A stretch of DNA of 48,175 nucleotides from an uncultured Bacilli bacterium (GTDB taxonomy: Bacteria > Bacillota_I > Bacilli_A > RF39 > UBA660). Every line of letters starts with the position of its first letter. The first letter of the stretch is position 1. Location: contig CALVSZ010000001.1 of the NCBI GenBank assembly GCA_944359705.1, forward strand, positions 1 through 48,175, written 5' to 3'. The position numbers and the translations under genes are program-made. The notes under the pieces are model-generated. The model did not search any database. It had not been told where the DNA came from and saw only the letters and a list, made by a program, of their open reading frames with translations. Shown here one piece after another: positions 1 to 48,175 of this stretch.

Positions 1-2
1 AT

Positions 3-83
3 GTTAATGCAGCAATAAATATTATGTTAGAAGGATTAAAGATATATATTAAAACTTATGAAAGAGAACTAATGACGTCATAA
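3..83 (+). CDS. tnpB: C-terminal 26 codons of an IS200/IS605-family TnpB (OrfB)-like RNA-guided nuclease; the 5' part lies outside the window
   Basis: Not in the ORF track because no start lies in the window. Frame 3 reads VNAAINIMLEGLKIYIKTYERELMTS-stop, preceded by nt AT, which fits a GAT Asp codon. D-x-NAA-x-NI is the RuvC-III block near the end of TnpB proteins (family knowledge from memory). Confidence 0.45.
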   Translation, partial: VNAAINIMLEGLKIYIKTYERELMTS

Positions 84-205
84 ATTTTGACAATTTAATA
101 TAAGTAGGGTAGTGACTATCCGATTCTGGTCTATGGAGGAATAGGAATTCCTGTGAAGTAGAAAAAACTTACCGTGAGGTAAGTTAGTCAAAATTTATTT
201 TGACT
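84..205 (+). ncRNA. Candidate omega-RNA (reRNA) scaffold / IS right-end structured region downstream of the TnpB-like gene
   Basis: Dense secondary structure in a non-coding stretch: palindrome AGGAATTCCT (143-152), hairpin CTTACC-GTGA-GGTAAG (168-183, GNRA-type loop), and hairpin GTCAAAA-TTTA-TTTTGAC (187-204) followed by TTTTG. TnpB omega-RNAs are known to derive from the gene's 3' end plus the element's right end. Boundaries are uncertain. Confidence 0.3.
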
Positions 206-220
206 TTTGTTCTTAATCAA

Positions 221-319
221 ATTGATATATGTAGTGCAAAATTAATTGATACAACAGATCTTACTTTAGAAGAAGTATTAAATAAATTATTAGAAGTAAC
301 TAAGAAAAGGAGTAGATAA
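221..319 (+). pseudogene. Possible 3' remnant of a small P-loop kinase-like gene (cytidylate-kinase-like C-terminus), apparently cut off by the TnpB element
   Basis: The open frame (open only from 188, after TAG 185-187) reads ...IDICSAKLIDTTDLTLEEVLNKLLEVTKKRSR-stop and ends 2 nt before the PHP gene ATG (operon-like spacing). It has no plausible start or SD. The IDTT-L-x-EEV tail resembles nucleotide-kinase C-termini from memory. Confidence 0.2.
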
Positions 320-320
320 G

Positions 321-1187
321 ATGATAGATTTACATTGTCATACAACATATTCTGATGGAACATGGAGTGTAACAGAATTATTAAAAAAAGCCGAAGAAAA
401 AGGAATAGAAGTGTTATCTATAACAGATCATGATAGTGCTAAAGCTTATTTTGAGTTAGAAAAAGTAGATAGAAGTAAATATTATAAAGGGAAGTTATTA
501 GTGGGTGCCGAAATAAATTGTGTATTTGATGATACTAAAATTGAGTTACTTGCTTATGATTTTAATAAAGAAAAAGTACAAGAATGGTTAGATTCTATGT
601 ATGGAGAAGAGAATGTAAAAAATAGTTTTATTAAAGAATTTAATGATATGGTAGATATTTGTAAAAATAATAATATAAAATTATCAAATAATTTATTATA
701 TAATCCAGATAAAGAGTATCCTATTGATGTTATATATTATGATGTTATAAAATATGATGAAAATAAAAAATACATTGAAGAAGAAGTATGGAATAGTAAA
801 TCACTATTCTTTAGAAAATGTACAACTGATAAGGATTTTATATTATATAGAGATTTTACAAAGGATTATCCGAAAGCAGAAGATGTAGCTAATATTATTC
901 ATAAAAATGGTGGTAAAGTATTTTTAGCTCATTTATTTGTGTATAAAATGAATGATCATAAGAATTTCTTAAACAATATAGTAGATGCAAATATTTTAGA
1001 TGGAATAGAGTGTTACCATAGTAATTTCACTAAAGAACAAACAGAATTTTTATTAGATTATTGTAATAATAATAATTTATATGTTTCTGGTGGATCTGAC
1101 TGTCATGGTGATAAACATCAAGATAGAGTATTAGGATCCTTAAATATAAATTTAGATATAATAAAAGATTGGTATAAAAAAGCATAA
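321..1187 (+). CDS. PHP-domain metal-dependent phosphoesterase
   Basis: N-terminal MIDLHCHTTYSDG (the H-x-H...SDG PHP signature), ITDHD, and C-terminal SGGSDCHG. SD AAAAGGAG lies upstream of the ATG. Confidence 0.8.
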   Translation: MIDLHCHTTYSDGTWSVTELLKKAEEKGIEVLSITDHDSAKAYFELEKVDRSKYYKGKLLVGAEINCVFDDTKIELLAYDFNKEKVQEWLDSMYGEENVKNSFIKEFNDMVDICKNNNIKLSNNLLYNPDKEYPIDVIYYDVIKYDENKKYIEEEVWNSKSLFFRKCTTDKDFILYRDFTKDYPKAEDVANIIHKNGGKVFLAHLFVYKMNDHKNFLNNIVDANILDGIECYHSNFTKEQTEFLLDYCNNNNLYVSGGSDCHGDKHQDRVLGSLNINLDIIKDWYKKA

Positions 1188-1217
1188 AACTTATCTTGTA
1201 GTTTTATGCTTTTCTTT
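1182..1217. terminator. Intrinsic terminator between convergent genes
   Basis: 10-bp stem GCATAAAACT / AGTTTTATGC (1182-1191 / 1200-1209) followed by TTTTCTTT. Confidence 0.7.
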
Positions 1218-1245
1218 GGGCGATACAATTATTGCTCTTTTAAAT

Positions 1246-1881
1246 TTACTTAAAATATAAATAAGGTAAACCTAGTTTTTGATAAATAGAAGATGCTCTA
1301 GGTAAGGAAAATAATCTAGCAAATACTAAGTTATATATTTCATCAATTAAAAAGATTGCACAAATGGTATAACTAAGTATTAAGAAATGTTTTTTCTTCA
1401 TCTTTTTTGCTATATAGAAGCAAAGAGGTAAAAGAATATACATAAGAACTAAACTAAATATTCCAAAAATTAATACGCTTCTTATACATACATAACCATT
1501 AATATTACCAAAACTAAGTATTTCTTTAGTATAATCCCAACATTTTACATTCATTAAATTTTCGAGTATCCATCCTCCGATATATTCAAGGATTCCTGTA
1601 GCAATCACACTAACTGTAAATACATATAAAGGATTTCTTCTTTTCTTAAAAGTTAGTAAGATTATTAAAATAGCACCAATGGCGTAAATATTTATCCAAG
1701 GCAAAAAATTACTTCCACGCCAATAAAAACTCTTCATACCACTATTGAAATAGTAAAAAATAAATTCATATATCCATCCAAATACTCCGGAAATTACAAT
1801 TACTAAACAATAAATTCCTAACATTGTACTATTATCAACCTTAGGATTACGTTTTAAATAATTTTTAAAAAACTTCTTCAT
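1246..1881 (-). CDS. Polytopic membrane protein (possibly the DUF1113 / 'putative ABC-transporter type IV' family)
   Basis: About 6 hydrophobic segments. Start moved to MKKFFKNYL because AAAGGTG lies 8 nt upstream. The family guess rests only on the GWIYEFIF-type motif. Confidence 0.6.
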   Translation of the reverse strand: MKKFFKNYLKRNPKVDNSTMLGIYCLVIVISGVFGWIYEFIFYYFNSGMKSFYWRGSNFLPWINIYAIGAILIILLTFKKRRNPLYVFTVSVIATGILEYIGGWILENLMNVKCWDYTKEILSFGNINGYVCIRSVLIFGIFSLVLMYILLPLCFYIAKKMKKKHFLILSYTICAIFLIDEIYNLVFARLFSLPRASSIYQKLGLPYLYFK

Positions 1882-2065
1882 ACTGCCAACACCTTTACTA
1901 CTATTAAAAATATTATACAATAAAATAAATACGAATTCTATCTTTTGTAATAAAAATATGTTAAAATATATTTAACAATATAATAAAATAATATAAGACT
2001 ATATAAATAAAAGGAGGGTAGTTATTGTTTATAGTCATTGATATTAATTAATGAAAGGATTTGTT

Positions 2066-2608
2066 ATGAAAAAAGTAAAAAATGACACAATTATTAAAAC
2101 TTTACTACTTGCAATTATTGCTGTTTGTGTAATCTTTCTTGTAATGCAACGTTTTGAAATCACATCTTATAAAGAAGATATTAATTCATATAAAGAAAAA
2201 ATTAATAAATTAGAAAATAAAGACGATGACAAAACAGAAGAAGAGTCTAAATACTATGATTGTACATTTACGCAAACATATCGTATAGTAGATAAATTAG
2301 ATGGTTATATAGCAGAAGTTCCGGAAAAATCATATGTTATTGTTGATAAGTTCCAATCACATAGTGCCTTTGCTCATCCAATTATTACTAATTTAAAAGA
2401 TAATTTAGAAGTTAATAAGTATTATGAATTTACTTATCATATTAAAGGTAGTGGAGTTATAAATGATATTTCTGATGTAGTTAGTCATATAACCGATAAA
2501 TCATTAGATGATGTTTCTGAAGATATTTATATGGTAAATCTTAGTGTTAAAGAAACTGATAAAACAGGGTTAGAACAACTACAAGAAAATATTTGTAATG
2601 GTAATTAA
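2066..2608 (+). CDS. Hypothetical membrane-anchored protein (single N-terminal TM segment)
   Basis: ORF with SD-like AAAGGA before the internal ATG (MKKVKNDTII...). One TM helix, then a soluble domain. No motif recognised. Confidence 0.6.
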   Translation: MKKVKNDTIIKTLLLAIIAVCVIFLVMQRFEITSYKEDINSYKEKINKLENKDDDKTEEESKYYDCTFTQTYRIVDKLDGYIAEVPEKSYVIVDKFQSHSAFAHPIITNLKDNLEVNKYYEFTYHIKGSGVINDISDVVSHITDKSLDDVSEDIYMVNLSVKETDKTGLEQLQENICNGN

Positions 2609-2702
2609 CATTAAATGTGTAAAGTAATAATTTTACTGTTCCCAAAAAGAAGATATTTTGATATAATGAATATCGCTGGCTAAAATTAAAAGGAGGTATA
2701 TT

Positions 2703-3161
2703 ATGTTAAAAAAATTAATTTTAGGATGCCTAGTATGTGCAATGATGTTTAATTTAACAGGATGCGGTGAAAAACAGGTAGAAGGTACATTAGAAGAAAT
2801 AATGACAAAAGTATATGCTGATATTCCAGAAGATGAAAGACCAATGTTGCTTACTAATATAAAAATTAGCGATGAAAATATTGAAAATTATCTTGGGACA
2901 AAAGATATTGATTATAAGGAAGCGATGGCTTCTGAATCTGCAGCTGGTTCCATTCCTCATTCTGTAGTTCTTGTTAGAATGAATGATGGTGCAAATATTG
3001 AAGAGGCTAAAAAGAAAATAGAGGAAAATGCTAATCCAAGAAAATGGATATGCGTAGAAGCAGAAGATGTAGTTGTTAAAAATAAAGGGAACTTAATTAT
3101 TTTAATAATGTCTACAAAAGATAAAATTGAAAAAATAGAAAATAGTTTTAATAATTTATAG
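2703..3161 (+). CDS. Lipoprotein (DUF4358-like), first gene of the MBOAT/DHHW cluster
   Basis: SD AAAGGAGG. Signal peptide with lipobox NLTGC. Size and position upstream of MBOAT/DHHW are typical for this family (from memory). Confidence 0.65.
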   Translation: MLKKLILGCLVCAMMFNLTGCGEKQVEGTLEEIMTKVYADIPEDERPMLLTNIKISDENIENYLGTKDIDYKEAMASESAAGSIPHSVVLVRMNDGANIEEAKKKIEENANPRKWICVEAEDVVVKNKGNLIILIMSTKDKIEKIENSFNNL

Positions 3162-3205
3162 AAGTCTTCCAAAAGGAAGATTTTTATTTAAAGGAGAGAA
3201 TATAT

Positions 3206-4579
3206 ATGCTTTTTTCAAGTATTACATTTTTATTTTATTTTTTACCTATACTTTTAATTGTTTATTTTGTAGTACCAAAGAAATTTAAAAATTTAGTATT
3301 ATTTATATTTAGTTTGTTTTTCTATTTTTATGGCGAACCTAAATATGGATTTTTATTACTTATATCTTGTATTATAAATTATATAATGGGTAGCCTTATA
3401 GAAAAACATAGGAAGTATGCTAAAGTATTTTTAATTATAACACTTGTTTATAATATAGGACAATTATTATATTTTAAATATTTAGACTTTTTTATTGAAA
3501 ATGTAAATAATATATTTAATACTAATATAAAATTTATGTATATAGTAATGCCAATAGGTATTAGTTTCTTTACTTTTCAAACAATTAGTTATGTAATAGA
3601 TGTATATAATAAAAAGGTAGAAGCATCTAAAAGCTTTCTTAACTTTGCAACTTATGTATGTTTATTCCCTCAGCTAGTAGCAGGTCCTATTGTTCGTTAT
3701 GAAACAATATCTAAAGAATTAAAAAATAGAAAAAGTAATTATGATACATTTGCTCTTGGAGTAAAAAGGTTTGCAATTGGTCTATTTAAAAAAGTATTAA
3801 TAGCAAACTTAGTTGGTGAATTATGTGCTTCATTATCAGTACTTACTAATCAATCGGTTATGTCATACGTATTTCAAGCAGTAGGATTTACCTTACAAAT
3901 ATACTTTGATTTTAGTGGATACTCAGATATGGCAATAGGTTTAGGATTATTCTTTGGATTCCATTTCCTAGAAAACTTTAATTATCCATTAGTGGCTTCA
4001 TCTATTACTGACTTTTGGAGAAGATGGCATATATCACTATCTAGTTTCTTTAGAGATTATGTATATATTCCCCTTGGAGGTAATCGTGTATCTTTATTAA
4101 AATGGATAAGAAATATTTTTGTTGTGTGGTTTTTAACAGGATTTTGGCATGGTGCTAGTTGGAATTTTATCTTATGGGGATTATATTTTGCCGTTATTTT
4201 AGTACTAGAAAAGAAATTATATGGAAAACTCTTAAATAAAACTAAAGTATTTAAATATATATATACAATAGTTCTAGTAGTCATTAGCTTTGTAATATTT
4301 AACTGTGAAACTATTGGTGATATAAAAATCTTTTTATCTAGTATGTTTGGATTTTCTAACTTACCTTTAGTAAACTCTGAAACATTATATTATATAAGAA
4401 GTTATTTAGTATTATTAATTATAGCAATAATAGCATCAACACCATTATTAAAAGTAATAGGAAATAAACTAAAAAAATTAGAATTTTTAGAACCAGTTAT
4501 ATATATAGGAATAATTATATTAATAACGGCTTATTTAATAGATTCTTCATTTAATCCATTTTTGTATTTTAGATTTTAA
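3206..4579 (+). CDS. MBOAT-family membrane O-acyltransferase (AlgI/DltB/PatA-like)
   Basis: Polytopic, 457 aa, with the conserved block FWRRWHISLSSFFRDYVYIPLGGNR and WHG (MBOAT His motif). Confidence 0.9.
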   Translation: MLFSSITFLFYFLPILLIVYFVVPKKFKNLVLFIFSLFFYFYGEPKYGFLLLISCIINYIMGSLIEKHRKYAKVFLIITLVYNIGQLLYFKYLDFFIENVNNIFNTNIKFMYIVMPIGISFFTFQTISYVIDVYNKKVEASKSFLNFATYVCLFPQLVAGPIVRYETISKELKNRKSNYDTFALGVKRFAIGLFKKVLIANLVGELCASLSVLTNQSVMSYVFQAVGFTLQIYFDFSGYSDMAIGLGLFFGFHFLENFNYPLVASSITDFWRRWHISLSSFFRDYVYIPLGGNRVSLLKWIRNIFVVWFLTGFWHGASWNFILWGLYFAVILVLEKKLYGKLLNKTKVFKYIYTIVLVVISFVIFNCETIGDIKIFLSSMFGFSNLPLVNSETLYYIRSYLVLLIIAIIASTPLLKVIGNKLKKLEFLEPVIYIGIIILITAYLIDSSFNPFLYFRF

Positions 4580-4588
4580 GGAGGGTAT

Positions 4589-5665
4589 ATGAAAAATAAA
4601 ATAATAACTATTTCGTTTGTTTTTGTAATAGAACTTTTCTTTATATTAGGTTTAGTTATAAAAGATGAAAGCATTAGTAAAACAGAACGAAGAAAATTAG
4701 AGTCATTTCCTAAACTAACAATAAATAAAATAATGGATGGAAGTTTTATGGATGATTTTGAAGATTATACGTTAGATCAGTTTCCATATCGAGATACATT
4801 TAGAAGCATAAAAGCAAATGTTAATTATTATATATTAAATATGCTTGATAATAATAAAATATACTTAAATAATGATGGTATATTCAAACTAGAGTATCCG
4901 ACTAATACAGAGTCTATAGATAAATTTATTAATAAAATTAACGGTATAATAGATACTTTAAATGAAGATAACAAAGTATATTCTTTAGTTATTCCTGATA
5001 AAAATTATTATGTAGAAGATGAATTATTTTTAAAAATAGATTATGATTTATTATATTCTAAAATAGAAAAGTTAAATACAATACCTATTGATATTAGAGA
5101 TATAATGAATATTAATGATTACTATAAGACAGATACGCATTGGAGGCAAGAAAATTTAGATAAAGTAGTAAAAAGGTTATCAGAGAAAATTAATTTACCG
5201 TATACGAAAATAAATTACAAATACAATACTTATTCTAAATTTTATGGAGTTTATTATGGCCAAGCCGCATTAAATGGAACCCCTGATACCATAACTTATT
5301 TAACTAATGATATTATTAACGAATGCACAGTGGAATATTTAGAAAATCCTAATTTAAATACTGTTTATAATCCATCAAAATTAACAGGTATGGACTCATA
5401 TGATGTATTTTTAGATGGAGCATCATCATTTATTACTATTAATAATCCAAATAATAAAGAAAATAGAGAATTAGTAGTATTCAGAGATTCTTTTGGAAGT
5501 AGTCTAATACCATTATTAATTCCATATTATTCTAAAATTACTGTTATTGATATTAGATATATAACTAGTAATTATTATTTAGAGAAAGTAAAATTTACTA
5601 ATCAAGATATACTTTTCTTATATAGTACATTACTTGTAAATAATAGTTCTAGTTTAAAAGATTAA
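4589..5665 (+). CDS. DHHW-family / AlgX-AlgJ-like extracytoplasmic acyl-transfer partner of the MBOAT protein
   Basis: N-terminal TM anchor, motif YYKTDTHW (D-x-H-W catalytic signature), and FRDSFG near the C-terminus. It lies immediately downstream of the MBOAT gene. Confidence 0.75.
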   Translation: MKNKIITISFVFVIELFFILGLVIKDESISKTERRKLESFPKLTINKIMDGSFMDDFEDYTLDQFPYRDTFRSIKANVNYYILNMLDNNKIYLNNDGIFKLEYPTNTESIDKFINKINGIIDTLNEDNKVYSLVIPDKNYYVEDELFLKIDYDLLYSKIEKLNTIPIDIRDIMNINDYYKTDTHWRQENLDKVVKRLSEKINLPYTKINYKYNTYSKFYGVYYGQAALNGTPDTITYLTNDIINECTVEYLENPNLNTVYNPSKLTGMDSYDVFLDGASSFITINNPNNKENRELVVFRDSFGSSLIPLLIPYYSKITVIDIRYITSNYYLEKVKFTNQDILFLYSTLLVNNSSSLKD

Positions 5666-5700
5666 AATTTGTTATAATAAATAAAAGGAGAGATATTAAT

Positions 5701-6156
5701 ATGATGAATTTGGGTATAGAAGAAGCAAGAAAAACAATGAATGAAAATTTAGGAGGACCTTTTGGAGCCGTTATCACTGATAGTGATGGAAATGTTATAG
5801 CAGTTAGTTCAAATACAGTATTAGGAAGCCATGATCCAACTGCTCATGCCGAAATTAATGCAATCAGAAAGGCATGCAGTATATTAAAAACGCATGATTT
5901 AAGTGGTTATATATTGTATGCAACTGGATATCCTTGTCCCATGTGTTTGTCTGCGATAATGTGGGCTAATATTAAGAAAGTATATTATGGCACTAACTTA
6001 AAAGATGCAGAAGATATTGGCTTTAGAGATGATTTTATCTATAATTATATTAAAGGAAATAGTGATAATAAAACTCTAGAACTTATAAATATTGATAGAG
6101 ATCAATGTTTAGAATTATTTAATGAATATAAAGAAAAAAATAAGGAGATATATTAA
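5701..6156 (+). CDS. CMP/dCMP-type zinc deaminase (nucleoside/guanine/tRNA-adenosine deaminase family)
   Basis: HAEINAI ... PCPMC zinc-binding motifs. 151 aa. Confidence 0.85.
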   Translation: MMNLGIEEARKTMNENLGGPFGAVITDSDGNVIAVSSNTVLGSHDPTAHAEINAIRKACSILKTHDLSGYILYATGYPCPMCLSAIMWANIKKVYYGTNLKDAEDIGFRDDFIYNYIKGNSDNKTLELINIDRDQCLELFNEYKEKNKEIY

Positions 6157-6869
6157 TGGATTATAGTAGTTTAAAGATTCCTAATCATGTGGCAATTATA
6201 TTAGATGGAAATGGAAGATGGGCAAAAGCAAAAGGATTATCTAGAAGTATGGGACATGAAGCAGGATTTAAAAATTTAAAGAAATTAAGTAAATATATAC
6301 TAAGTAAGGGAATAAAAGTATTTAGTGTTTATGCTTTTTCAACTGAAAACTTTAATAGAAGTGCTGAAGAAGTAGATTTCCTTATGAATTTATTTGTAAA
6401 AGGATTTAAAAAAGAAAAAAATTATTTCAACAAAGAAAATATAAAAGTGGTATTCTCAGGAAGAAGAGAAAATTTAAGAAAAGATGTATTAGACTCTATG
6501 GATGAACTTACTAACTTAACTAAAAATAATACTGGAGGTATTTTAAACATCTGCTTAAATTATGGAGGACACTTTGAAATAATAGATGCTTGTAAGAAAA
6601 TAATTAAAGATAAAATTAATCCTGAAGATATTGATGAAAAATTATTTAATGAATATTTATATCAAGATTTACCCCCAATAGATTATTTGATTAGAACAAG
6701 TGGAGAAATTAGAGTAAGTAATTTTATGTTATGGCAGATGTCTTATGCTGAGTTTTATTTTCCCAATACATATTTTCCTGATTTTAATGAAAAAGAATTT
6801 GATAAGGCAATAATTGAATATACTAAAAGAGATAGAAGATTTGGTAAGATAGATTATAATAAAAAATAA
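6156..6869 (+). CDS. uppS: Isoprenyl transferase (undecaprenyl-diphosphate synthase)
   Basis: HVAIILDGNGRWA, FSTENFNR and RTSGE-R-SNFMLWQ motifs. The start overlaps the upstream stop (TAATG). Confidence 0.9.
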   Translation: MDYSSLKIPNHVAIILDGNGRWAKAKGLSRSMGHEAGFKNLKKLSKYILSKGIKVFSVYAFSTENFNRSAEEVDFLMNLFVKGFKKEKNYFNKENIKVVFSGRRENLRKDVLDSMDELTNLTKNNTGGILNICLNYGGHFEIIDACKKIIKDKINPEDIDEKLFNEYLYQDLPPIDYLIRTSGEIRVSNFMLWQMSYAEFYFPNTYFPDFNEKEFDKAIIEYTKRDRRFGKIDYNKK

Positions 6870-6935
6870 TCTATCTTTTAGTTATTAGTAAATAATAAAA
6901 AAATAAATCTCCATATACTATTATGGAGGTGGAAA

Positions 6936-7832
6936 ATGATAAGAGAATATTCATATAAAAATGATAAAGATAAAGTGTTAAGTAAACATTTTAAAGTAGG
7001 GGAATTTGCGTCAATTGATAATCGTGGTAATAAACTTACTACTGATAAAATATTAATTGATGATAACCTAGTTGTAATGTTAGAAAAATTATATGATTAC
7101 TTAAATAATTTATATGGAATAAAAAGTATATTAATTACGTCTGGCTATAGAAGTGCTGATTTTGAAGCATCTCTTCCTGGTGGTGTTTTAAATGGTCAAC
7201 ACACGAAAGGAACTGCTGTTGATATTATTGTAAATAAAAGTAGTGGTGGTAGTGTTGATGCTAAATTAGTATGTTGTGCTGCTGAAACAGTAGGATTTAA
7301 TGGAATAGGGTATGGTAGAACATACACGCATATTGATGTAAGAAGTAGTAAAAGTTATTTTGATGAAACTAATGGTAAAACAGGAATAAGTAGTTTTTAT
7401 TCTTACTTTAATATAGTTAAACCAAATAACGATAAACCAAATACAATTAATAACAAATATAAAGTAGGAGATGTTGTAAGTATTAATGGGGTATATGTAT
7501 CTAGTGATTCAGAAGAAAAATTAAAACCTAAAGTTATAACAGGAACAATTACAAAAATAGTAAGTGGGGCAAAAAATCCTTATTTACTTGATAATGGTAA
7601 TATTGGTTGGGTAAATGATTCAGTTATAATTAATAATAATGTTTATTTAAGTAATCCAACTTACAAAGGAACATCTCTAGTAGATGCTCTAAATGAAATT
7701 AATATAGATAGTAGTTATACTTATCGAAGTAAACTAGCTATAAAAAATAATATTAATAATTATAAAGGAACAGCAGAGCAAAATATAACTATGTTAAACT
7801 TACTTAAGAAAGGTAGATTAATTAAATTTTAA
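6936..7832 (+). CDS. Peptidase M15-type (zinc D-Ala-D-Ala carboxypeptidase/endolysin-like) cell-wall hydrolase with C-terminal binding modules
   Basis: QHTKGTAVDI and YTHIDV (the H-x6-D ... H zinc ligand pattern). The middle is SH3-like (KYKVGDVVSINGVYV...GWVNDSVI). The C-terminal ~50 aa (SLVDALNEINIDSSYTYRSKLAIKNNINNYKGTAEQNITMLNLLKKG) resemble wall-binding modules of phage lysins. Confidence 0.7.
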   Translation: MIREYSYKNDKDKVLSKHFKVGEFASIDNRGNKLTTDKILIDDNLVVMLEKLYDYLNNLYGIKSILITSGYRSADFEASLPGGVLNGQHTKGTAVDIIVNKSSGGSVDAKLVCCAAETVGFNGIGYGRTYTHIDVRSSKSYFDETNGKTGISSFYSYFNIVKPNNDKPNTINNKYKVGDVVSINGVYVSSDSEEKLKPKVITGTITKIVSGAKNPYLLDNGNIGWVNDSVIINNNVYLSNPTYKGTSLVDALNEINIDSSYTYRSKLAIKNNINNYKGTAEQNITMLNLLKKGRLIKF

Positions 7833-7892
7833 TTTACTTTTCTTTTCTTTTTCGTTATAATATATAATAAAATTTGAAAGGTTTTGGTAGTT

Positions 7893-8573
7893 ATGTTAAA
7901 TAATTTTTATATAAGTGAGAATATTCCTAATCCATTAACCAACGAAGAACTTTTAGATAACTTTATTAAATTATCAAAAGGTGATATGAATGCAAGGGAA
8001 AAACTTATAACTCATAATATGCGAATTGTCATTGAAGTAGTAAACAAAAATTTTGATATAACTCCTTATGATAAAGAAGAACTAATATCTGTTGGTTTAA
8101 TTGGATTAATAAAAAGTGTAGATGCTTTTGATATAAATAGACAAGTACCTTTTTATTCTTATGCTAAAAAATGTATAATTAAGGAAATTTTAGCTTATAT
8201 GAAAAGTAATAAAAAATGTCTTAATAATATTAGTATTAATCAATCACTAGATATAGAACACGATGGAAAAGATTTAACTTTAGAAGATACCCTGCCTTGT
8301 GATATTAATCTAGAAGAAGAATATATTGAAAAAGAAATTATTTCTTTAATAAAAGAATATATAAGTAATTTAGAGGGAAGAGAAAAAATAATCATTATGT
8401 ATCGTTATGGACTTTTTGATGGTAAATTTTATAAACTTAGTGAAGTTGCAAACATATTAAATGTATCCGGGTCTTATGTAAGTATATTAGAACATAAGGT
8501 ACTAAATGAAATAAAAAAGACTTTAGAAGTTAAAAAAGATAAATATAAAAAATTTATAAAACAAAATAGTTAA
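7893..8573 (+). CDS. Sigma-70 family sigma factor of the sporulation SigK/SigE type
   Basis: IPNPLTNEEL...GDMNAREKLITHNMRIVIEVV...ELISVGLIGLIKSVDAFD (region 2) and ...LSEVANILNVSGSYVSILEHKVLNEI (region 4, cf. SRSYVSRIEK) follow the SigK/SigE pattern. Start placed at MLNNFY. Confidence 0.75.
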   Translation: MLNNFYISENIPNPLTNEELLDNFIKLSKGDMNAREKLITHNMRIVIEVVNKNFDITPYDKEELISVGLIGLIKSVDAFDINRQVPFYSYAKKCIIKEILAYMKSNKKCLNNISINQSLDIEHDGKDLTLEDTLPCDINLEEEYIEKEIISLIKEYISNLEGREKIIIMYRYGLFDGKFYKLSEVANILNVSGSYVSILEHKVLNEIKKTLEVKKDKYKKFIKQNS

Positions 8574-8650
8574 AAAATATAAATGCTTATGTTTTTGTTT
8601 ACTTATAAGTAATTTACTTTATTTCAATTTTATCTTATAATGAGGTTGAC

Positions 8651-9016
8651 GTGATTATTGTGAAAATAAATAATGAATGTGCAAGAAGAATATTAATAGA
8701 AGTAGAAAAAATACCTTATGGAGAAAGTATAAGTGTTATTAAATTACAAGAAAAAATTAAAGAATTTAGTATTGAAGATATTTTAACCATTATGACATTA
8801 TTTAATAGAGAACATTATTTAATTATTTTAGATAAAGCAAGTTATGATGATAATGATGTATTTAGGGATAATAAAATTAAATGCTTAACAGAGAAAGGAT
8901 ATAAAACTCTAGATTTAATTCGTGATGATGAATTATGGAATAATATGAAGGAAAAAATAGATAACTTTAATGAAATATCTATATATACTATAATTGATAT
9001 AGCAAAAAAATATTAG
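8651..9016 (+). CDS. Small hypothetical protein (DUF2513-like, winged-helix-like)
   Basis: GTG start behind TGAGGT. The family guess comes from size and the N-terminal pattern C-x-RRILIEVEK. Confidence 0.45.
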   Translation: MIIVKINNECARRILIEVEKIPYGESISVIKLQEKIKEFSIEDILTIMTLFNREHYLIILDKASYDDNDVFRDNKIKCLTEKGYKTLDLIRDDELWNNMKEKIDNFNEISIYTIIDIAKKY

Positions 9017-9160
9017 ATAAAAAATGTGAAAGAACTTTTGATTTAATAAATAATAAATAATAATAAAGATGCTTGTTAAAGATATACATCTTTATTTTTT
9101 CTTTCAGTAATTTAATTGACAAACATATTAATAATTTATATAATTATTATGGGTGATAAA

Positions 9161-10333
9161 GTGAGAAAATTAACTATGATAATAGTATTACTATCTGTTT
9201 TCTTAATACCTATAAAAGTAGAAGCTAAATCGTTAAACGATTTTTATAATGAACTTGCTGATTTAGAAAAAAAATATGAAGAAGCAAATAGTAGTAAAAA
9301 ACTAAATGAACAACAATTAGAACAATTGGGAAAAGAAATAAATTCTATAAATGCATCTATCTTACAAGCCCAAGAAGATATTAAACAAGCAGAACAAGAT
9401 ATAGAAGATAGCAATAAAAAAATAGAAGAAAAAAAGAATGAAACTAATGAACTTATGAAATTTTTACAAATAACTAGTGGAGGTAATGTATATTTAGAGT
9501 ATTTATTTGAAGCAGAAAGTTATACAGATTTTATATATAGATATTCTATTGTAACACAAATGTCTGGTTATAATAATAAATTAATGGAAGAATTAGAAAC
9601 GTTAATAGCTGAATTAAATACTAAAAAACAAACGTTAAGTGATAAACAAAAAGACTTAGAAAGTCAAAGAAAAACTCTAAATGATAAACAAACGACATTA
9701 AGAGCAAATATTTCTGAATTAGAAGTAGAGGGAACAACTATTGAAGAAGATATTGCAGACATGAAAAAGCAAATTCAAGTATATGAAGCGCAAGGATGTT
9801 CGAGATATCAAGATATAACGACTTGTCAAGCTACAAGTGTTCCTACCGCTGATGGTTGGAATTATCCTTTATTATGGGGATGTGTTACTAGTGAATATAC
9901 AACATATCGTGAAGATTGGAATCCAGGAAGTGAACATCATGGAATAGATTTATCTTGTGTTGCTGAAGGGACTAATGTATATGCGACAGCAGAAGGAATG
10001 GTTGCTAGAGTAGTATATGGTTCTACTTGTGGTGGTAATATGGTGTATGTTTATCATAACGTAAATGGGAAAGCTTATACGTCTGTTTATATGCATCTAT
10101 TATCTATATCTGTAAGTAATGGACAAATAGTATTCCCAAGTACTGTCATTGGAAGAATGGGTGGAGGCTCAACTTCAACTGCTCATGGGGGATATGATAG
10201 ATGTACGACTGGGGCACATTTGCATTTTGGACTTGCTGAAGGGCATAATGCTTACTCATTTAATTCTTATTCCTTTAATCCAAGAAATATTTTCTATTTT
10301 CCACAAATTTATGGTGGATACTTCAGTAGATAG
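9161..10333 (+). CDS. Secreted M23 (LytM-type) peptidase with a long N-terminal coiled coil (EnvC-like architecture)
   Basis: Signal peptide (V)RKLTMIIVLLSVFLIPIKVEA, ~200 aa of heptad-rich Q/E/K sequence, then HHGIDL and GAHLHFGL (H-x3-D and H-x-H motifs). The start codon is uncertain (GTG 9161 or a nearby ATG). Confidence 0.8.
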   Translation: MRKLTMIIVLLSVFLIPIKVEAKSLNDFYNELADLEKKYEEANSSKKLNEQQLEQLGKEINSINASILQAQEDIKQAEQDIEDSNKKIEEKKNETNELMKFLQITSGGNVYLEYLFEAESYTDFIYRYSIVTQMSGYNNKLMEELETLIAELNTKKQTLSDKQKDLESQRKTLNDKQTTLRANISELEVEGTTIEEDIADMKKQIQVYEAQGCSRYQDITTCQATSVPTADGWNYPLLWGCVTSEYTTYREDWNPGSEHHGIDLSCVAEGTNVYATAEGMVARVVYGSTCGGNMVYVYHNVNGKAYTSVYMHLLSISVSNGQIVFPSTVIGRMGGGSTSTAHGGYDRCTTGAHLHFGLAEGHNAYSFNSYSFNPRNIFYFPQIYGGYFSR

Positions 10334-10353
10334 GGCAGTATATGCCCTTTTTT
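10333..10353 (+). terminator. Intrinsic terminator after the M23 peptidase gene
   Basis: GGGCA-GTATA-TGCCC followed by TTTTTT. The SD of the next gene follows directly. Confidence 0.6.
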
Positions 10354-10366
10354 AGGAGGTATATTT

Positions 10367-12676
10367 ATGTATGATGGTTTAACTAAACAAGAAGTAGAAT
10401 ATCGCATTCAAACAGGGATGGTTAATAATGAAAAAATTAAACATACAAGAAGTATAAAGTCAATTATTATGTCAAATGTTTTGACACTATTTAATTTTAT
10501 TAATATTGGATTATTAATTCTTGTTTTTACAACAGGTTATTTTGAAAATGGGTTATTTGCTATTATTATTATTATAAATACTTGTATTGCTATTGGTGGT
10601 GAAATAAAAGCTAAATACATATTAGATCATTTAAAAATAGCAACACAAGAAAAGGTAAAGGTAAAAAGAGAAGGAAAAATAATAGAGATAAACGTAGAAG
10701 AAATAGTTTTAGATGATTTACTTGTATTATCATCACAAGATCAAATTGTGGTAGATGCTGAAATTGTAAAAAGTTCTAATTTAGAAGTTGATGAATCAAT
10801 TATTACCGGTGAATCGGATCCAGTTATCAAAAGAAAAGGTGATAAATTATTATCAGGTGCTGTTATCATAAGTGGTGATGCTTTAGCAAAAGTAATATCT
10901 ATAGGTAGTAATAATTATGAAAATAAATTAATAAAAGAAGCAAGTAGTATTAAAGAAGAAGATTCTTATTTAATGAAAAGTGTTAATAAAATTTTAAAAT
11001 TAATTACAATACTAATTGTTCCGGTTGGGGTTATGCTTTTTATATCACAATACTTTTATAGCGGTCAAACTTATAGCGAAGCAATTCTAAGTACTGTTGC
11101 AGGAGTAATAGGAATGATTCCTGAGGGCTTGGTGCTCTTGACTAGCCTAGCTCTTACTGTTGGAGTAATAAAGATGGCTAAGAGAAAGGTTATTGTTCAA
11201 AAATTAAGTGGAATTGAAATGTTATCATGTGTTGATGTTTTGTGTTTAGATAAAACTGGTACTATTACTGATGGAACTATGGAAGTAATAGATATTGTAA
11301 AATTAAGTGATGATAATATAGATGACATTATGTATAATATGCTTCCTTCTAAACTTGTAAATGCCACTGATATTGCAATTTCTAATTACTTTAAGAAAGG
11401 TAATAAGTATGAAGAAGTAGACAATGTTCCTTTTTCTAGTTATCGTAAGTATAGCGCTAAAATGTTTAAAAATAAGGCTACTTATTATTTAGGCGCTATT
11501 GAATATATAACAGGAGAAAAAATAAATAAATATAGTAAGTATTTAGATAAATATATTGAAGCAGGATATAGAATAGTTAGTCTATGTAAATCAAATAAAA
11601 CATTAGATAAAGAAGTTGCTAGTGATACTAAAGTAATAGCGTTTATAATAATAAAAGATAATATTAGATTAAATGCTAAAGATACTCTTCATTATTTTAA
11701 AAGTCAAGGAGTAAGCTTAAAAATTATTTCTGGAGATAACCCTATTACAGTATCTAATATAATGAAAACCCTAGATTTTGATAATTATGATAAATACATA
11801 GAAGGAAAACAATTACCTGATGATTACCAAGAATTAAAAAAGATAGTTAATAATTATACGATTTTTGGAAGATGTACTCCTAAACAAAAACAATTAATTA
11901 TAAAAGCACTTAAAGAAACAAAAACAGTAGGAATGGTCGGTGATGGAGTAAATGATATATTAGCATTAAAAGAATCTGATTGTGCTATCGCACTAGCATC
12001 AGGAATTAGCGCCGCTAGAAGTGTATCAAAAATAGTTTTAACTACAGAAGACTTTAGTGTTTTACCATTAATTGTCGGAGAAGGAAGAAGAGTAGTTAAT
12101 AATATCGAAAGAGTAGCAAGTATGTTTTTAGTAAAAACTACTTACTCAATTCTTTTGTCAATATTAGTTATAATATTAGCTCATGAGTATCCTTTTTATC
12201 CAATTCAATTGTCTTTAATAAGTAGTTTTTGTGTAGGAGTTCCATCATTTTTCTTAGCACTAGAGCCTAATTACGATAAAGTAAGTGGTAAATTTATAAT
12301 AAATGTTTTAAGAAATGCCCTTCCAAGTGGAATATGTGTTTTTGTAAATATCTTTTTTGTAATAATGATAACTAATATATTTAAAATTAATTATAGTGAA
12401 GTAAGACTTTTGGTAGTTGTCCTTACAGGATTTATTAATTTAAGACTTTTATATAATATTTGTAAACCACTTAACCTTCAAAGGAAAATATTACTAGTGG
12501 GTTGTTCAATTGCCTTTTTTGAATTATTAATTTTATTACCAGACTTTTTTGTTGTAAATAAAATATCATTATTAAAATTAATTCCAATTATAATAATGGG
12601 GTATGCAGATACTTATGTGATATCTTTTTTAGAAGAATTATATGACCGATATATAAAAAGGAGTAGACTATGTTAA
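10367..12676 (+). CDS. Cation-translocating P-type ATPase (type II-like, HAD-IC)
   Basis: ITGESDPV (TGES), CLDKTGTITDG (DKTGT phosphorylation site), MVGDGVNDILALKESD (GDGxND) and ~10 TM segments. Confidence 0.9.
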   Translation: MYDGLTKQEVEYRIQTGMVNNEKIKHTRSIKSIIMSNVLTLFNFINIGLLILVFTTGYFENGLFAIIIIINTCIAIGGEIKAKYILDHLKIATQEKVKVKREGKIIEINVEEIVLDDLLVLSSQDQIVVDAEIVKSSNLEVDESIITGESDPVIKRKGDKLLSGAVIISGDALAKVISIGSNNYENKLIKEASSIKEEDSYLMKSVNKILKLITILIVPVGVMLFISQYFYSGQTYSEAILSTVAGVIGMIPEGLVLLTSLALTVGVIKMAKRKVIVQKLSGIEMLSCVDVLCLDKTGTITDGTMEVIDIVKLSDDNIDDIMYNMLPSKLVNATDIAISNYFKKGNKYEEVDNVPFSSYRKYSAKMFKNKATYYLGAIEYITGEKINKYSKYLDKYIEAGYRIVSLCKSNKTLDKEVASDTKVIAFIIIKDNIRLNAKDTLHYFKSQGVSLKIISGDNPITVSNIMKTLDFDNYDKYIEGKQLPDDYQELKKIVNNYTIFGRCTPKQKQLIIKALKETKTVGMVGDGVNDILALKESDCAIALASGISAARSVSKIVLTTEDFSVLPLIVGEGRRVVNNIERVASMFLVKTTYSILLSILVIILAHEYPFYPIQLSLISSFCVGVPSFFLALEPNYDKVSGKFIINVLRNALPSGICVFVNIFFVIMITNIFKINYSEVRLLVVVLTGFINLRLLYNICKPLNLQRKILLVGCSIAFFELLILLPDFFVVNKISLLKLIPIIIMGYADTYVISFLEELYDRYIKRSRLC

Positions 12677-13320
12677 AAAAAGTTAAATTAAGTTATATTT
12701 GGGTAACTGGTGTTTATATAATATTAATTATAATATTATATTTAGTTGTAGAATACAAAATAAAATATGAAGATGGTATTTTCTTTAATTATTTATACTT
12801 TTATAATTGTAATGATGAATTATGCACTACCAATAATTATGATGATATAAAAAATGATGGATTAGTTTACTCAATATATCGTTATGATTATAATGGAGAA
12901 ATCCCTACTTATGAAAAAATAAATAATCAATATCTTATTTTAAATGATAACAAAAACTATCTATATTATGATTATATAGAAGGAAAAGTGGTTAATGATT
13001 ATCAAGAATATAAAAATATAAATAATGAATATTTAATAGTAAAAAATAATGAAAAATATGGTATAATTGATATTGATAATAATAGTAAGTTAGATATTAG
13101 TTATGATTACATAGATTATATAACGGAAATATTTATTACTATAAAAAATAAAACATTAGATGTATTTAATAAAGACTTTGTAAGTATATTAGAAGATAAA
13201 ATAACATTTACAGATAATGATAAAATTGATTTTAAATTTAATGAAAATACTATAGATGTAATAATAGGAGAAAATAAATATATATATGATTTAATAAATA
13301 AGAAGATAGAAAAAGAATAA
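12670..13320 (+). CDS. Membrane-anchored hypothetical protein with WG-type beta-repeat-like segments
   Basis: The start overlaps the ATPase stop and has SD AAAGGAG. One N-terminal TM. EKYGIIDIDNNSKLDISYDYIDYI resembles KWG/WG-containing repeats. Confidence 0.55.
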   Translation: MLKKVKLSYIWVTGVYIILIIILYLVVEYKIKYEDGIFFNYLYFYNCNDELCTTNNYDDIKNDGLVYSIYRYDYNGEIPTYEKINNQYLILNDNKNYLYYDYIEGKVVNDYQEYKNINNEYLIVKNNEKYGIIDIDNNSKLDISYDYIDYITEIFITIKNKTLDVFNKDFVSILEDKITFTDNDKIDFKFNENTIDVIIGENKYIYDLINKKIEKE

Positions 13321-13334
13321 GGGATGATTTTATT

Positions 13335-14207
13335 ATGAAAGGTAAAACATTAAGAGTAATTGAACTAGAAAAGAAAATAGAAGAAAAAGAGCATATGTTA
13401 GATGTATATGCCGTGTTTAAAGATTTAAAATATGGTAATGTATATACAATATATAAAGACAATAATGATATTACTTCTGATGTTTTACATTATGCTTCAT
13501 CTCATTTTAAACAGAGTACTTTAGTAGTTTTAGATGTTAAAGAAAAAGGAAAGGTTGAAGAATTAGTTAAAGAGCTTGTATGGAATATTTTAAATAATGT
13601 AAATAGTAATGACTTTGAAATGCTTGATTTAAAAGATATCGATAGAGTAGAAATAATTGGATCTAATACATTAAAAGTTAAAGATGAAGTATTATCCACT
13701 TTAAAAAAATTATGTATTCCTAAAGTAAAACAAACTAACGATGAACAAAAAGCAAAGTCTTCAGCATGGATTCTTGCCCTAGGATTTACTATAGCAATAG
13801 GTATAGCTAGTTATTTTGTTATTACTCATAAAGAAGAATTTAAACCAGAAACTTTTAATCTTATATGTACTAAAGAATATGAAGATGATGAACTTAACGC
13901 TAAAGTTGATTATAATGACACCTTGATATTTAATACTAATTATGAATTAGTTGAAAGAAATATAATAATGCTTTACACTTTTAATAGTACAGATAGTTAT
14001 AATGAATATAAAAGATTGGGTCTTTATTATAAAATAAATCCCGTTTCTTCTAGTTCCAAAATGGAATATATAGATGATGATATAAATAATATTTTTACTA
14101 TAAAAGAAAGCGTAACGACAGAAAAAGAATATTTTGAAGCAACTGAATATAGTGAAGTTGTCGATAGGATGAATTTTAATAATTATAAATGTGTAGTAAG
14201 TGAGTGA
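13335..14207 (+). CDS. Hypothetical bitopic membrane protein
   Basis: ORF in the operon with one central TM (AWILALGFTIAIGIASYFVI). No motif recognised. Confidence 0.55.
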   Translation: MKGKTLRVIELEKKIEEKEHMLDVYAVFKDLKYGNVYTIYKDNNDITSDVLHYASSHFKQSTLVVLDVKEKGKVEELVKELVWNILNNVNSNDFEMLDLKDIDRVEIIGSNTLKVKDEVLSTLKKLCIPKVKQTNDEQKAKSSAWILALGFTIAIGIASYFVITHKEEFKPETFNLICTKEYEDDELNAKVDYNDTLIFNTNYELVERNIIMLYTFNSTDSYNEYKRLGLYYKINPVSSSSKMEYIDDDINNIFTIKESVTTEKEYFEATEYSEVVDRMNFNNYKCVVSE

Positions 14208-14212
14208 TAAAT

Positions 14213-15133
14213 ATGGAAATATATTTATTCTATGGTAATAATTATTCAATAATTGAAGATAAAATTAATAATATTATTTTAAAAAATAATATAGATGCTA
14301 ATAATGTTATTAAATATGATATGGAAAATAATTTGGATAATATTATTGAGGAATTATCTATGAATAGTTTATTCGGAGATAAGAAAGCTGTTATCGTAGA
14401 TATAACTTTTAAAAAAGAAGTAAACGATAAAAAAATAGAAGAATTTTTAGATAAAAGTAAAAATAATTCTAATATATTAATATTTAATTGTGCCAATGAA
14501 AAAATAGATACAAGAAGAAAAATATATAAAATAATTAATAAATATGGTAAGATTGAAGAATTAAATAAAAATCATGACTACGTAGTTGATTATATAAAAA
14601 AAAGTTTACAAGATAATAATAAGTCAATGGATATAAATTATTTTTTAAGTAAAGTAAATGATGATTTGGATAATATAAAAAATGAATTAGATAAATTAAT
14701 TTTATATAAAATAAATGATTCACATATTGAAAATAGTGACATAGATAATTTAGTTATACCAAATATTGAAGAAGAAATATTCGTATTATCAGATAGTGTG
14801 ATAAAAAAAGACAAAAAGAAATCAATTGAACTATATCAAAACTTTTTAAATAGAAACTATGAACCAATTTATATTATTAGCTTACTAGGAAGTCAATTTC
14901 ACTTTTTATATCAAGTAAAAAGATTATACAATCAAAATAAATCTAATGATGAAATAGCTAGTATCTTATCTGCACATCCTTATAGAGTGAAATTAACCAT
15001 TCAAAATAGTTATATCTATACGGAAGAAATTTTATTGAAGAAAATTTATGAATTAGCAAATATGGATAAGAATATTAAATTAGGCAATATTGATAAAAAT
15101 TTAGCATTGGAAATGTTTTTAGTGGAGGGATAA
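14213..15133 (+). CDS. holA: DNA polymerase III delta subunit
   Basis: The N-terminal IYLFYGNNYSIIEDKI pattern, the ~306 aa length and the helical C-terminal domain are typical of HolA. Start placed at MEIYLFYG. Confidence 0.7.
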   Translation: MEIYLFYGNNYSIIEDKINNIILKNNIDANNVIKYDMENNLDNIIEELSMNSLFGDKKAVIVDITFKKEVNDKKIEEFLDKSKNNSNILIFNCANEKIDTRRKIYKIINKYGKIEELNKNHDYVVDYIKKSLQDNNKSMDINYFLSKVNDDLDNIKNELDKLILYKINDSHIENSDIDNLVIPNIEEEIFVLSDSVIKKDKKKSIELYQNFLNRNYEPIYIISLLGSQFHFLYQVKRLYNQNKSNDEIASILSAHPYRVKLTIQNSYIYTEEILLKKIYELANMDKNIKLGNIDKNLALEMFLVEG

Positions 15134-15134
15134 A

Positions 15135-15575
15135 ATGAAGTTTAGTGAAGAAGATATTATTAATAGTGTTAGTTTAAGTAACGATAATTTACATAGTGTT
15201 ATTTTACTTAGATTATATGATGATTATCAAAAATACTTGCAAAATAGAAATTTTAATATAGAAGATATATCAATGCTTGAGATAAGAAATTCATATGATA
15301 ACATTTGTAAAAAAATAGAAGGTAATAAAACTTCCTCAGAAACTTTTTATAATAAAAATGTTGATAGTTATATTGAAAATGAGTTTTTAATTTTAAAAAA
15401 TGCTATTTCTAGTTGTGATAAAAAGGATAAAGATAAATTAGATGAAATAATTGCTTTAATAACTGAATTAGAGAGTTTATTAAAAATAAAAATTTCTTTT
15501 CCAAATGCATTAGAAAAATGTATATCAAATAAATTAAAAAAAGAAAATGTAAAAAGATATTATAAGGGGAAATAA
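15135..15575 (+). CDS. Hypothetical helical protein (cassette gene 1 of 4)
   Basis: Starts 1 nt after the holA stop, behind GGAGGG. No recognisable motif. Confidence 0.7.
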   Translation: MKFSEEDIINSVSLSNDNLHSVILLRLYDDYQKYLQNRNFNIEDISMLEIRNSYDNICKKIEGNKTSSETFYNKNVDSYIENEFLILKNAISSCDKKDKDKLDEIIALITELESLLKIKISFPNALEKCISNKLKKENVKRYYKGK

Positions 15576-15579
15576 TATT

Positions 15580-17607
15580 ATGAATGAGTTAATAATTAAG
15601 ATAAAAAAAGAATTAGAAACAAAAATTGAAGAATTAGAACAAAGACTAGATGAACTTCAAAACAAAAATTATACTTCTACTTATGATAAAGTAAATACTT
15701 TTATTAATGAGTATGAAAAACAAGGTAATTTTAATATTTCTTTATTACAATCATTTTATGATGAAGTAGATAATTCAAAATTAATGGATATAACAGAATA
15801 TCAAGACATATTAAATGCTATTTTGGAAATTAAAAGTATAAATGATAATGGTATTTTTGATAATGATATATTAAAATTAACTGAAAAATTAAAACAAATG
15901 ATATTATCATGTAAGCATATATCAAATGAGCTATTAAATAAAATAAAAAATAATGGTTATGATAAACGCGTAGTTAAAAATGATATTCTTAAATTAAGAG
16001 AAATAGCTCTATCATTAGAGTCTTTAACAACAAATAATGTAATAAGTAGTGATAGTTTAGCATTAATTTATGATTTTATTAGAGAAAGTTGTCAAGAATT
16101 AACACAAGATGAAAAAATATCATTATCTAAATATTTATGTGATAAAAATGTATCATTAATGGATTCTATTATTAAAAAAGCTGTTTTAAGGGAAAATGTG
16201 AAGAAAAAACAAGAAGAATTAGTTAAAGAACAATCACAAGTACGTGAAGAACAAAAACCCGAAGTAATAAAACCATTAAATTTTGAAGAATGGTTAAAAT
16301 CAAAGGTATCAGATAAAGAATATAACTTATATTTAAAAGCTATGGATTTGATTAATGGTAATTTTAACTCTAGTAATATGACTGATATGGTGATGAAAGT
16401 ACTTGAAAAAAGTGGAAAGAATAAACCATTAGAGGAACGATTAGCTTTGTATAAAACTTTATCAGATTATAAAAGCCAAAAGTATCTTATGATTATGGAT
16501 ATTAAAGATAATATTATAGAGGCAATGATAGCGAATTATCAAGAAGATAAACTAATTTTAGATTTATTTGCTGAGTTAGAACTTATGTTAGAAGAATATA
16601 TAAAAGTAGATAAGCAAGAACAAGAACAATTAAAAGAAAGTAAGTTTGATTATGAAAAATTATTAAAGGAATTAAACAAAAAAGAAGAATTAATGTTTTT
16701 AGGAGAATTAGATGACTTAATTCATAAAGTTGCGCTTAAAAGTGAGAAAGATAAAAGCTTTAAAGTAACGGCTAGCCAATTTGTAGAGCAATTATTATCT
16801 AAAAAAATGGATTATATTGAAAGTTTAAGAATGTATGATGAAAGTAAGAGCCTAGAAACTTTGTCATTATCAGAAGAAATATATAGAGAATTGGCTGAAC
16901 CATTTGTTCAATTACAAAAAGTATATGAAGATTATACATATTCTAATCCAAATGAAGTAAATGATTTAGAACAATTAGGTAAAGATTTTTATAACAGTGC
17001 TGATAAATTTTGTAATGTAATAGTTTTCCCTACGCCAACTTCTAGTGTAGTATCGGAAATAGAAGAAGATATTGAAAGAGATTCTAGTATAACCCAAAAA
17101 GGTAAAGGGTATGTACAAGCTCTAGATAAGTTAAGAATGATGGTATCAACTGATTATGTTTCTGAAAGTAATAAAGAAGATAATCACAGAGTAAAATCAG
17201 ATAAATATTCAAATGAATTTTTAAAAGAATTTAGAGTAAAGAATGAAAGAAATGGGGAAGTTCGTATATTTTATAGCCAATTTTCCACGACATTAGGACA
17301 AATTATATCTCATGATGGTAAATTTAATTTGGGCGTGTTATTTGTCCATGAGATAGCTTATGGAGATACTGATGGATCTAAGAAAAGCGATATTAACATA
17401 GAAGCTTTAGATAGATGTTATAAAAATAGAGATGAAATTAGAAAAATATTAGCATTATTTAACACTAAGTGGGATAAACTTAGCGAGGAAGAAAGAAGTA
17501 CGGCTCAAGCGGAAGTTAATGCATGTTTACAAAAAAATGAAAAACAATTAGGGCACTTTATTATGAAGAAAAATGAAGTTGTTGCTAAAGAAGGAGTATT
17601 ATCATGA
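15580..17607 (+). CDS. Large hypothetical coiled-coil protein (cassette gene 2), C-terminal ~150 aa possibly RelE/ParE/HigB-fold-like
   Basis: SD AGGGGA. 675 aa, rich in K/E/L heptads. The C-terminal EFRVKNERNGEVRIFYSQF...LGVLFVHEIAYGD resembles the strand pattern of RelE-superfamily modules (weak, by eye). Confidence 0.7.
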   Translation: MNELIIKIKKELETKIEELEQRLDELQNKNYTSTYDKVNTFINEYEKQGNFNISLLQSFYDEVDNSKLMDITEYQDILNAILEIKSINDNGIFDNDILKLTEKLKQMILSCKHISNELLNKIKNNGYDKRVVKNDILKLREIALSLESLTTNNVISSDSLALIYDFIRESCQELTQDEKISLSKYLCDKNVSLMDSIIKKAVLRENVKKKQEELVKEQSQVREEQKPEVIKPLNFEEWLKSKVSDKEYNLYLKAMDLINGNFNSSNMTDMVMKVLEKSGKNKPLEERLALYKTLSDYKSQKYLMIMDIKDNIIEAMIANYQEDKLILDLFAELELMLEEYIKVDKQEQEQLKESKFDYEKLLKELNKKEELMFLGELDDLIHKVALKSEKDKSFKVTASQFVEQLLSKKMDYIESLRMYDESKSLETLSLSEEIYRELAEPFVQLQKVYEDYTYSNPNEVNDLEQLGKDFYNSADKFCNVIVFPTPTSSVVSEIEEDIERDSSITQKGKGYVQALDKLRMMVSTDYVSESNKEDNHRVKSDKYSNEFLKEFRVKNERNGEVRIFYSQFSTTLGQIISHDGKFNLGVLFVHEIAYGDTDGSKKSDINIEALDRCYKNRDEIRKILALFNTKWDKLSEEERSTAQAEVNACLQKNEKQLGHFIMKKNEVVAKEGVLS

Positions 17608-19445
17608 ATGGAATTGAAAAATTAAAGAAAATAATTGAAGTACAAATTTCAAATATAAATAATACTATTAATAAATATATTCTTCTATCTTCCCTAGAAT
17701 CGTATGCTATTAAACTAGATGAAGAAAATTTATGGGATTTAACTGAAGAAGAAGCCAAATATATTATTAATAATTTAAAAAATATAAGCAAATTAACTTC
17801 TACTGAAGAAAAGTTCTTGTTAGATTTTGTAAAATTACCACCTGAAGTAAAAAAAGTAAAGAAAACATATGTTGGTTTAGATGAAAAACAATTATCAATT
17901 TTTAAAGGAATAAAAGACAAAATTTCAAGTCATAAAGAAGATAATTTGAAAAAAGATATAGATAGATTAAATAGTATATTAGCAGATTATAAAAATCTAC
18001 TTTCTAAATTAAGCGAACAAAATAATATGTTCTTAATAACGGAGACAAATATAATATCAGAGTTATTAACTCAAGAAAAAATATCACTAGAAGAGCAAAT
18101 GCAAATATTTTTAGATGTTAATAAATTAAATGAAAAAATATTTGCAAATTATGGATTAAAAGATAGTTATGAAGAAGAAGATATAGATGAAGATAGTCTT
18201 GGAATAACTAATTTATCAGAAGAAAAACTAGATGAATTATTTAAAAATTATGGAATTGTTTGGGAAAGCGTTTCTTTACTAAATAGCGAATCTAAAATTG
18301 ATAAGATAACAAAGGCTAAACTCTATTGGAAAGCTAAATTATTAAAGTATGGTGATTATGATAAGATATCTGAATTATTAGAGTTCTTAAGTGACAAAAG
18401 ACTTACTCATATTTTTGAAATGCCAGAAATATTAGTAAAAGTGTTATTATATTCTTCAGTTTCCAAAATAACAGAAGCTATTAATACTGCTGAAGAAAAT
18501 AGTCTCAATTATTTAAAGATATTCCGTGATTCACCTACATTGATGTATCCTAGTATTAAAGAGAGAAGAAGCATAAAATTACTTCCTGGTGGCGGACATG
18601 GACCTAGAAAAGAAGGAACAACTACTAGTGGATCTTTAAATAAATTTATAAATAATAGTAAATTCTTAAAAGATAATGGAATACCTGTAGATGTTGTATA
18701 TTCCAATTGTAAAGATTTCTTTACATTTAGTACTAAAACTATAGAAGAAGTATATTCCGAATTAATGCTATATGGATTTTCTTTTAGGTATCCAAATGGT
18801 GAAGTAAGAAATGGATTTAGTTGTTTAACATCATCAGATGTAATGGATAAACTGGATATTGCTATTGAAGCTGGGTGTGTATACTATTATCAAGATAATC
18901 TTTCTAAATTATTAGATAATACCCTAAACTTATATAAAGTAAAATTTGCTCGTTCAAATAATTTTAGTGGTTCAAATATTTTTAGAACATATCGTCAAAA
19001 TAATGGATATACATCAACTGCTTTAATTGGAGCCTTTAAAGAAAATAGAGAATATGGTATATCTAGTGATGATACGTTTAGTAAATATGGTGCGGTAGAT
19101 GTTTCAAAGGAATTAGATGAAAACAAATACATGTTATATAGTTCAGTAATTAATAACAGCGATAGTAATCGTATTACGGAATTAGCGTTAAATGATTTTC
19201 TAATAACCCAACTAGATGATAAATATAAAGATCAAAATAATGATTTAATTTATAATTTTGATGGAGTTATTATATCGAGAATAAAAGTACTTAGATTATA
19301 TCAAGCACTTATTAGTAATTCAAGTATAGAATATGACAAAGATTTACTTGTGTATGTAATCACTAGAAATAGTATGCTAAATATTGAAGAGATGGAAAAA
19401 ATTAGAGAGTGTTTAAAGACTATTAAATTTAAAGGGAGGTCATAA
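17604..19445 (+). CDS. Large hypothetical helical-repeat protein (cassette gene 3)
   Basis: ATGA overlap with the upstream stop, SD AGGAG. 613 aa. Repeated (F/L)LK-x-x-G-I-type helical motifs and a Gly-rich loop LPGGGHGPRKEG. No Walker or nuclease motif seen. Confidence 0.7.
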   Translation: MNGIEKLKKIIEVQISNINNTINKYILLSSLESYAIKLDEENLWDLTEEEAKYIINNLKNISKLTSTEEKFLLDFVKLPPEVKKVKKTYVGLDEKQLSIFKGIKDKISSHKEDNLKKDIDRLNSILADYKNLLSKLSEQNNMFLITETNIISELLTQEKISLEEQMQIFLDVNKLNEKIFANYGLKDSYEEEDIDEDSLGITNLSEEKLDELFKNYGIVWESVSLLNSESKIDKITKAKLYWKAKLLKYGDYDKISELLEFLSDKRLTHIFEMPEILVKVLLYSSVSKITEAINTAEENSLNYLKIFRDSPTLMYPSIKERRSIKLLPGGGHGPRKEGTTTSGSLNKFINNSKFLKDNGIPVDVVYSNCKDFFTFSTKTIEEVYSELMLYGFSFRYPNGEVRNGFSCLTSSDVMDKLDIAIEAGCVYYYQDNLSKLLDNTLNLYKVKFARSNNFSGSNIFRTYRQNNGYTSTALIGAFKENREYGISSDDTFSKYGAVDVSKELDENKYMLYSSVINNSDSNRITELALNDFLITQLDDKYKDQNNDLIYNFDGVIISRIKVLRLYQALISNSSIEYDKDLLVYVITRNSMLNIEEMEKIRECLKTIKFKGRS

Positions 19446-19447
19446 TT

Positions 19448-19750
19448 ATGATAGAAAATATGTTATTAATTGGTATTTCTGATGAATTTATTGATGAGCT
19501 AATTGATAAAATTGGTTATGACCGTGTATTAAATTTAGCTTGTAATTATGAAAAAGTAAAAAAGAATAGAGATTTATTAAAATCATTTGGAATAAAAGAT
19601 ATAGATAACTTAATGATAAAACGAAGCCATTTGTTTTTAGAAGAACCGGAAATACTTTTGAAAAAATTTTCCCAATTTAATATTCCTGTGGTAGTTGAAT
19701 TAATTAACGATGATGTAAATGTTATTGATGAAATAATTAATTACAAATAA
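19448..19750 (+). CDS. Small hypothetical helical-repeat protein (cassette gene 4)
   Basis: Starts 2 nt after the upstream stop, behind GGGAGG. LLKSFGIKDIDNLMIKRSHLFLEEPEILLKKF resembles the repeat seen in gene 3. Confidence 0.65.
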   Translation: MIENMLLIGISDEFIDELIDKIGYDRVLNLACNYEKVKKNRDLLKSFGIKDIDNLMIKRSHLFLEEPEILLKKFSQFNIPVVVELINDDVNVIDEIINYK

Positions 19751-19754
19751 TAGT

Positions 19755-19790
19755 AAACCTAAAATTACAACTTGTATTTTTAGGTTTTTT
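19755..19790 (+). terminator. Intrinsic terminator closing the 10367-19750 gene string
   Basis: AAACCTAAAA (19755-19764) pairs with TTTTAGGTTT (19777-19786), followed by TTTT. Confidence 0.7.
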
Positions 19791-19802
19791 ATAATATAAT
19801 TT

Positions 19803-22193
19803 ATGTTAGAGAATATGGGTGATAATATGGCTAGTATGTCTTCGTTTTTTATAAATGATAAGAAATCTTTAATAGCTAATAAGGCTTCAATTATTCAAGG
19901 TAATAAATATAGATTTACTGTTTTAACTAATCGTTTAATTAGACTTGAATATAGTGAAAATGGTAAGTTTGAAGATAGAGCAACACAAAATGTGATTTTT
20001 AGAAATTTTGAACCAATTCAGTTTAGTGTAACGGAAACAGAAGCTTTGCTTGAAATAAAAACGGAATATTTAACTTTGGCTTATGTAAAAAATAAACCTT
20101 TTGTTGGAGGCAAAATAGCAACAGGTAATACTTTAAAAGTTAATCTAAACGGGACAGATAAAGAATGGTATTATGGTAATCCTGAAGTTAGAAATTTTGG
20201 TGGAATAAATTATTCGTTAGATAATTTTGAAGGAAATTTAAAATTAAATAAAGGGTTATATTCGATGGATGGATTTACTGCCATTGATGATTCTTTATCA
20301 CTTGTTTTAAATGATGATGATAATTTTATTGAAAGAGAAAATAAAGAAACTGATGTTTATTTGTTCGTGTATAAAAAAGATTTTGGGCAATGTTTAAAGG
20401 ACTATTATATGTTAACTGGCTATCCTTCTTTTATCCCAAGATATGCTTTAGGTAATTGGTGGTATAAAAATGATATGTATACGACTAATAGTGTTATCGA
20501 GTTAATAAATAAATTTGAAGATAATAACATTCCATTATCGATTATGACATTAGGGGATAAGTGGCATAATAGTAAAAATAATTATTTGTTTGATGCAACT
20601 TATTTAGATCCAATGGTGATAAAACAATTTTTAAATGAAAAGAAGATAGTTTTGGGACTTAAAGTTGATCCTGAACTTGGCGTTAGTAGTGAAGATAATA
20701 TGTATAAACAGTTAACTAAATATTTAGGTAATTATAAGAATTTATCATTTTTCCCTTTGGACATGACAAGATTAGCCTTATACTTTAATGCATATATTAA
20801 ACCATTACAATCACTTGGAGTTGATTTTTTTAGCATTGGTTATAATAAAATAGAAGATCTTCGTAATTTATGGTTATTAAATCATTATCATTATACGGAA
20901 ATTGCAACACTTAAAAATGTGCGTGGTTTAATTTTATCTAGAAATTGCGGCAAAGCTCCCCATAGATACCCAGTTATTTATACGGGTAGAACTAAAGCTA
21001 GTTGGGAGACATTAAATGCACTTCCATATTATAACTTATCAGCATCTAATATTGGCGTTAGCTTTATAGCTCATGCCTTAGGAGGATATCATGGCGGAGT
21101 AGAAGTTGATGAACTATATTTAAGATATATTCAATTTGGAACGTTTAGCCCGATTTTTTTATTAGCAAGTGATGGCGGAAAATATTATAAAAGAGAGCCT
21201 TGGAGATGGAATGAAAGAAATTTAGGAGTAATTAGGGAATATATGCAACTAAGGCATAAATTAATACCATATTTATATACGGAAAGTTATATATATCATA
21301 AAACGGGAGCTCCTTTAATTCAACCATTTTATTATAAATATCCGCAAATATATGATGAACCTTTGTATAAAAATCAATATTTCTTTGGTAGTGAAATGTT
21401 TATAGCTCCCATTACTAAACACAAAAATTATATAATGAACCGCGTCGTTCAAAGAGTTTTTGTTCCAGATGGAATGTGGTTTGATTATAAAAGCGGAAGA
21501 AAATATCCAGGAAATAAATATTATATGAATTTCTATAAGAATGAAGATTATCCTGTTTTTTGTAAAGCTGGTACGATACTTCCATTATCTTTAGATAAAG
21601 GAACAAATCCTCCGGTCAATATAGAACTTCAAGTTTTCCCTGAAGCTAGTAATGTATATAATTTATATGAAGATGATGGAATAACATATAATTATAAGAA
21701 CGGAAATTATTTAATTACTAATTATGAATTTAAGTATGAAAAAGACAATTATATGTTATCTATTAGATATTTAGAAGGAACATGTAGTGCTATTCCGGAA
21801 AGAAGAAATTATAAAATTAGATTTAGAAACACAAGAAGTTGTCATACCATTGTTTATGTAAATGGAAGCCCAGTTCAGGTTAAAACGTATACTCTAAAAA
21901 ATGATTTTGTAATAGAAATTGAAGGAGTACCATTTAATGCTAATGTTGGAGTTAATTGTACAGGTCAAGATATTGAAATAGATGCTGTTAATTTAATAAA
22001 TGATGATATTGCTAATATAATTGATGACTTGGAAATTGAAACAACTCTAAAGGAAAAAGCGGATGCCATTATGTTTAGTAGCCTTCCAATTAAGAAAAAA
22101 AGAATTGAAATAAGAAAATTAAGAAAGTTTAAATTGGAACCTAAATTTGTTAATTTATTCTTAAAACTACTTGAGTATCTAAGTGAAGTATAG
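19803..22193 (+). CDS. Glycoside hydrolase family 31-fold protein (hallmark Asp positions appear substituted; see findings)
   Basis: Colinear GH31 blocks: GVDFFSIGYN, HRYPVIYTGRTKASWETL, NIGVSFIAHALGGYHGG, ELYLRYIQFGTFSP and the C-terminal beta-sandwich region. The start is uncertain (19803 or the ATG at 19827). Confidence 0.75.
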   Translation: MLENMGDNMASMSSFFINDKKSLIANKASIIQGNKYRFTVLTNRLIRLEYSENGKFEDRATQNVIFRNFEPIQFSVTETEALLEIKTEYLTLAYVKNKPFVGGKIATGNTLKVNLNGTDKEWYYGNPEVRNFGGINYSLDNFEGNLKLNKGLYSMDGFTAIDDSLSLVLNDDDNFIERENKETDVYLFVYKKDFGQCLKDYYMLTGYPSFIPRYALGNWWYKNDMYTTNSVIELINKFEDNNIPLSIMTLGDKWHNSKNNYLFDATYLDPMVIKQFLNEKKIVLGLKVDPELGVSSEDNMYKQLTKYLGNYKNLSFFPLDMTRLALYFNAYIKPLQSLGVDFFSIGYNKIEDLRNLWLLNHYHYTEIATLKNVRGLILSRNCGKAPHRYPVIYTGRTKASWETLNALPYYNLSASNIGVSFIAHALGGYHGGVEVDELYLRYIQFGTFSPIFLLASDGGKYYKREPWRWNERNLGVIREYMQLRHKLIPYLYTESYIYHKTGAPLIQPFYYKYPQIYDEPLYKNQYFFGSEMFIAPITKHKNYIMNRVVQRVFVPDGMWFDYKSGRKYPGNKYYMNFYKNEDYPVFCKAGTILPLSLDKGTNPPVNIELQVFPEASNVYNLYEDDGITYNYKNGNYLITNYEFKYEKDNYMLSIRYLEGTCSAIPERRNYKIRFRNTRSCHTIVYVNGSPVQVKTYTLKNDFVIEIEGVPFNANVGVNCTGQDIEIDAVNLINDDIANIIDDLEIETTLKEKADAIMFSSLPIKKKRIEIRKLRKFKLEPKFVNLFLKLLEYLSEV

Positions 22194-22235
22194 TATAATA
22201 ACAACAAAACAAAGGAAAGAAGTAGTAATAATTAA

Positions 22236-22398
22236 AGTTTTGATAGAGAGTAAGTGGTTGGTGAAAACTTATAAACAATAATTATGAACTTGTCTTTTTA
22301 GTTGCTTTTAAGCCGGGTAATTACGTTATAAATATGAGTAATAAGGTAGGATGGTACCGCGTTTATACGCTCCTAGATATTTAGGGGTGTATTTTTTT
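22236..22398 (+). promoter_or_regulatory. T-box riboswitch leader with Leu (CUU) specifier
   Basis: GATAGAGAGTAAGT (GA/K-turn plus AGAGUA), distal-loop GGTTGGTGAAA, GAA-CTT-G specifier context (CTT 22289-22291), T-box sequence GGATGGTACCGCG (22349-22361), and a terminator helix at 22367-22390 followed by a T-run to 22398. Confidence 0.85.
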
Positions 22399-22410
22399 AG
22401 GAGGTAAGAA

Positions 22411-22785
22411 ATGATTGACGGTAAAGTTATAGGAATTATAATTGAGTATGTGATTGTTTTTCTAATAATGATTATATTTAATTATTTTGTATTTGTAAGA
22501 AAGAAGAAAAAACTTGATAAGAAAAAGATTCCTGTTGAGCTTGCTTACTTAGTGGTATTATATAAATTAGATGTCAAAAAAATTAATTATAAAAAGTTTT
22601 TATGGACTTATTCCATTATAAATGCTTTTATTGTAGCAACTATATATATAATAGTTTTGTATTTAGTGGAAGGTTTTATTTGGCAATTAATTATTGGTGC
22701 TGTTTTATTATTTTTATTAATCATTATTTGTTATGGATTACTTGGAAGACATTATCAAAAGAAAGAAGGAAAAAGTGATGTATAA
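22411..22785 (+). CDS. Small membrane protein (3 predicted TM segments) encoded between the T-box and leuS
   Basis: Strong SD AGGAGGT 5 nt upstream. 124 aa. The stop overlaps the leuS start (ATGTATAA). Confidence 0.65.
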   Translation: MIDGKVIGIIIEYVIVFLIMIIFNYFVFVRKKKKLDKKKIPVELAYLVVLYKLDVKKINYKKFLWTYSIINAFIVATIYIIVLYLVEGFIWQLIIGAVLLFLLIIICYGLLGRHYQKKEGKSDV

Positions 22786-25180
22786 TTTTAGAAAAATAGA
22801 AGAAAAGTGGCAAAATTATTGGAAGGAACATGAAACTTTTAAGGCGGAAGACGATTTTAGTAAAAAGAAATTTTATGGTTTAGTGGAATTTCCTTATCCG
22901 TCTGGGTCTGGGATGCATGTAGGACATATCAAAGCGTATTCAGGACTTGAAGTAATAGCTAGAAAAAGAAGAATGGAAGGATATAATGTACTCTTTCCAA
23001 TTGGATTTGATGCATTTGGACTTCCTACGGAGAATTATGCAATTAAGACAAATATTCATCCTAGAATAGTTACTGATAATAATATAAAAAATTTTACTAA
23101 TCAGTTAAAAAGGGTAGGATTTTCCTTTGATTATGAAAGAGTTATTGATACGACGGATGAAAATTATTATAAATGGACACAATGGATATTTTTAAAATTA
23201 TTTGAACATGGACTTGCCTTTCGTGATAAAACATTAGTTAATTATTGCCCATCTTGTAAAGTTGTTTTATCTAATGAGGATTCTCAAGGTGGGAAATGTG
23301 ATATTTGTCATAGTGATGTTATTCAAAAAGAGAAAGATGTTTGGTATTTACGAATCACTGAATATGCTGAAAAATTATTAGAAGGACTTAAAGATGTAGA
23401 TTATTTACCTAAAATTAAATTACAACAAGAAAATTGGATAGGTAAATCGACTGGTGCTTTTGTTAATTTTGAAATAGAAGGAATTAATGACAAGTTAAAA
23501 ATATATACGACTAGACCAGATACATTATTTGGTGTTACTTTTATGGTAATTGCGCCCGAGCATCCATTAATAGATAAAAATAAGGATATTATAGAAAATA
23601 TGGATGAAATATATAAATATAGGGAAGTTGCTAGTAAGAAAACAGAATTTGAAAGAATAGAGTTAGTTAAGGACAAAACTGGAGTACTTATAAAAGGAAT
23701 TAAGGCAATTAACCCAGTTAATGGTAAGAGCGTACCTATTTATACTTCTGATTATGTAATGATGGGGTATGGAACGGGTGCTATTATGGCAGTACCGGCC
23801 CATGATGGAAGAGACTATGACTTTGCTAAAAAATTTAATATTGATATTATTCCTGTAATTAAGAACCCTAGTGATGATACTCTTCCTTATGTAGGAGATG
23901 GAGTAATGATTAATTCTGATTTCTTAGATGGAATTAATAATAAAAAAGATGCTATTAAGAAAATGATTGAATTTTTAAAGGAAAAAGGTATTGGTGAAGC
24001 TGCTACGCAATATAAGATGAAAGATTGGGCATTCAATAGACAAAGATATTGGGGAGAACCTATTCCTATTGTTCATTGCAAACATTGTGGTAATGTGGCT
24101 GTACCTTACGAAGAATTACCTTTGAAACTTCCTAAAATAGATAATTTTGCTCCTGGAACTGATGGAGAAAGTCCACTTGCTAAGATAGATAGTTTTGTTA
24201 ATTGTAAATGTCCTAAATGTGGAAGAGATGCTAAGCGTGAAACTGATACGATGCCACAATGGGCAGGATCATCTTGGTACTATTTAAGATATATTGATCC
24301 ACATAATGATAAAGAACTTGCAAGTATGGATAAACTTAAGTATTGGTTGCCAGTCGATTGGTATAATGGTGGTATGGAGCATGTAACTAGACACGTTATA
24401 TATTCAAGATTTTGGCATCACTTCTTATATGATATTGGGGTAGTCCCTACAAAGGAACCTTATTCTAAGAGAACTGCTCAGGGATTAATATTAGGACCTG
24501 ATGGAGATAAGATGAGTAAAAGTAAGGGAAATGTAGTAGATCCAAATGAAGTAGTAGATGTATATGGAGCAGATGTTCTTAGAACTTATGTTTTGTTTAT
24601 GGGTGATTATGCTTTAGATTGCCCTTGGAACGATAATGCTATTAAAGGTGTAAGTAGATTTTTAGATAAAGTGTATAACTTAAAGGATAAATTGAATGAT
24701 AAAGAAGGGTATACTAAAGAATTAGAAGTAATAATTAATAAAACAATTAAGAAAGTAAGTGAAGACTATGAAAGTATGAAATATAATACGGGAATATCTG
24801 AACTTATGAAACTTGTAAACAGTTATATGGATATTAATAGTATAACTAAAGATGATTACATGATATTAATCAAATTATTGCATCCGGTTGCACCACATAT
24901 AACAGAAGAGCTAAATGAAATATTAGGAAATACAAAACTTGTTGAAAATTCTAGTTGGCCTAAATACGATGATAGTAAAGTAGTAGATGATGTAATTGTA
25001 ATTGCTGTTCAAGTAAATGGTAAAGTAAGGGATACTATTAAAGTTAGAACAGACGAAAATAAAGAAGTAGTAGAGAATGAAGCGATGAGTGCTAATAATG
25101 TGAAGAAACATTTAGAGGGAAAAGAAATTGTTAAAGTAATTGTAGTCCCTAATAAGATAGTAAATATTGTTGTAAAGTAG
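22778..25180 (+). CDS. leuS: Leucyl-tRNA synthetase
   Basis: MYNFRKIEEKWQNYW start, HVGH (HIGH motif), KMSKSKGN (KMSKS) and a CP1 editing domain. The ORF-track N-terminal extension is rejected (SD AAGGA lies before the ATG at 22778). Confidence 0.97.
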   Translation: MYNFRKIEEKWQNYWKEHETFKAEDDFSKKKFYGLVEFPYPSGSGMHVGHIKAYSGLEVIARKRRMEGYNVLFPIGFDAFGLPTENYAIKTNIHPRIVTDNNIKNFTNQLKRVGFSFDYERVIDTTDENYYKWTQWIFLKLFEHGLAFRDKTLVNYCPSCKVVLSNEDSQGGKCDICHSDVIQKEKDVWYLRITEYAEKLLEGLKDVDYLPKIKLQQENWIGKSTGAFVNFEIEGINDKLKIYTTRPDTLFGVTFMVIAPEHPLIDKNKDIIENMDEIYKYREVASKKTEFERIELVKDKTGVLIKGIKAINPVNGKSVPIYTSDYVMMGYGTGAIMAVPAHDGRDYDFAKKFNIDIIPVIKNPSDDTLPYVGDGVMINSDFLDGINNKKDAIKKMIEFLKEKGIGEAATQYKMKDWAFNRQRYWGEPIPIVHCKHCGNVAVPYEELPLKLPKIDNFAPGTDGESPLAKIDSFVNCKCPKCGRDAKRETDTMPQWAGSSWYYLRYIDPHNDKELASMDKLKYWLPVDWYNGGMEHVTRHVIYSRFWHHFLYDIGVVPTKEPYSKRTAQGLILGPDGDKMSKSKGNVVDPNEVVDVYGADVLRTYVLFMGDYALDCPWNDNAIKGVSRFLDKVYNLKDKLNDKEGYTKELEVIINKTIKKVSEDYESMKYNTGISELMKLVNSYMDINSITKDDYMILIKLLHPVAPHITEELNEILGNTKLVENSSWPKYDDSKVVDDVIVIAVQVNGKVRDTIKVRTDENKEVVENEAMSANNVKKHLEGKEIVKVIVVPNKIVNIVVK

Positions 25181-25203
25181 AGAAGTTATTTCTCTATTTT
25201 TTT
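25178..25203 (+). terminator. Intrinsic terminator after leuS
   Basis: TAGAGAA-GTTAT-TTCTCTA followed by TTTTTTT. Confidence 0.65.
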
Positions 25204-25290
25204 AAAAACTTATGTGTATAGTAATTGTAAAATGTATTGATAATTTTATAAAAATATAGTACTCTAATAATAGGAAAGGGAGTTGATAAA

Positions 25291-25491
25291 GTGATTTATC
25301 CATCTATAGATAAAATATTAAATATTGTTGATTCTAAGTATGCACTTGTTTATATTGCAGCTGATAGAAGTAAACAAATGACAAAGACTGGTTATTACCA
25401 AATGAAAGAAAGTGATTACAAATGTCAAAGTAATATTGGAAGGGCTTTGGAAGAGGTTTATAATAATTTAATTAAAGTAGAAAAAAAATAG
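25291..25491 (+). CDS. rpoZ: DNA-directed RNA polymerase omega subunit
   Basis: YPSIDKILNIVDSKYALVYIAADRSKQM matches the RpoZ core pattern. 66 aa. GTG start behind GGGAG. Confidence 0.8.
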   Translation: MIYPSIDKILNIVDSKYALVYIAADRSKQMTKTGYYQMKESDYKCQSNIGRALEEVYNNLIKVEKK

Positions 25492-25506
25492 AATTGGAGT
25501 AAAAAT

Positions 25507-25947
25507 ATGGCATTAGAATTTAGACGAGCAAATATTGATGATATAGAAGGAATTGTGGATTTGTGTAATGAATGTTTTGAAGAAAATACAGATTATAAAT
25601 ATGCAAGAGATGTTTTTCAAAAAACAATAAATGATGATAATCATATATATTTAATAGGAGTTTTAGATAGGGAGATAGTTGCACACACTAAAATTACAAT
25701 AATTCCAACAATTTTTGCAGGAATGGACACTTATGCCATTTTAAATCATGCATGTGTAAAAAGAAAATATAGAAGAAAAAATATAGCCACAAAGATGTTA
25801 ATAGAAGTCCAAAAAATAGCAAAAGAACAGGGATGCGTAGATTTGAAATTATGGTCTATGAATTTTAGAAAAGCAGCACATAAGTGTTATAAACATTTTG
25901 GATTTAAAGCAATTAATGCAAAATTTTTTAGAAAGAATATACTATAA
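25507..25947 (+). CDS. GNAT-family N-acetyltransferase
   Basis: 146 aa. Acetyl-CoA motif VKRKYRRKNIATKML and C-terminal HKCYKHFGF. Confidence 0.8.
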   Translation: MALEFRRANIDDIEGIVDLCNECFEENTDYKYARDVFQKTINDDNHIYLIGVLDREIVAHTKITIIPTIFAGMDTYAILNHACVKRKYRRKNIATKMLIEVQKIAKEQGCVDLKLWSMNFRKAAHKCYKHFGFKAINAKFFRKNIL

Positions 25948-25952
25948 AGATT

Positions 25953-25976
25953 ATGAGATTAATTTCTCATTTTTTT
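25953..25976 (+). terminator. Intrinsic terminator after the GNAT gene
   Basis: ATGAGA-TTAATT-TCTCAT followed by TTTTTT. Confidence 0.6.
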
Positions 25977-26013
25977 GTGCTATTTTAAGTAAATTAAAGT
26001 AGTTTAAGTTTAT

Positions 26014-26796
26014 ATGTATAATAGGGGGTGTTTTGGTATTAATAATATTTTAAAATTGAATAAAGAATTTATGAGAATAAAAAATATGGGATGGGTACGT
26101 ACTGTTGTAAATGGAAGTGCTGGCGTTGGATTAACTTTTGAGTATTTGTTAGGAAAGGAGTTTGATAATGAAGGATTACCTGATTATGAAGGAATTGAGA
26201 TTAAAGCAAGAAGATGTTATACAAAATCTTTAATTAATTTATTTAATGGGAATCCTAATAGCAAAGAGAAGGTTGCCCAATATCTGGTTAACAATTATGG
26301 TTATCCTGATTATATATATAAATCATGCAATGTTTTGTCTGCTGAAGTTGATACGTTAGAAAAAAGAAAAGCGGGAAAAAATTATAAATTTATATTAAAG
26401 GTTTTTAGAAAAGGTAGACGTGTTGGATTATGGATTTATGATTCAGATGATAATATTATGGATGGTACAACTGTTTATTGGACATTTGATTATTTAAAAG
26501 AGAAGCTTGAAACCAAGTTAAAATTACTTGCAGTTGTTGTTGCTAGTAGGAAATTTGTAGATGGAATAGAATATTTTCATTATGTAACAATTAGGTATTA
26601 CCAATTAAAAAATTTTAAAACTTTTATAAGTTTAATTGAAAAAGGTATAATATCCATATGCATAAAGATAAGTGTTTATAGACGTGGTGACAAAATAGGA
26701 ATGATTGATGATAAAGGTATTTCTTTTAGAATTAAATATGAAGATTTGGATAAGTTATTTACCAGAATAAAAATAGAAAAAGATACTTACATGTAG
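26014..26796 (+). CDS. MvaI/BcnI-family (MutH-related) PD-(D/E)xK restriction-endonuclease homologue, solitary
   Basis: GSAGVGLTFEYLLGKEFDNEGLPDYEGIEIKAR has the D-x4-E-x-K spacing (D 26182-84, E 26197-99, K 26203-05). The C-terminal block KLLAVVVA...YFHY...LIEKGIISICIKI...DKGISFRIKYEDLDKLF is colinear with my memory of BcnI/MvaI. There is no SD before the ATG. Confidence 0.65.
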   Translation: MYNRGCFGINNILKLNKEFMRIKNMGWVRTVVNGSAGVGLTFEYLLGKEFDNEGLPDYEGIEIKARRCYTKSLINLFNGNPNSKEKVAQYLVNNYGYPDYIYKSCNVLSAEVDTLEKRKAGKNYKFILKVFRKGRRVGLWIYDSDDNIMDGTTVYWTFDYLKEKLETKLKLLAVVVASRKFVDGIEYFHYVTIRYYQLKNFKTFISLIEKGIISICIKISVYRRGDKIGMIDDKGISFRIKYEDLDKLFTRIKIEKDTYM

Positions 26797-26810
26797 TTAG
26801 TATCTTTTTT
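26780..26810 (+). terminator. Intrinsic terminator overlapping the nuclease gene stop
   Basis: AAGATACT (26780-87) pairs with AGTATCTT (26799-806), followed by TTTT. Confidence 0.6.
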
Positions 26811-26888
26811 AGTATGGGGCAATATTATAAGTACTTATATTTTTTTAGCAGAGGGTCAAGGTGTTTGGGTAAAAGGAAAGCTTGGGAC

Positions 26889-26913
26889 AAAAAAAAGAGA
26901 CTTCTTCAAGTCT
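26889..26913 (-). terminator. Intrinsic terminator of the tRNA pair (minus strand)
   Basis: The minus strand reads AGACTT-GAAG-AAGTCT followed by CTTTTTTTT. Confidence 0.7.
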
Positions 26914-26924
26914 AAATTCATAAA

Positions 26925-27001
26925 TGGTCGGGAAGACAGGATTTGAACCTGCGACCTCTACGTCCCAAGCGTAGCGCTCTACCAAGCTAAGCTACTTCCC
27001 G
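26925..27001 (-). tRNA. tRNA-Pro (anticodon UGG), CCA encoded
   Basis: The reverse complement CGGGAAGTAGCTTAGCTTGGTAGAGCGCTACGCTTGGGACGTAGAGGTCGCAGGTTCAAATCCTGTCTTCCCGACCA folds as a cloverleaf with anticodon loop CUUGGGA. Confidence 0.95.
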
Positions 27002-27005
27002 AAAA

Positions 27006-27082
27006 TGGTGGAGAATGAGGGACTCGAACCCTTGACCCTTTGCGTGCAAGGCAAATGCTCTAGCCAACTGAGCTAATTCCCC
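27006..27082 (-). tRNA. tRNA-Ala (anticodon UGC), CCA encoded
   Basis: The reverse complement is GGGGAATTAGCTCAGTTGGCTAGAGCATTTGCCTTGCACGCAAAGGGTCAAGGGTTCGAGTCCCTCATTCTCCACCA. The G3:U70 identity pair is present and the anticodon loop is CUUGCAC. Confidence 0.95.
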
Positions 27083-27094
27083 AAGACATGATAA

Positions 27095-27123
27095 ATTATA
27101 TCAGTAAATGGAGCATCTGTCAA
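27095..27123 (-). promoter_or_regulatory. Consensus sigma-A promoter for the tRNA-Ala/tRNA-Pro pair
   Basis: The minus strand reads TTGACA, a 17-nt spacer, then TATAAT. The -10 element ends 12 nt upstream of the tRNA-Ala 5' end. Confidence 0.8.
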
Positions 27124-27312
27124 CCCTATTTTGAAAAAAATCTAAATAAAAGGAAAGCTCAGAGGGCTAGAGTATCTGACTCCAAGCCAAGTTAAATAGA
27201 AAAACTATAAATAGATGGTAAACGGCTTTAGCTGTTCCCATAGGGATATAAAATACTTATATTTTAATATATGATATATAAAAAAATTTAATACTAAAAA
27301 AAGATTGGTACG

Positions 27313-27882
27313 TTACGATATAACTTCTTCTTTATTAGGTACTAATCTTTTAACTTTATTTTGACTGTGCTCATAAATAGGTTGTTCCATTGGATTAATA
27401 TGTGTTGCTGAGTAAGGTATTTTTTGATAATTGCTTTTGACTTTTAATTCTTCTAGTTCTTTAGTTAGTGTTTCAACTTTATGTGAATCATTTACAATAG
27501 AAGAAGTTAAATTTTTTATCTTCCTTTTGTTTAATATTTTAATTCCAAACATACATACAAACATGGCTTTAATAGTTAATAATGCATATGTTGTCCAAAA
27601 TAATGTTTTAATAATACCAAATGAACCGGAGACTCCAGTTAAAGTCATTAAAATTCCTCCAATAATGGTAAATATATTTGATATTTTTCTTGAGTCTTCG
27701 TAAAATTTAACTTCTTTTAATTCCTTATTGTTTTTAACTATATTATTATTGGCTTCTTCAATTTCATTTTCTTTCATTAATATTTCTTCAATGTTACTGT
27801 TAACTTTTACTAAATCAATTTCTCCTTTATCACTAGATACAATATAGTCAGTATCATTTATTCGAGTATATTCTTTATTCAT
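27313..27882 (-). CDS. Hypothetical membrane protein (two TM segments flanked by coiled-coil-like regions)
   Basis: Start placed at MNKEYTRIND behind AGGAGGAG. No motif recognised. Confidence 0.6.
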   Translation of the reverse strand: MNKEYTRINDTDYIVSSDKGEIDLVKVNSNIEEILMKENEIEEANNNIVKNNKELKEVKFYEDSRKISNIFTIIGGILMTLTGVSGSFGIIKTLFWTTYALLTIKAMFVCMFGIKILNKRKIKNLTSSIVNDSHKVETLTKELEELKVKSNYQKIPYSATHINPMEQPIYEHSQNKVKRLVPNKEEVIS

Positions 27883-27993
27883 AGATACTCCTCCTTGTTG
27901 CCATTTATAATATAACAAAATGATAAAATAGTCAAATGAAAATATTTCCTTTTAAAATTAAATATGATATAATGTATGGGCGAGGTGTTATAT

Positions 27994-29433
27994 ATGAATG
28001 ACATACAAAATAAAGCAATAACTAAAAGAGATGTTGATTTTGCTAAATGGTATACAGATGTTGTTAAAGCAGCAAAACTTGCAACATACTCTAATACAAA
28101 AGGATGTATAGTGTTTGAACCAAATGGATATGCAATTTGGGAAAAAATGCAAAGTGTACTAGATAGTGAATTTAAGAAAACGGGGCACCAAAATGTTTAT
28201 ATGCCGCTTTTGATACCGGAAAATTTGATGAATAAAGAAGGAGAACTTGTAAATGGATTTGCTCCGGAAGTAGCATGGGTTACTATTGGTGGCCAAAAAG
28301 AATTGGATGAAAGATTATGTATAAGGCCAACTTCGGAAACTTTGTTTAGTGATTACTATTCTTCTGTTGTAAAATCATATCGTGATTTACCTAAATTATA
28401 TAATCAATGGTGTAATGTTCTTAGGTGGGAAAAAGAAACAAGACCATTTTTAAGAAGTAGAGAGTTCTTATGGCAAGAAGGTCATACTGTACATGAAACT
28501 AAGGAAGAAGCGGAAAAAGAAACACTACAAATGCTTAATGTATATAATGACTTCTTTCATAATTATTTAGCTATTCCATCTATCGTAGGTAAAAAAACTG
28601 ATAAAGAAAAATTTGCAGGAGCAGAATACACTTATACAGTAGAGTCTCTTATGTATAATGGAGTATCTTTGCAATCAGGTACATCACATTATTTTGGTCA
28701 AAAGTTTTCACGTGCTTATGATATAAAATTTGTAAATAGAGAAAATAAATTTGATTATGCATATCAAACATCATGGGGAGTGACTACTAGAATGATTGGA
28801 GCCTTAATCATGGTTCATTCAGATGATTATGGACTTGTACTTCCTCCTAAAATTGCTCCTAGACAAGTAGTAATTATCCCAATTAAAGATACACTAGAAG
28901 TAAGTAATTTAGCACACAAATATTTAGAAGAATTAAATAAAAATAATATTATTTCATATATAGATAATACTAATAAAAGTGCTGGGTTTAAGTTTGCAGA
29001 AGCAGAAGTAAATGGTATTCCTATTAGAATAGAGATAGGACCAAGAGATTTAGAAAATGGTAAAGTAGTTTTAGTTAGAAGAGATACTAGAGAAAAAATA
29101 GAAATAGATATTAATTCTAATATAGTAGAGACTATCATTAATTTAATGAATGATATTCAAAATAATTTATATAATAGAGCATTAGAAAGAAGAAATAAGC
29201 AAACGTATATTGCTCATAATTTAGATGAAATGACTGATATTATGAATAAACACCCGGGATTTATTAAAGCCATGTGGTGTGGAGATCCTGCTTGTGAATT
29301 AAAGATAAAAGAAATAAAGGGTACTAAATCAAGATGTATTCCGTTTGATGAAGAGCAAGAACATATTGATGATAAATGCGTTTGCTGTGGTAAACCTGCT
29401 AAGAAAATGGTCGTTTGGGGTATACAATATTAA
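27994..29433 (+). CDS. proS: Prolyl-tRNA synthetase (short archaeal/eukaryote-like type without the bacterial insertion domain)
   Basis: DFAKWYTDVV...FEPNGYAIWE...RPTSET...FLWQEGHT plus the C-terminal zinc-type domain CVCCGKPAKKMVVWGIQY. Start at the ATG 27994 behind GAGGTG. Confidence 0.95.
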   Translation: MNDIQNKAITKRDVDFAKWYTDVVKAAKLATYSNTKGCIVFEPNGYAIWEKMQSVLDSEFKKTGHQNVYMPLLIPENLMNKEGELVNGFAPEVAWVTIGGQKELDERLCIRPTSETLFSDYYSSVVKSYRDLPKLYNQWCNVLRWEKETRPFLRSREFLWQEGHTVHETKEEAEKETLQMLNVYNDFFHNYLAIPSIVGKKTDKEKFAGAEYTYTVESLMYNGVSLQSGTSHYFGQKFSRAYDIKFVNRENKFDYAYQTSWGVTTRMIGALIMVHSDDYGLVLPPKIAPRQVVIIPIKDTLEVSNLAHKYLEELNKNNIISYIDNTNKSAGFKFAEAEVNGIPIRIEIGPRDLENGKVVLVRRDTREKIEIDINSNIVETIINLMNDIQNNLYNRALERRNKQTYIAHNLDEMTDIMNKHPGFIKAMWCGDPACELKIKEIKGTKSRCIPFDEEQEHIDDKCVCCGKPAKKMVVWGIQY

Positions 29434-29470
29434 AGTGTTATGATATAATTTAAATAGTTTGGAGGTTAAT

Positions 29471-29689
29471 ATGGAAATTGCAGTATTAATAATATCAATT
29501 TTTTTAATTGGATTAGTTTTATTACAAAGTGCAAAAGCAGAATCAGCATCACAAATTATTCAAGGTGGTAATTCTGATTTGTTTGCAAATAGAAAAGAAA
29601 GAGGAGTAGAACTTTTTATAAGTAGACTTACTATGCTTCTTGGAATGGCATTTTTTGTACTTTGTCTATTTATATCGTTTAAAAATTAG
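29471..29689 (+). CDS. secG: Preprotein translocase subunit SecG
   Basis: 72 aa with two TM segments and LLQSAKAE...GG...RLT pattern. SD GGAGG before the ATG at 29471. Conserved position upstream of rnr/smpB in Bacillota. Confidence 0.8.
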   Translation: MEIAVLIISIFLIGLVLLQSAKAESASQIIQGGNSDLFANRKERGVELFISRLTMLLGMAFFVLCLFISFKN

Positions 29690-29711
29690 ACTTAAGTTTT
29701 AAGTCTTTTTT
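29688..29711 (+). terminator. Hairpin/terminator between secG and rnr
   Basis: AGACTTA-AGTTT-TAAGTCT followed by TTTTT. Confidence 0.55.
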
Positions 29712-29728
29712 CTAATTAGGAGGAACAA

Positions 29729-31810
29729 ATGGAAGAAAGAATAATTGATTTACTTAAACAAAATTCATCACTTAATATAATAGATATTAATGATATTTTG
29801 GGGTTAAAAGATCCGGTTGAATTTAGTAATTTACAAGAAACTTTAGATAATATGTGTGAAGATGGCATTTTATATCATAGTAATAAAGATAAATATTTAT
29901 TATTTGAAAATAGTCATTTGCTAAAAGGAAAATTACAATTAAAGTCTAGTGGTTATGGTTTTGTTTTAGATACAGGGCTTGAAAAGGATATCTATATAAA
30001 TGAAAAAGATATAAATGGCGCACTAGATGGTGATATTGTAGCAGTAGAAATTACAAATAAAAGAGATTTTGAAGGAAAAATTGTAAAAATATTAAAAAGA
30101 AATGATAAGGTTTTAGTTGGGGAAGTAGTAGTTATAGATAACAAGTTTTATGTCTCTATTGATAAGAAGGGTAATAACATATACATACCTAATGATAAAT
30201 TAAATGGTGCGGTTGAAGGACATAAAGTAGTAGTTAAAAGAGATGAAAAGAAAAGAACGATGGGAGAAATCGTTACTATAATTGGTCATAAAAATGATGT
30301 TGGTGTAGATATTTTATCGTATGTATATAAGTATGAATTTAAACCTAACTTTCCTGATGATGTTATGTTTGAAATAGATGCTATTCCTGATAGTGTATTA
30401 GAAAGTGAATTAGAGGGTAGAGTTGATTTAAGAGATAAAAAAGTATTTACGATTGATGGGGCTGATACTAAAGATATAGATGATGCTATTTATTGTTATA
30501 AAAACGAAGATAATACATATACATTAGGTGTTTGTATTGCTGATGTATCTCATTATGTAAAAATGGGAAGTAAAATTGATGTTGAAGCTTATGAAAGGGG
30601 TACTAGTGTTTATCTTGTAGATAGAGTATTACCAATGCTTCCACATAAACTTTCAAATGGAATATGTTCATTAAATCCTGAAGTGGATAGATTAGCTTTA
30701 TCTTGTATTATGAAAATTGATAATAAAGGTAATGTTATAGATTATGACATATGTGAAAGTGTTATTAGAAGTAGAAAAAAAATGACTTATGATGCTGTTA
30801 ATAGTATTTTAGAAAATAATGTAGTACCTCCAGGTTATGAAGAGTTTGTTGATGATTTAAAACTTATGAATGAATTATCTAATATTTTGAGAAAGAAAAT
30901 GGTGGCACGAGGATACATTGATTTTGATACTAAAGAAGCTAAGATATTAGTAGACGAAAATTGCCATCCATACGAAATAAAATTAAGGGAACAAAGAACT
31001 GGTGAAGAATTAATTGAAAATTTTATGATTGTCGCTAATGAAACGGTAGCGTCTTCTATCTTTTACCGAAGCGATGATGTCCCTGGAATATATCGTGTTC
31101 ATGATAAACCAAATGAAGCCAAATTACAAAGTTTTACAGAATTTTTATCAAGTCATGGATACAGCGTCGTAGGTAAAAAAAGAGGAAATATAACCGTAAA
31201 AGATTTACGAAATATTATCGATCAGATAGATGATGAGCGAGTAAAGCCAATATTAAATGAACTATTAGTTAGATCAATGGCTAAAGCAGTATATTCAAAT
31301 GAAAATATTGGGCATTTTGGATTAGGAAGTAGATGTTATAGTCATTTTACTTCACCAATTAGAAGATATCCAGATTTGGTTTTACATAGATTAGTAAAAC
31401 TTTATAATGGAAGTTATGATTATGATTTAATTGACTATTTTAAAAAAGAATTACCAATAATTTGTGAACACACCTCAGAAAGAGAAAGAGCAGCTGATTC
31501 TTGTGAACGTGATGTTGATAAAATGAAGATGGCTGAATATATGGAAGACCATATTGGAGAAGTATTTAAAGGGGTTATATCAGGTGTACAAGAATTTGGA
31601 ATATTTGTAGAACTTCCAAATACAGTTGAAGGGTTAATTAGAGTTGAAGATTTACCAGGTTATTATACATATAATGAAAAAGCAATGACTTTATTTGATA
31701 AAAAGTCAAAGCGCCGATTTGGTTTTGGTGATGATATTACTGTTAAGGTAGTAAAAGCATCTAGAGAAACGTCAACAGTGGACTTTGAATTAGTTGAAGA
31801 TAATAAATAA
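29729..31810 (+). CDS. rnr: Ribonuclease R
   Basis: FTIDGADTKDIDDAIY (RNB motif I), GIYRVHDKPN, GHFGLGSRCYSHFTSPIRRYPDLVLHR and a C-terminal S1 domain (GVISGVQEFGIFVEL). Confidence 0.95.
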   Translation: MEERIIDLLKQNSSLNIIDINDILGLKDPVEFSNLQETLDNMCEDGILYHSNKDKYLLFENSHLLKGKLQLKSSGYGFVLDTGLEKDIYINEKDINGALDGDIVAVEITNKRDFEGKIVKILKRNDKVLVGEVVVIDNKFYVSIDKKGNNIYIPNDKLNGAVEGHKVVVKRDEKKRTMGEIVTIIGHKNDVGVDILSYVYKYEFKPNFPDDVMFEIDAIPDSVLESELEGRVDLRDKKVFTIDGADTKDIDDAIYCYKNEDNTYTLGVCIADVSHYVKMGSKIDVEAYERGTSVYLVDRVLPMLPHKLSNGICSLNPEVDRLALSCIMKIDNKGNVIDYDICESVIRSRKKMTYDAVNSILENNVVPPGYEEFVDDLKLMNELSNILRKKMVARGYIDFDTKEAKILVDENCHPYEIKLREQRTGEELIENFMIVANETVASSIFYRSDDVPGIYRVHDKPNEAKLQSFTEFLSSHGYSVVGKKRGNITVKDLRNIIDQIDDERVKPILNELLVRSMAKAVYSNENIGHFGLGSRCYSHFTSPIRRYPDLVLHRLVKLYNGSYDYDLIDYFKKELPIICEHTSERERAADSCERDVDKMKMAEYMEDHIGEVFKGVISGVQEFGIFVELPNTVEGLIRVEDLPGYYTYNEKAMTLFDKKSKRRFGFGDDITVKVVKASRETSTVDFELVEDNK

Positions 31811-31830
31811 CATAAAGAGAGGACTTGTTT

Positions 31831-33960
31831 ATGGGAACTAAAATAATTGAATTATTAAGTTCCAAAAAGAATAATAATTTAACACTTGAAGAAATAAGTG
31901 TATATTTAGGGGAAGATAAGGAATACATATTTAAGGTATTAGCACTTTTGGAACAACAAGGAATTATATTTAAACAAAGTAATAATAAATATATTCTTGT
32001 TCAAAATACTAATTTAAAAAGGGCTACAATTAAATTTACTACCAAAAAAGGATTAGTAGCTATTTTAAGCGATAATACGCAATTGCAACTTACACGTAAA
32101 GATTATAAAAAATTAAGAAATAATGATTTAGTTTTAGTAGAACCATATACGCAAAGTGGCATGGCTAAAGTGGTAAGGATATTAAATAAGACTAATAAAA
32201 ATTATATTGGAGAAGTAATAGAAGAAGAAAACCAATATAAGGCAATTAGTGAAGACGGAAGAAGTATTAATTTAAAAGAAGAATATCCAATTGGTACGAA
32301 ATTATTAATAGACAGTAATACTGATATGGTACTAGAAGTAATTGGACATAAAGATGATTATAGTACTGTAATAAAAGAAGTATTACTTCAAAATGGATTT
32401 CCTATATCTTTTAAAGATGAGTATTTAAAAGAATTGGAAGCAATACCAACGTCTTTATCTGATGAAGACATAATAGATTTAAAAAGTAAGAAATATTTAG
32501 ATATTACTACATTGCCAATTATAACTGTAGATGGAGCAGATACAAAAGACTTTGATGATGCTGTAGGATATTTGGATAATAATATTTATATTTCTATTGC
32601 AAATACTTCAAGATATTTTAAAGAAGGATCATCAATATGGGATGAAGCGTTAAAAAGAGGAATATCAGTATATCCTCCGGGAACAGTCAACCCCATGCTA
32701 CATCATAAATTTTCTAATGGAATATGTTCGTTAGTTCCTGGAGAGGCTAGAAGTTCACTATCTACAAGTATTCAAATAGATAAAAATGGGAAAGTACTAT
32801 CATATAAGATATTTCCAAGTATAATAAAGAATCAGAAAAGAACTACTTATGAAGAAGTAAATGAATATTTAGAAAATGAAACTGTCATAGATGGGTATCA
32901 AAACTATTTAGATTTAATAGAAAATCTATATGAAAGAGCAATGGTAGTTAAAGATAAAATGTTAAGAGAAGGATTTTTGAATTTTTCTAGTACGGAAGTA
33001 AAATATTATTTTGAAAATGCCCAAGTTATAAAAATAGATAAAAGACATCAAGGAAAGGCAGAAGAGTTGATTGAATTTTTAATGATTTTAGATAATATGG
33101 TTATGGTTGATTATTTTATTAAAAATGAATTACCATTTATAGCTAGAAATCATGAAGAACCTAATTATGAAAAATTAAAATCTTGGAGTATGCTTCTTAG
33201 AAAAAGAAATTATAAAGCTATCGTTTCCGATAAATTAAAACCTGAAGAAATTATGCATAATAGAAAATTATATGAAGGAAATTTTGATATGGAAGTATTA
33301 GACAGAATAGCTATTAGATGCCAATCTAAAGCAAGATATAGTTCTGTTTGTGAAGGTCATTACGCTTTAGGTTCTATTCCTTATGCTACATTTACTTCGA
33401 CAATTAGAAGACTTCCTGATTTTATAAATCAAAGAATATATTTTGATTCTATTGAATATGGAAAAGATTATGCAAGAAAAAAATGGGCACCAATTGTACC
33501 TCTTTTAGCTAATATTGCAAATGATGCTGAAACTAGAGCAGAGAAAGTTGAACAAAAATTAGATGATATAAAGATGGCTGAATATATGGGACAATTTATA
33601 GGTTGTGAATATACAGGTGTTGTATCAGAAGTATCTACTTCATATATAAAAGTATTACTACCTAATATGTGTGAAGGTAAAATAAAATTATACGATAAAG
33701 AATATAGATTATGTAAAAATGGTTTCACATTATTAAATTGTGAAACAGGTGAAAATATTTTAATAGGAGACCAAATAAACGTTAAACTAAAAAAGGTTAA
33801 TAAAATAACAGGGGAAATAGAATTATTAAATAGCAAGGAGAATAAGAAGTATGAAAAAGAAAGCAGTAAAACGAAAAAGAAAGTTAAAAATAGACAGAAT
33901 AATTATAGCCATTACGGTATTGGCTATAGCAATTATCGGAATATATTTTCTAGTAAGTAG
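31831..33960 (+). CDS. Divergent RNase R/RNase II-family paralogue
   Basis: ITVDGADTKDFDDAV (motif I intact), but motif IV reads EGHYALGSIPYATFTSTIRRLPDFINQR. S1-like C-terminus with a basic tail. Start at the ATG 31831 behind AGAGAGGA. Confidence 0.85.
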   Translation: MGTKIIELLSSKKNNNLTLEEISVYLGEDKEYIFKVLALLEQQGIIFKQSNNKYILVQNTNLKRATIKFTTKKGLVAILSDNTQLQLTRKDYKKLRNNDLVLVEPYTQSGMAKVVRILNKTNKNYIGEVIEEENQYKAISEDGRSINLKEEYPIGTKLLIDSNTDMVLEVIGHKDDYSTVIKEVLLQNGFPISFKDEYLKELEAIPTSLSDEDIIDLKSKKYLDITTLPIITVDGADTKDFDDAVGYLDNNIYISIANTSRYFKEGSSIWDEALKRGISVYPPGTVNPMLHHKFSNGICSLVPGEARSSLSTSIQIDKNGKVLSYKIFPSIIKNQKRTTYEEVNEYLENETVIDGYQNYLDLIENLYERAMVVKDKMLREGFLNFSSTEVKYYFENAQVIKIDKRHQGKAEELIEFLMILDNMVMVDYFIKNELPFIARNHEEPNYEKLKSWSMLLRKRNYKAIVSDKLKPEEIMHNRKLYEGNFDMEVLDRIAIRCQSKARYSSVCEGHYALGSIPYATFTSTIRRLPDFINQRIYFDSIEYGKDYARKKWAPIVPLLANIANDAETRAEKVEQKLDDIKMAEYMGQFIGCEYTGVVSEVSTSYIKVLLPNMCEGKIKLYDKEYRLCKNGFTLLNCETGENILIGDQINVKLKKVNKITGEIELLNSKENKKYEKESSKTKKKVKNRQNNYSHYGIGYSNYRNIFSSK

Positions 33961-35086
33961 TTTAACTAATAAAAATGACGACAATAATGATGTAATCGCA
34001 GGTAATAAAAATGAAAATAAAGAAGAAACTTATAAAGTATCGATGGTAATGGTTGGGGATAATTTAATTCATTCTAGTATATATAATGAAGCTAATAGAA
34101 ATGCTAATTATGATGGATATGATTTTAAACCGATGATTACGATGATAAAGGATAAGGTTAAAGGTTATGATTTAGCATATTATAATCAGGAAACTATCTT
34201 AGGAGGAAGTGAAATAGGACTTTCTGATTATCCAACATTTAATTCTCCATATGAAGCAGGAGACGCAATGTTAGATGCTGGATTTAATATAGTTTCCCTT
34301 GCTACTAATCACACAATAGATAGAGGAGAAAAAGCAGTTCTTAATTCATGTGAGTATTGGGAAACAAAATCTGATGTGTTAACCGCAGGTAGTTATTGTA
34401 GTGAAGAAGATAGAAATGAAGTAAAAGTAATGGAAAAAAATAACATTACTTATACAATGTTAAATTATACTTATGGTACAAATGGTATAGCTATTCCTAA
34501 TGGTAAAGATTATTTAGTTAATGTTTGGCCAATGGATTATAATGCTGATTATGGAGAAGGATATGAAGCTTTTAAAGAAACAGTAAGAGAAGATATAGAA
34601 AGAGTAAGAGATAAAGTAGATGTATTAATTGTAGCAATGCACTGGGGAGTAGAATATACACATACTCCAACTAAATATCAAAAAGATGCTGCAGAATTTT
34701 TAGCATCTTTAGGAGTCGATATTGTAATAGGAACTCATCCACATGTTGTGCAACCAGTTGAGTGGATTGATGATACAATTGTATTTTATTCGTTAGGAAA
34801 CTTTATATCTGCTCAAGAACAAAGTGATAACTATAATAAAATGGTTGGACTTATGTCATCATTGGATATTACTAAAACGGTAAAAGGTGATGACGTTGAT
34901 ATTAAAATAGATAATATTAATAATGAACTAATATTTACATATTATCAAGGATATCGTAATTTTAAAGTAATACCATTTAGTGAAATAAATTCAACGTATT
35001 TACCTACATATGAGAGTGTATATGATAAATATAGTGAAGCAGTCAAAATGTATGATGAAACAATGCCAGTCGTTGCATTATCTTAG
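33851..35086 (+). CDS. CapA-family (PGA_cap metallophosphoesterase-like) membrane-anchored protein
   Basis: N-terminal basic/TM anchor, MVGDNLIH, SLATNHTIDRG, MHWGVEY and GTHPHV motifs. SD AAGGAG. Overlaps the upstream gene by 110 nt. Confidence 0.85.
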   Translation: MKKKAVKRKRKLKIDRIIIAITVLAIAIIGIYFLVSSLTNKNDDNNDVIAGNKNENKEETYKVSMVMVGDNLIHSSIYNEANRNANYDGYDFKPMITMIKDKVKGYDLAYYNQETILGGSEIGLSDYPTFNSPYEAGDAMLDAGFNIVSLATNHTIDRGEKAVLNSCEYWETKSDVLTAGSYCSEEDRNEVKVMEKNNITYTMLNYTYGTNGIAIPNGKDYLVNVWPMDYNADYGEGYEAFKETVREDIERVRDKVDVLIVAMHWGVEYTHTPTKYQKDAAEFLASLGVDIVIGTHPHVVQPVEWIDDTIVFYSLGNFISAQEQSDNYNKMVGLMSSLDITKTVKGDDVDIKIDNINNELIFTYYQGYRNFKVIPFSEINSTYLPTYESVYDKYSEAVKMYDETMPVVALS

Positions 35087-35091
35087 AAAAT

Positions 35092-35122
35092 ACTAGTAAT
35101 TAATTTACTAGTTTTCTTTTTT
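35092..35122 (+). terminator. Intrinsic terminator after the CapA-like gene
   Basis: ACTAGTAA (35092-99) pairs with TTACTAGT (35105-12), followed by TTTCTTTTTT. Confidence 0.6.
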
Positions 35123-35152
35123 ATGTTATATTATATCTAGGATGTGATATTT

Positions 35153-35590
35153 ATGGAAATTATCAATAGAAAAGCAAGATTTGACTATGAAATAGAAGAT
35201 GAATATGAAGCAGGTATCGTTTTAAAAGGAACGGAAATAAAGTCAATTAGAAATGGTAAAGCTAATATTAAAGATAGTTATGCAATTATTAGAAATAATG
35301 AATTATATTTACTAAATACTCATATTTCTCTATATGAAGAAGGAAATAGATTTAATCATGAAGAAACAAGAACGAGAAAATTACTTATGCATAAAAGAGA
35401 AATACTTAAGTTAAAAGATAAGATAGAAAAGGAGGGATATACTCTAATACCTTTAAAGATGTATTTTAAAGGAAGTATTTTAAAAGTACTAATAGGTCTT
35501 GCTAAAGGTAAGAAAAGTTACGATAAAAGAGAAGCAATTAAGAAAAGAGATACAGAAAGAGAAATGCAAAAAATAATTAAATATAGGTAG
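35153..35590 (+). CDS. smpB: SsrA-binding protein SmpB
   Basis: NRKARFDYEIEDEYEAGIVLKGTEIKSIR...LLMHKREI...KGKKSYDKRE is a canonical SmpB sequence. Confidence 0.95.
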   Translation: MEIINRKARFDYEIEDEYEAGIVLKGTEIKSIRNGKANIKDSYAIIRNNELYLLNTHISLYEEGNRFNHEETRTRKLLMHKREILKLKDKIEKEGYTLIPLKMYFKGSILKVLIGLAKGKKSYDKREAIKKRDTEREMQKIIKYR

Positions 35591-35598
35591 GGAGAAAT

Positions 35599-36609
35599 AT
35601 GAAGATTTTATTATATACAGAAGGACTTAAAAAAATAGGTAAATCAGGTTTAGGAAAGGCTGTTAAACATCAAATTAATGCCTTAAAAGAAAATAATGTT
35701 GATTATACATTGGATCCTAAATGTACAGATTATGATATAGTGCATATAAATTTTTACGGACCTAAATCATATTTTTTAGCGAAGAAAGCTAAAAAAATGG
35801 GAAAGAAAATTGTATATCATGCCCATAGTACGGAGGAAGATTTTAGAAATTCTTTTATATTTTCTAATCAGTTATCTAAATTGTTTAAATGGTGGATATG
35901 TAAATGTTATAAACTAGGAGATGTAATTATAACCCCAACAGAATATTCAAAAAGATTATTAGAAAATTATAATTTAGGTAAGAAAATTTATGCTATATCT
36001 AATGGAATTAATATGGAATTCTTTGAAAGAAATATAAAAAATGGTGAAAAATTTCGAAAAGATTTTGGATATAGTACGGAAGATAAAGTTATTATGGGAG
36101 TAGGATTATATTTAGAAAGAAAAGGAATTTTAGATTTTGTTGAACTTGCTAAAAAAATGCCAGAATATAAATTTATTTGGTTTGGTTATAGTCCCTTATA
36201 TGCATCTCCTAGGAAAGTAAGAAAAGCAGTTAAAACGAAACTTCCTAATTTATATTTTGCCGGTTATGTAGAACCAGAAGTATTAAGAGGAGCTTATTCT
36301 GGTGCTAATCTTTATTTATTCCCAACTTTGGAAGAGACTGAAGGTATTCCGATATTAGAAGCATTAACAGAAAAAATTCCTTCAATAGTAAGAGATATAC
36401 CTATATTTGATGAATGGTTAATTGATGGCAAAAATGTTTATAAAGCTAAAAATACAGAAGAATTTGAGAGTAAAATAAAAGGAATTTTAGAAGGGAAACT
36501 AAAAGATGTAACAGAAGAAGGATATAAAGTAGTAAGTGATAGAGAAATTAAAGCAGTAGGTAAAAAATTAATTCAAGTATATAAAGATTTAATGAATAAT
36601 AAAATATAA
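35599..36609 (+). CDS. GT4-family (GT-B fold) glycosyltransferase
   Basis: 336 aa. E-x7-E region FPTLEETEGIPILEAL. GKSGLGKAV N-terminal pattern. Confidence 0.85.
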   Translation: MKILLYTEGLKKIGKSGLGKAVKHQINALKENNVDYTLDPKCTDYDIVHINFYGPKSYFLAKKAKKMGKKIVYHAHSTEEDFRNSFIFSNQLSKLFKWWICKCYKLGDVIITPTEYSKRLLENYNLGKKIYAISNGINMEFFERNIKNGEKFRKDFGYSTEDKVIMGVGLYLERKGILDFVELAKKMPEYKFIWFGYSPLYASPRKVRKAVKTKLPNLYFAGYVEPEVLRGAYSGANLYLFPTLEETEGIPILEALTEKIPSIVRDIPIFDEWLIDGKNVYKAKNTEEFESKIKGILEGKLKDVTEEGYKVVSDREIKAVGKKLIQVYKDLMNNKI

Positions 36610-36620
36610 AGGAGAGATTT

Positions 36621-37211
36621 ATGAAAAAAATTATAATGGGGTTTATGGTTGTTATTCTATTAAGTGGATGCGCTAAAGAAGAAAAAGATATGTGTACTTA
36701 TAATATAGAAGAAGGTAAAAGCCTTACTAATAGTAATTATAAAAATGATATAAAGACCTGTGAAAAAGTAAATTATGTATATGATGAATATGATTTAAAA
36801 ATTGAAACTGTACCAACTTCGAATAAATTGGGATTTACAATGACATTATATTATAATGATAAAGTTATAAATAATAAATTTGCTGATGTTGAATTTGCTG
36901 GTGCTACAGTGGTTAAAGTAAATGATAATATATTTGTTCGACCATTTACGGGCATGCAAGACTTTAATAGTTATTTGATTGTCTTTGATAAAGATGGTAA
37001 AGTTTTAAAAGAATTAGAAAGAGTACATGTTAAAGAAATAAAAGATGATTCGTTTAAGGTCATGGAATATAATATTTATTCTATTGGAGGATATAATTGT
37101 TCCGAATATGAAGATAAAGAACAAGTTGCATATATGGAAAATGTATATTCAACTAGCACCTTAGAACTTATAGATAGCACTGAATATAAAATTAAAGATG
37201 TATGTTATTAA
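36621..37211 (+). CDS. Lipoprotein, function unknown
   Basis: Signal peptide with lipobox LLSGC. SD AAGGAGAG. Confidence 0.65.
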   Translation: MKKIIMGFMVVILLSGCAKEEKDMCTYNIEEGKSLTNSNYKNDIKTCEKVNYVYDEYDLKIETVPTSNKLGFTMTLYYNDKVINNKFADVEFAGATVVKVNDNIFVRPFTGMQDFNSYLIVFDKDGKVLKELERVHVKEIKDDSFKVMEYNIYSIGGYNCSEYEDKEQVAYMENVYSTSTLELIDSTEYKIKDVCY

Positions 37212-37287
37212 TTTAAAATTTTAGTTATTTTTTCCTTTCTTCATCATATAGTTATAATGTAAAAAAGAAAGGAATGATAAAATAATT

Positions 37288-37548
37288 ATGGAAACACTTA
37301 AAGTAGGAACTAAATCAAATCCTAATTCAGTTGCAGGAGCACTTGCTAATGTTTTTAGAGAAAAAGGAAGTGTTGAAATTCAAGCAATCGGGGCTGGGGC
37401 ATTAAATCAAGCGATTAAAGCTATTGCTATTGCAAGAGGATTCGTGGCTCCCACAGGAAAAAATTTAATATGTATTCCAGCTTTTACTGATATAGTAATT
37501 GATGGAGATGAAAGAACGGCAATTAAGTTAATTGTAGAAGCAAGATAA
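37288..37548 (+). CDS. spoVS: Stage V sporulation protein S
   Basis: METLKVGTKSNPNSVAGALANVFREKGSVEIQAIGAGALNQAIKAIAIARGF... is a near-canonical SpoVS sequence of 86 aa. Confidence 0.92.
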   Translation: METLKVGTKSNPNSVAGALANVFREKGSVEIQAIGAGALNQAIKAIAIARGFVAPTGKNLICIPAFTDIVIDGDERTAIKLIVEAR

Positions 37549-37555
37549 ATAATTG

Positions 37556-37586
37556 TACACACATACAAATATGTGTGTATTTTTTT
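37556..37586 (+). terminator. Intrinsic terminator after spoVS
   Basis: 10-bp stem TACACACATA / TATGTGTGTA with loop CAAA, followed by TTTTTTT. Confidence 0.85.
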
Positions 37587-37761
37587 ATGTAAAATTAATT
37601 ATATAAAGAAAATAATAAAGATTTTATTAGATATTTGTTAGTATGTTATAATATTTTTAACGAAGTAAAATCTTTTAAATAAACATATATAAGCAACTAA
37701 ACCAACAGTAGAGAACAAATTACCTAATATTATAGTATAATTATTTTGAGGTGGAAATCTT

Positions 37762-38778
37762 ATGGATAATAATAAAATTGGAAAATTTATTGCATTTCTT
37801 AGAAAGAAAAAAGGATTAACTCAACAAGAATTAGGTGATAAATTATTTGTAACTGATAAAGCAGTAAGTAAATGGGAACGAGGGTTGAGTTTACCCGATA
37901 TAACAATTTTAGAAAAATTAGCAAATGAATTAGATACAGATATTTATAATATATTGCAAATAGAAAACAAGAACAATATTGATGTTGAAAAAATATTACA
38001 AGAAGAAAAAATAAAAATAAAAAGACAAATATTAAAAAGATTAACAGTAATAATAATTCCAATCATTCTTGTTATTTGTGGTATTTTATTTAAACTTATA
38101 CCTTTTGGTTATGATACTATTCATGTTAGATATAATCATAATGAAAACAAGTTAATTGATTTAGGAGTACCTAAGTTTTCGTTTTCTATGAAGAATAATG
38201 ATAATAGTTATTCTTATAAAAGTTTTAGAGGAAAAAGTATTTTAAAAAGCGAAATAAAAAGTTATTTAAATACTTTAGAACACATTTCTTGTAATGATAC
38301 TACATATTTTTATGATTCTATTGCTAATATTACTATTGTTGATTATTCAGTTGAAGGTAATTTATTATACAACACTATTTCTTATCATGTTAGAAATGGA
38401 AATTATTGTGATTCTTTAGAAGTAAAAGAGTATGCAGAAAAATTAGGAGCATTAAATGTTATTCGAACATTATATGCAGAAAAATCTAATTTAATAATTT
38501 ATTTTGATCCTAGCTTAAAGATTAAAGATAATAAAAACAATTGGGAGGCATCATTAGAAATTTATTATCTTGATGAAGAAACAAGTAAAGTTATTGAAAA
38601 ATCAAAAGGAACCTTTGAAATAAAAGATGATGAATTAATTTATTATCGAACAGAAATATTAGAACATGAAGATAGTGTAGAAATTCCAAATATTTCTAAT
38701 TTTGTTATAAAAGAACAAAAATTAATACTTAAAGATAATTATCTTGAAAACTATGAGAAAGGTATTATTTTGAAGTGA
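37762..38778 (+). CDS. XRE-family HTH protein with a TM segment and an extracytoplasmic C-terminal domain
   Basis: IGKFIAFLRKKKGLTQQELGDKLFVTDKAVSKWERGLSLPDITILEKLANEL (Cro/C1 HTH), followed by the TM segment LTVIIIPIILVICGILF. Confidence 0.8.
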   Translation: MDNNKIGKFIAFLRKKKGLTQQELGDKLFVTDKAVSKWERGLSLPDITILEKLANELDTDIYNILQIENKNNIDVEKILQEEKIKIKRQILKRLTVIIIPIILVICGILFKLIPFGYDTIHVRYNHNENKLIDLGVPKFSFSMKNNDNSYSYKSFRGKSILKSEIKSYLNTLEHISCNDTTYFYDSIANITIVDYSVEGNLLYNTISYHVRNGNYCDSLEVKEYAEKLGALNVIRTLYAEKSNLIIYFDPSLKIKDNKNNWEASLEIYYLDEETSKVIEKSKGTFEIKDDELIYYRTEILEHEDSVEIPNISNFVIKEQKLILKDNYLENYEKGIILK

Positions 38779-38788
38779 GGTACAAATT

Positions 38789-39913
38789 ATGAAAAAGATT
38801 TTTAATAAGATAAAAAATAATATATTTTTGACAGATTTAATTTTTATGATATTTAATATACTTCTTAATATTATTTTTTACATATTTAATATAAGATTTA
38901 GATTATGGTTTATTATTTTAATAATTATAATATCAATATTAGGATTTATTATTGGAATTATTCAATTATTATATAAAGCATCTGAAAATAAGAAAACTAT
39001 TATAATATTTTCACTTTTATATGTTGTGTGTATGATAATATTTATTATTATTGTTATGCCATTTATAAGTTTTGTATCATTTTTCTGTTATCGTCCTGAA
39101 CATACTGTAATTTTAGATGAAAAAAAGTATGTAGCAGTTGTCAATTCGTTTCTTTATGTTGATGTTGATTATTATGATTATTATGGACCATTACTAATGG
39201 GAACAAAAGTAAGAGTGCATGGTTATTTTGGAGAAGGTGGATTTGATCCTTTTGTTAATTTTAACAATGTTAATAATGTTGAATATACCTATTATGATAG
39301 TAATGAAAAAATAATCTCTAAAAAAGAAGAAAGATTTATTAGAGATGATGATGGTAATATAATAGATAGAGACATTTACGAAAAAGATATTAATGATGAA
39401 AATAAATATAATGAAAATGATAATTATATATTACCAGAACATGAAGAAGTATTATATGAAAAAAAATTTAATGAAACAATATTAAGATTTGGAAAAGTTG
39501 ATAGTGGACTGGGACAAAATATTTTAGTTCATGTTTTAAGAAGTAGAGATAATGGGAAAAATTTCTATGTAATATCAGATGATCTTATTAAAGTAAGCAA
39601 TGAAGCAAAATTTGTGTTTTTAAATGAGAATTTAGGGTTTGCAATATCTACTGGTAAAATCTTTTTAAAACAAAATGTTAATAGTATGTATGTAACTAAT
39701 GATAGTGGAAAAACTTTTCAATCTTCTAACTTTAAATATGAGAATGATAATGTTACTTATTTAGATGTAGTAGATCTTCCTTACTTTGAAAATAATACAT
39801 TAAAAATAAAGTGTTCAGCATATCAATTTAATTCAGATATAGGAAAATATGAAGATAAAGAATTAATATTTATTAGTAATGATAATGGATTAAATTGGAA
39901 ATTAGACAAATAG
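38789..39913 (+). CDS. Membrane protein with a C-terminal domain carrying three Asp-box (BNR-like) motifs
   Basis: Three N-terminal TM segments. S-x-D-x-G-x-x-(F/W) motifs SRDNGKNF (39542-65), TNDSGKTF (39695-718) and SNDNGLNW (39875-98). Confidence 0.65.
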   Translation: MKKIFNKIKNNIFLTDLIFMIFNILLNIIFYIFNIRFRLWFIILIIIISILGFIIGIIQLLYKASENKKTIIIFSLLYVVCMIIFIIIVMPFISFVSFFCYRPEHTVILDEKKYVAVVNSFLYVDVDYYDYYGPLLMGTKVRVHGYFGEGGFDPFVNFNNVNNVEYTYYDSNEKIISKKEERFIRDDDGNIIDRDIYEKDINDENKYNENDNYILPEHEEVLYEKKFNETILRFGKVDSGLGQNILVHVLRSRDNGKNFYVISDDLIKVSNEAKFVFLNENLGFAISTGKIFLKQNVNSMYVTNDSGKTFQSSNFKYENDNVTYLDVVDLPYFENNTLKIKCSAYQFNSDIGKYEDKELIFISNDNGLNWKLDK

Positions 39914-40030
39914 TTTGAAAGTAAGGAAGTTGTCAAAAAACATTGTAAAGATTAAGAAGATTTTGAATTTTGTATTTATAATGAAATTATGGAAAAATGA
40001 TGAAATAGATTTATAAAGGAGTATTATATT

Positions 40031-40588
40031 ATGAAGAAAAGTATGATTATAACTTTAATAATATTTGTTACTATATTAATTATAATTAGCTTAATTGGTT
40101 TATTTTTCTTTATTGCTTTAAATTATGATGATGAGGTAGATGAAAGACTTTATGAAGATTTAAAACTAGTATCTTTTCACAATGAATACGCTTTAGCGGT
40201 TGAAAAAGAACTCGCGATGACAACCCAATATGCTGTTTTTAAAAATACTGAATACAGTACATATAGAAAAATATTTTCTATACCCATATCTAGTTCAATA
40301 GAAGGAAGATTTGTTTGCTGGAACAATGATAAAATTTATATACTTGAGACTTACGGTGAGTTTACTTCATATAATTTAGATGATGGCACTATTGCAGCTA
40401 ATACAAATTTATATAGCTTATTAAAACCATTTAAAGGAAGACTTGATAGTATTTTAGGAATAGATGATAATTATATATATATTGAATATTCACATAATGC
40501 AAATAAATATCATGGTAAAATAGATTTAGATTTACAAGAAATAATTGAAATACAAGAAGAAGATATTCCAGAAAACTTAAAAAGATAA
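40031..40588 (+). CDS. Hypothetical membrane-anchored protein
   Basis: SD AAGGAG and one N-terminal TM. No motif recognised. Confidence 0.55.
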   Translation: MKKSMIITLIIFVTILIIISLIGLFFFIALNYDDEVDERLYEDLKLVSFHNEYALAVEKELAMTTQYAVFKNTEYSTYRKIFSIPISSSIEGRFVCWNNDKIYILETYGEFTSYNLDDGTIAANTNLYSLLKPFKGRLDSILGIDDNYIYIEYSHNANKYHGKIDLDLQEIIEIQEEDIPENLKR

Positions 40589-40821
40589 AGTTATATTTGA
40601 TGGAATATATTTGATATACAAATTCAAAAATAAGTTTTTTGTGTAATAGATTTCAACTAACATTTGAAAAAAAAATAATAATATGTTATACTTTTTATGT
40701 AATAGTCTTTATAATTAGTTAAAATTAATGATGATAAAAGTATTTTTGTCATATTAGTTTTATAATAATATGTAATGGTATTAAATCTTATGATGACTCT
40801 TAAAAAATAGGAGGAGCTAAT

Positions 40822-41391
40822 GTGAAAAATAAACTAAATACAATTCTTACAATTGTAATTTCAATAATAATGAGTATATATATTTATTTGTTAATAAATG
40901 TTAATATATTTAATGAATTAAATTTTATTAATGTTTTAATTATTGTGTTTTATGTAATTATATTTATTTATAATATTAAGTTGATTTTAAAAAATAATTT
41001 AATTTTTAAAATAATTCAATCAATTCTTTTAATTATTATGCTAATATCAATGTTTAATTTATCAGTAAAAGTATTGATAATTATTTTGGATGGAAATGTA
41101 ACAGAAAAAGTAGAATATTCATTTTTTAATAGTAGCGATGAAAGTATTGTTGTAGAAAAGCATAATCATACAGATAGTGATGGTGTAAGAGTTGTAAGTT
41201 ATAAAAGATATTTTGGATTGGGATTTAGCTGTAATTCGGAAATATATGTTGATACTAATATAGATAATATTAATCTAGATGATAATAATATAAAAAAAGC
41301 AATATCTGAAGTTGCAAGTTTAAAAAAATATCAAAGATGTTTCTTTAATCAAGATAAAAAGAAATATGGATTTCTTGATTTAAATGTATAA
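40822..41391 (+). CDS. Hypothetical membrane protein (3 TM segments plus a soluble C-terminus)
   Basis: GTG start behind AGGAGG. No motif recognised. Confidence 0.55.
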   Translation: MKNKLNTILTIVISIIMSIYIYLLINVNIFNELNFINVLIIVFYVIIFIYNIKLILKNNLIFKIIQSILLIIMLISMFNLSVKVLIIILDGNVTEKVEYSFFNSSDESIVVEKHNHTDSDGVRVVSYKRYFGLGFSCNSEIYVDTNIDNINLDDNNIKKAISEVASLKKYQRCFFNQDKKKYGFLDLNV

Positions 41392-41821
41392 GAAAAAATA
41401 TAAGTTTCATTATAAAATAAACACTATATATATAATAAATTCCTTGAAATAAAGATAAAAATAATTATAGATTAATTGAAATATGATTAATATTTTAAGA
41501 TTAAAAAGAATAATTACTAGATATTTAGATTATTTAATATTTTAATTCTTGGTTTATTTGTTGGGGATTTTATGGCCAGAGTAGCTAACATAAATTTTAG
41601 TGTAATAATAAGAAGTAGGAGAAATTGTAAACATTAATTCATGATATTAGAACAATTAAATTGAGTAAATTATAGTTTTATTATAAAAAAATCCTAAAAA
41701 GAAAATTTGTACTTAACTAATAAATGTATTAGATTTTCTCTTAAATTTTACAATTATAATTAGTTATGATAAAATTATAATTGTAGAGAACTTCTATTTA
41801 ATAATGTAAAGTGAGGTAATT

Positions 41822-42325
41822 ATGAATAAAGATAAATTATTATATTCTTGTAAAACTGAAGAAACATTAGAAGAATATATAGAATATTATTTGAAAATAT
41901 TTAGACTTGATTTATTTAATTTATTTGTTTGTGGATTTTTTGTTATGCTACCTTCAATATTAAATTTTATAGAAAATAATTCAATAAGCTATAGTATAGT
42001 TGTTCCAATTACTATTATGCTTTTAATTATTTGTTTTAATAAACATATAACAAAATTTTGCATAAAACTATCTTATATGTTTGATATTAAGAGTAAAAAT
42101 TCTCCATTAATTTATAATATAGAATTTTATGAAGATTATTTAATAAAACAAGGGAAAAAATCTACTAATAAATATAACTATAATGAAATAAGAAACATTA
42201 TTGAAACTGATAAAGCAATTTATTTACAATGTAGACCATTTTATCAAATCATTGTTATAAAAAAGAATAATGAAAATCACGAAATAATAAAATTTATGAA
42301 AAAAAATTTAAATATTAATGGGTAG
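41822..42325 (+). CDS. YcxB-like membrane protein
   Basis: Two TM segments, then ...YNYNEIRNIIETDKAIYLQCRPFYQIIVIKK..., which resembles the YcxB-type C-terminal domain (by eye). SD GTGAGGT. Confidence 0.5.
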   Translation: MNKDKLLYSCKTEETLEEYIEYYLKIFRLDLFNLFVCGFFVMLPSILNFIENNSISYSIVVPITIMLLIICFNKHITKFCIKLSYMFDIKSKNSPLIYNIEFYEDYLIKQGKKSTNKYNYNEIRNIIETDKAIYLQCRPFYQIIVIKKNNENHEIIKFMKKNLNING

Positions 42326-42338
42326 ACTTAAAATATGC

Positions 42339-42361
42339 TCAATTGCAAAAGTAAATTCCAC
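42339..42361. repeat. IS30-family element terminal inverted repeat (transposase-distal end)
   Basis: TCAATTGCAAAAGTAAATTCCAC. A second GTAAATTCCAC copy follows 9 nt inward (42371-42381). Confidence 0.85.
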
Positions 42362-42711
42362 TTTGAATAAGTAAATTCCACATAAGAGGTGAAAAATTAC
42401 TATAATTTTTAAAATATAGTGATTTTTTTGTGATTTTTTGAAAAAAATATAGTAAAATAATATCAATAAGTTATTATTTATATATTTTATTGCATACCGA
42501 AAAGAGGTCGAGCTTATAAATTTTTTTTTGAAATTGGAAGTTCCACCCCATGATATTTGCAATAAATTATAATGGTGCTTATTTGTCCTATCGGACAGAT
42601 ATTACTTTCTTTTACATAAAAGAAAGTAATCAAAGAAACTGGCAAATGATATAATATCTCTCGCCGAGGGGCATTCTTTCTTATAAGAAAGAATCAAAGA
42701 ATTTTAAACTA

Positions 42712-43977
42712 TTAATTCTTTCTTAATAGATTTGGCGAAAGATTAATATCATTGGGATTTATTTCGATAATCCCTAATTTGTTGGCAATATCATTGCCAT
42801 ATAATAAGTTAAATAATTGAATAGGGCTACAATTATTTAACTTTTTTCTTTTATAAGAATTAATGTTAGACATTAGTTTGTTAATATCTTCTTGAGTAAA
42901 ATCGTCAAACGAAGTCCCTTGAGGTAAAACTCTTCTTATCATTTCATGATTAACTTCGCAAGAACCTTTTTGATCAGATCTACCAGGTTCACAATAAAAT
43001 ATTTTTGTCCTTTGTTCCCCGGTATTTGGACTGTATTCAATTTCAAGAGGATTAGAAAATTCAGAACCATTATCAGTTAGTATAATTATAAATAATTTTT
43101 TAAATATATTAATTCCTAATATATTTTCAATATAATTAAATATATCTATAACTGATTGGGCATCGTTACGTTCTCTAATAAAAGCTAACATAAAAGAACA
43201 ATTTACAAAATGTAGTGTTAATAATACTTTGCCACCTTTTGTTCCTTCTACAGTATCTATTTCTACAATATTAACATCAGGATTGTTCTTTATATAATTT
43301 AAAAAGTCTTCATATCTTCTACCATCTAAACAATTTTTATCTATTTTATAATATGTTTTTCTCTTTGGGATCTTTCTAAATTTAACTTTTCTGATTAAAT
43401 CAATATTTTTAATTTTTAATACCCCTAAATCAATTAAATTATATATTTCTTTCTCAGAACACATTATTAAATTTTTATTATTTATAAAAGCATGATGTAT
43501 TGATTGTTTTTGCTCTTTTATAAGTGGAATAAGTATGTTGTTTAAATTTTGAATTTCTTCCTCGGAATAGGTTATTCCAGTTCGTGCTTCCTTTAAGTTA
43601 TCTTTATATTCATTATTTGCATAAATACCATCATATATTTGTTTACTTAAAGTACAAGATTGCTTTTTTGAACAACCATTACATACATACGGTGGTTTTA
43701 GTAATTTAACACATACTTCTTTTTGGTAATGAGTACAGTTCTTCTGATTACATTTAACTCCTTTTTCTTTAAAATTACAATTCTTCCTATTAATACAATC
43801 AAAAAATGGTCTTCCTACAGCTCCAGAATTTTTATAAATGATATGATTTTTTATTTCCTTGGATACTGTTGTACAATCTTTCTCTATAATTTTTCCTATT
43901 TGTTTAAAAGATAAATTTTCTTTTAAACATTTTTCTATTTCAAGTCTATCATCAAGTGATAAATGTTTATTCTTCAT
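42712..43977 (-). CDS. IS30-family DDE transposase with a Cys-rich insert after the N-terminal HTH
   Basis: MKNKHLSLDDRLEIEKCLKENLSFKQIGKIIEKDCTTVSKEIKNH (IS30 HTH), TDNGSEF and CEPGRSDQKGSCEVNHEMIRR (DDE region). Start moved to the ATG at 43977 behind GGAAGGAG. Confidence 0.85.
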   Translation of the reverse strand: MKNKHLSLDDRLEIEKCLKENLSFKQIGKIIEKDCTTVSKEIKNHIIYKNSGAVGRPFFDCINRKNCNFKEKGVKCNQKNCTHYQKEVCVKLLKPPYVCNGCSKKQSCTLSKQIYDGIYANNEYKDNLKEARTGITYSEEEIQNLNNILIPLIKEQKQSIHHAFINNKNLIMCSEKEIYNLIDLGVLKIKNIDLIRKVKFRKIPKRKTYYKIDKNCLDGRRYEDFLNYIKNNPDVNIVEIDTVEGTKGGKVLLTLHFVNCSFMLAFIRERNDAQSVIDIFNYIENILGINIFKKLFIIILTDNGSEFSNPLEIEYSPNTGEQRTKIFYCEPGRSDQKGSCEVNHEMIRRVLPQGTSFDDFTQEDINKLMSNINSYKRKKLNNCSPIQLFNLLYGNDIANKLGIIEINPNDINLSPNLLRKN

Positions 43978-44036
43978 AATAACATAAGCTCCTTCCAAAA
44001 AAGAATAAGCACCATCAATTTTTATATTATACATTA

Positions 44037-44080
44037 TTGTAGACTTAAATTCTACACTTTCGGTTTGTAGACTTAAATTC
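44037..44080. repeat. Subterminal 16-nt direct repeat inside the IS, upstream of the transposase gene
   Basis: TTGTAGACTTAAATTC occurs at 44037-44052 and again at 44065-44080. Confidence 0.8.
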
Positions 44081-44099
44081 CATTTTTTTTAAATCGGTG

Positions 44100-44122
44100 G
44101 TGGAATTTACTTTTGCAATTGA
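44100..44122. repeat. IS30-family element terminal inverted repeat (transposase-proximal end)
   Basis: GTGGAATTTACTTTTGCAATTGA is the exact reverse complement of 42339-42361. Confidence 0.85.
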
Positions 44123-44219
44123 AGCTATTTATTTTTTTTTGAAAAAATAATAAAAAAGCATTCTACAACATCTTTTTTTATGATATACTATATTAGGAGA
44201 AATTAGAGGTGTTTAATTA

Positions 44220-44732
44220 ATGAATTATCTATCTTTAGATAAAGAGTATAAAAGTATTGTTGAAAGTATATTAGAAAATAAAAAATTTATAGAAATAAAT
44301 AATTGTAAGCATCATGGTATAACTAGATTAGAACATTCTATTAGAGTGTCATATTTTTCATATAAAATTAGTAAAAAACTTCATTTAAATACTTATGAAG
44401 TTACTAGAGCAGGATTATTACATGACTATTTTGCTAATGATGATTTATCTTTAAAATCTCAAAAGGTAAGTGCTTTTACGCATCCTAAGAAAGCTTTAGA
44501 GAATGCAAGTAAAGATTTTAATTTAAGCGATATGGAAAAAGATATTATTTATTCACATATGTTCCCTTTAGTGCCAACAAGACCACCTAAGTATTTAGAA
44601 AGTTGGTTAGTGAGTTTTGTTGACAAAGGTGTAGCTACTTATGAATTTTCTATGTCATTTTTGGATAAATATTTGTTTAGGTATCAATATTTAATGTTGT
44701 TATTTATAATATTTTTAAAAAGAGGACTTTAA
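44220..44732 (+). CDS. HD-domain phosphohydrolase
   Basis: KHHGITRLEHSIRVS ... GLLHDY (the H...HD...D metal-binding pattern). 170 aa. Confidence 0.8.
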   Translation: MNYLSLDKEYKSIVESILENKKFIEINNCKHHGITRLEHSIRVSYFSYKISKKLHLNTYEVTRAGLLHDYFANDDLSLKSQKVSAFTHPKKALENASKDFNLSDMEKDIIYSHMFPLVPTRPPKYLESWLVSFVDKGVATYEFSMSFLDKYLFRYQYLMLLFIIFLKRGL

Positions 44733-44759
44733 AAAAAGAATTGAGGTGTCAATTCTTTT

Positions 44760-44966
44760 TTAATATGGACGAAATGGTGGATAAGGATATGGTGGTGGGT
44801 ATGGTGGATATACTGGGTATGGTCTAGGGTAAAAATTAGGAGCTAATAGTCCACCAGTTATTCCTCCTAAGATAAATGGCCCTAAAAAACCTCCACCAAT
44901 AAATCTATTATTAGAATTATAACTGTTGTTGGGTATATATTTATAATTTATTTGTCTATTATACAT
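44760..44966 (-). CDS. Small Gly/Tyr/Pro-rich protein (68 aa)
   Basis: Strong SD GAGAGGAG 7 nt before the ATG. The central GGGFLGPFILGGITGGLL segment is followed by YPRPYPVYPPYPPPYPYPPFRPY. Confidence 0.6.
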   Translation of the reverse strand: MYNRQINYKYIPNNSYNSNNRFIGGGFLGPFILGGITGGLLAPNFYPRPYPVYPPYPPPYPYPPFRPY

Positions 44967-45106
44967 ATAAATTCTCCTCTCATTATAGTATATTTGTTTA
45001 TAATTTAATGGTGATAATTTAACTAATTTTAATTTAAAAAAAATAATTAAAAAGTATTTGAATTTATATATTTTTTTGGTATAATTAATTAAGAGTAGGT
45101 GTCTAT

Positions 45107-45745
45107 ATGCGAAAATATATTTTATTGTTATGTATAGCTATTCTATTAACGGGATGTACAAGGGTAGATAATCAAGAAGAATATAGCAAGATATCTAATG
45201 AAATAATAAATAATTCTACGAGATTAACTAATACTACTACTAAAGGTTATAAATATTATTTACCTAAAGGGGCAACGCTTATATATAATTCTAATTTTAA
45301 TCAAAAAATTCGAATTTTAGAGCATGATCTATATTTGTATGTAGATATTGTAAGTTATTATTATAAAAAGAGTTTAACTATAAATAAGAGTGAATTTAAT
45401 TATTATTTTAGTATGATTGCTAATAAAAATAAAAGCGGATATATAGGTATAAATAAAGAAGATGATAGTTATTTTGTTAAAATAGTATATAATTATGCTA
45501 AAATTGAATTTTATACTGATAAAGAAAATTTATCTAATTTAGTAGCTTACGCAACGTTAATTGCAGCTAACATTGAATATAATGATATATTAATTTTAGA
45601 AATAATAGAAGATAATGATATAAAAAGTAGCGATACAATTTATAGTATATTAAAACCAAATGATAGTGAAAGTAAGTTTAATGAATATCTAGAAGAGTAT
45701 GTCCAAGAAGATGAGAAAATAGAGGCATTGCCTGATGAATACTAA
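45107..45745 (+). CDS. Lipoprotein, function unknown
   Basis: Signal peptide with lipobox LLTGC. Confidence 0.65.
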   Translation: MRKYILLLCIAILLTGCTRVDNQEEYSKISNEIINNSTRLTNTTTKGYKYYLPKGATLIYNSNFNQKIRILEHDLYLYVDIVSYYYKKSLTINKSEFNYYFSMIANKNKSGYIGINKEDDSYFVKIVYNYAKIEFYTDKENLSNLVAYATLIAANIEYNDILILEIIEDNDIKSSDTIYSILKPNDSESKFNEYLEEYVQEDEKIEALPDEY

Positions 45746-45762
45746 AAGAAAGAGGTGCCATT

Positions 45763-46683
45763 ATGGGGCTATTAGATAAACTAAAAAATTTATTTACTGA
45801 TGAAGAAGAAATAATTGAAGAAGAAGAAATAGATGTTGAAGATGCTGAAGAAGAGGAAGTAGAAGAAAATAAACTTCCAACATTTATGAGAGAAAAAATA
45901 GAAAGAGAAGAAAAACAAATTAATATTTTAGAAGAGAAAGCTAGAGAAGAAGAAAAAGAATTAAGTGATAGAAATTTAGCAAGTAATAATAATAGTTTTA
46001 AATTCCCAATAGCATTTGAAGATAAAGATTTTGAAATTGGCAGTTATAGTGATCAAAATGTTATTAAGAAAGAAAAAACGATTGAGGTAAAAAAAACAGT
46101 ATCTGAATTATATACAAAAAAAAGTGATAATAAAAAAGATAAGAAGCCAGCATTTAAAGCTACTCCAATTATTTCTCCTGTGTATGGTATTCTAGATAAA
46201 AACTATAAAAAAGAAGAAGTAAAAGCTAAAAAAGAAAGTGATTATGAAATAAAAAGGCCTTCTAAAAAAATTGATTTTGAAACAGTTAGAATGAAAGCTT
46301 TTGGTACACTTTCTGATGAAATTACTGATAATTTAGTATTAGATAGTTTCAATAGTATTAAAGAAGCAAGTGAAGTAGAAGTATGTCCTGATGAAGATTT
46401 ACTTAGTGATATGATTTCTGAAGATAAAAAAGGTGAAACAATAGCTACAGCAGAAGAAAACTATTTTGATTTTGGAGTAGAATACGAAGCTAACAAAGAT
46501 AGAGAAAATGAAAAAAATGAAGTTAAAATAGTTAACCATAATGATGAAGAAGTTACTTCTGAAAAAATTGAAGTAAAAGAAAGTAATAATAAAAAAGAAA
46601 ATGATAATAATAATGATGTAGAACTTACTGATGATTTATTTAACTTGATTGATTCAATGTATAAAGAAAGGGACGATTTATAA
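45763..46683 (+). CDS. Highly acidic Glu/Lys-rich protein with an N-terminal amphipathic helix
   Basis: MGLLDKLKNLFTDEEE... The N-terminus resembles the SepF/MinD-type membrane-targeting helix. There is one short conserved-looking island, KATPIISPVYGILD. Confidence 0.6.
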   Translation: MGLLDKLKNLFTDEEEIIEEEEIDVEDAEEEEVEENKLPTFMREKIEREEKQINILEEKAREEEKELSDRNLASNNNSFKFPIAFEDKDFEIGSYSDQNVIKKEKTIEVKKTVSELYTKKSDNKKDKKPAFKATPIISPVYGILDKNYKKEEVKAKKESDYEIKRPSKKIDFETVRMKAFGTLSDEITDNLVLDSFNSIKEASEVEVCPDEDLLSDMISEDKKGETIATAEENYFDFGVEYEANKDRENEKNEVKIVNHNDEEVTSEKIEVKESNNKKENDNNNDVELTDDLFNLIDSMYKERDDL

Positions 46684-46973
46684 TGGAATTATTGGAATTT
46701 TTACAAATTTTATTATACATGCTTGGTTCTATATTGTTAGTAGTTTTAATAGTATTAGGTGTAAAGTTAATCATTACTATGAATAAAATAGAAGTAGTAG
46801 TTGATGATATTAGTATTAAAGTAGGTAAGTTAAATGGATTATTTTCAGTAATTGACGCTACTACTGATAAATTATCAATGCTTAGTGATAAAATGGTAGA
46901 TGCAGTAAGTGTTCTTATTAGAAAAATATTTAAAAGGAAAAAGAGAAAGGATGATATTGATGAGCAAGAATAA
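46683..46973 (+). CDS. DUF948-like small membrane protein (YtxG-like)
   Basis: One N-terminal TM, then a helical region. It sits directly upstream of a YtxH-like gene, as in the Bacillus ytxG-ytxH pair (from memory). Confidence 0.55.
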   Translation: MELLEFLQILLYMLGSILLVVLIVLGVKLIITMNKIEVVVDDISIKVGKLNGLFSVIDATTDKLSMLSDKMVDAVSVLIRKIFKRKKRKDDIDEQE

Positions 46974-47370
46974 AAAAAGTGGTATTGGTAAATTTGTATT
47001 AGGTGCAGCCGTTGGAGCAGGTTTAGGATTATTGTTTGCTCCAAAAAAAGGAAGTGAAACTAGAAAAGATTTAAAAAAGAAATTTGATGAATTAGTAGCT
47101 AAAATTAAAGAAATAGATGTAGAAGAAGTAAAAAATGAATTTTTTCAAAAAGTAGATGCCATAAAATTAGAATTAGAAGATTTAGATAAAGAAAAAGCGC
47201 TTAAAATTGCTAAAGAAAAAGGTGAAGACTTAAAGAAAAAAACAGAAGAGTTATTAGCGCTTGCCAAAGAAAAAGGTACGCCTGCATTAGAAAAAGCAGC
47301 AAGAGATTTAAAAGATAGAACTATTGATGCTTTAAAAGAAATAATTAATAAGTTAGAAGCAAGTAAATAG
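46960..47370 (+). CDS. YtxH-domain protein
   Basis: MSKNKKSGIGKFVLGAAVGAGLGLLFAPKKGSETRKDLKKK is the canonical YtxH N-terminus. Start moved to the ATG at 46960. Confidence 0.8.
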   Translation: MSKNKKSGIGKFVLGAAVGAGLGLLFAPKKGSETRKDLKKKFDELVAKIKEIDVEEVKNEFFQKVDAIKLELEDLDKEKALKIAKEKGEDLKKKTEELLALAKEKGTPALEKAARDLKDRTIDALKEIINKLEASK

Positions 47371-47375
47371 AAATT

Positions 47376-47399
47376 AGAAACTTTATGTTTCTTTTTTTT
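47376..47399 (+). terminator. Intrinsic terminator after the YtxH-like gene
   Basis: AGAAAC-TTTAT-GTTTCT followed by TTTTTTT. Confidence 0.65.
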
Positions 47400-47438
47400 C
47401 ATAAATTTTATAGTATAATAATCTACGAGGTGAATAAT

Positions 47439-48098
47439 ATGGTGGATAAATATCATTTAACAAAAGATCAAAATTTATTTTTGGCAAAAAAAGTTTTGGT
47501 ATCTAATATCTACAACAGTGTAAGATTAGAAGGTATTAATACAACATATCCTGATATTAAAACTATTTTAGAAGGAGTTAATGTACCAACTTTAAAATTA
47601 GATGAAATAAATTGTATATTAAATTTAAGGGATGCCTGGAATTTTGTATTAATTAATATTGATGATGAAATAGATTTAAATTTTATTTGTAAAGTAAATC
47701 CGTTTGTTTCAAGAAACGAATCGTTAGAATGGGGAGTTTTAAGAAATGGGCGTGTTGGTATTAATGGTGTTGATTACATTCCAGATATACCTAATATGGA
47801 TGATGTAAAAAATAATATAAATGATATATTGAATGAAAATAATGCTACTACAAAAGCAATTAAATTGATGCTTTATTTAATGCGTAGTCAAATATTTTGG
47901 GACGGCAATAAGCGTACTAGTATGATAATTGCTAATAAAATCTTAATTAGTAATGGTTGTGGTGTTATTACAATAAAAGAATGTGATATAAAGGAATTTA
48001 ATACATTATTAACTGAATACTATAACACAAATAATGATGAAAAATTATGTTTGTTTTTATATGAAAAGTGTATTTTTGGTTTAGAAATTAATTCTTAG
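47439..48098 (+). CDS. Fic/Doc-family protein with a degenerate active-site motif
   Basis: Fic_N-like SVRLEGINTT near the N-terminus. The motif position reads QIFWDGNKRTSM (47889-47924), against canonical H-x-F-x-(D/E)-G-N-G-R-x-x-R and Doc H-x-F-x-D-A-N-K-R. Start at the ATG 47439 behind GAGGTG. Confidence 0.65.
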   Translation: MVDKYHLTKDQNLFLAKKVLVSNIYNSVRLEGINTTYPDIKTILEGVNVPTLKLDEINCILNLRDAWNFVLINIDDEIDLNFICKVNPFVSRNESLEWGVLRNGRVGINGVDYIPDIPNMDDVKNNINDILNENNATTKAIKLMLYLMRSQIFWDGNKRTSMIIANKILISNGCGVITIKECDIKEFNTLLTEYYNTNNDEKLCLFLYEKCIFGLEINS

Positions 48099-48175
48099 GA
48101 TAGTGTAACAATTTATCGGAAAACTAAATAGTTGTGTTCGGATAAGCAAGGTTATTTAAAATATAACTAATAGGG

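Follow-up and report, generated by a model that had tools for sequence, protein, structure and literature searches.

The window, meaning the whole 48,175-nt stretch of DNA that was analysed, carries four ORFs directly downstream of holA that encode proteins of 146, 675, 613 and 100 amino acids (aa). These genes are designated g1 to g4 here and are referred to together as the cassette. Their positions, and those of the features discussed below, are as follows:

10332-10348, + strand: upstream terminator-like hairpin (terminator scan)
14204-15133, + strand: holA, DNA polymerase III delta subunit (TIGR01128, E 3e-63; PF21694, PF06144)
15124-15137, + strand: holA/g1 junction (GGAGGG at 15124-15129, stop codon TAA at 15131-15133, one base, ATG at 15135)
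15135-15575, + strand: g1, 146 aa, soluble, no known family
15580-17607, + strand: g2, 675 aa, acidic, soluble
15580-16155, + strand: g2 N-terminal domain, approximately aa 1-192, homologous to the g3 N-terminus (hhalign)
16987-17604, + strand: g2 C-terminal domain, aa 470-675, the best-conserved part of g2 (alignments A2, A3)
17591-17607, + strand: g2/g3 junction (SD AGGAG, stop/start overlap ATGA; read from the sequence)
17604-19445, + strand: g3, 613 aa, soluble, mainly helical
18186-18923, + strand: g3 helical-repeat region, aa 195-440, with (L/F)xx(Y/F)G(I/F) motifs (hhalign)
18633-18767, + strand: g3 module homologous to g4, aa 344-388 (hhalign)
18855-18905, + strand: g3 motif D418-x-x-I-E422...Y428...N432-x-S434
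19176-19433, + strand: g3 C-terminal module, aa 525-610, with Y550-N-F-x-G-V-x-I-S558-R-x-K561-V-L-R564
19448-19750, + strand: g4, 100 aa, acidic, helical
19755-19793, + strand: intrinsic terminator closing the transcription unit (-13.8 kcal/mol, z = -4.2, followed by a U-run)

The first-pass annotation had described four ORFs of these lengths with their gaps and SD sites, and all of them lie exactly where it placed them. The gaps at holA-g1, g1-g2, g2-g3 and g3-g4 are 1, 4, -4 and 2 nt, respectively, and the genes are coupled in translation. As read from the sequence, AAGGGGA is located 9 nt upstream of the g2 ATG, AGGAG 8 nt upstream of the g3 ATG (which the g2 stop overlaps as ATGA) and GGGAGG 8 nt upstream of the g4 ATG. 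The annotation had also seen no terminator before 19755-19790, and this is borne out by the terminator scan: no terminator-like hairpin is found within the four-gene cassette, and the strong hairpin that follows g4 folds better than any of 200 shuffled sequences. Eight packed genes occupy positions 10367-19750 (a P-type ATPase gene, genes for proteins of 216 and 290 aa, holA and g1 to g4), with ORF spacings of -7, 14, -4, 1, 4, -4 and 2 nt, and probably constitute a single transcription unit in the window's species.

All four genes are under purifying selection. In unsaturated species pairs, the dN/dS ratio of the cassette genes is approximately 0.05-0.37 (0.05-0.37 for g1), and homologs of each ORF are found in many genomes, indicating that g1 to g4 are real genes. 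Their GC3 is host-like. The encoded proteins evolve at approximately 4-12 times the rate of the flanking genes while retaining key motifs, and cassette pN exceeds that of FtsZ or PNPase 8-12-fold. Because purifying selection is accompanied by synonymous saturation equal to that of the flanks in most pairs, inheritance of the cassette looks vertical from these comparisons. Allele replacement and diversifying selection were rejected as causes of the divergence trough that the cassette forms amid conserved flanks, since in most pairs cassette and flanks have reached the same synonymous saturation. The genes that look recently homogenised in L012/L020 are pnp and ftsZ.

The cassette proteins had been called unrecognisable, and they are: neither single sequences nor family profiles of g1 to g4 match Pfam, NCBIfam, PADLOC, PHROGs or PDB sequences. 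The g1 family profile has no match in Pfam or PDB, the g4 family profile has no family match, and none of the four proteins matches a PADLOC defence HMM at E ≤ 1. The catalytic signatures reported missing are likewise missing in a regex scan (no Walker A, HEPN, HNH, PD-ExK, Fic or CxxC motif), and a motif scan found no Walker B. All four proteins are acidic (g2 pI 5.0, range 5.0-5.6; g3 pI 5.3, median 5.4; g4 family 4.0-5.4), and none has a predicted transmembrane segment or signal peptide. We found no public source that names these proteins. As all profile and fold searches were negative, any functional label for them has to be inferred.

The cassette is kept as a unit in at least 21 species-level gut metagenome-assembled genomes (MAGs) labelled Bacilli or Tenericutes, at a single locus per genome in 21 species-representative genomes, and the g3 family comprises 386 clusters at 50% identity. 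The cassette is confined to uncultured, low-GC, host-associated (gut) Bacilli; judged from the MAG labels, its hosts are probably RF39-type. Bacilli of this type, which are uncultured and have small, reduced genomes, occur widely in the guts of humans and animals (PMC10868615). Gene gaps in the other species' cassettes are tight, similar to those of the window, and the four genes are conserved jointly across divergent genomes, which fits the multi-subunit module that had been proposed.

The cassette had also been described as fused to the holA operon, and this tie proves to be incidental. Among the loci checked, adjacency to holA is limited to the window and to one 84%-identical locus (L001). 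When we checked whether the cassette occurs away from holA, it mostly does, amid varied housekeeping genes: the neighbours differ at the other loci, and at most of these the cassette has its own terminator and promoter. The terminator and a promoter of the form TTTACT/TTGAAT-17-TGnTA(T/G/C)AAT, ending 22-27 nt before g1, are found in at least six lineages; the promoter is of the sigma-A extended -10 type in most species checked. We read the holA position in the window's species as a local rearrangement that cost the cassette its own promoter, not as a functional tie to the clamp loader.

No flanking gene recurs across clades in the neighbour (guilt-by-association) analysis. The flanks that could be identified are housekeeping genes (ftsA, ftsZ, rpsO, pnp, murA-like, rpiB, spoIID, tgt, prsW and genes for an aaRS, a sigma factor and an AAA+ protein); mobile-element or defence-island genes were not found in them. 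In clade C, the cassette follows ftsA-ftsZ, and in clade B1, spoIID lies two genes downstream. In Bacillus, the slot after ftsA-ftsZ, held by the cassette in clade C, is that of spoIIGA-sigE-sigG. Spore-coat-type scaffold proteins are often acidic, lineage-specific and fast-evolving, and the cassette proteins are both acidic and fast-evolving. Together with these two gene neighbourhoods, the prediction that RF39 still has its peptidoglycan wall and sporulates by a modified programme (PMC10868615) would favour an assembly specific to sporulation or envelope morphogenesis, for example one of spore-coat-like scaffold proteins. We nevertheless consider this quite improbable: the promoters are of the sigma-A type, a crude scan found no sigE-, sigK-, sigF- or sigG-like consensus upstream of the cassette, g1 to g4 encode no signal peptide or transmembrane segment, and the neighbours vary between clades.

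The most conserved member of the cassette is g4, which adjoins g3 in 23 of 25 sequences (the window and 24 fetched loci). The first-pass annotation had proposed that g3 and g4 have a helical repeat in common, and this holds: g4 residues 30-70 match g3 residues 344-388 with an hhalign probability of approximately 95%, compared to 0.4% for the reversed-sequence null. Within g3, residues 270-320 match residues 340-392 at 83.9%, and over all module comparisons inside g3 and between g3 and g4 the probabilities are 73-95%, with reversed nulls of at most 2.7%. The repeat unit is a two-helix module of about 35-45 aa, and g4 is, as judged from these alignments, a free-standing copy of the helical module in g3. 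We found no natural g3-g4 fusion. Family members of 673-746 aa were candidates, but their extra part is a duplicate of the C-terminal module of g3 itself.

Conservation in g3 is highest in the C-terminal half and lowest at the N-terminus. The C-terminal half contains a near-invariant polar set: G343, N351, Y390, D418, E422, Y428, Y550, S558, K561 and R564. Across 136 family members, down to approximately 19% identity, D418 is conserved in 99%, E422 in 100% and Y428 in 97%; in the C-terminal module, S558 and K561 are conserved in 100%, Y550 in 99% and R564 in 97%. This module behaves like a separate domain, and it is present as a tandem duplicate in P0050, P0061, P0085, P0131 and P0133. A PBP-like SxxK assignment for S558/K561 was rejected, since these residues lie approximately 55 residues from the C-terminus in a mainly helical region that leaves no room for SxN and KTG motifs. 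An LXG/T7SS polymorphic toxin locus, an idea raised by the gene order (small helical, large, small acidic), was also rejected: such loci combine a conserved targeting domain at the N-terminus with toxin domains that vary at the C-terminus, and the conservation pattern of g3 is the reverse, with the C-terminal half most conserved; there is no LXG match.

The g3/g4 repeats had been likened to mTERF-type nucleic-acid-binding repeats. Extended, this likeness would make g3 and g4 a superhelical array that wraps DNA or RNA in the manner of mTERF, TALE or PPR proteins, acting in replication, transcription termination or RNA processing, with S558, K561 and R564 directed to phosphates. The repeated two-helix modules with their Lxx(Y/F)G(I/F) signature resemble those of mTERF and TALE proteins, and the invariant S-R-x-K-x-x-R is located at a helix start. 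Also in its favour, 3 of 16 g4 members have faint HHH_RecD2 matches (best E 4.5e-4), and in some clades the cassette is adjoined by genes related to nucleic acids: holA, genes for a ResIII/Helicase_C helicase and a sigma factor, or rpsO-pnp. The AlphaFold model of g3 has a pLDDT of 75.5 (approximately 90 in the repeat region) and a pTM of 0.41. A Foldseek search with this model returned no match at E < 0.6 in PDB or BFVD (viral library); of 41 PDB matches at E ≤ 10, the best were TAL-effector solenoids, which are non-significant (E 0.66-2). The mTERF resemblance itself found no backing. PF02536 is not matched by 16 g4 members (E ≤ 10) or 51 g3 members (E ≤ 0.1), mTERF chains are absent both from the results of the PDB profile searches and from the 41 Foldseek matches, and our literature search did not find a bacterial mTERF-like precedent. 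Tandem helical repeats of approximately 30 aa are present, but they are not diagnostic of mTERF because they are common to many solenoid families. Moreover, all four proteins are acidic, in contrast to typical nucleic-acid binders and to basic mTERF and TALE proteins. The g3 protein also differs from the latter in that its C-terminal module, which carries invariant polar residues, is not a repeat, and in that its N-domain recurs in g2. The neighbours of the cassette are inconsistent between clades. We consider a nucleic-acid-wrapping role unlikely.

The genes upstream of g3 could be connected between clades by profile comparison. Homologs of g1 lie immediately upstream of g2 in clade A, and the g1 proteins of clade A match their positional equivalents in clade B with an hhalign probability of 89.6% (reversed null 0.1%). 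The g2 proteins of these clades match over their full length at 99.1% (reversed null ≤0.2%). The g2 protein has an N-terminal domain in common with g3, an ill-conserved middle and a C-terminal domain of approximately 200 aa. The N-terminal domains are collinear, g2 aa 2-192 aligning with g3 aa 1-178 at 85.9% (reversed null 0.1%). A 490-aa protein of clade C matches both the clade B g2 and the g3 N-domain at 88.8-96.7%, with reversed nulls of at most 0.2%; the figure for the g3 N-terminal region is 96.7%. The description of g2 as mostly coiled coil has to be withdrawn. Its heptad-like fraction of 0.33 is lower than that of globular holA (0.36), the corresponding values being 0.21 ± 0.08 for shuffled sequences and 1.00 for the tropomyosin control, and its E+K content is 24% compared to 20% in holA. 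An SMC or coiled-coil ATPase was not indicated either: there is no Walker A or B motif, and the g2 heptad signal is not above that of globular holA.

The C-terminal domain of g2 had been compared to the RelE/ParE/HigB (Gp49) toxin fold. If the comparison were correct, the cassette could be a conflict system (anti-phage or toxin-antitoxin) in which this domain is a toxin restrained by the other subunits. The domain contains a short RxGxxRIFY-type motif (RxGxxRxFY in the alignments), behind which come a hydrophobic strand and a segment rich in K, S and D, and F483 and R562 are invariant in nine g2 sequences. Its AlphaFold model has the order beta, alpha, alpha, beta, beta and then helices, which is compatible with a RelE fold; at a pLDDT of 39.8, however, the model is unusable and its topology is not evidence. 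Foldseek with this model gave nothing at E < 0.3, and no toxin was listed. Neither Pfam nor PDB profiles lend the likeness statistical support: a nine-sequence profile has no RelE, ParE, HigB or Gp49 match, no RelE-type Pfam family is found at E ≤ 10 for the nine members or at E ≤ 1 for single sequences, and the four PDB chains matched at E ≤ 10 are unrelated. An hhalign comparison of the domain to RelE, YoeB, HigB and ParE sequences gave no match and is uninformative because the positive controls failed too. Unlike these toxins, which are encoded in two-gene units together with a small cognate antitoxin, the g2 domain makes up the last third of a 675-aa protein whose operon has four genes and offers no antitoxin-like partner. 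It is missing from clade C cassettes, which keep g3 and g4.

The conflict reading draws further on the four unrecognisable proteins, which recall many new defence systems, and on their evolving much faster than their neighbours, rapid evolution being likewise typical of conflict systems. The remaining evidence opposes the toxin and defence flavour. The four proteins have no PADLOC match, the cassette is flanked by housekeeping genes and adjoins neither mobile-element nor defence-island genes, and the family was not found in phage, plasmid and viral collections, including IMG/VR. Descent looks vertical: synonymous divergence equals that of the flanks, with no allele swapping. No dN/dS value reaches 1, and the promoter belongs to the constitutive sigma-A type. 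We regard a conflict system as very improbable indeed.

The reading that we prefer, and to which we give about an even chance of being right, is that the cassette is an autonomous, vertically inherited, lineage-restricted operon whose products form one soluble, acidic, hetero-oligomeric complex built from paralogous helical parts. In such a complex, g2 and g3 could pair via their homologous N-domains, and g4, perhaps with g1, could dock onto or lengthen the array of repeats in g3. The residues that are invariant in g3 would provide the functional site, a putative ligand- or phosphate-binding or catalytic pocket; alternatively, they might form a buried structural network instead of an active site. 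The complex would be produced constitutively in growing cells and serve a lineage-specific housekeeping process. Our leading guess is a cell-cycle- or envelope-linked scaffold or adaptor, because the neighbours in different clades include ftsA-ftsZ, murA/spoIID and holA. These neighbours vary by clade, and each represents roughly one evolutionary event.

For a hetero-oligomeric complex of this kind, the DnaD/DnaB pair of Bacillota and the RicA/RicF/RicT complex are analogies with respect to domain sharing and tight operons. Like these, the cassette combines small and large helical proteins, inter-subunit domain sharing, a housekeeping-type promoter and restriction to one lineage. Unlike them, it shows no homology to either system, no Fe-S ligands (no CxxC) and no evidence of DNA or RNA binding.

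An operon kept over hundreds of species-level clusters, with a housekeeping-type promoter and no family or fold match, probably belongs to lineage-specific core biology. The four protein families that it adds are new; their domains are clearly delimited, and their invariant residues make up a short list. The shared g2/g3 N-domain of about 180 aa, the g4 module copy, the polar set in g3 and the 4-12-fold rate are new findings here. Calling the families new means that they fit no known kind; no new mechanism is claimed. We advise against annotating the cassette as holA-linked or as a toxin-antitoxin, mTERF or defence module. A bolder version of the preferred reading is possible but doubtful: a hitherto undescribed four-subunit cytoplasmic machine typical of an order-level lineage of uncultured gut Bacilli, with new folds (the helical-repeat module and the 'YNFxGVxISRxKVLR' domain) and a new catalytic or ligand-binding site, would perform a cell-cycle, envelope or nucleic-acid transaction that is essential and for which other Bacillota use different proteins.

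A Pfam scan of 28 window ORFs found no cas domain. A link to Cas1 was suggested by P0006, in which g3 residues 1-244 are joined to the C-terminal half of Cas1, followed by Cas2. This link was rejected: P0006 is a metagenome assembly chimera, because window identity ends at L001 position 4529, where the GC content changes from 23.7% to 37.5%. Another probable chimera is P0161, in which the N-terminus of Apt runs into the C-terminus of g2 on a contig of 991 bp.

The cassette after holA consists of four consecutive genes, at exactly the coordinates proposed in the first-pass annotation, followed by a hairpin:

15135-15575, + strand: g1, ORF of 146 aa
15580-17607, + strand: g2, ORF of 675 aa
17604-19445, + strand: g3, ORF of 613 aa
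19448-19750, + strand: g4, ORF of 100 aa
19755-19793: terminator hairpin after g4 (-13.8 kcal/mol, z = -4.2), then a U-run

The gene upstream is holA (TIGR01128, E 3e-63), which has a GTG start codon and a 4-nt overlap with the preceding stop. Direct reading of the sequence gives the same Shine-Dalgarno sites and ATGA overlap as first described: GGAGGG precedes the holA stop codon (TAA), a single base and the g1 ATG; AAGGGGA lies 9 nt upstream of g2; AGGAG lies 8 nt upstream of g3, whose start overlaps the g2 stop (ATGA); and GGGAGG lies 8 nt upstream of g4. No terminator-like structure was seen within the cassette. Because the nearest upstream terminator-like site in this genome is at 10332-10348 and gene spacing is tight, the eight genes packed between 10367 and 19750 are probably transcribed as a single unit. 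Two ORFs without a Pfam match between a P-type ATPase gene and holA (12670-13320, 216 aa; 13335-14207, 290 aa) are tightly packed with holA and the cassette and probably share their transcript. Values of dN/dS across the cassette ORFs are ~0.05-0.37 in unsaturated species pairs, showing that these are genuine genes.

The conserved unit is the cassette, without holA. Iterative HMM searches covering the ORFs of 25 sequences (the window plus 24 fetched loci) put g4 immediately 3' of g3 in 23 of them. Among the groups of cassette-bearing relatives, sequence similarity suffices to recognise g1 and g2 in clade A. Clade B carries positional equivalents (g1-like, 147-175 aa; g2-like, 640-706 aa) with remote homology to g2 and g1 (hhalign probabilities of 99.1% and 89.6%, respectively; reversed-sequence nulls ≤0.2%). 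In clade C, an 80-aa protein is present and the g2-like protein is shortened to ~490 aa, without the C-terminal domain.

The first-pass annotation tied the cassette to the holA operon, but this adjacency is confined to the window and L001, an 84%-identical locus. Elsewhere, the flanks are ftsA-ftsZ upstream with rpsO-pnp downstream; a murA-like gene upstream with rpiB-spoIID downstream; genes for an AAA+ protein and an HD-domain protein; tgt; genes for a sigma factor and a ResIII helicase; prsW; or an aminoacyl-tRNA synthetase gene. No flanking family common to several clades was found. At one of these loci (L002:7710-11523), the genes downstream of the cassette encode a 488-aa protein containing sigma-70 regions 2 and 4 and a possibly PriA-like ResIII/Helicase_C helicase of 781 aa. 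At least six independent lineages have a hairpin and T-run at the end of the gene before the cassette, followed by a predicted extended -10 promoter of the sigma-A type (TTTACT or TTGAAT, followed after 17 nt by TGnTA(T/G/C)AAT) that stops 22-27 nt short of the g1 start codon. Given these other flanks and the cassette's own terminator and promoter, its 1-nt fusion to holA is a rearrangement at the species level. No sporulation-sigma-like pattern was found upstream of g1 in the lineages checked and, even with spoIID among the flanks, a sporulation or morphogenesis assembly seems quite improbable.

A word-indexed search returned only 9 and 4 matches, suggesting a tiny family. A profile search run exhaustively over 1.84 billion representatives gave 386 clusters at E ≤ 1e-3 and 245 at E ≤ 1e-10, nearly all of them 560-630 aa in length. 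Scanning species-representative genomes recovered 21 loci from 21 separate MAGs, all labelled as uncultured Bacilli, Tenericutes or Clostridiales; their sources are gut samples (human, rabbit and rumen). These labels, a GC content of ~25% and the presence of wall-related genes in the window agree with the RF39/RFN20/ML615J-28 group, fast-evolving relatives of the Mycoplasmatales that are mostly walled and possibly sporulating (PMC10868615). No family member was found in PLSDB plasmids, INPHARED phages or IMG/VR.

Single-sequence scans of g1-g4 against Pfam, NCBIfam, PADLOC and PHROGs gave nothing above noise, and searches with g3 profiles built from 8 and from 51 sequences matched nothing in PDB sequences or Pfam. 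Profiles of g2 (full-length and C-terminal), g4 (16 sequences) and g1 (9 sequences) were likewise without a match. The AlphaFold model of g3 is mainly helical (pLDDT 75.5, pTM 0.41) and had no Foldseek match at E < 0.6 in PDB and BFVD. Consistent with the earlier remark that catalytic signatures are lacking, a regex scan of g1-g4 found no Walker A/B, HEPN, HNH, PD-ExK, Fic or CxxC motifs. No names for these proteins were found in public sources. As the four families lie outside all libraries queried, the cassette cannot be assigned to a known kind. Conserved operons without annotation are common in uncultured lineages; the novelty here is one of unclassifiability, which does not in itself demonstrate a new mechanism. 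The cassette does offer a clean, testable set of new families from a prevalent gut lineage, with their domains and invariant residues defined.

Over its N-terminal ~180 residues, g3 aligns collinearly with the g2 N-terminus (hhalign, 85.9%; reversed null 0.1%), which makes the two large subunits partial paralogs; the same g3 region aligns with the N-terminus of the 490-aa clade C protein (96.7%; reversed null 0.1%). The helical repeat said to be common to g3 and g4 is real: g4 residues 30-70 match g3 residues 344-388 (~95%; null 0.4%), and g3 270-320 gives weaker matches to g3 340-392 and to g4. Across 136 family members with identity down to ~19%, the near-invariant residues of g3 are G343 (96%), N351 (90%), Y390 (99%), D418 (99%), E422 (100%), Y428 (97%), Y550 (99%), S558 (100%), K561 (100%) and R564 (97%). 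Against so fast-evolving a background, the polar residues among these point to a putative binding or catalytic site; alternatively, they could form a buried structural network. The C-terminal module containing Y550 to R564 is a discrete domain, tandemly duplicated in some members. Five proteins of 680-746 aa (P0050, P0061, P0085, P0131 and P0133) carry this 'YNFxGVxxSR' module in tandem, and their second copies have lost the K561 and R564 equivalents.

None of the four proteins has a TM segment, and GC3 resembles that of adjacent genes. In the window, they are acidic to near-neutral (pI 6.6, 5.0, 5.3 and 4.7 for g1 to g4); family-wide, pI is 4.0-5.4 for g4 and 4.8-8.9 for g1. Such acidity is an argument against simple nucleic-acid binding. 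A nucleic-acid-binding solenoid is unlikely, although TAL-effector solenoids head the non-significant Foldseek list for g3; no test run supported the proposed mTERF likeness of g3 and g4. Nor is g2 mostly coiled coil, as had been suggested: in a crude heptad test it scored 0.33, versus 0.36 for globular holA, 0.21 ± 0.08 for shuffles and 1.00 for a tropomyosin control.

The C-terminus of g2, previously likened to RelE/ParE toxins, is its best-conserved part and bears an RxGxxRIFY-like motif, but searches of Pfam and PDB with a nine-sequence profile retrieved no toxin family. The only model obtainable had a pLDDT of 39.8 and no Foldseek match; in hhalign comparisons with toxin sequences, the controls failed too. 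Clade C does without this domain. With no PADLOC match, island context or mobile carriers either, a toxin or defence system is very improbable.

The interpretation with the best support is that the cassette is an autonomous operon, restricted to one lineage and expressed constitutively, that encodes a single soluble hetero-oligomer. In this complex, the paralogous N-domains would pair g2 with g3, g4 and possibly g1 would dock onto the g3 repeat array, and the C-terminal half of g3 would hold the functional site. Our leading guess, suggested only by the scattered neighbours, is a scaffold or adaptor role linked to the cell cycle or the envelope.

The cassette diverges rapidly. In species with FtsZ and PNPase 91-99% identical, identity is 38-51% for g3, 30-42% for g2-like proteins and 58-66% for g4; in clade B1, flanks are 94-99% and cassette proteins 71-98% identical. 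At the nucleotide level, the cassette forms a trough of ~60% between flanks at 92-98%. In most pairs, pS (~0.5-0.65) is equally saturated in cassette and flanks, and cassette pN is 8-12 times that of the flanks. Because synonymous divergence is equal, this pattern reflects vertical descent under weak constraint; allele swapping was rejected on the same ground, and positive selection is not demonstrable from this comparison. The closest pair has unusually low pS in pnp and ftsZ. One syntenic region (L012:5125-14377 versus L020:5026-14394) shows a mosaic of synonymous divergence, with pS of 0.115 in pnp, 0.28 in ftsZ, 0.48 in ftsA, 0.42 in rpsO and 0.54-0.63 in the cassette, suggesting that pnp and ftsZ were recently recombined or homogenised between these species.

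Two chimeras were encountered. Protein P0006 (L001:3800-5280; ENA ERZ16268270 scaffold_17267) joins g3 residues 1-244 to the C-terminal half of Cas1, followed by Cas2. This fusion was rejected as a metagenome assembly chimera: identity to the window stops at position 4529, and GC content shifts from 23.7% to 37.5% at the break. It could seed a false 'Cas1-associated' annotation. P0161, on a 991-bp ENA contig, has an adenine-phosphoribosyltransferase-like N-terminus and a clade B g2 C-terminal domain and is probably a second, short-contig chimera.

Elsewhere in the window, an MvaI/BcnI-family restriction endonuclease gene (26014-26796), beside which no methyltransferase was identified, neighbours a GNAT acetyltransferase gene (25507-25947) and tRNA-Pro and tRNA-Ala (26925-27082, - strand). 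Two RNB-domain genes (RNase R/II-like) lie in tandem, the first (29729-31810) with OB, CSD and S1 domains and the second (31825-33960) with an RNB match alone. A Fic-domain protein is encoded at 47385-48098. A 440-aa protein with an HTH_38 domain (42712-44034, - strand) is taken to be an IS30-like transposase, and its gene coincides with the one clear local reversal of GC skew seen in the window (43001-44000).

Follow-up and report, generated by a model that had tools for sequence, protein, structure and literature searches.

Restriction enzymes that have no methylase should kill their host, and the locus described here raises the question of how a bacterium can keep an MvaI-like PD-(D/E)XK nuclease gene that stands alone. 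The ORF list places this gene at 26014..26796 on the plus strand (260 aa from the first ATG, stop codon included in the coordinates) of a contig that constitutes the whole window, that is, the 48,175-bp stretch of DNA analysed here. The contig belongs to a 1.23-Mb assembly of 96 contigs, with a G+C content of 25% and a completeness of 91.8%.

The preliminary description of this DNA had taken the protein for an MvaI/BcnI homologue with an intact catalytic D-x4-E-x-K motif, proposing an HMM search as a check and naming a loss of catalytic residues in a proper alignment as grounds for rejection. Both claims were borne out. Thus, the Pfam profile HMM PF15515 (MvaI_BcnI) matched the protein with an E-value of 6.4e-38 and 131.4 bits (gathering cut-off, 25 bits) over profile positions 2–227 of 227, and a six-frame search revealed this as the single PF15515 locus in the whole genome. 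The PDB match obtained by phmmer was R.MvaI (2oa9; E 1e-32), a type IIP monomer of Kocuria varians in the same Pfam family that cleaves CC^WGG (PDB 2OA9/2OAA), with an identity of approximately 30–33% across the whole length of the nuclease. R.BcnI (CC^SGG; PDB 2ODH/2ODI) likewise shares the family and the fold (Foldseek TM 0.68/0.74), but it is far more distant than MvaI and was missed by the single-sequence search; a profile of the branch of relatives described below matched MvaI with an E-value of 2.8e-58 and BcnI with one of 5e-14. PADLOC recognised the protein merely as a type II restriction endonuclease and gave zero hits on the neighbours of its gene, and NCBIfam holds no model for it.

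The AlphaFold2 model of the nuclease (pLDDT 92.1, pTM 0.87) was superimposable by Foldseek on the MvaI–DNA complex (2oaa_A; E 5e-26, TM 0.88/0.92, rmsd 1.5 Å over 242 columns), and the predicted fold comprises two lobes, one catalytic and one for recognition. Alignment to MvaI and BcnI placed the catalytic core at 26140..26205 (plus strand), where the codons of E43 (26140–42), D57 (26182–84), E62 (26197–99), and K64 (26203–05), the last three within the motif PDYEGIEIK, correspond to the MvaI catalytic residues Glu36, Asp50, Glu55, and Lys57 (PMC1874612). The D, E, and K coordinates given earlier were exact, and the fourth residue, E43, is also present. These four residues are invariant in all 84 members of the branch, and the equivalent of the MvaI phosphate contact Lys159 is retained in the alignment. 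Collectively, the protein is best explained as a two-lobed, presumably monomeric and catalytically competent DNA nuclease of the MvaI type with a PD-(D/E)XK active site.

No DNA methyltransferase was found within the 48,175-bp window, as had been stated before, and the statement holds genome-wide by profile and motif searches. Profile searches with PF01555, PF00145, PF02384, and PF02086 gave no match in the whole 91.8%-complete assembly, in which a cognate methyltransferase outside the window, named earlier as the finding that would turn the gene into half of an ordinary restriction–modification (R-M) pair, was not detectable. Of two weak matches to PF07669, one proved to be PrmC (beside prfA) and the other, in the holB-yaaT-rsmI cluster, a TrmN6/YabB-like tRNA methylase gene; neither is a DNA methylase. 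Searching 1290 ORFs for methylase motif IV and PCQ added only RsmD, ThiI, an SPFH protein, and an IS fragment. The gene for MvaI, in contrast, has beside it a small controller gene and, in divergent orientation, that of an N4-cytosine methylase, an arrangement observed here on a Macrococcoides plasmid, and BcnI belongs to an R-M system as well; the adjacent cognate methyltransferase of an orthodox MvaI-type system is missing here.

The sites that such an enzyme would cut are, on the other hand, present. The CCTGG, CCGGG, and CCCGGG sites quoted previously for the window are real, and the 17 CCNGG sites in the window equal the chance expectation. The genome holds 383 CCWGG sites (Markov O/E 0.74, mildly under-represented) and 102 CCSGG sites (Markov O/E 0.91). 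An orthodox enzyme of CCWGG/CCSGG specificity would be lethal with these 383 and 102 sites and no methylase, so that a different or conditional activity is required, in agreement with what the preliminary description had pointed out. None of the short palindromes and pseudo-palindromes is missing from the genome. The lowest O/E values were those of GTSAC (0.37, still with 135 occurrences), GGTACC (0.47), GAATTC (0.47), and GATC (0.48); site avoidance was also considered as a clue to the target, and no site of low O/E points to the nuclease.

In MvaI, the side chains of Thr68, Thr102, Asp207, Arg209, His223, His225, and Arg230 read CCWGG (PMC1874612). A MAFFT alignment with the MvaI and BcnI chains gave Asn, Glu, Cys, Lys, Asp, Lys, and Arg, respectively, as their equivalents in the nuclease. 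Five of these seven major-groove contacts thus appear to be substituted, the change of Arg209 to Lys being conservative and Arg230 alone being identical. The altered base contacts concentrated in the recognition lobe fall in a segment encoded at 26659..26730 (plus strand), which contains C216 (at Asp207), K218 (at Arg209), and D232-D233-K234 (at His223-Asp224-His225), together with the retained R239 (at Arg230). Asp is found at the Asp207 position in all five orthodox sequences, whereas the six commonest residues of the branch at this position are T, S, N, C, V, and E, and mostly Thr, Ser, Asn, or Cys. The recognition loop reads mostly H/Y-D-H/R in the branch and D-D-K in the sub-branch of the window gene itself. 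In the branch alignment, variability at the base-contact columns equals or exceeds that of the average column (entropy 2.08 vs 1.88). Judging from the alignments and the model, the residues that read CCWGG in MvaI have diverged in the nuclease; the conserved CCWGG-reading side chains of an orthodox-type enzyme are not found, which speaks against the CCWGG/CCSGG specificity that had been assumed for it.

A repair or nicking role like that of MutH, which had also been proposed, was not upheld. MutH of E. coli (2AOR/2AZO) resembles the nuclease in being a monomeric nickase without an adjacent methylase gene and is a remote structural relative of the catalytic lobe, but the fold match is marginal (Foldseek E 0.04, TM ~0.4). 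Furthermore, MutH requires Dam methylation and a MutL that lacks endonuclease motifs. Both MutS and MutL are present in the genome, no Dam-type methylase (PF02086) was found in it, and its MutL carries the two motifs that mark endonuclease-proficient MutL proteins, DQHA(X)2E(X)4E, here as DQHAAEERINYE, and CPHGRP. A MutH-like role is therefore unnecessary and was rejected as unlikely in view of the endonuclease motifs of MutL and the missing Dam methylase.

The nuclease is not an isolated case. Homologues were found in 11 of 36 and then in 54 of 200 (~27%) sampled genera of the same family of gut Bacilli, and in none of 24 genomes outside the family. Seven genomes gave two matches each, and six of these seven hold two full-length copies; no in-frame stop occurs in any match of the family survey. 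The patchy distribution (54/200), the duplicates, the variable base contacts, and the invariant catalytic residues together form the pattern of a defence gene whose specificity shifts. Species-representative genomes, when scanned, yielded 440 relatives, the best 80 of which were taken for locus analysis; these 80 are all from metagenome-assembled genomes (MAGs) of uncultured gut Bacilli, including 'Clostridium sp. CAG:302' and Ca. Scybalousia, and their ORFs are open at 80 of 80 loci. Among 680 ORFs within approximately 6 kb of these best 80 loci, none carries a C5-methylase motif, and a single 178-aa ORF, read as RsmD-like, carries an amino-methylase motif. Pfam scans of 235 neighbours revealed no DNA methylase family among the frequent families. 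As positive controls, the same motif test flagged a methylase at 3 of 3 plasmid R-M loci and beside 10 of 15 distant relatives on viral contigs. A near-exact MvaI was found on a Macrococcoides plasmid, in the order of divergent methylase, small gene, and nuclease; the branch itself is nearly absent from the plasmid and phage collections.

The maximum-likelihood tree separates the four orthodox MvaI-type enzymes, which form one group (SH-aLRT 94), from 92 of the 93 rows of the solitary branch (SH-aLRT 84). Comparison among three congeners gave dN/dS values of 0.07–0.12 for the nuclease against 0.08–0.09 for leuS, showing that the nuclease is under purifying selection at the same level as leuS. 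These observations are best explained by a methylase-less branch that is vertically inherited in one family of small-genome, low-GC gut Bacilli. In the light of its membership in this large branch of lone nucleases and of the absence of a protective methylase from the genome, the nuclease is almost certainly not working as an ordinary restriction enzyme. A survey of solitary restriction enzymes (PMC3488263) makes no mention of MvaI, BcnI, or their family. We also looked for a conserved partner gene and found that all-against-all clustering of the 680 flank ORFs gave no neighbour in more than approximately 20% of the loci; an apparent family of 84-aa ORFs downstream proved to consist of tRNA genes translated as if they were protein-coding.

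The branch is characterised by its chromosomal position. The tRNA pair noted earlier as neighbours of the gene was confirmed on the minus strand at 26925–27082. ARAGORN and Rfam identified tRNA-Pro(UGG) at 26925..27001, convergent with the nuclease gene and 128 bp downstream of its stop codon, and ARAGORN and a promoter scan identified tRNA-Ala(UGC) together with the TTGACA-17-TATAAT promoter of this Ala-Pro mini-operon at 27006..27123, the promoter scoring 12/12 with a TG extension. A tRNA gene lies within 600 bp downstream at 57 of the best 80 loci; at 55 of these 57, it is a tRNA-Pro(UGG) on the opposite strand, tail-to-tail with the nuclease gene across a spacer of 23–377 bp (typically ~100 bp). 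At another 23 loci, the contig ends less than 600 bp from the gene, and about seven loci have enough sequence and no tRNA. The tRNA-Pro comes last in its array, which is an Ala-Pro pair, an Arg-Pro pair, or 12 tRNAs long, and the type of array clusters on the nuclease protein tree. The tRNA junction is constant while the upstream neighbours are highly varied across the branch loci. Thus, the gene almost always occupies a fixed locus tail-to-tail with tRNA-Pro(UGG) across the branch. A second paralogue type adjoins a tRNA-Met/tRNA-Leu(UAG) pair and is mostly co-directional with its tRNAs.

Synteny extends beyond the junction. Two congeneric species share the order leuS, small genes, nuclease, tRNA-Pro/Ala, and proS, with 81–85% identity, and the same proS-secG-rnr-capA-smpB block follows a homologue of 56% identity on a contig of 176 kb. 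Non-carriers within the genus have a tRNA operon identical to that of the carriers. Two of them, G001 and G005, are rearranged at the junction, and a clean empty site was not seen there; in G005, the spacer and the terminator of the nuclease gene, parts of its 3' flank, survive as a remnant with ~70% similarity, which indicates loss rather than gain. The comparison with sister genomes proposed at the outset thus gave syntenic carriers and rearranged non-carriers, one with a remnant of the 3' flank. The suggestion that the tRNA locus served as an integration spot, which would make this a tRNA-targeted genomic island, was not supported: no direct repeat of the tRNA-Pro 3' end was found flanking the gene, no integrase family is among the listed neighbour families, and synteny and the tree point to descent.

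The gene is bracketed by terminator-like hairpins, each of which folds and is followed by a T-run, as had been described. RNA folding gave −8.5 kcal/mol (z −2.35) for the hairpin of the upstream GNAT-type gene (25953..25983, plus strand) and −12.9 kcal/mol (z −3.5) for the downstream hairpin, inverted repeat I22, which overlaps the stop codon of the nuclease gene (26776..26810, plus strand). The upstream hairpin sets the nuclease gene apart as a unit of its own. A consensus terminator scan requiring at least three G-C pairs called neither of the flanking hairpins because their stems are AT-rich.

Concerning the translation start, the preliminary description had noted an ATG without a Shine–Dalgarno (SD) sequence and with a TATAAT on top of it. 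The upstream ATG at 26014 indeed has no SD and overlaps TGTATAAT (26015..26022, plus strand), an extended −10-like motif and putative promoter not listed by the two-hexamer promoter scan; the TATAAT, however, lies at 26017–26022 rather than 26016–26021, and an SD-like AGGGGG (26023..26028, plus strand) occurs inside the ORF, 9 nt upstream of an in-frame ATT codon (26038..26040, plus strand). In the congeners, G002 and G003, the orthologues start with TTG behind AGGAG or GGAGG in alignment with this ATT, a 1-nt difference making the codon ATT in the present genome; the starting ATG of most branch members aligns with it as well. The N-termini of homologues read MNNIIKL..., the relatives starting 10–12 codons before a conserved Phe19. 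Taken together with a survey of starts, in which 57 of the 80 branch genes have an ATG behind a recognisable SD, often AGGAGG, this makes ATT 26038 behind AGGGGG the likely true start, rather than a leaderless ATG. The leaderless or deliberately weak translation proposed earlier is thus not supported, the homologous start lying behind an SD. Expression may nevertheless be low in this particular genome, in which the start codon has been degraded to ATT.

What, then, does the nuclease do? We tentatively favour the explanation that it is conditionally active and, most probably, modification-dependent. The host DNA appears to be unmethylated and offers many CCWGG and CCSGG sites, and most members of the branch have normal ATG and SD signals, 57 of the 80 in the survey, which indicates that the product is tolerated; we infer from this that frequent sites in ordinary unmodified DNA must escape cleavage by it. 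Most likely, the nuclease would cut or nick conditionally, in the fashion of type IV or type IIM enzymes. Like MvaI, it may recognise a short pseudo-palindromic site in monomeric form, and it may act only where this site bears a modification absent from the host, for example, a methylated cytosine on incoming phage or plasmid DNA, cutting one strand at a time via the E-D-E-K metal site. MvaI itself shows that a fold of this type can act on methylated sites, as it possesses a latent, methyl-directed activity that nicks Cm5CGGG (PMC3001055). Like type IV enzymes, the nuclease is encoded by a lone gene tolerated by a host without a methylase, and it matches type IV and type IIM modification-dependent enzymes in its solitary status and may also share their modification dependence; a fixed tRNA-adjacent position is, in contrast, not a known feature of type IV enzymes.

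Several observations count against this explanation. The modification dependence is purely our inference. Strictly vertical descent at one locus, together with near-absence from collections of phages and plasmids, is atypical of defence genes and would be just as compatible with a role in the host. The linkage to tRNA-Pro is left unexplained by a modification-dependent model. A negative association with cytosine methylases was also looked for in a small sample of relatives and was not visible there: a C5 methylase is present in 5 of 12 carriers vs 8 of 25 non-carriers, and carriers show no deficit of C5 or N4/N6 methylases.

The same inheritance pattern leads to the alternative that the nuclease has been recruited into host DNA metabolism as a site- or structure-specific nickase for repair, recombination, or chromosome maintenance, without a part in defence. 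This would account for descent at a fixed chromosomal locus, for selection equal to that on leuS, and for normal translation signals in most members, and genes for repair and replication do recur as neighbours (a MutY-type glycosylase at 8 loci and an ExoIII-type enzyme at 4, besides RmuC, TopA, RecU, and PriA). We nevertheless consider it unlikely, given that the gene is missing from ~73% of the sampled genera and has been lost in congeneric species, that no neighbour or partner gene is conserved, and that the DNA-contact positions are unconserved across the branch, against a single fixed host target; the mismatch-repair job of a MutH, moreover, would be unnecessary beside a MutL with endonuclease motifs. 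The tRNA junction, constant while upstream neighbours vary, suggests another possibility, namely, a gene of a toxin-like or selfish nature that its position keeps in check, either silenced by convergent transcription from the strong tRNA operon (or by some other conditional control) or behaving as a free-standing homing-type endonuclease. Silencing would be lifted once growth stops or a phage shuts off host transcription, and phage T4 SegB provides an example of a free-standing homing-type endonuclease maintained within the T4 tRNA cluster. The tail-to-tail arrangement with tRNA-Pro in 55 of 57 loci across a short spacer, the perfect TTGACA-17-TATAAT promoter of the tRNA operon in this genome, and the second paralogue type, also next to tRNA genes (tRNA-Met/tRNA-Leu(UAG)), would agree with it; yet each gene ends in a terminator hairpin of its own, the second paralogue is for the most part not convergent, and the tRNA-Pro genes of carriers and non-carriers of the genus are identical, offering no protected and sensitive alleles. 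With a gene tree consistent with descent alongside the type of tRNA array and a 3'-flank remnant that speaks for loss and not invasion, we regard this reading as clearly improbable. Equally doubtful to us is the bolder proposal of a new class of methylase-independent, type IIP-derived nuclease that acts, or is expressed, through a mechanistic link to tRNA genes. For example, the growth-rate-controlled tRNA operon could gate the nuclease by convergent transcription, so that it would fire only upon collapse of host transcription; alternatively, it may recognise a DNA modification or structure rather than plain sequence. The second paralogue beside tRNA-Met/tRNA-Leu would represent a sister system.

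The chances are smaller still that this is an orthodox type IIP enzyme with its protection elsewhere, be it an unassembled or unbinned methylase, a methylase of an unrecognised family, or the absence of its site from the genome. The assembly is a MAG of 96 contigs with 91.8% completeness, and binning tends to lose mobile DNA; CCWGG is, in addition, mildly under-represented (O/E 0.74). Separated R-M systems and site-free hosts (PacI) are also documented (PMC3488263). Nonetheless, a linked methylase occurs at none of the 80 plus 12 loci, many of them on contigs of 50–300 kb, and at least five carriers have neither a PF01555 nor a PF00145 methylase; every short palindrome and pseudo-palindrome occurs in the genome, even GTSAC with the lowest O/E (0.37) having 135 sites, and the CCWGG-specifying residues appear to be changed. 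An inactive relic of a decayed R-M system, to which the missing methylase partner and the loss of the canonical start here, where ATT or an ATG lacking an SD remains, might point, is strongly disfavoured and extremely improbable in view of a dN/dS of ~0.1, catalytic residues invariant in 84 sequences, an open frame in every copy examined, and a predicted fold that is confident and complete.

The nuclease thus differs from MvaI in being chromosomal, vertically inherited, and fixed beside tRNA-Pro, and a branch that is intact, strongly selected, normally translated, and long settled at one chromosomal spot calls for an explanation. Either it has acquired a new target rule, such as modified DNA, a nick, or a structure, or it has come under a new control; the tie to tRNA-Pro is an additional puzzle. 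Its function, if solved, would add a new class of specificity to a monomeric restriction fold that is among the best understood and might supply a methyl-directed or nicking reagent. It would also give insight into how DNA is defended or maintained in reduced-genome gut Bacilli, many of which apparently live without DNA methylation.

In the two non-carrier congeners (loci L120 in G005:C6 and L122 in G001:C28), the gene convergent with tRNA-Pro was found to encode a protein of 579–600 amino acids, which shares 42% identity with an ORF on contig C96 of G000, the genome to which the window belongs. The 66-aa ORF and leuS of these non-carriers are located on a different contig, where they adjoin tRNA-Leu(CAA). 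Because a different gene thus lies opposite tRNA-Pro and the leuS/66-aa ORF pair resides elsewhere, the nuclease/tRNA-Pro region is a rearrangement breakpoint within the genus.

In the window, at 25291–25947, a putative acetyltransferase-type gene of 146 aa, labelled GNAT in the preliminary description, sits between the nuclease gene and the upstream 66-aa ORF, which presumably resembles the RNA polymerase omega subunit. In the congener G003, the nuclease gene is immediately preceded by the 66-aa ORF, and a 177-aa gene comes after leuS instead. On the other side of the nuclease gene, the tRNA-Ala/tRNA-Pro mini-operon is flanked on both sides by a perfect 13-nt direct repeat, TAAAAGGAAAGCT (26870–26882 and 27147–27159), each copy of which lies beside a GC-rich fragment (GCAGAGGGTCAAGG at 26848–26861 and AGCTCAGAGGGCTAGAG... 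at 27156–27181) that is similar to part of tRNA-Ala in inverted orientation. These repeats and tRNA-Ala-like fragments may be scars left by rearrangements at tRNA genes.

A second, distinct paralogue type is present in genomes with two full-length nuclease copies (G089, G070, G099, G215, and G122, loci L129, L131, L133, L137, and L139, respectively, and G184, locus L135); in this paralogue, the C-terminal motif HDHGT is replaced by ..SKSG..G(K/R)Y(K/R)NKN..F.I. This paralogue is adjoined by a tRNA-Met(CAU)–tRNA-Leu(UAG) pair in five of the six cases, being downstream of and co-directional with the pair in four of them, and no methylase was found within about 4 kb of it.

Solitary-branch members or relatives also occur on three "viral" IMG/VR contigs (L140, L141, and L156): two of them abut the contig terminus, and one has tRNA-Pro/Arg downstream. 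Rather than being phage genes, they probably represent host DNA flanking prophages. In the congener G002 (G002:C71:18253–19844), a weak PF15515 match (E = 5e-5, profile positions 13–55) falls inside a 471-aa frame directly adjoined by a C5 methylase; this frame may encode a fused or distant MvaI-like nuclease belonging to an orthodox R-M pair.

Among short palindromes and pseudo-palindromes in the whole G000 genome, the strongest under-representation was observed for GTSAC (O/E, 0.37), GGTACC (0.47), and GAATTC (0.47), followed by GATC (0.48), CASTG (0.51), and CATG (0.59). Since no DNA methylase is encoded in this genome, the rare sites may be a record of past or community restriction pressure.
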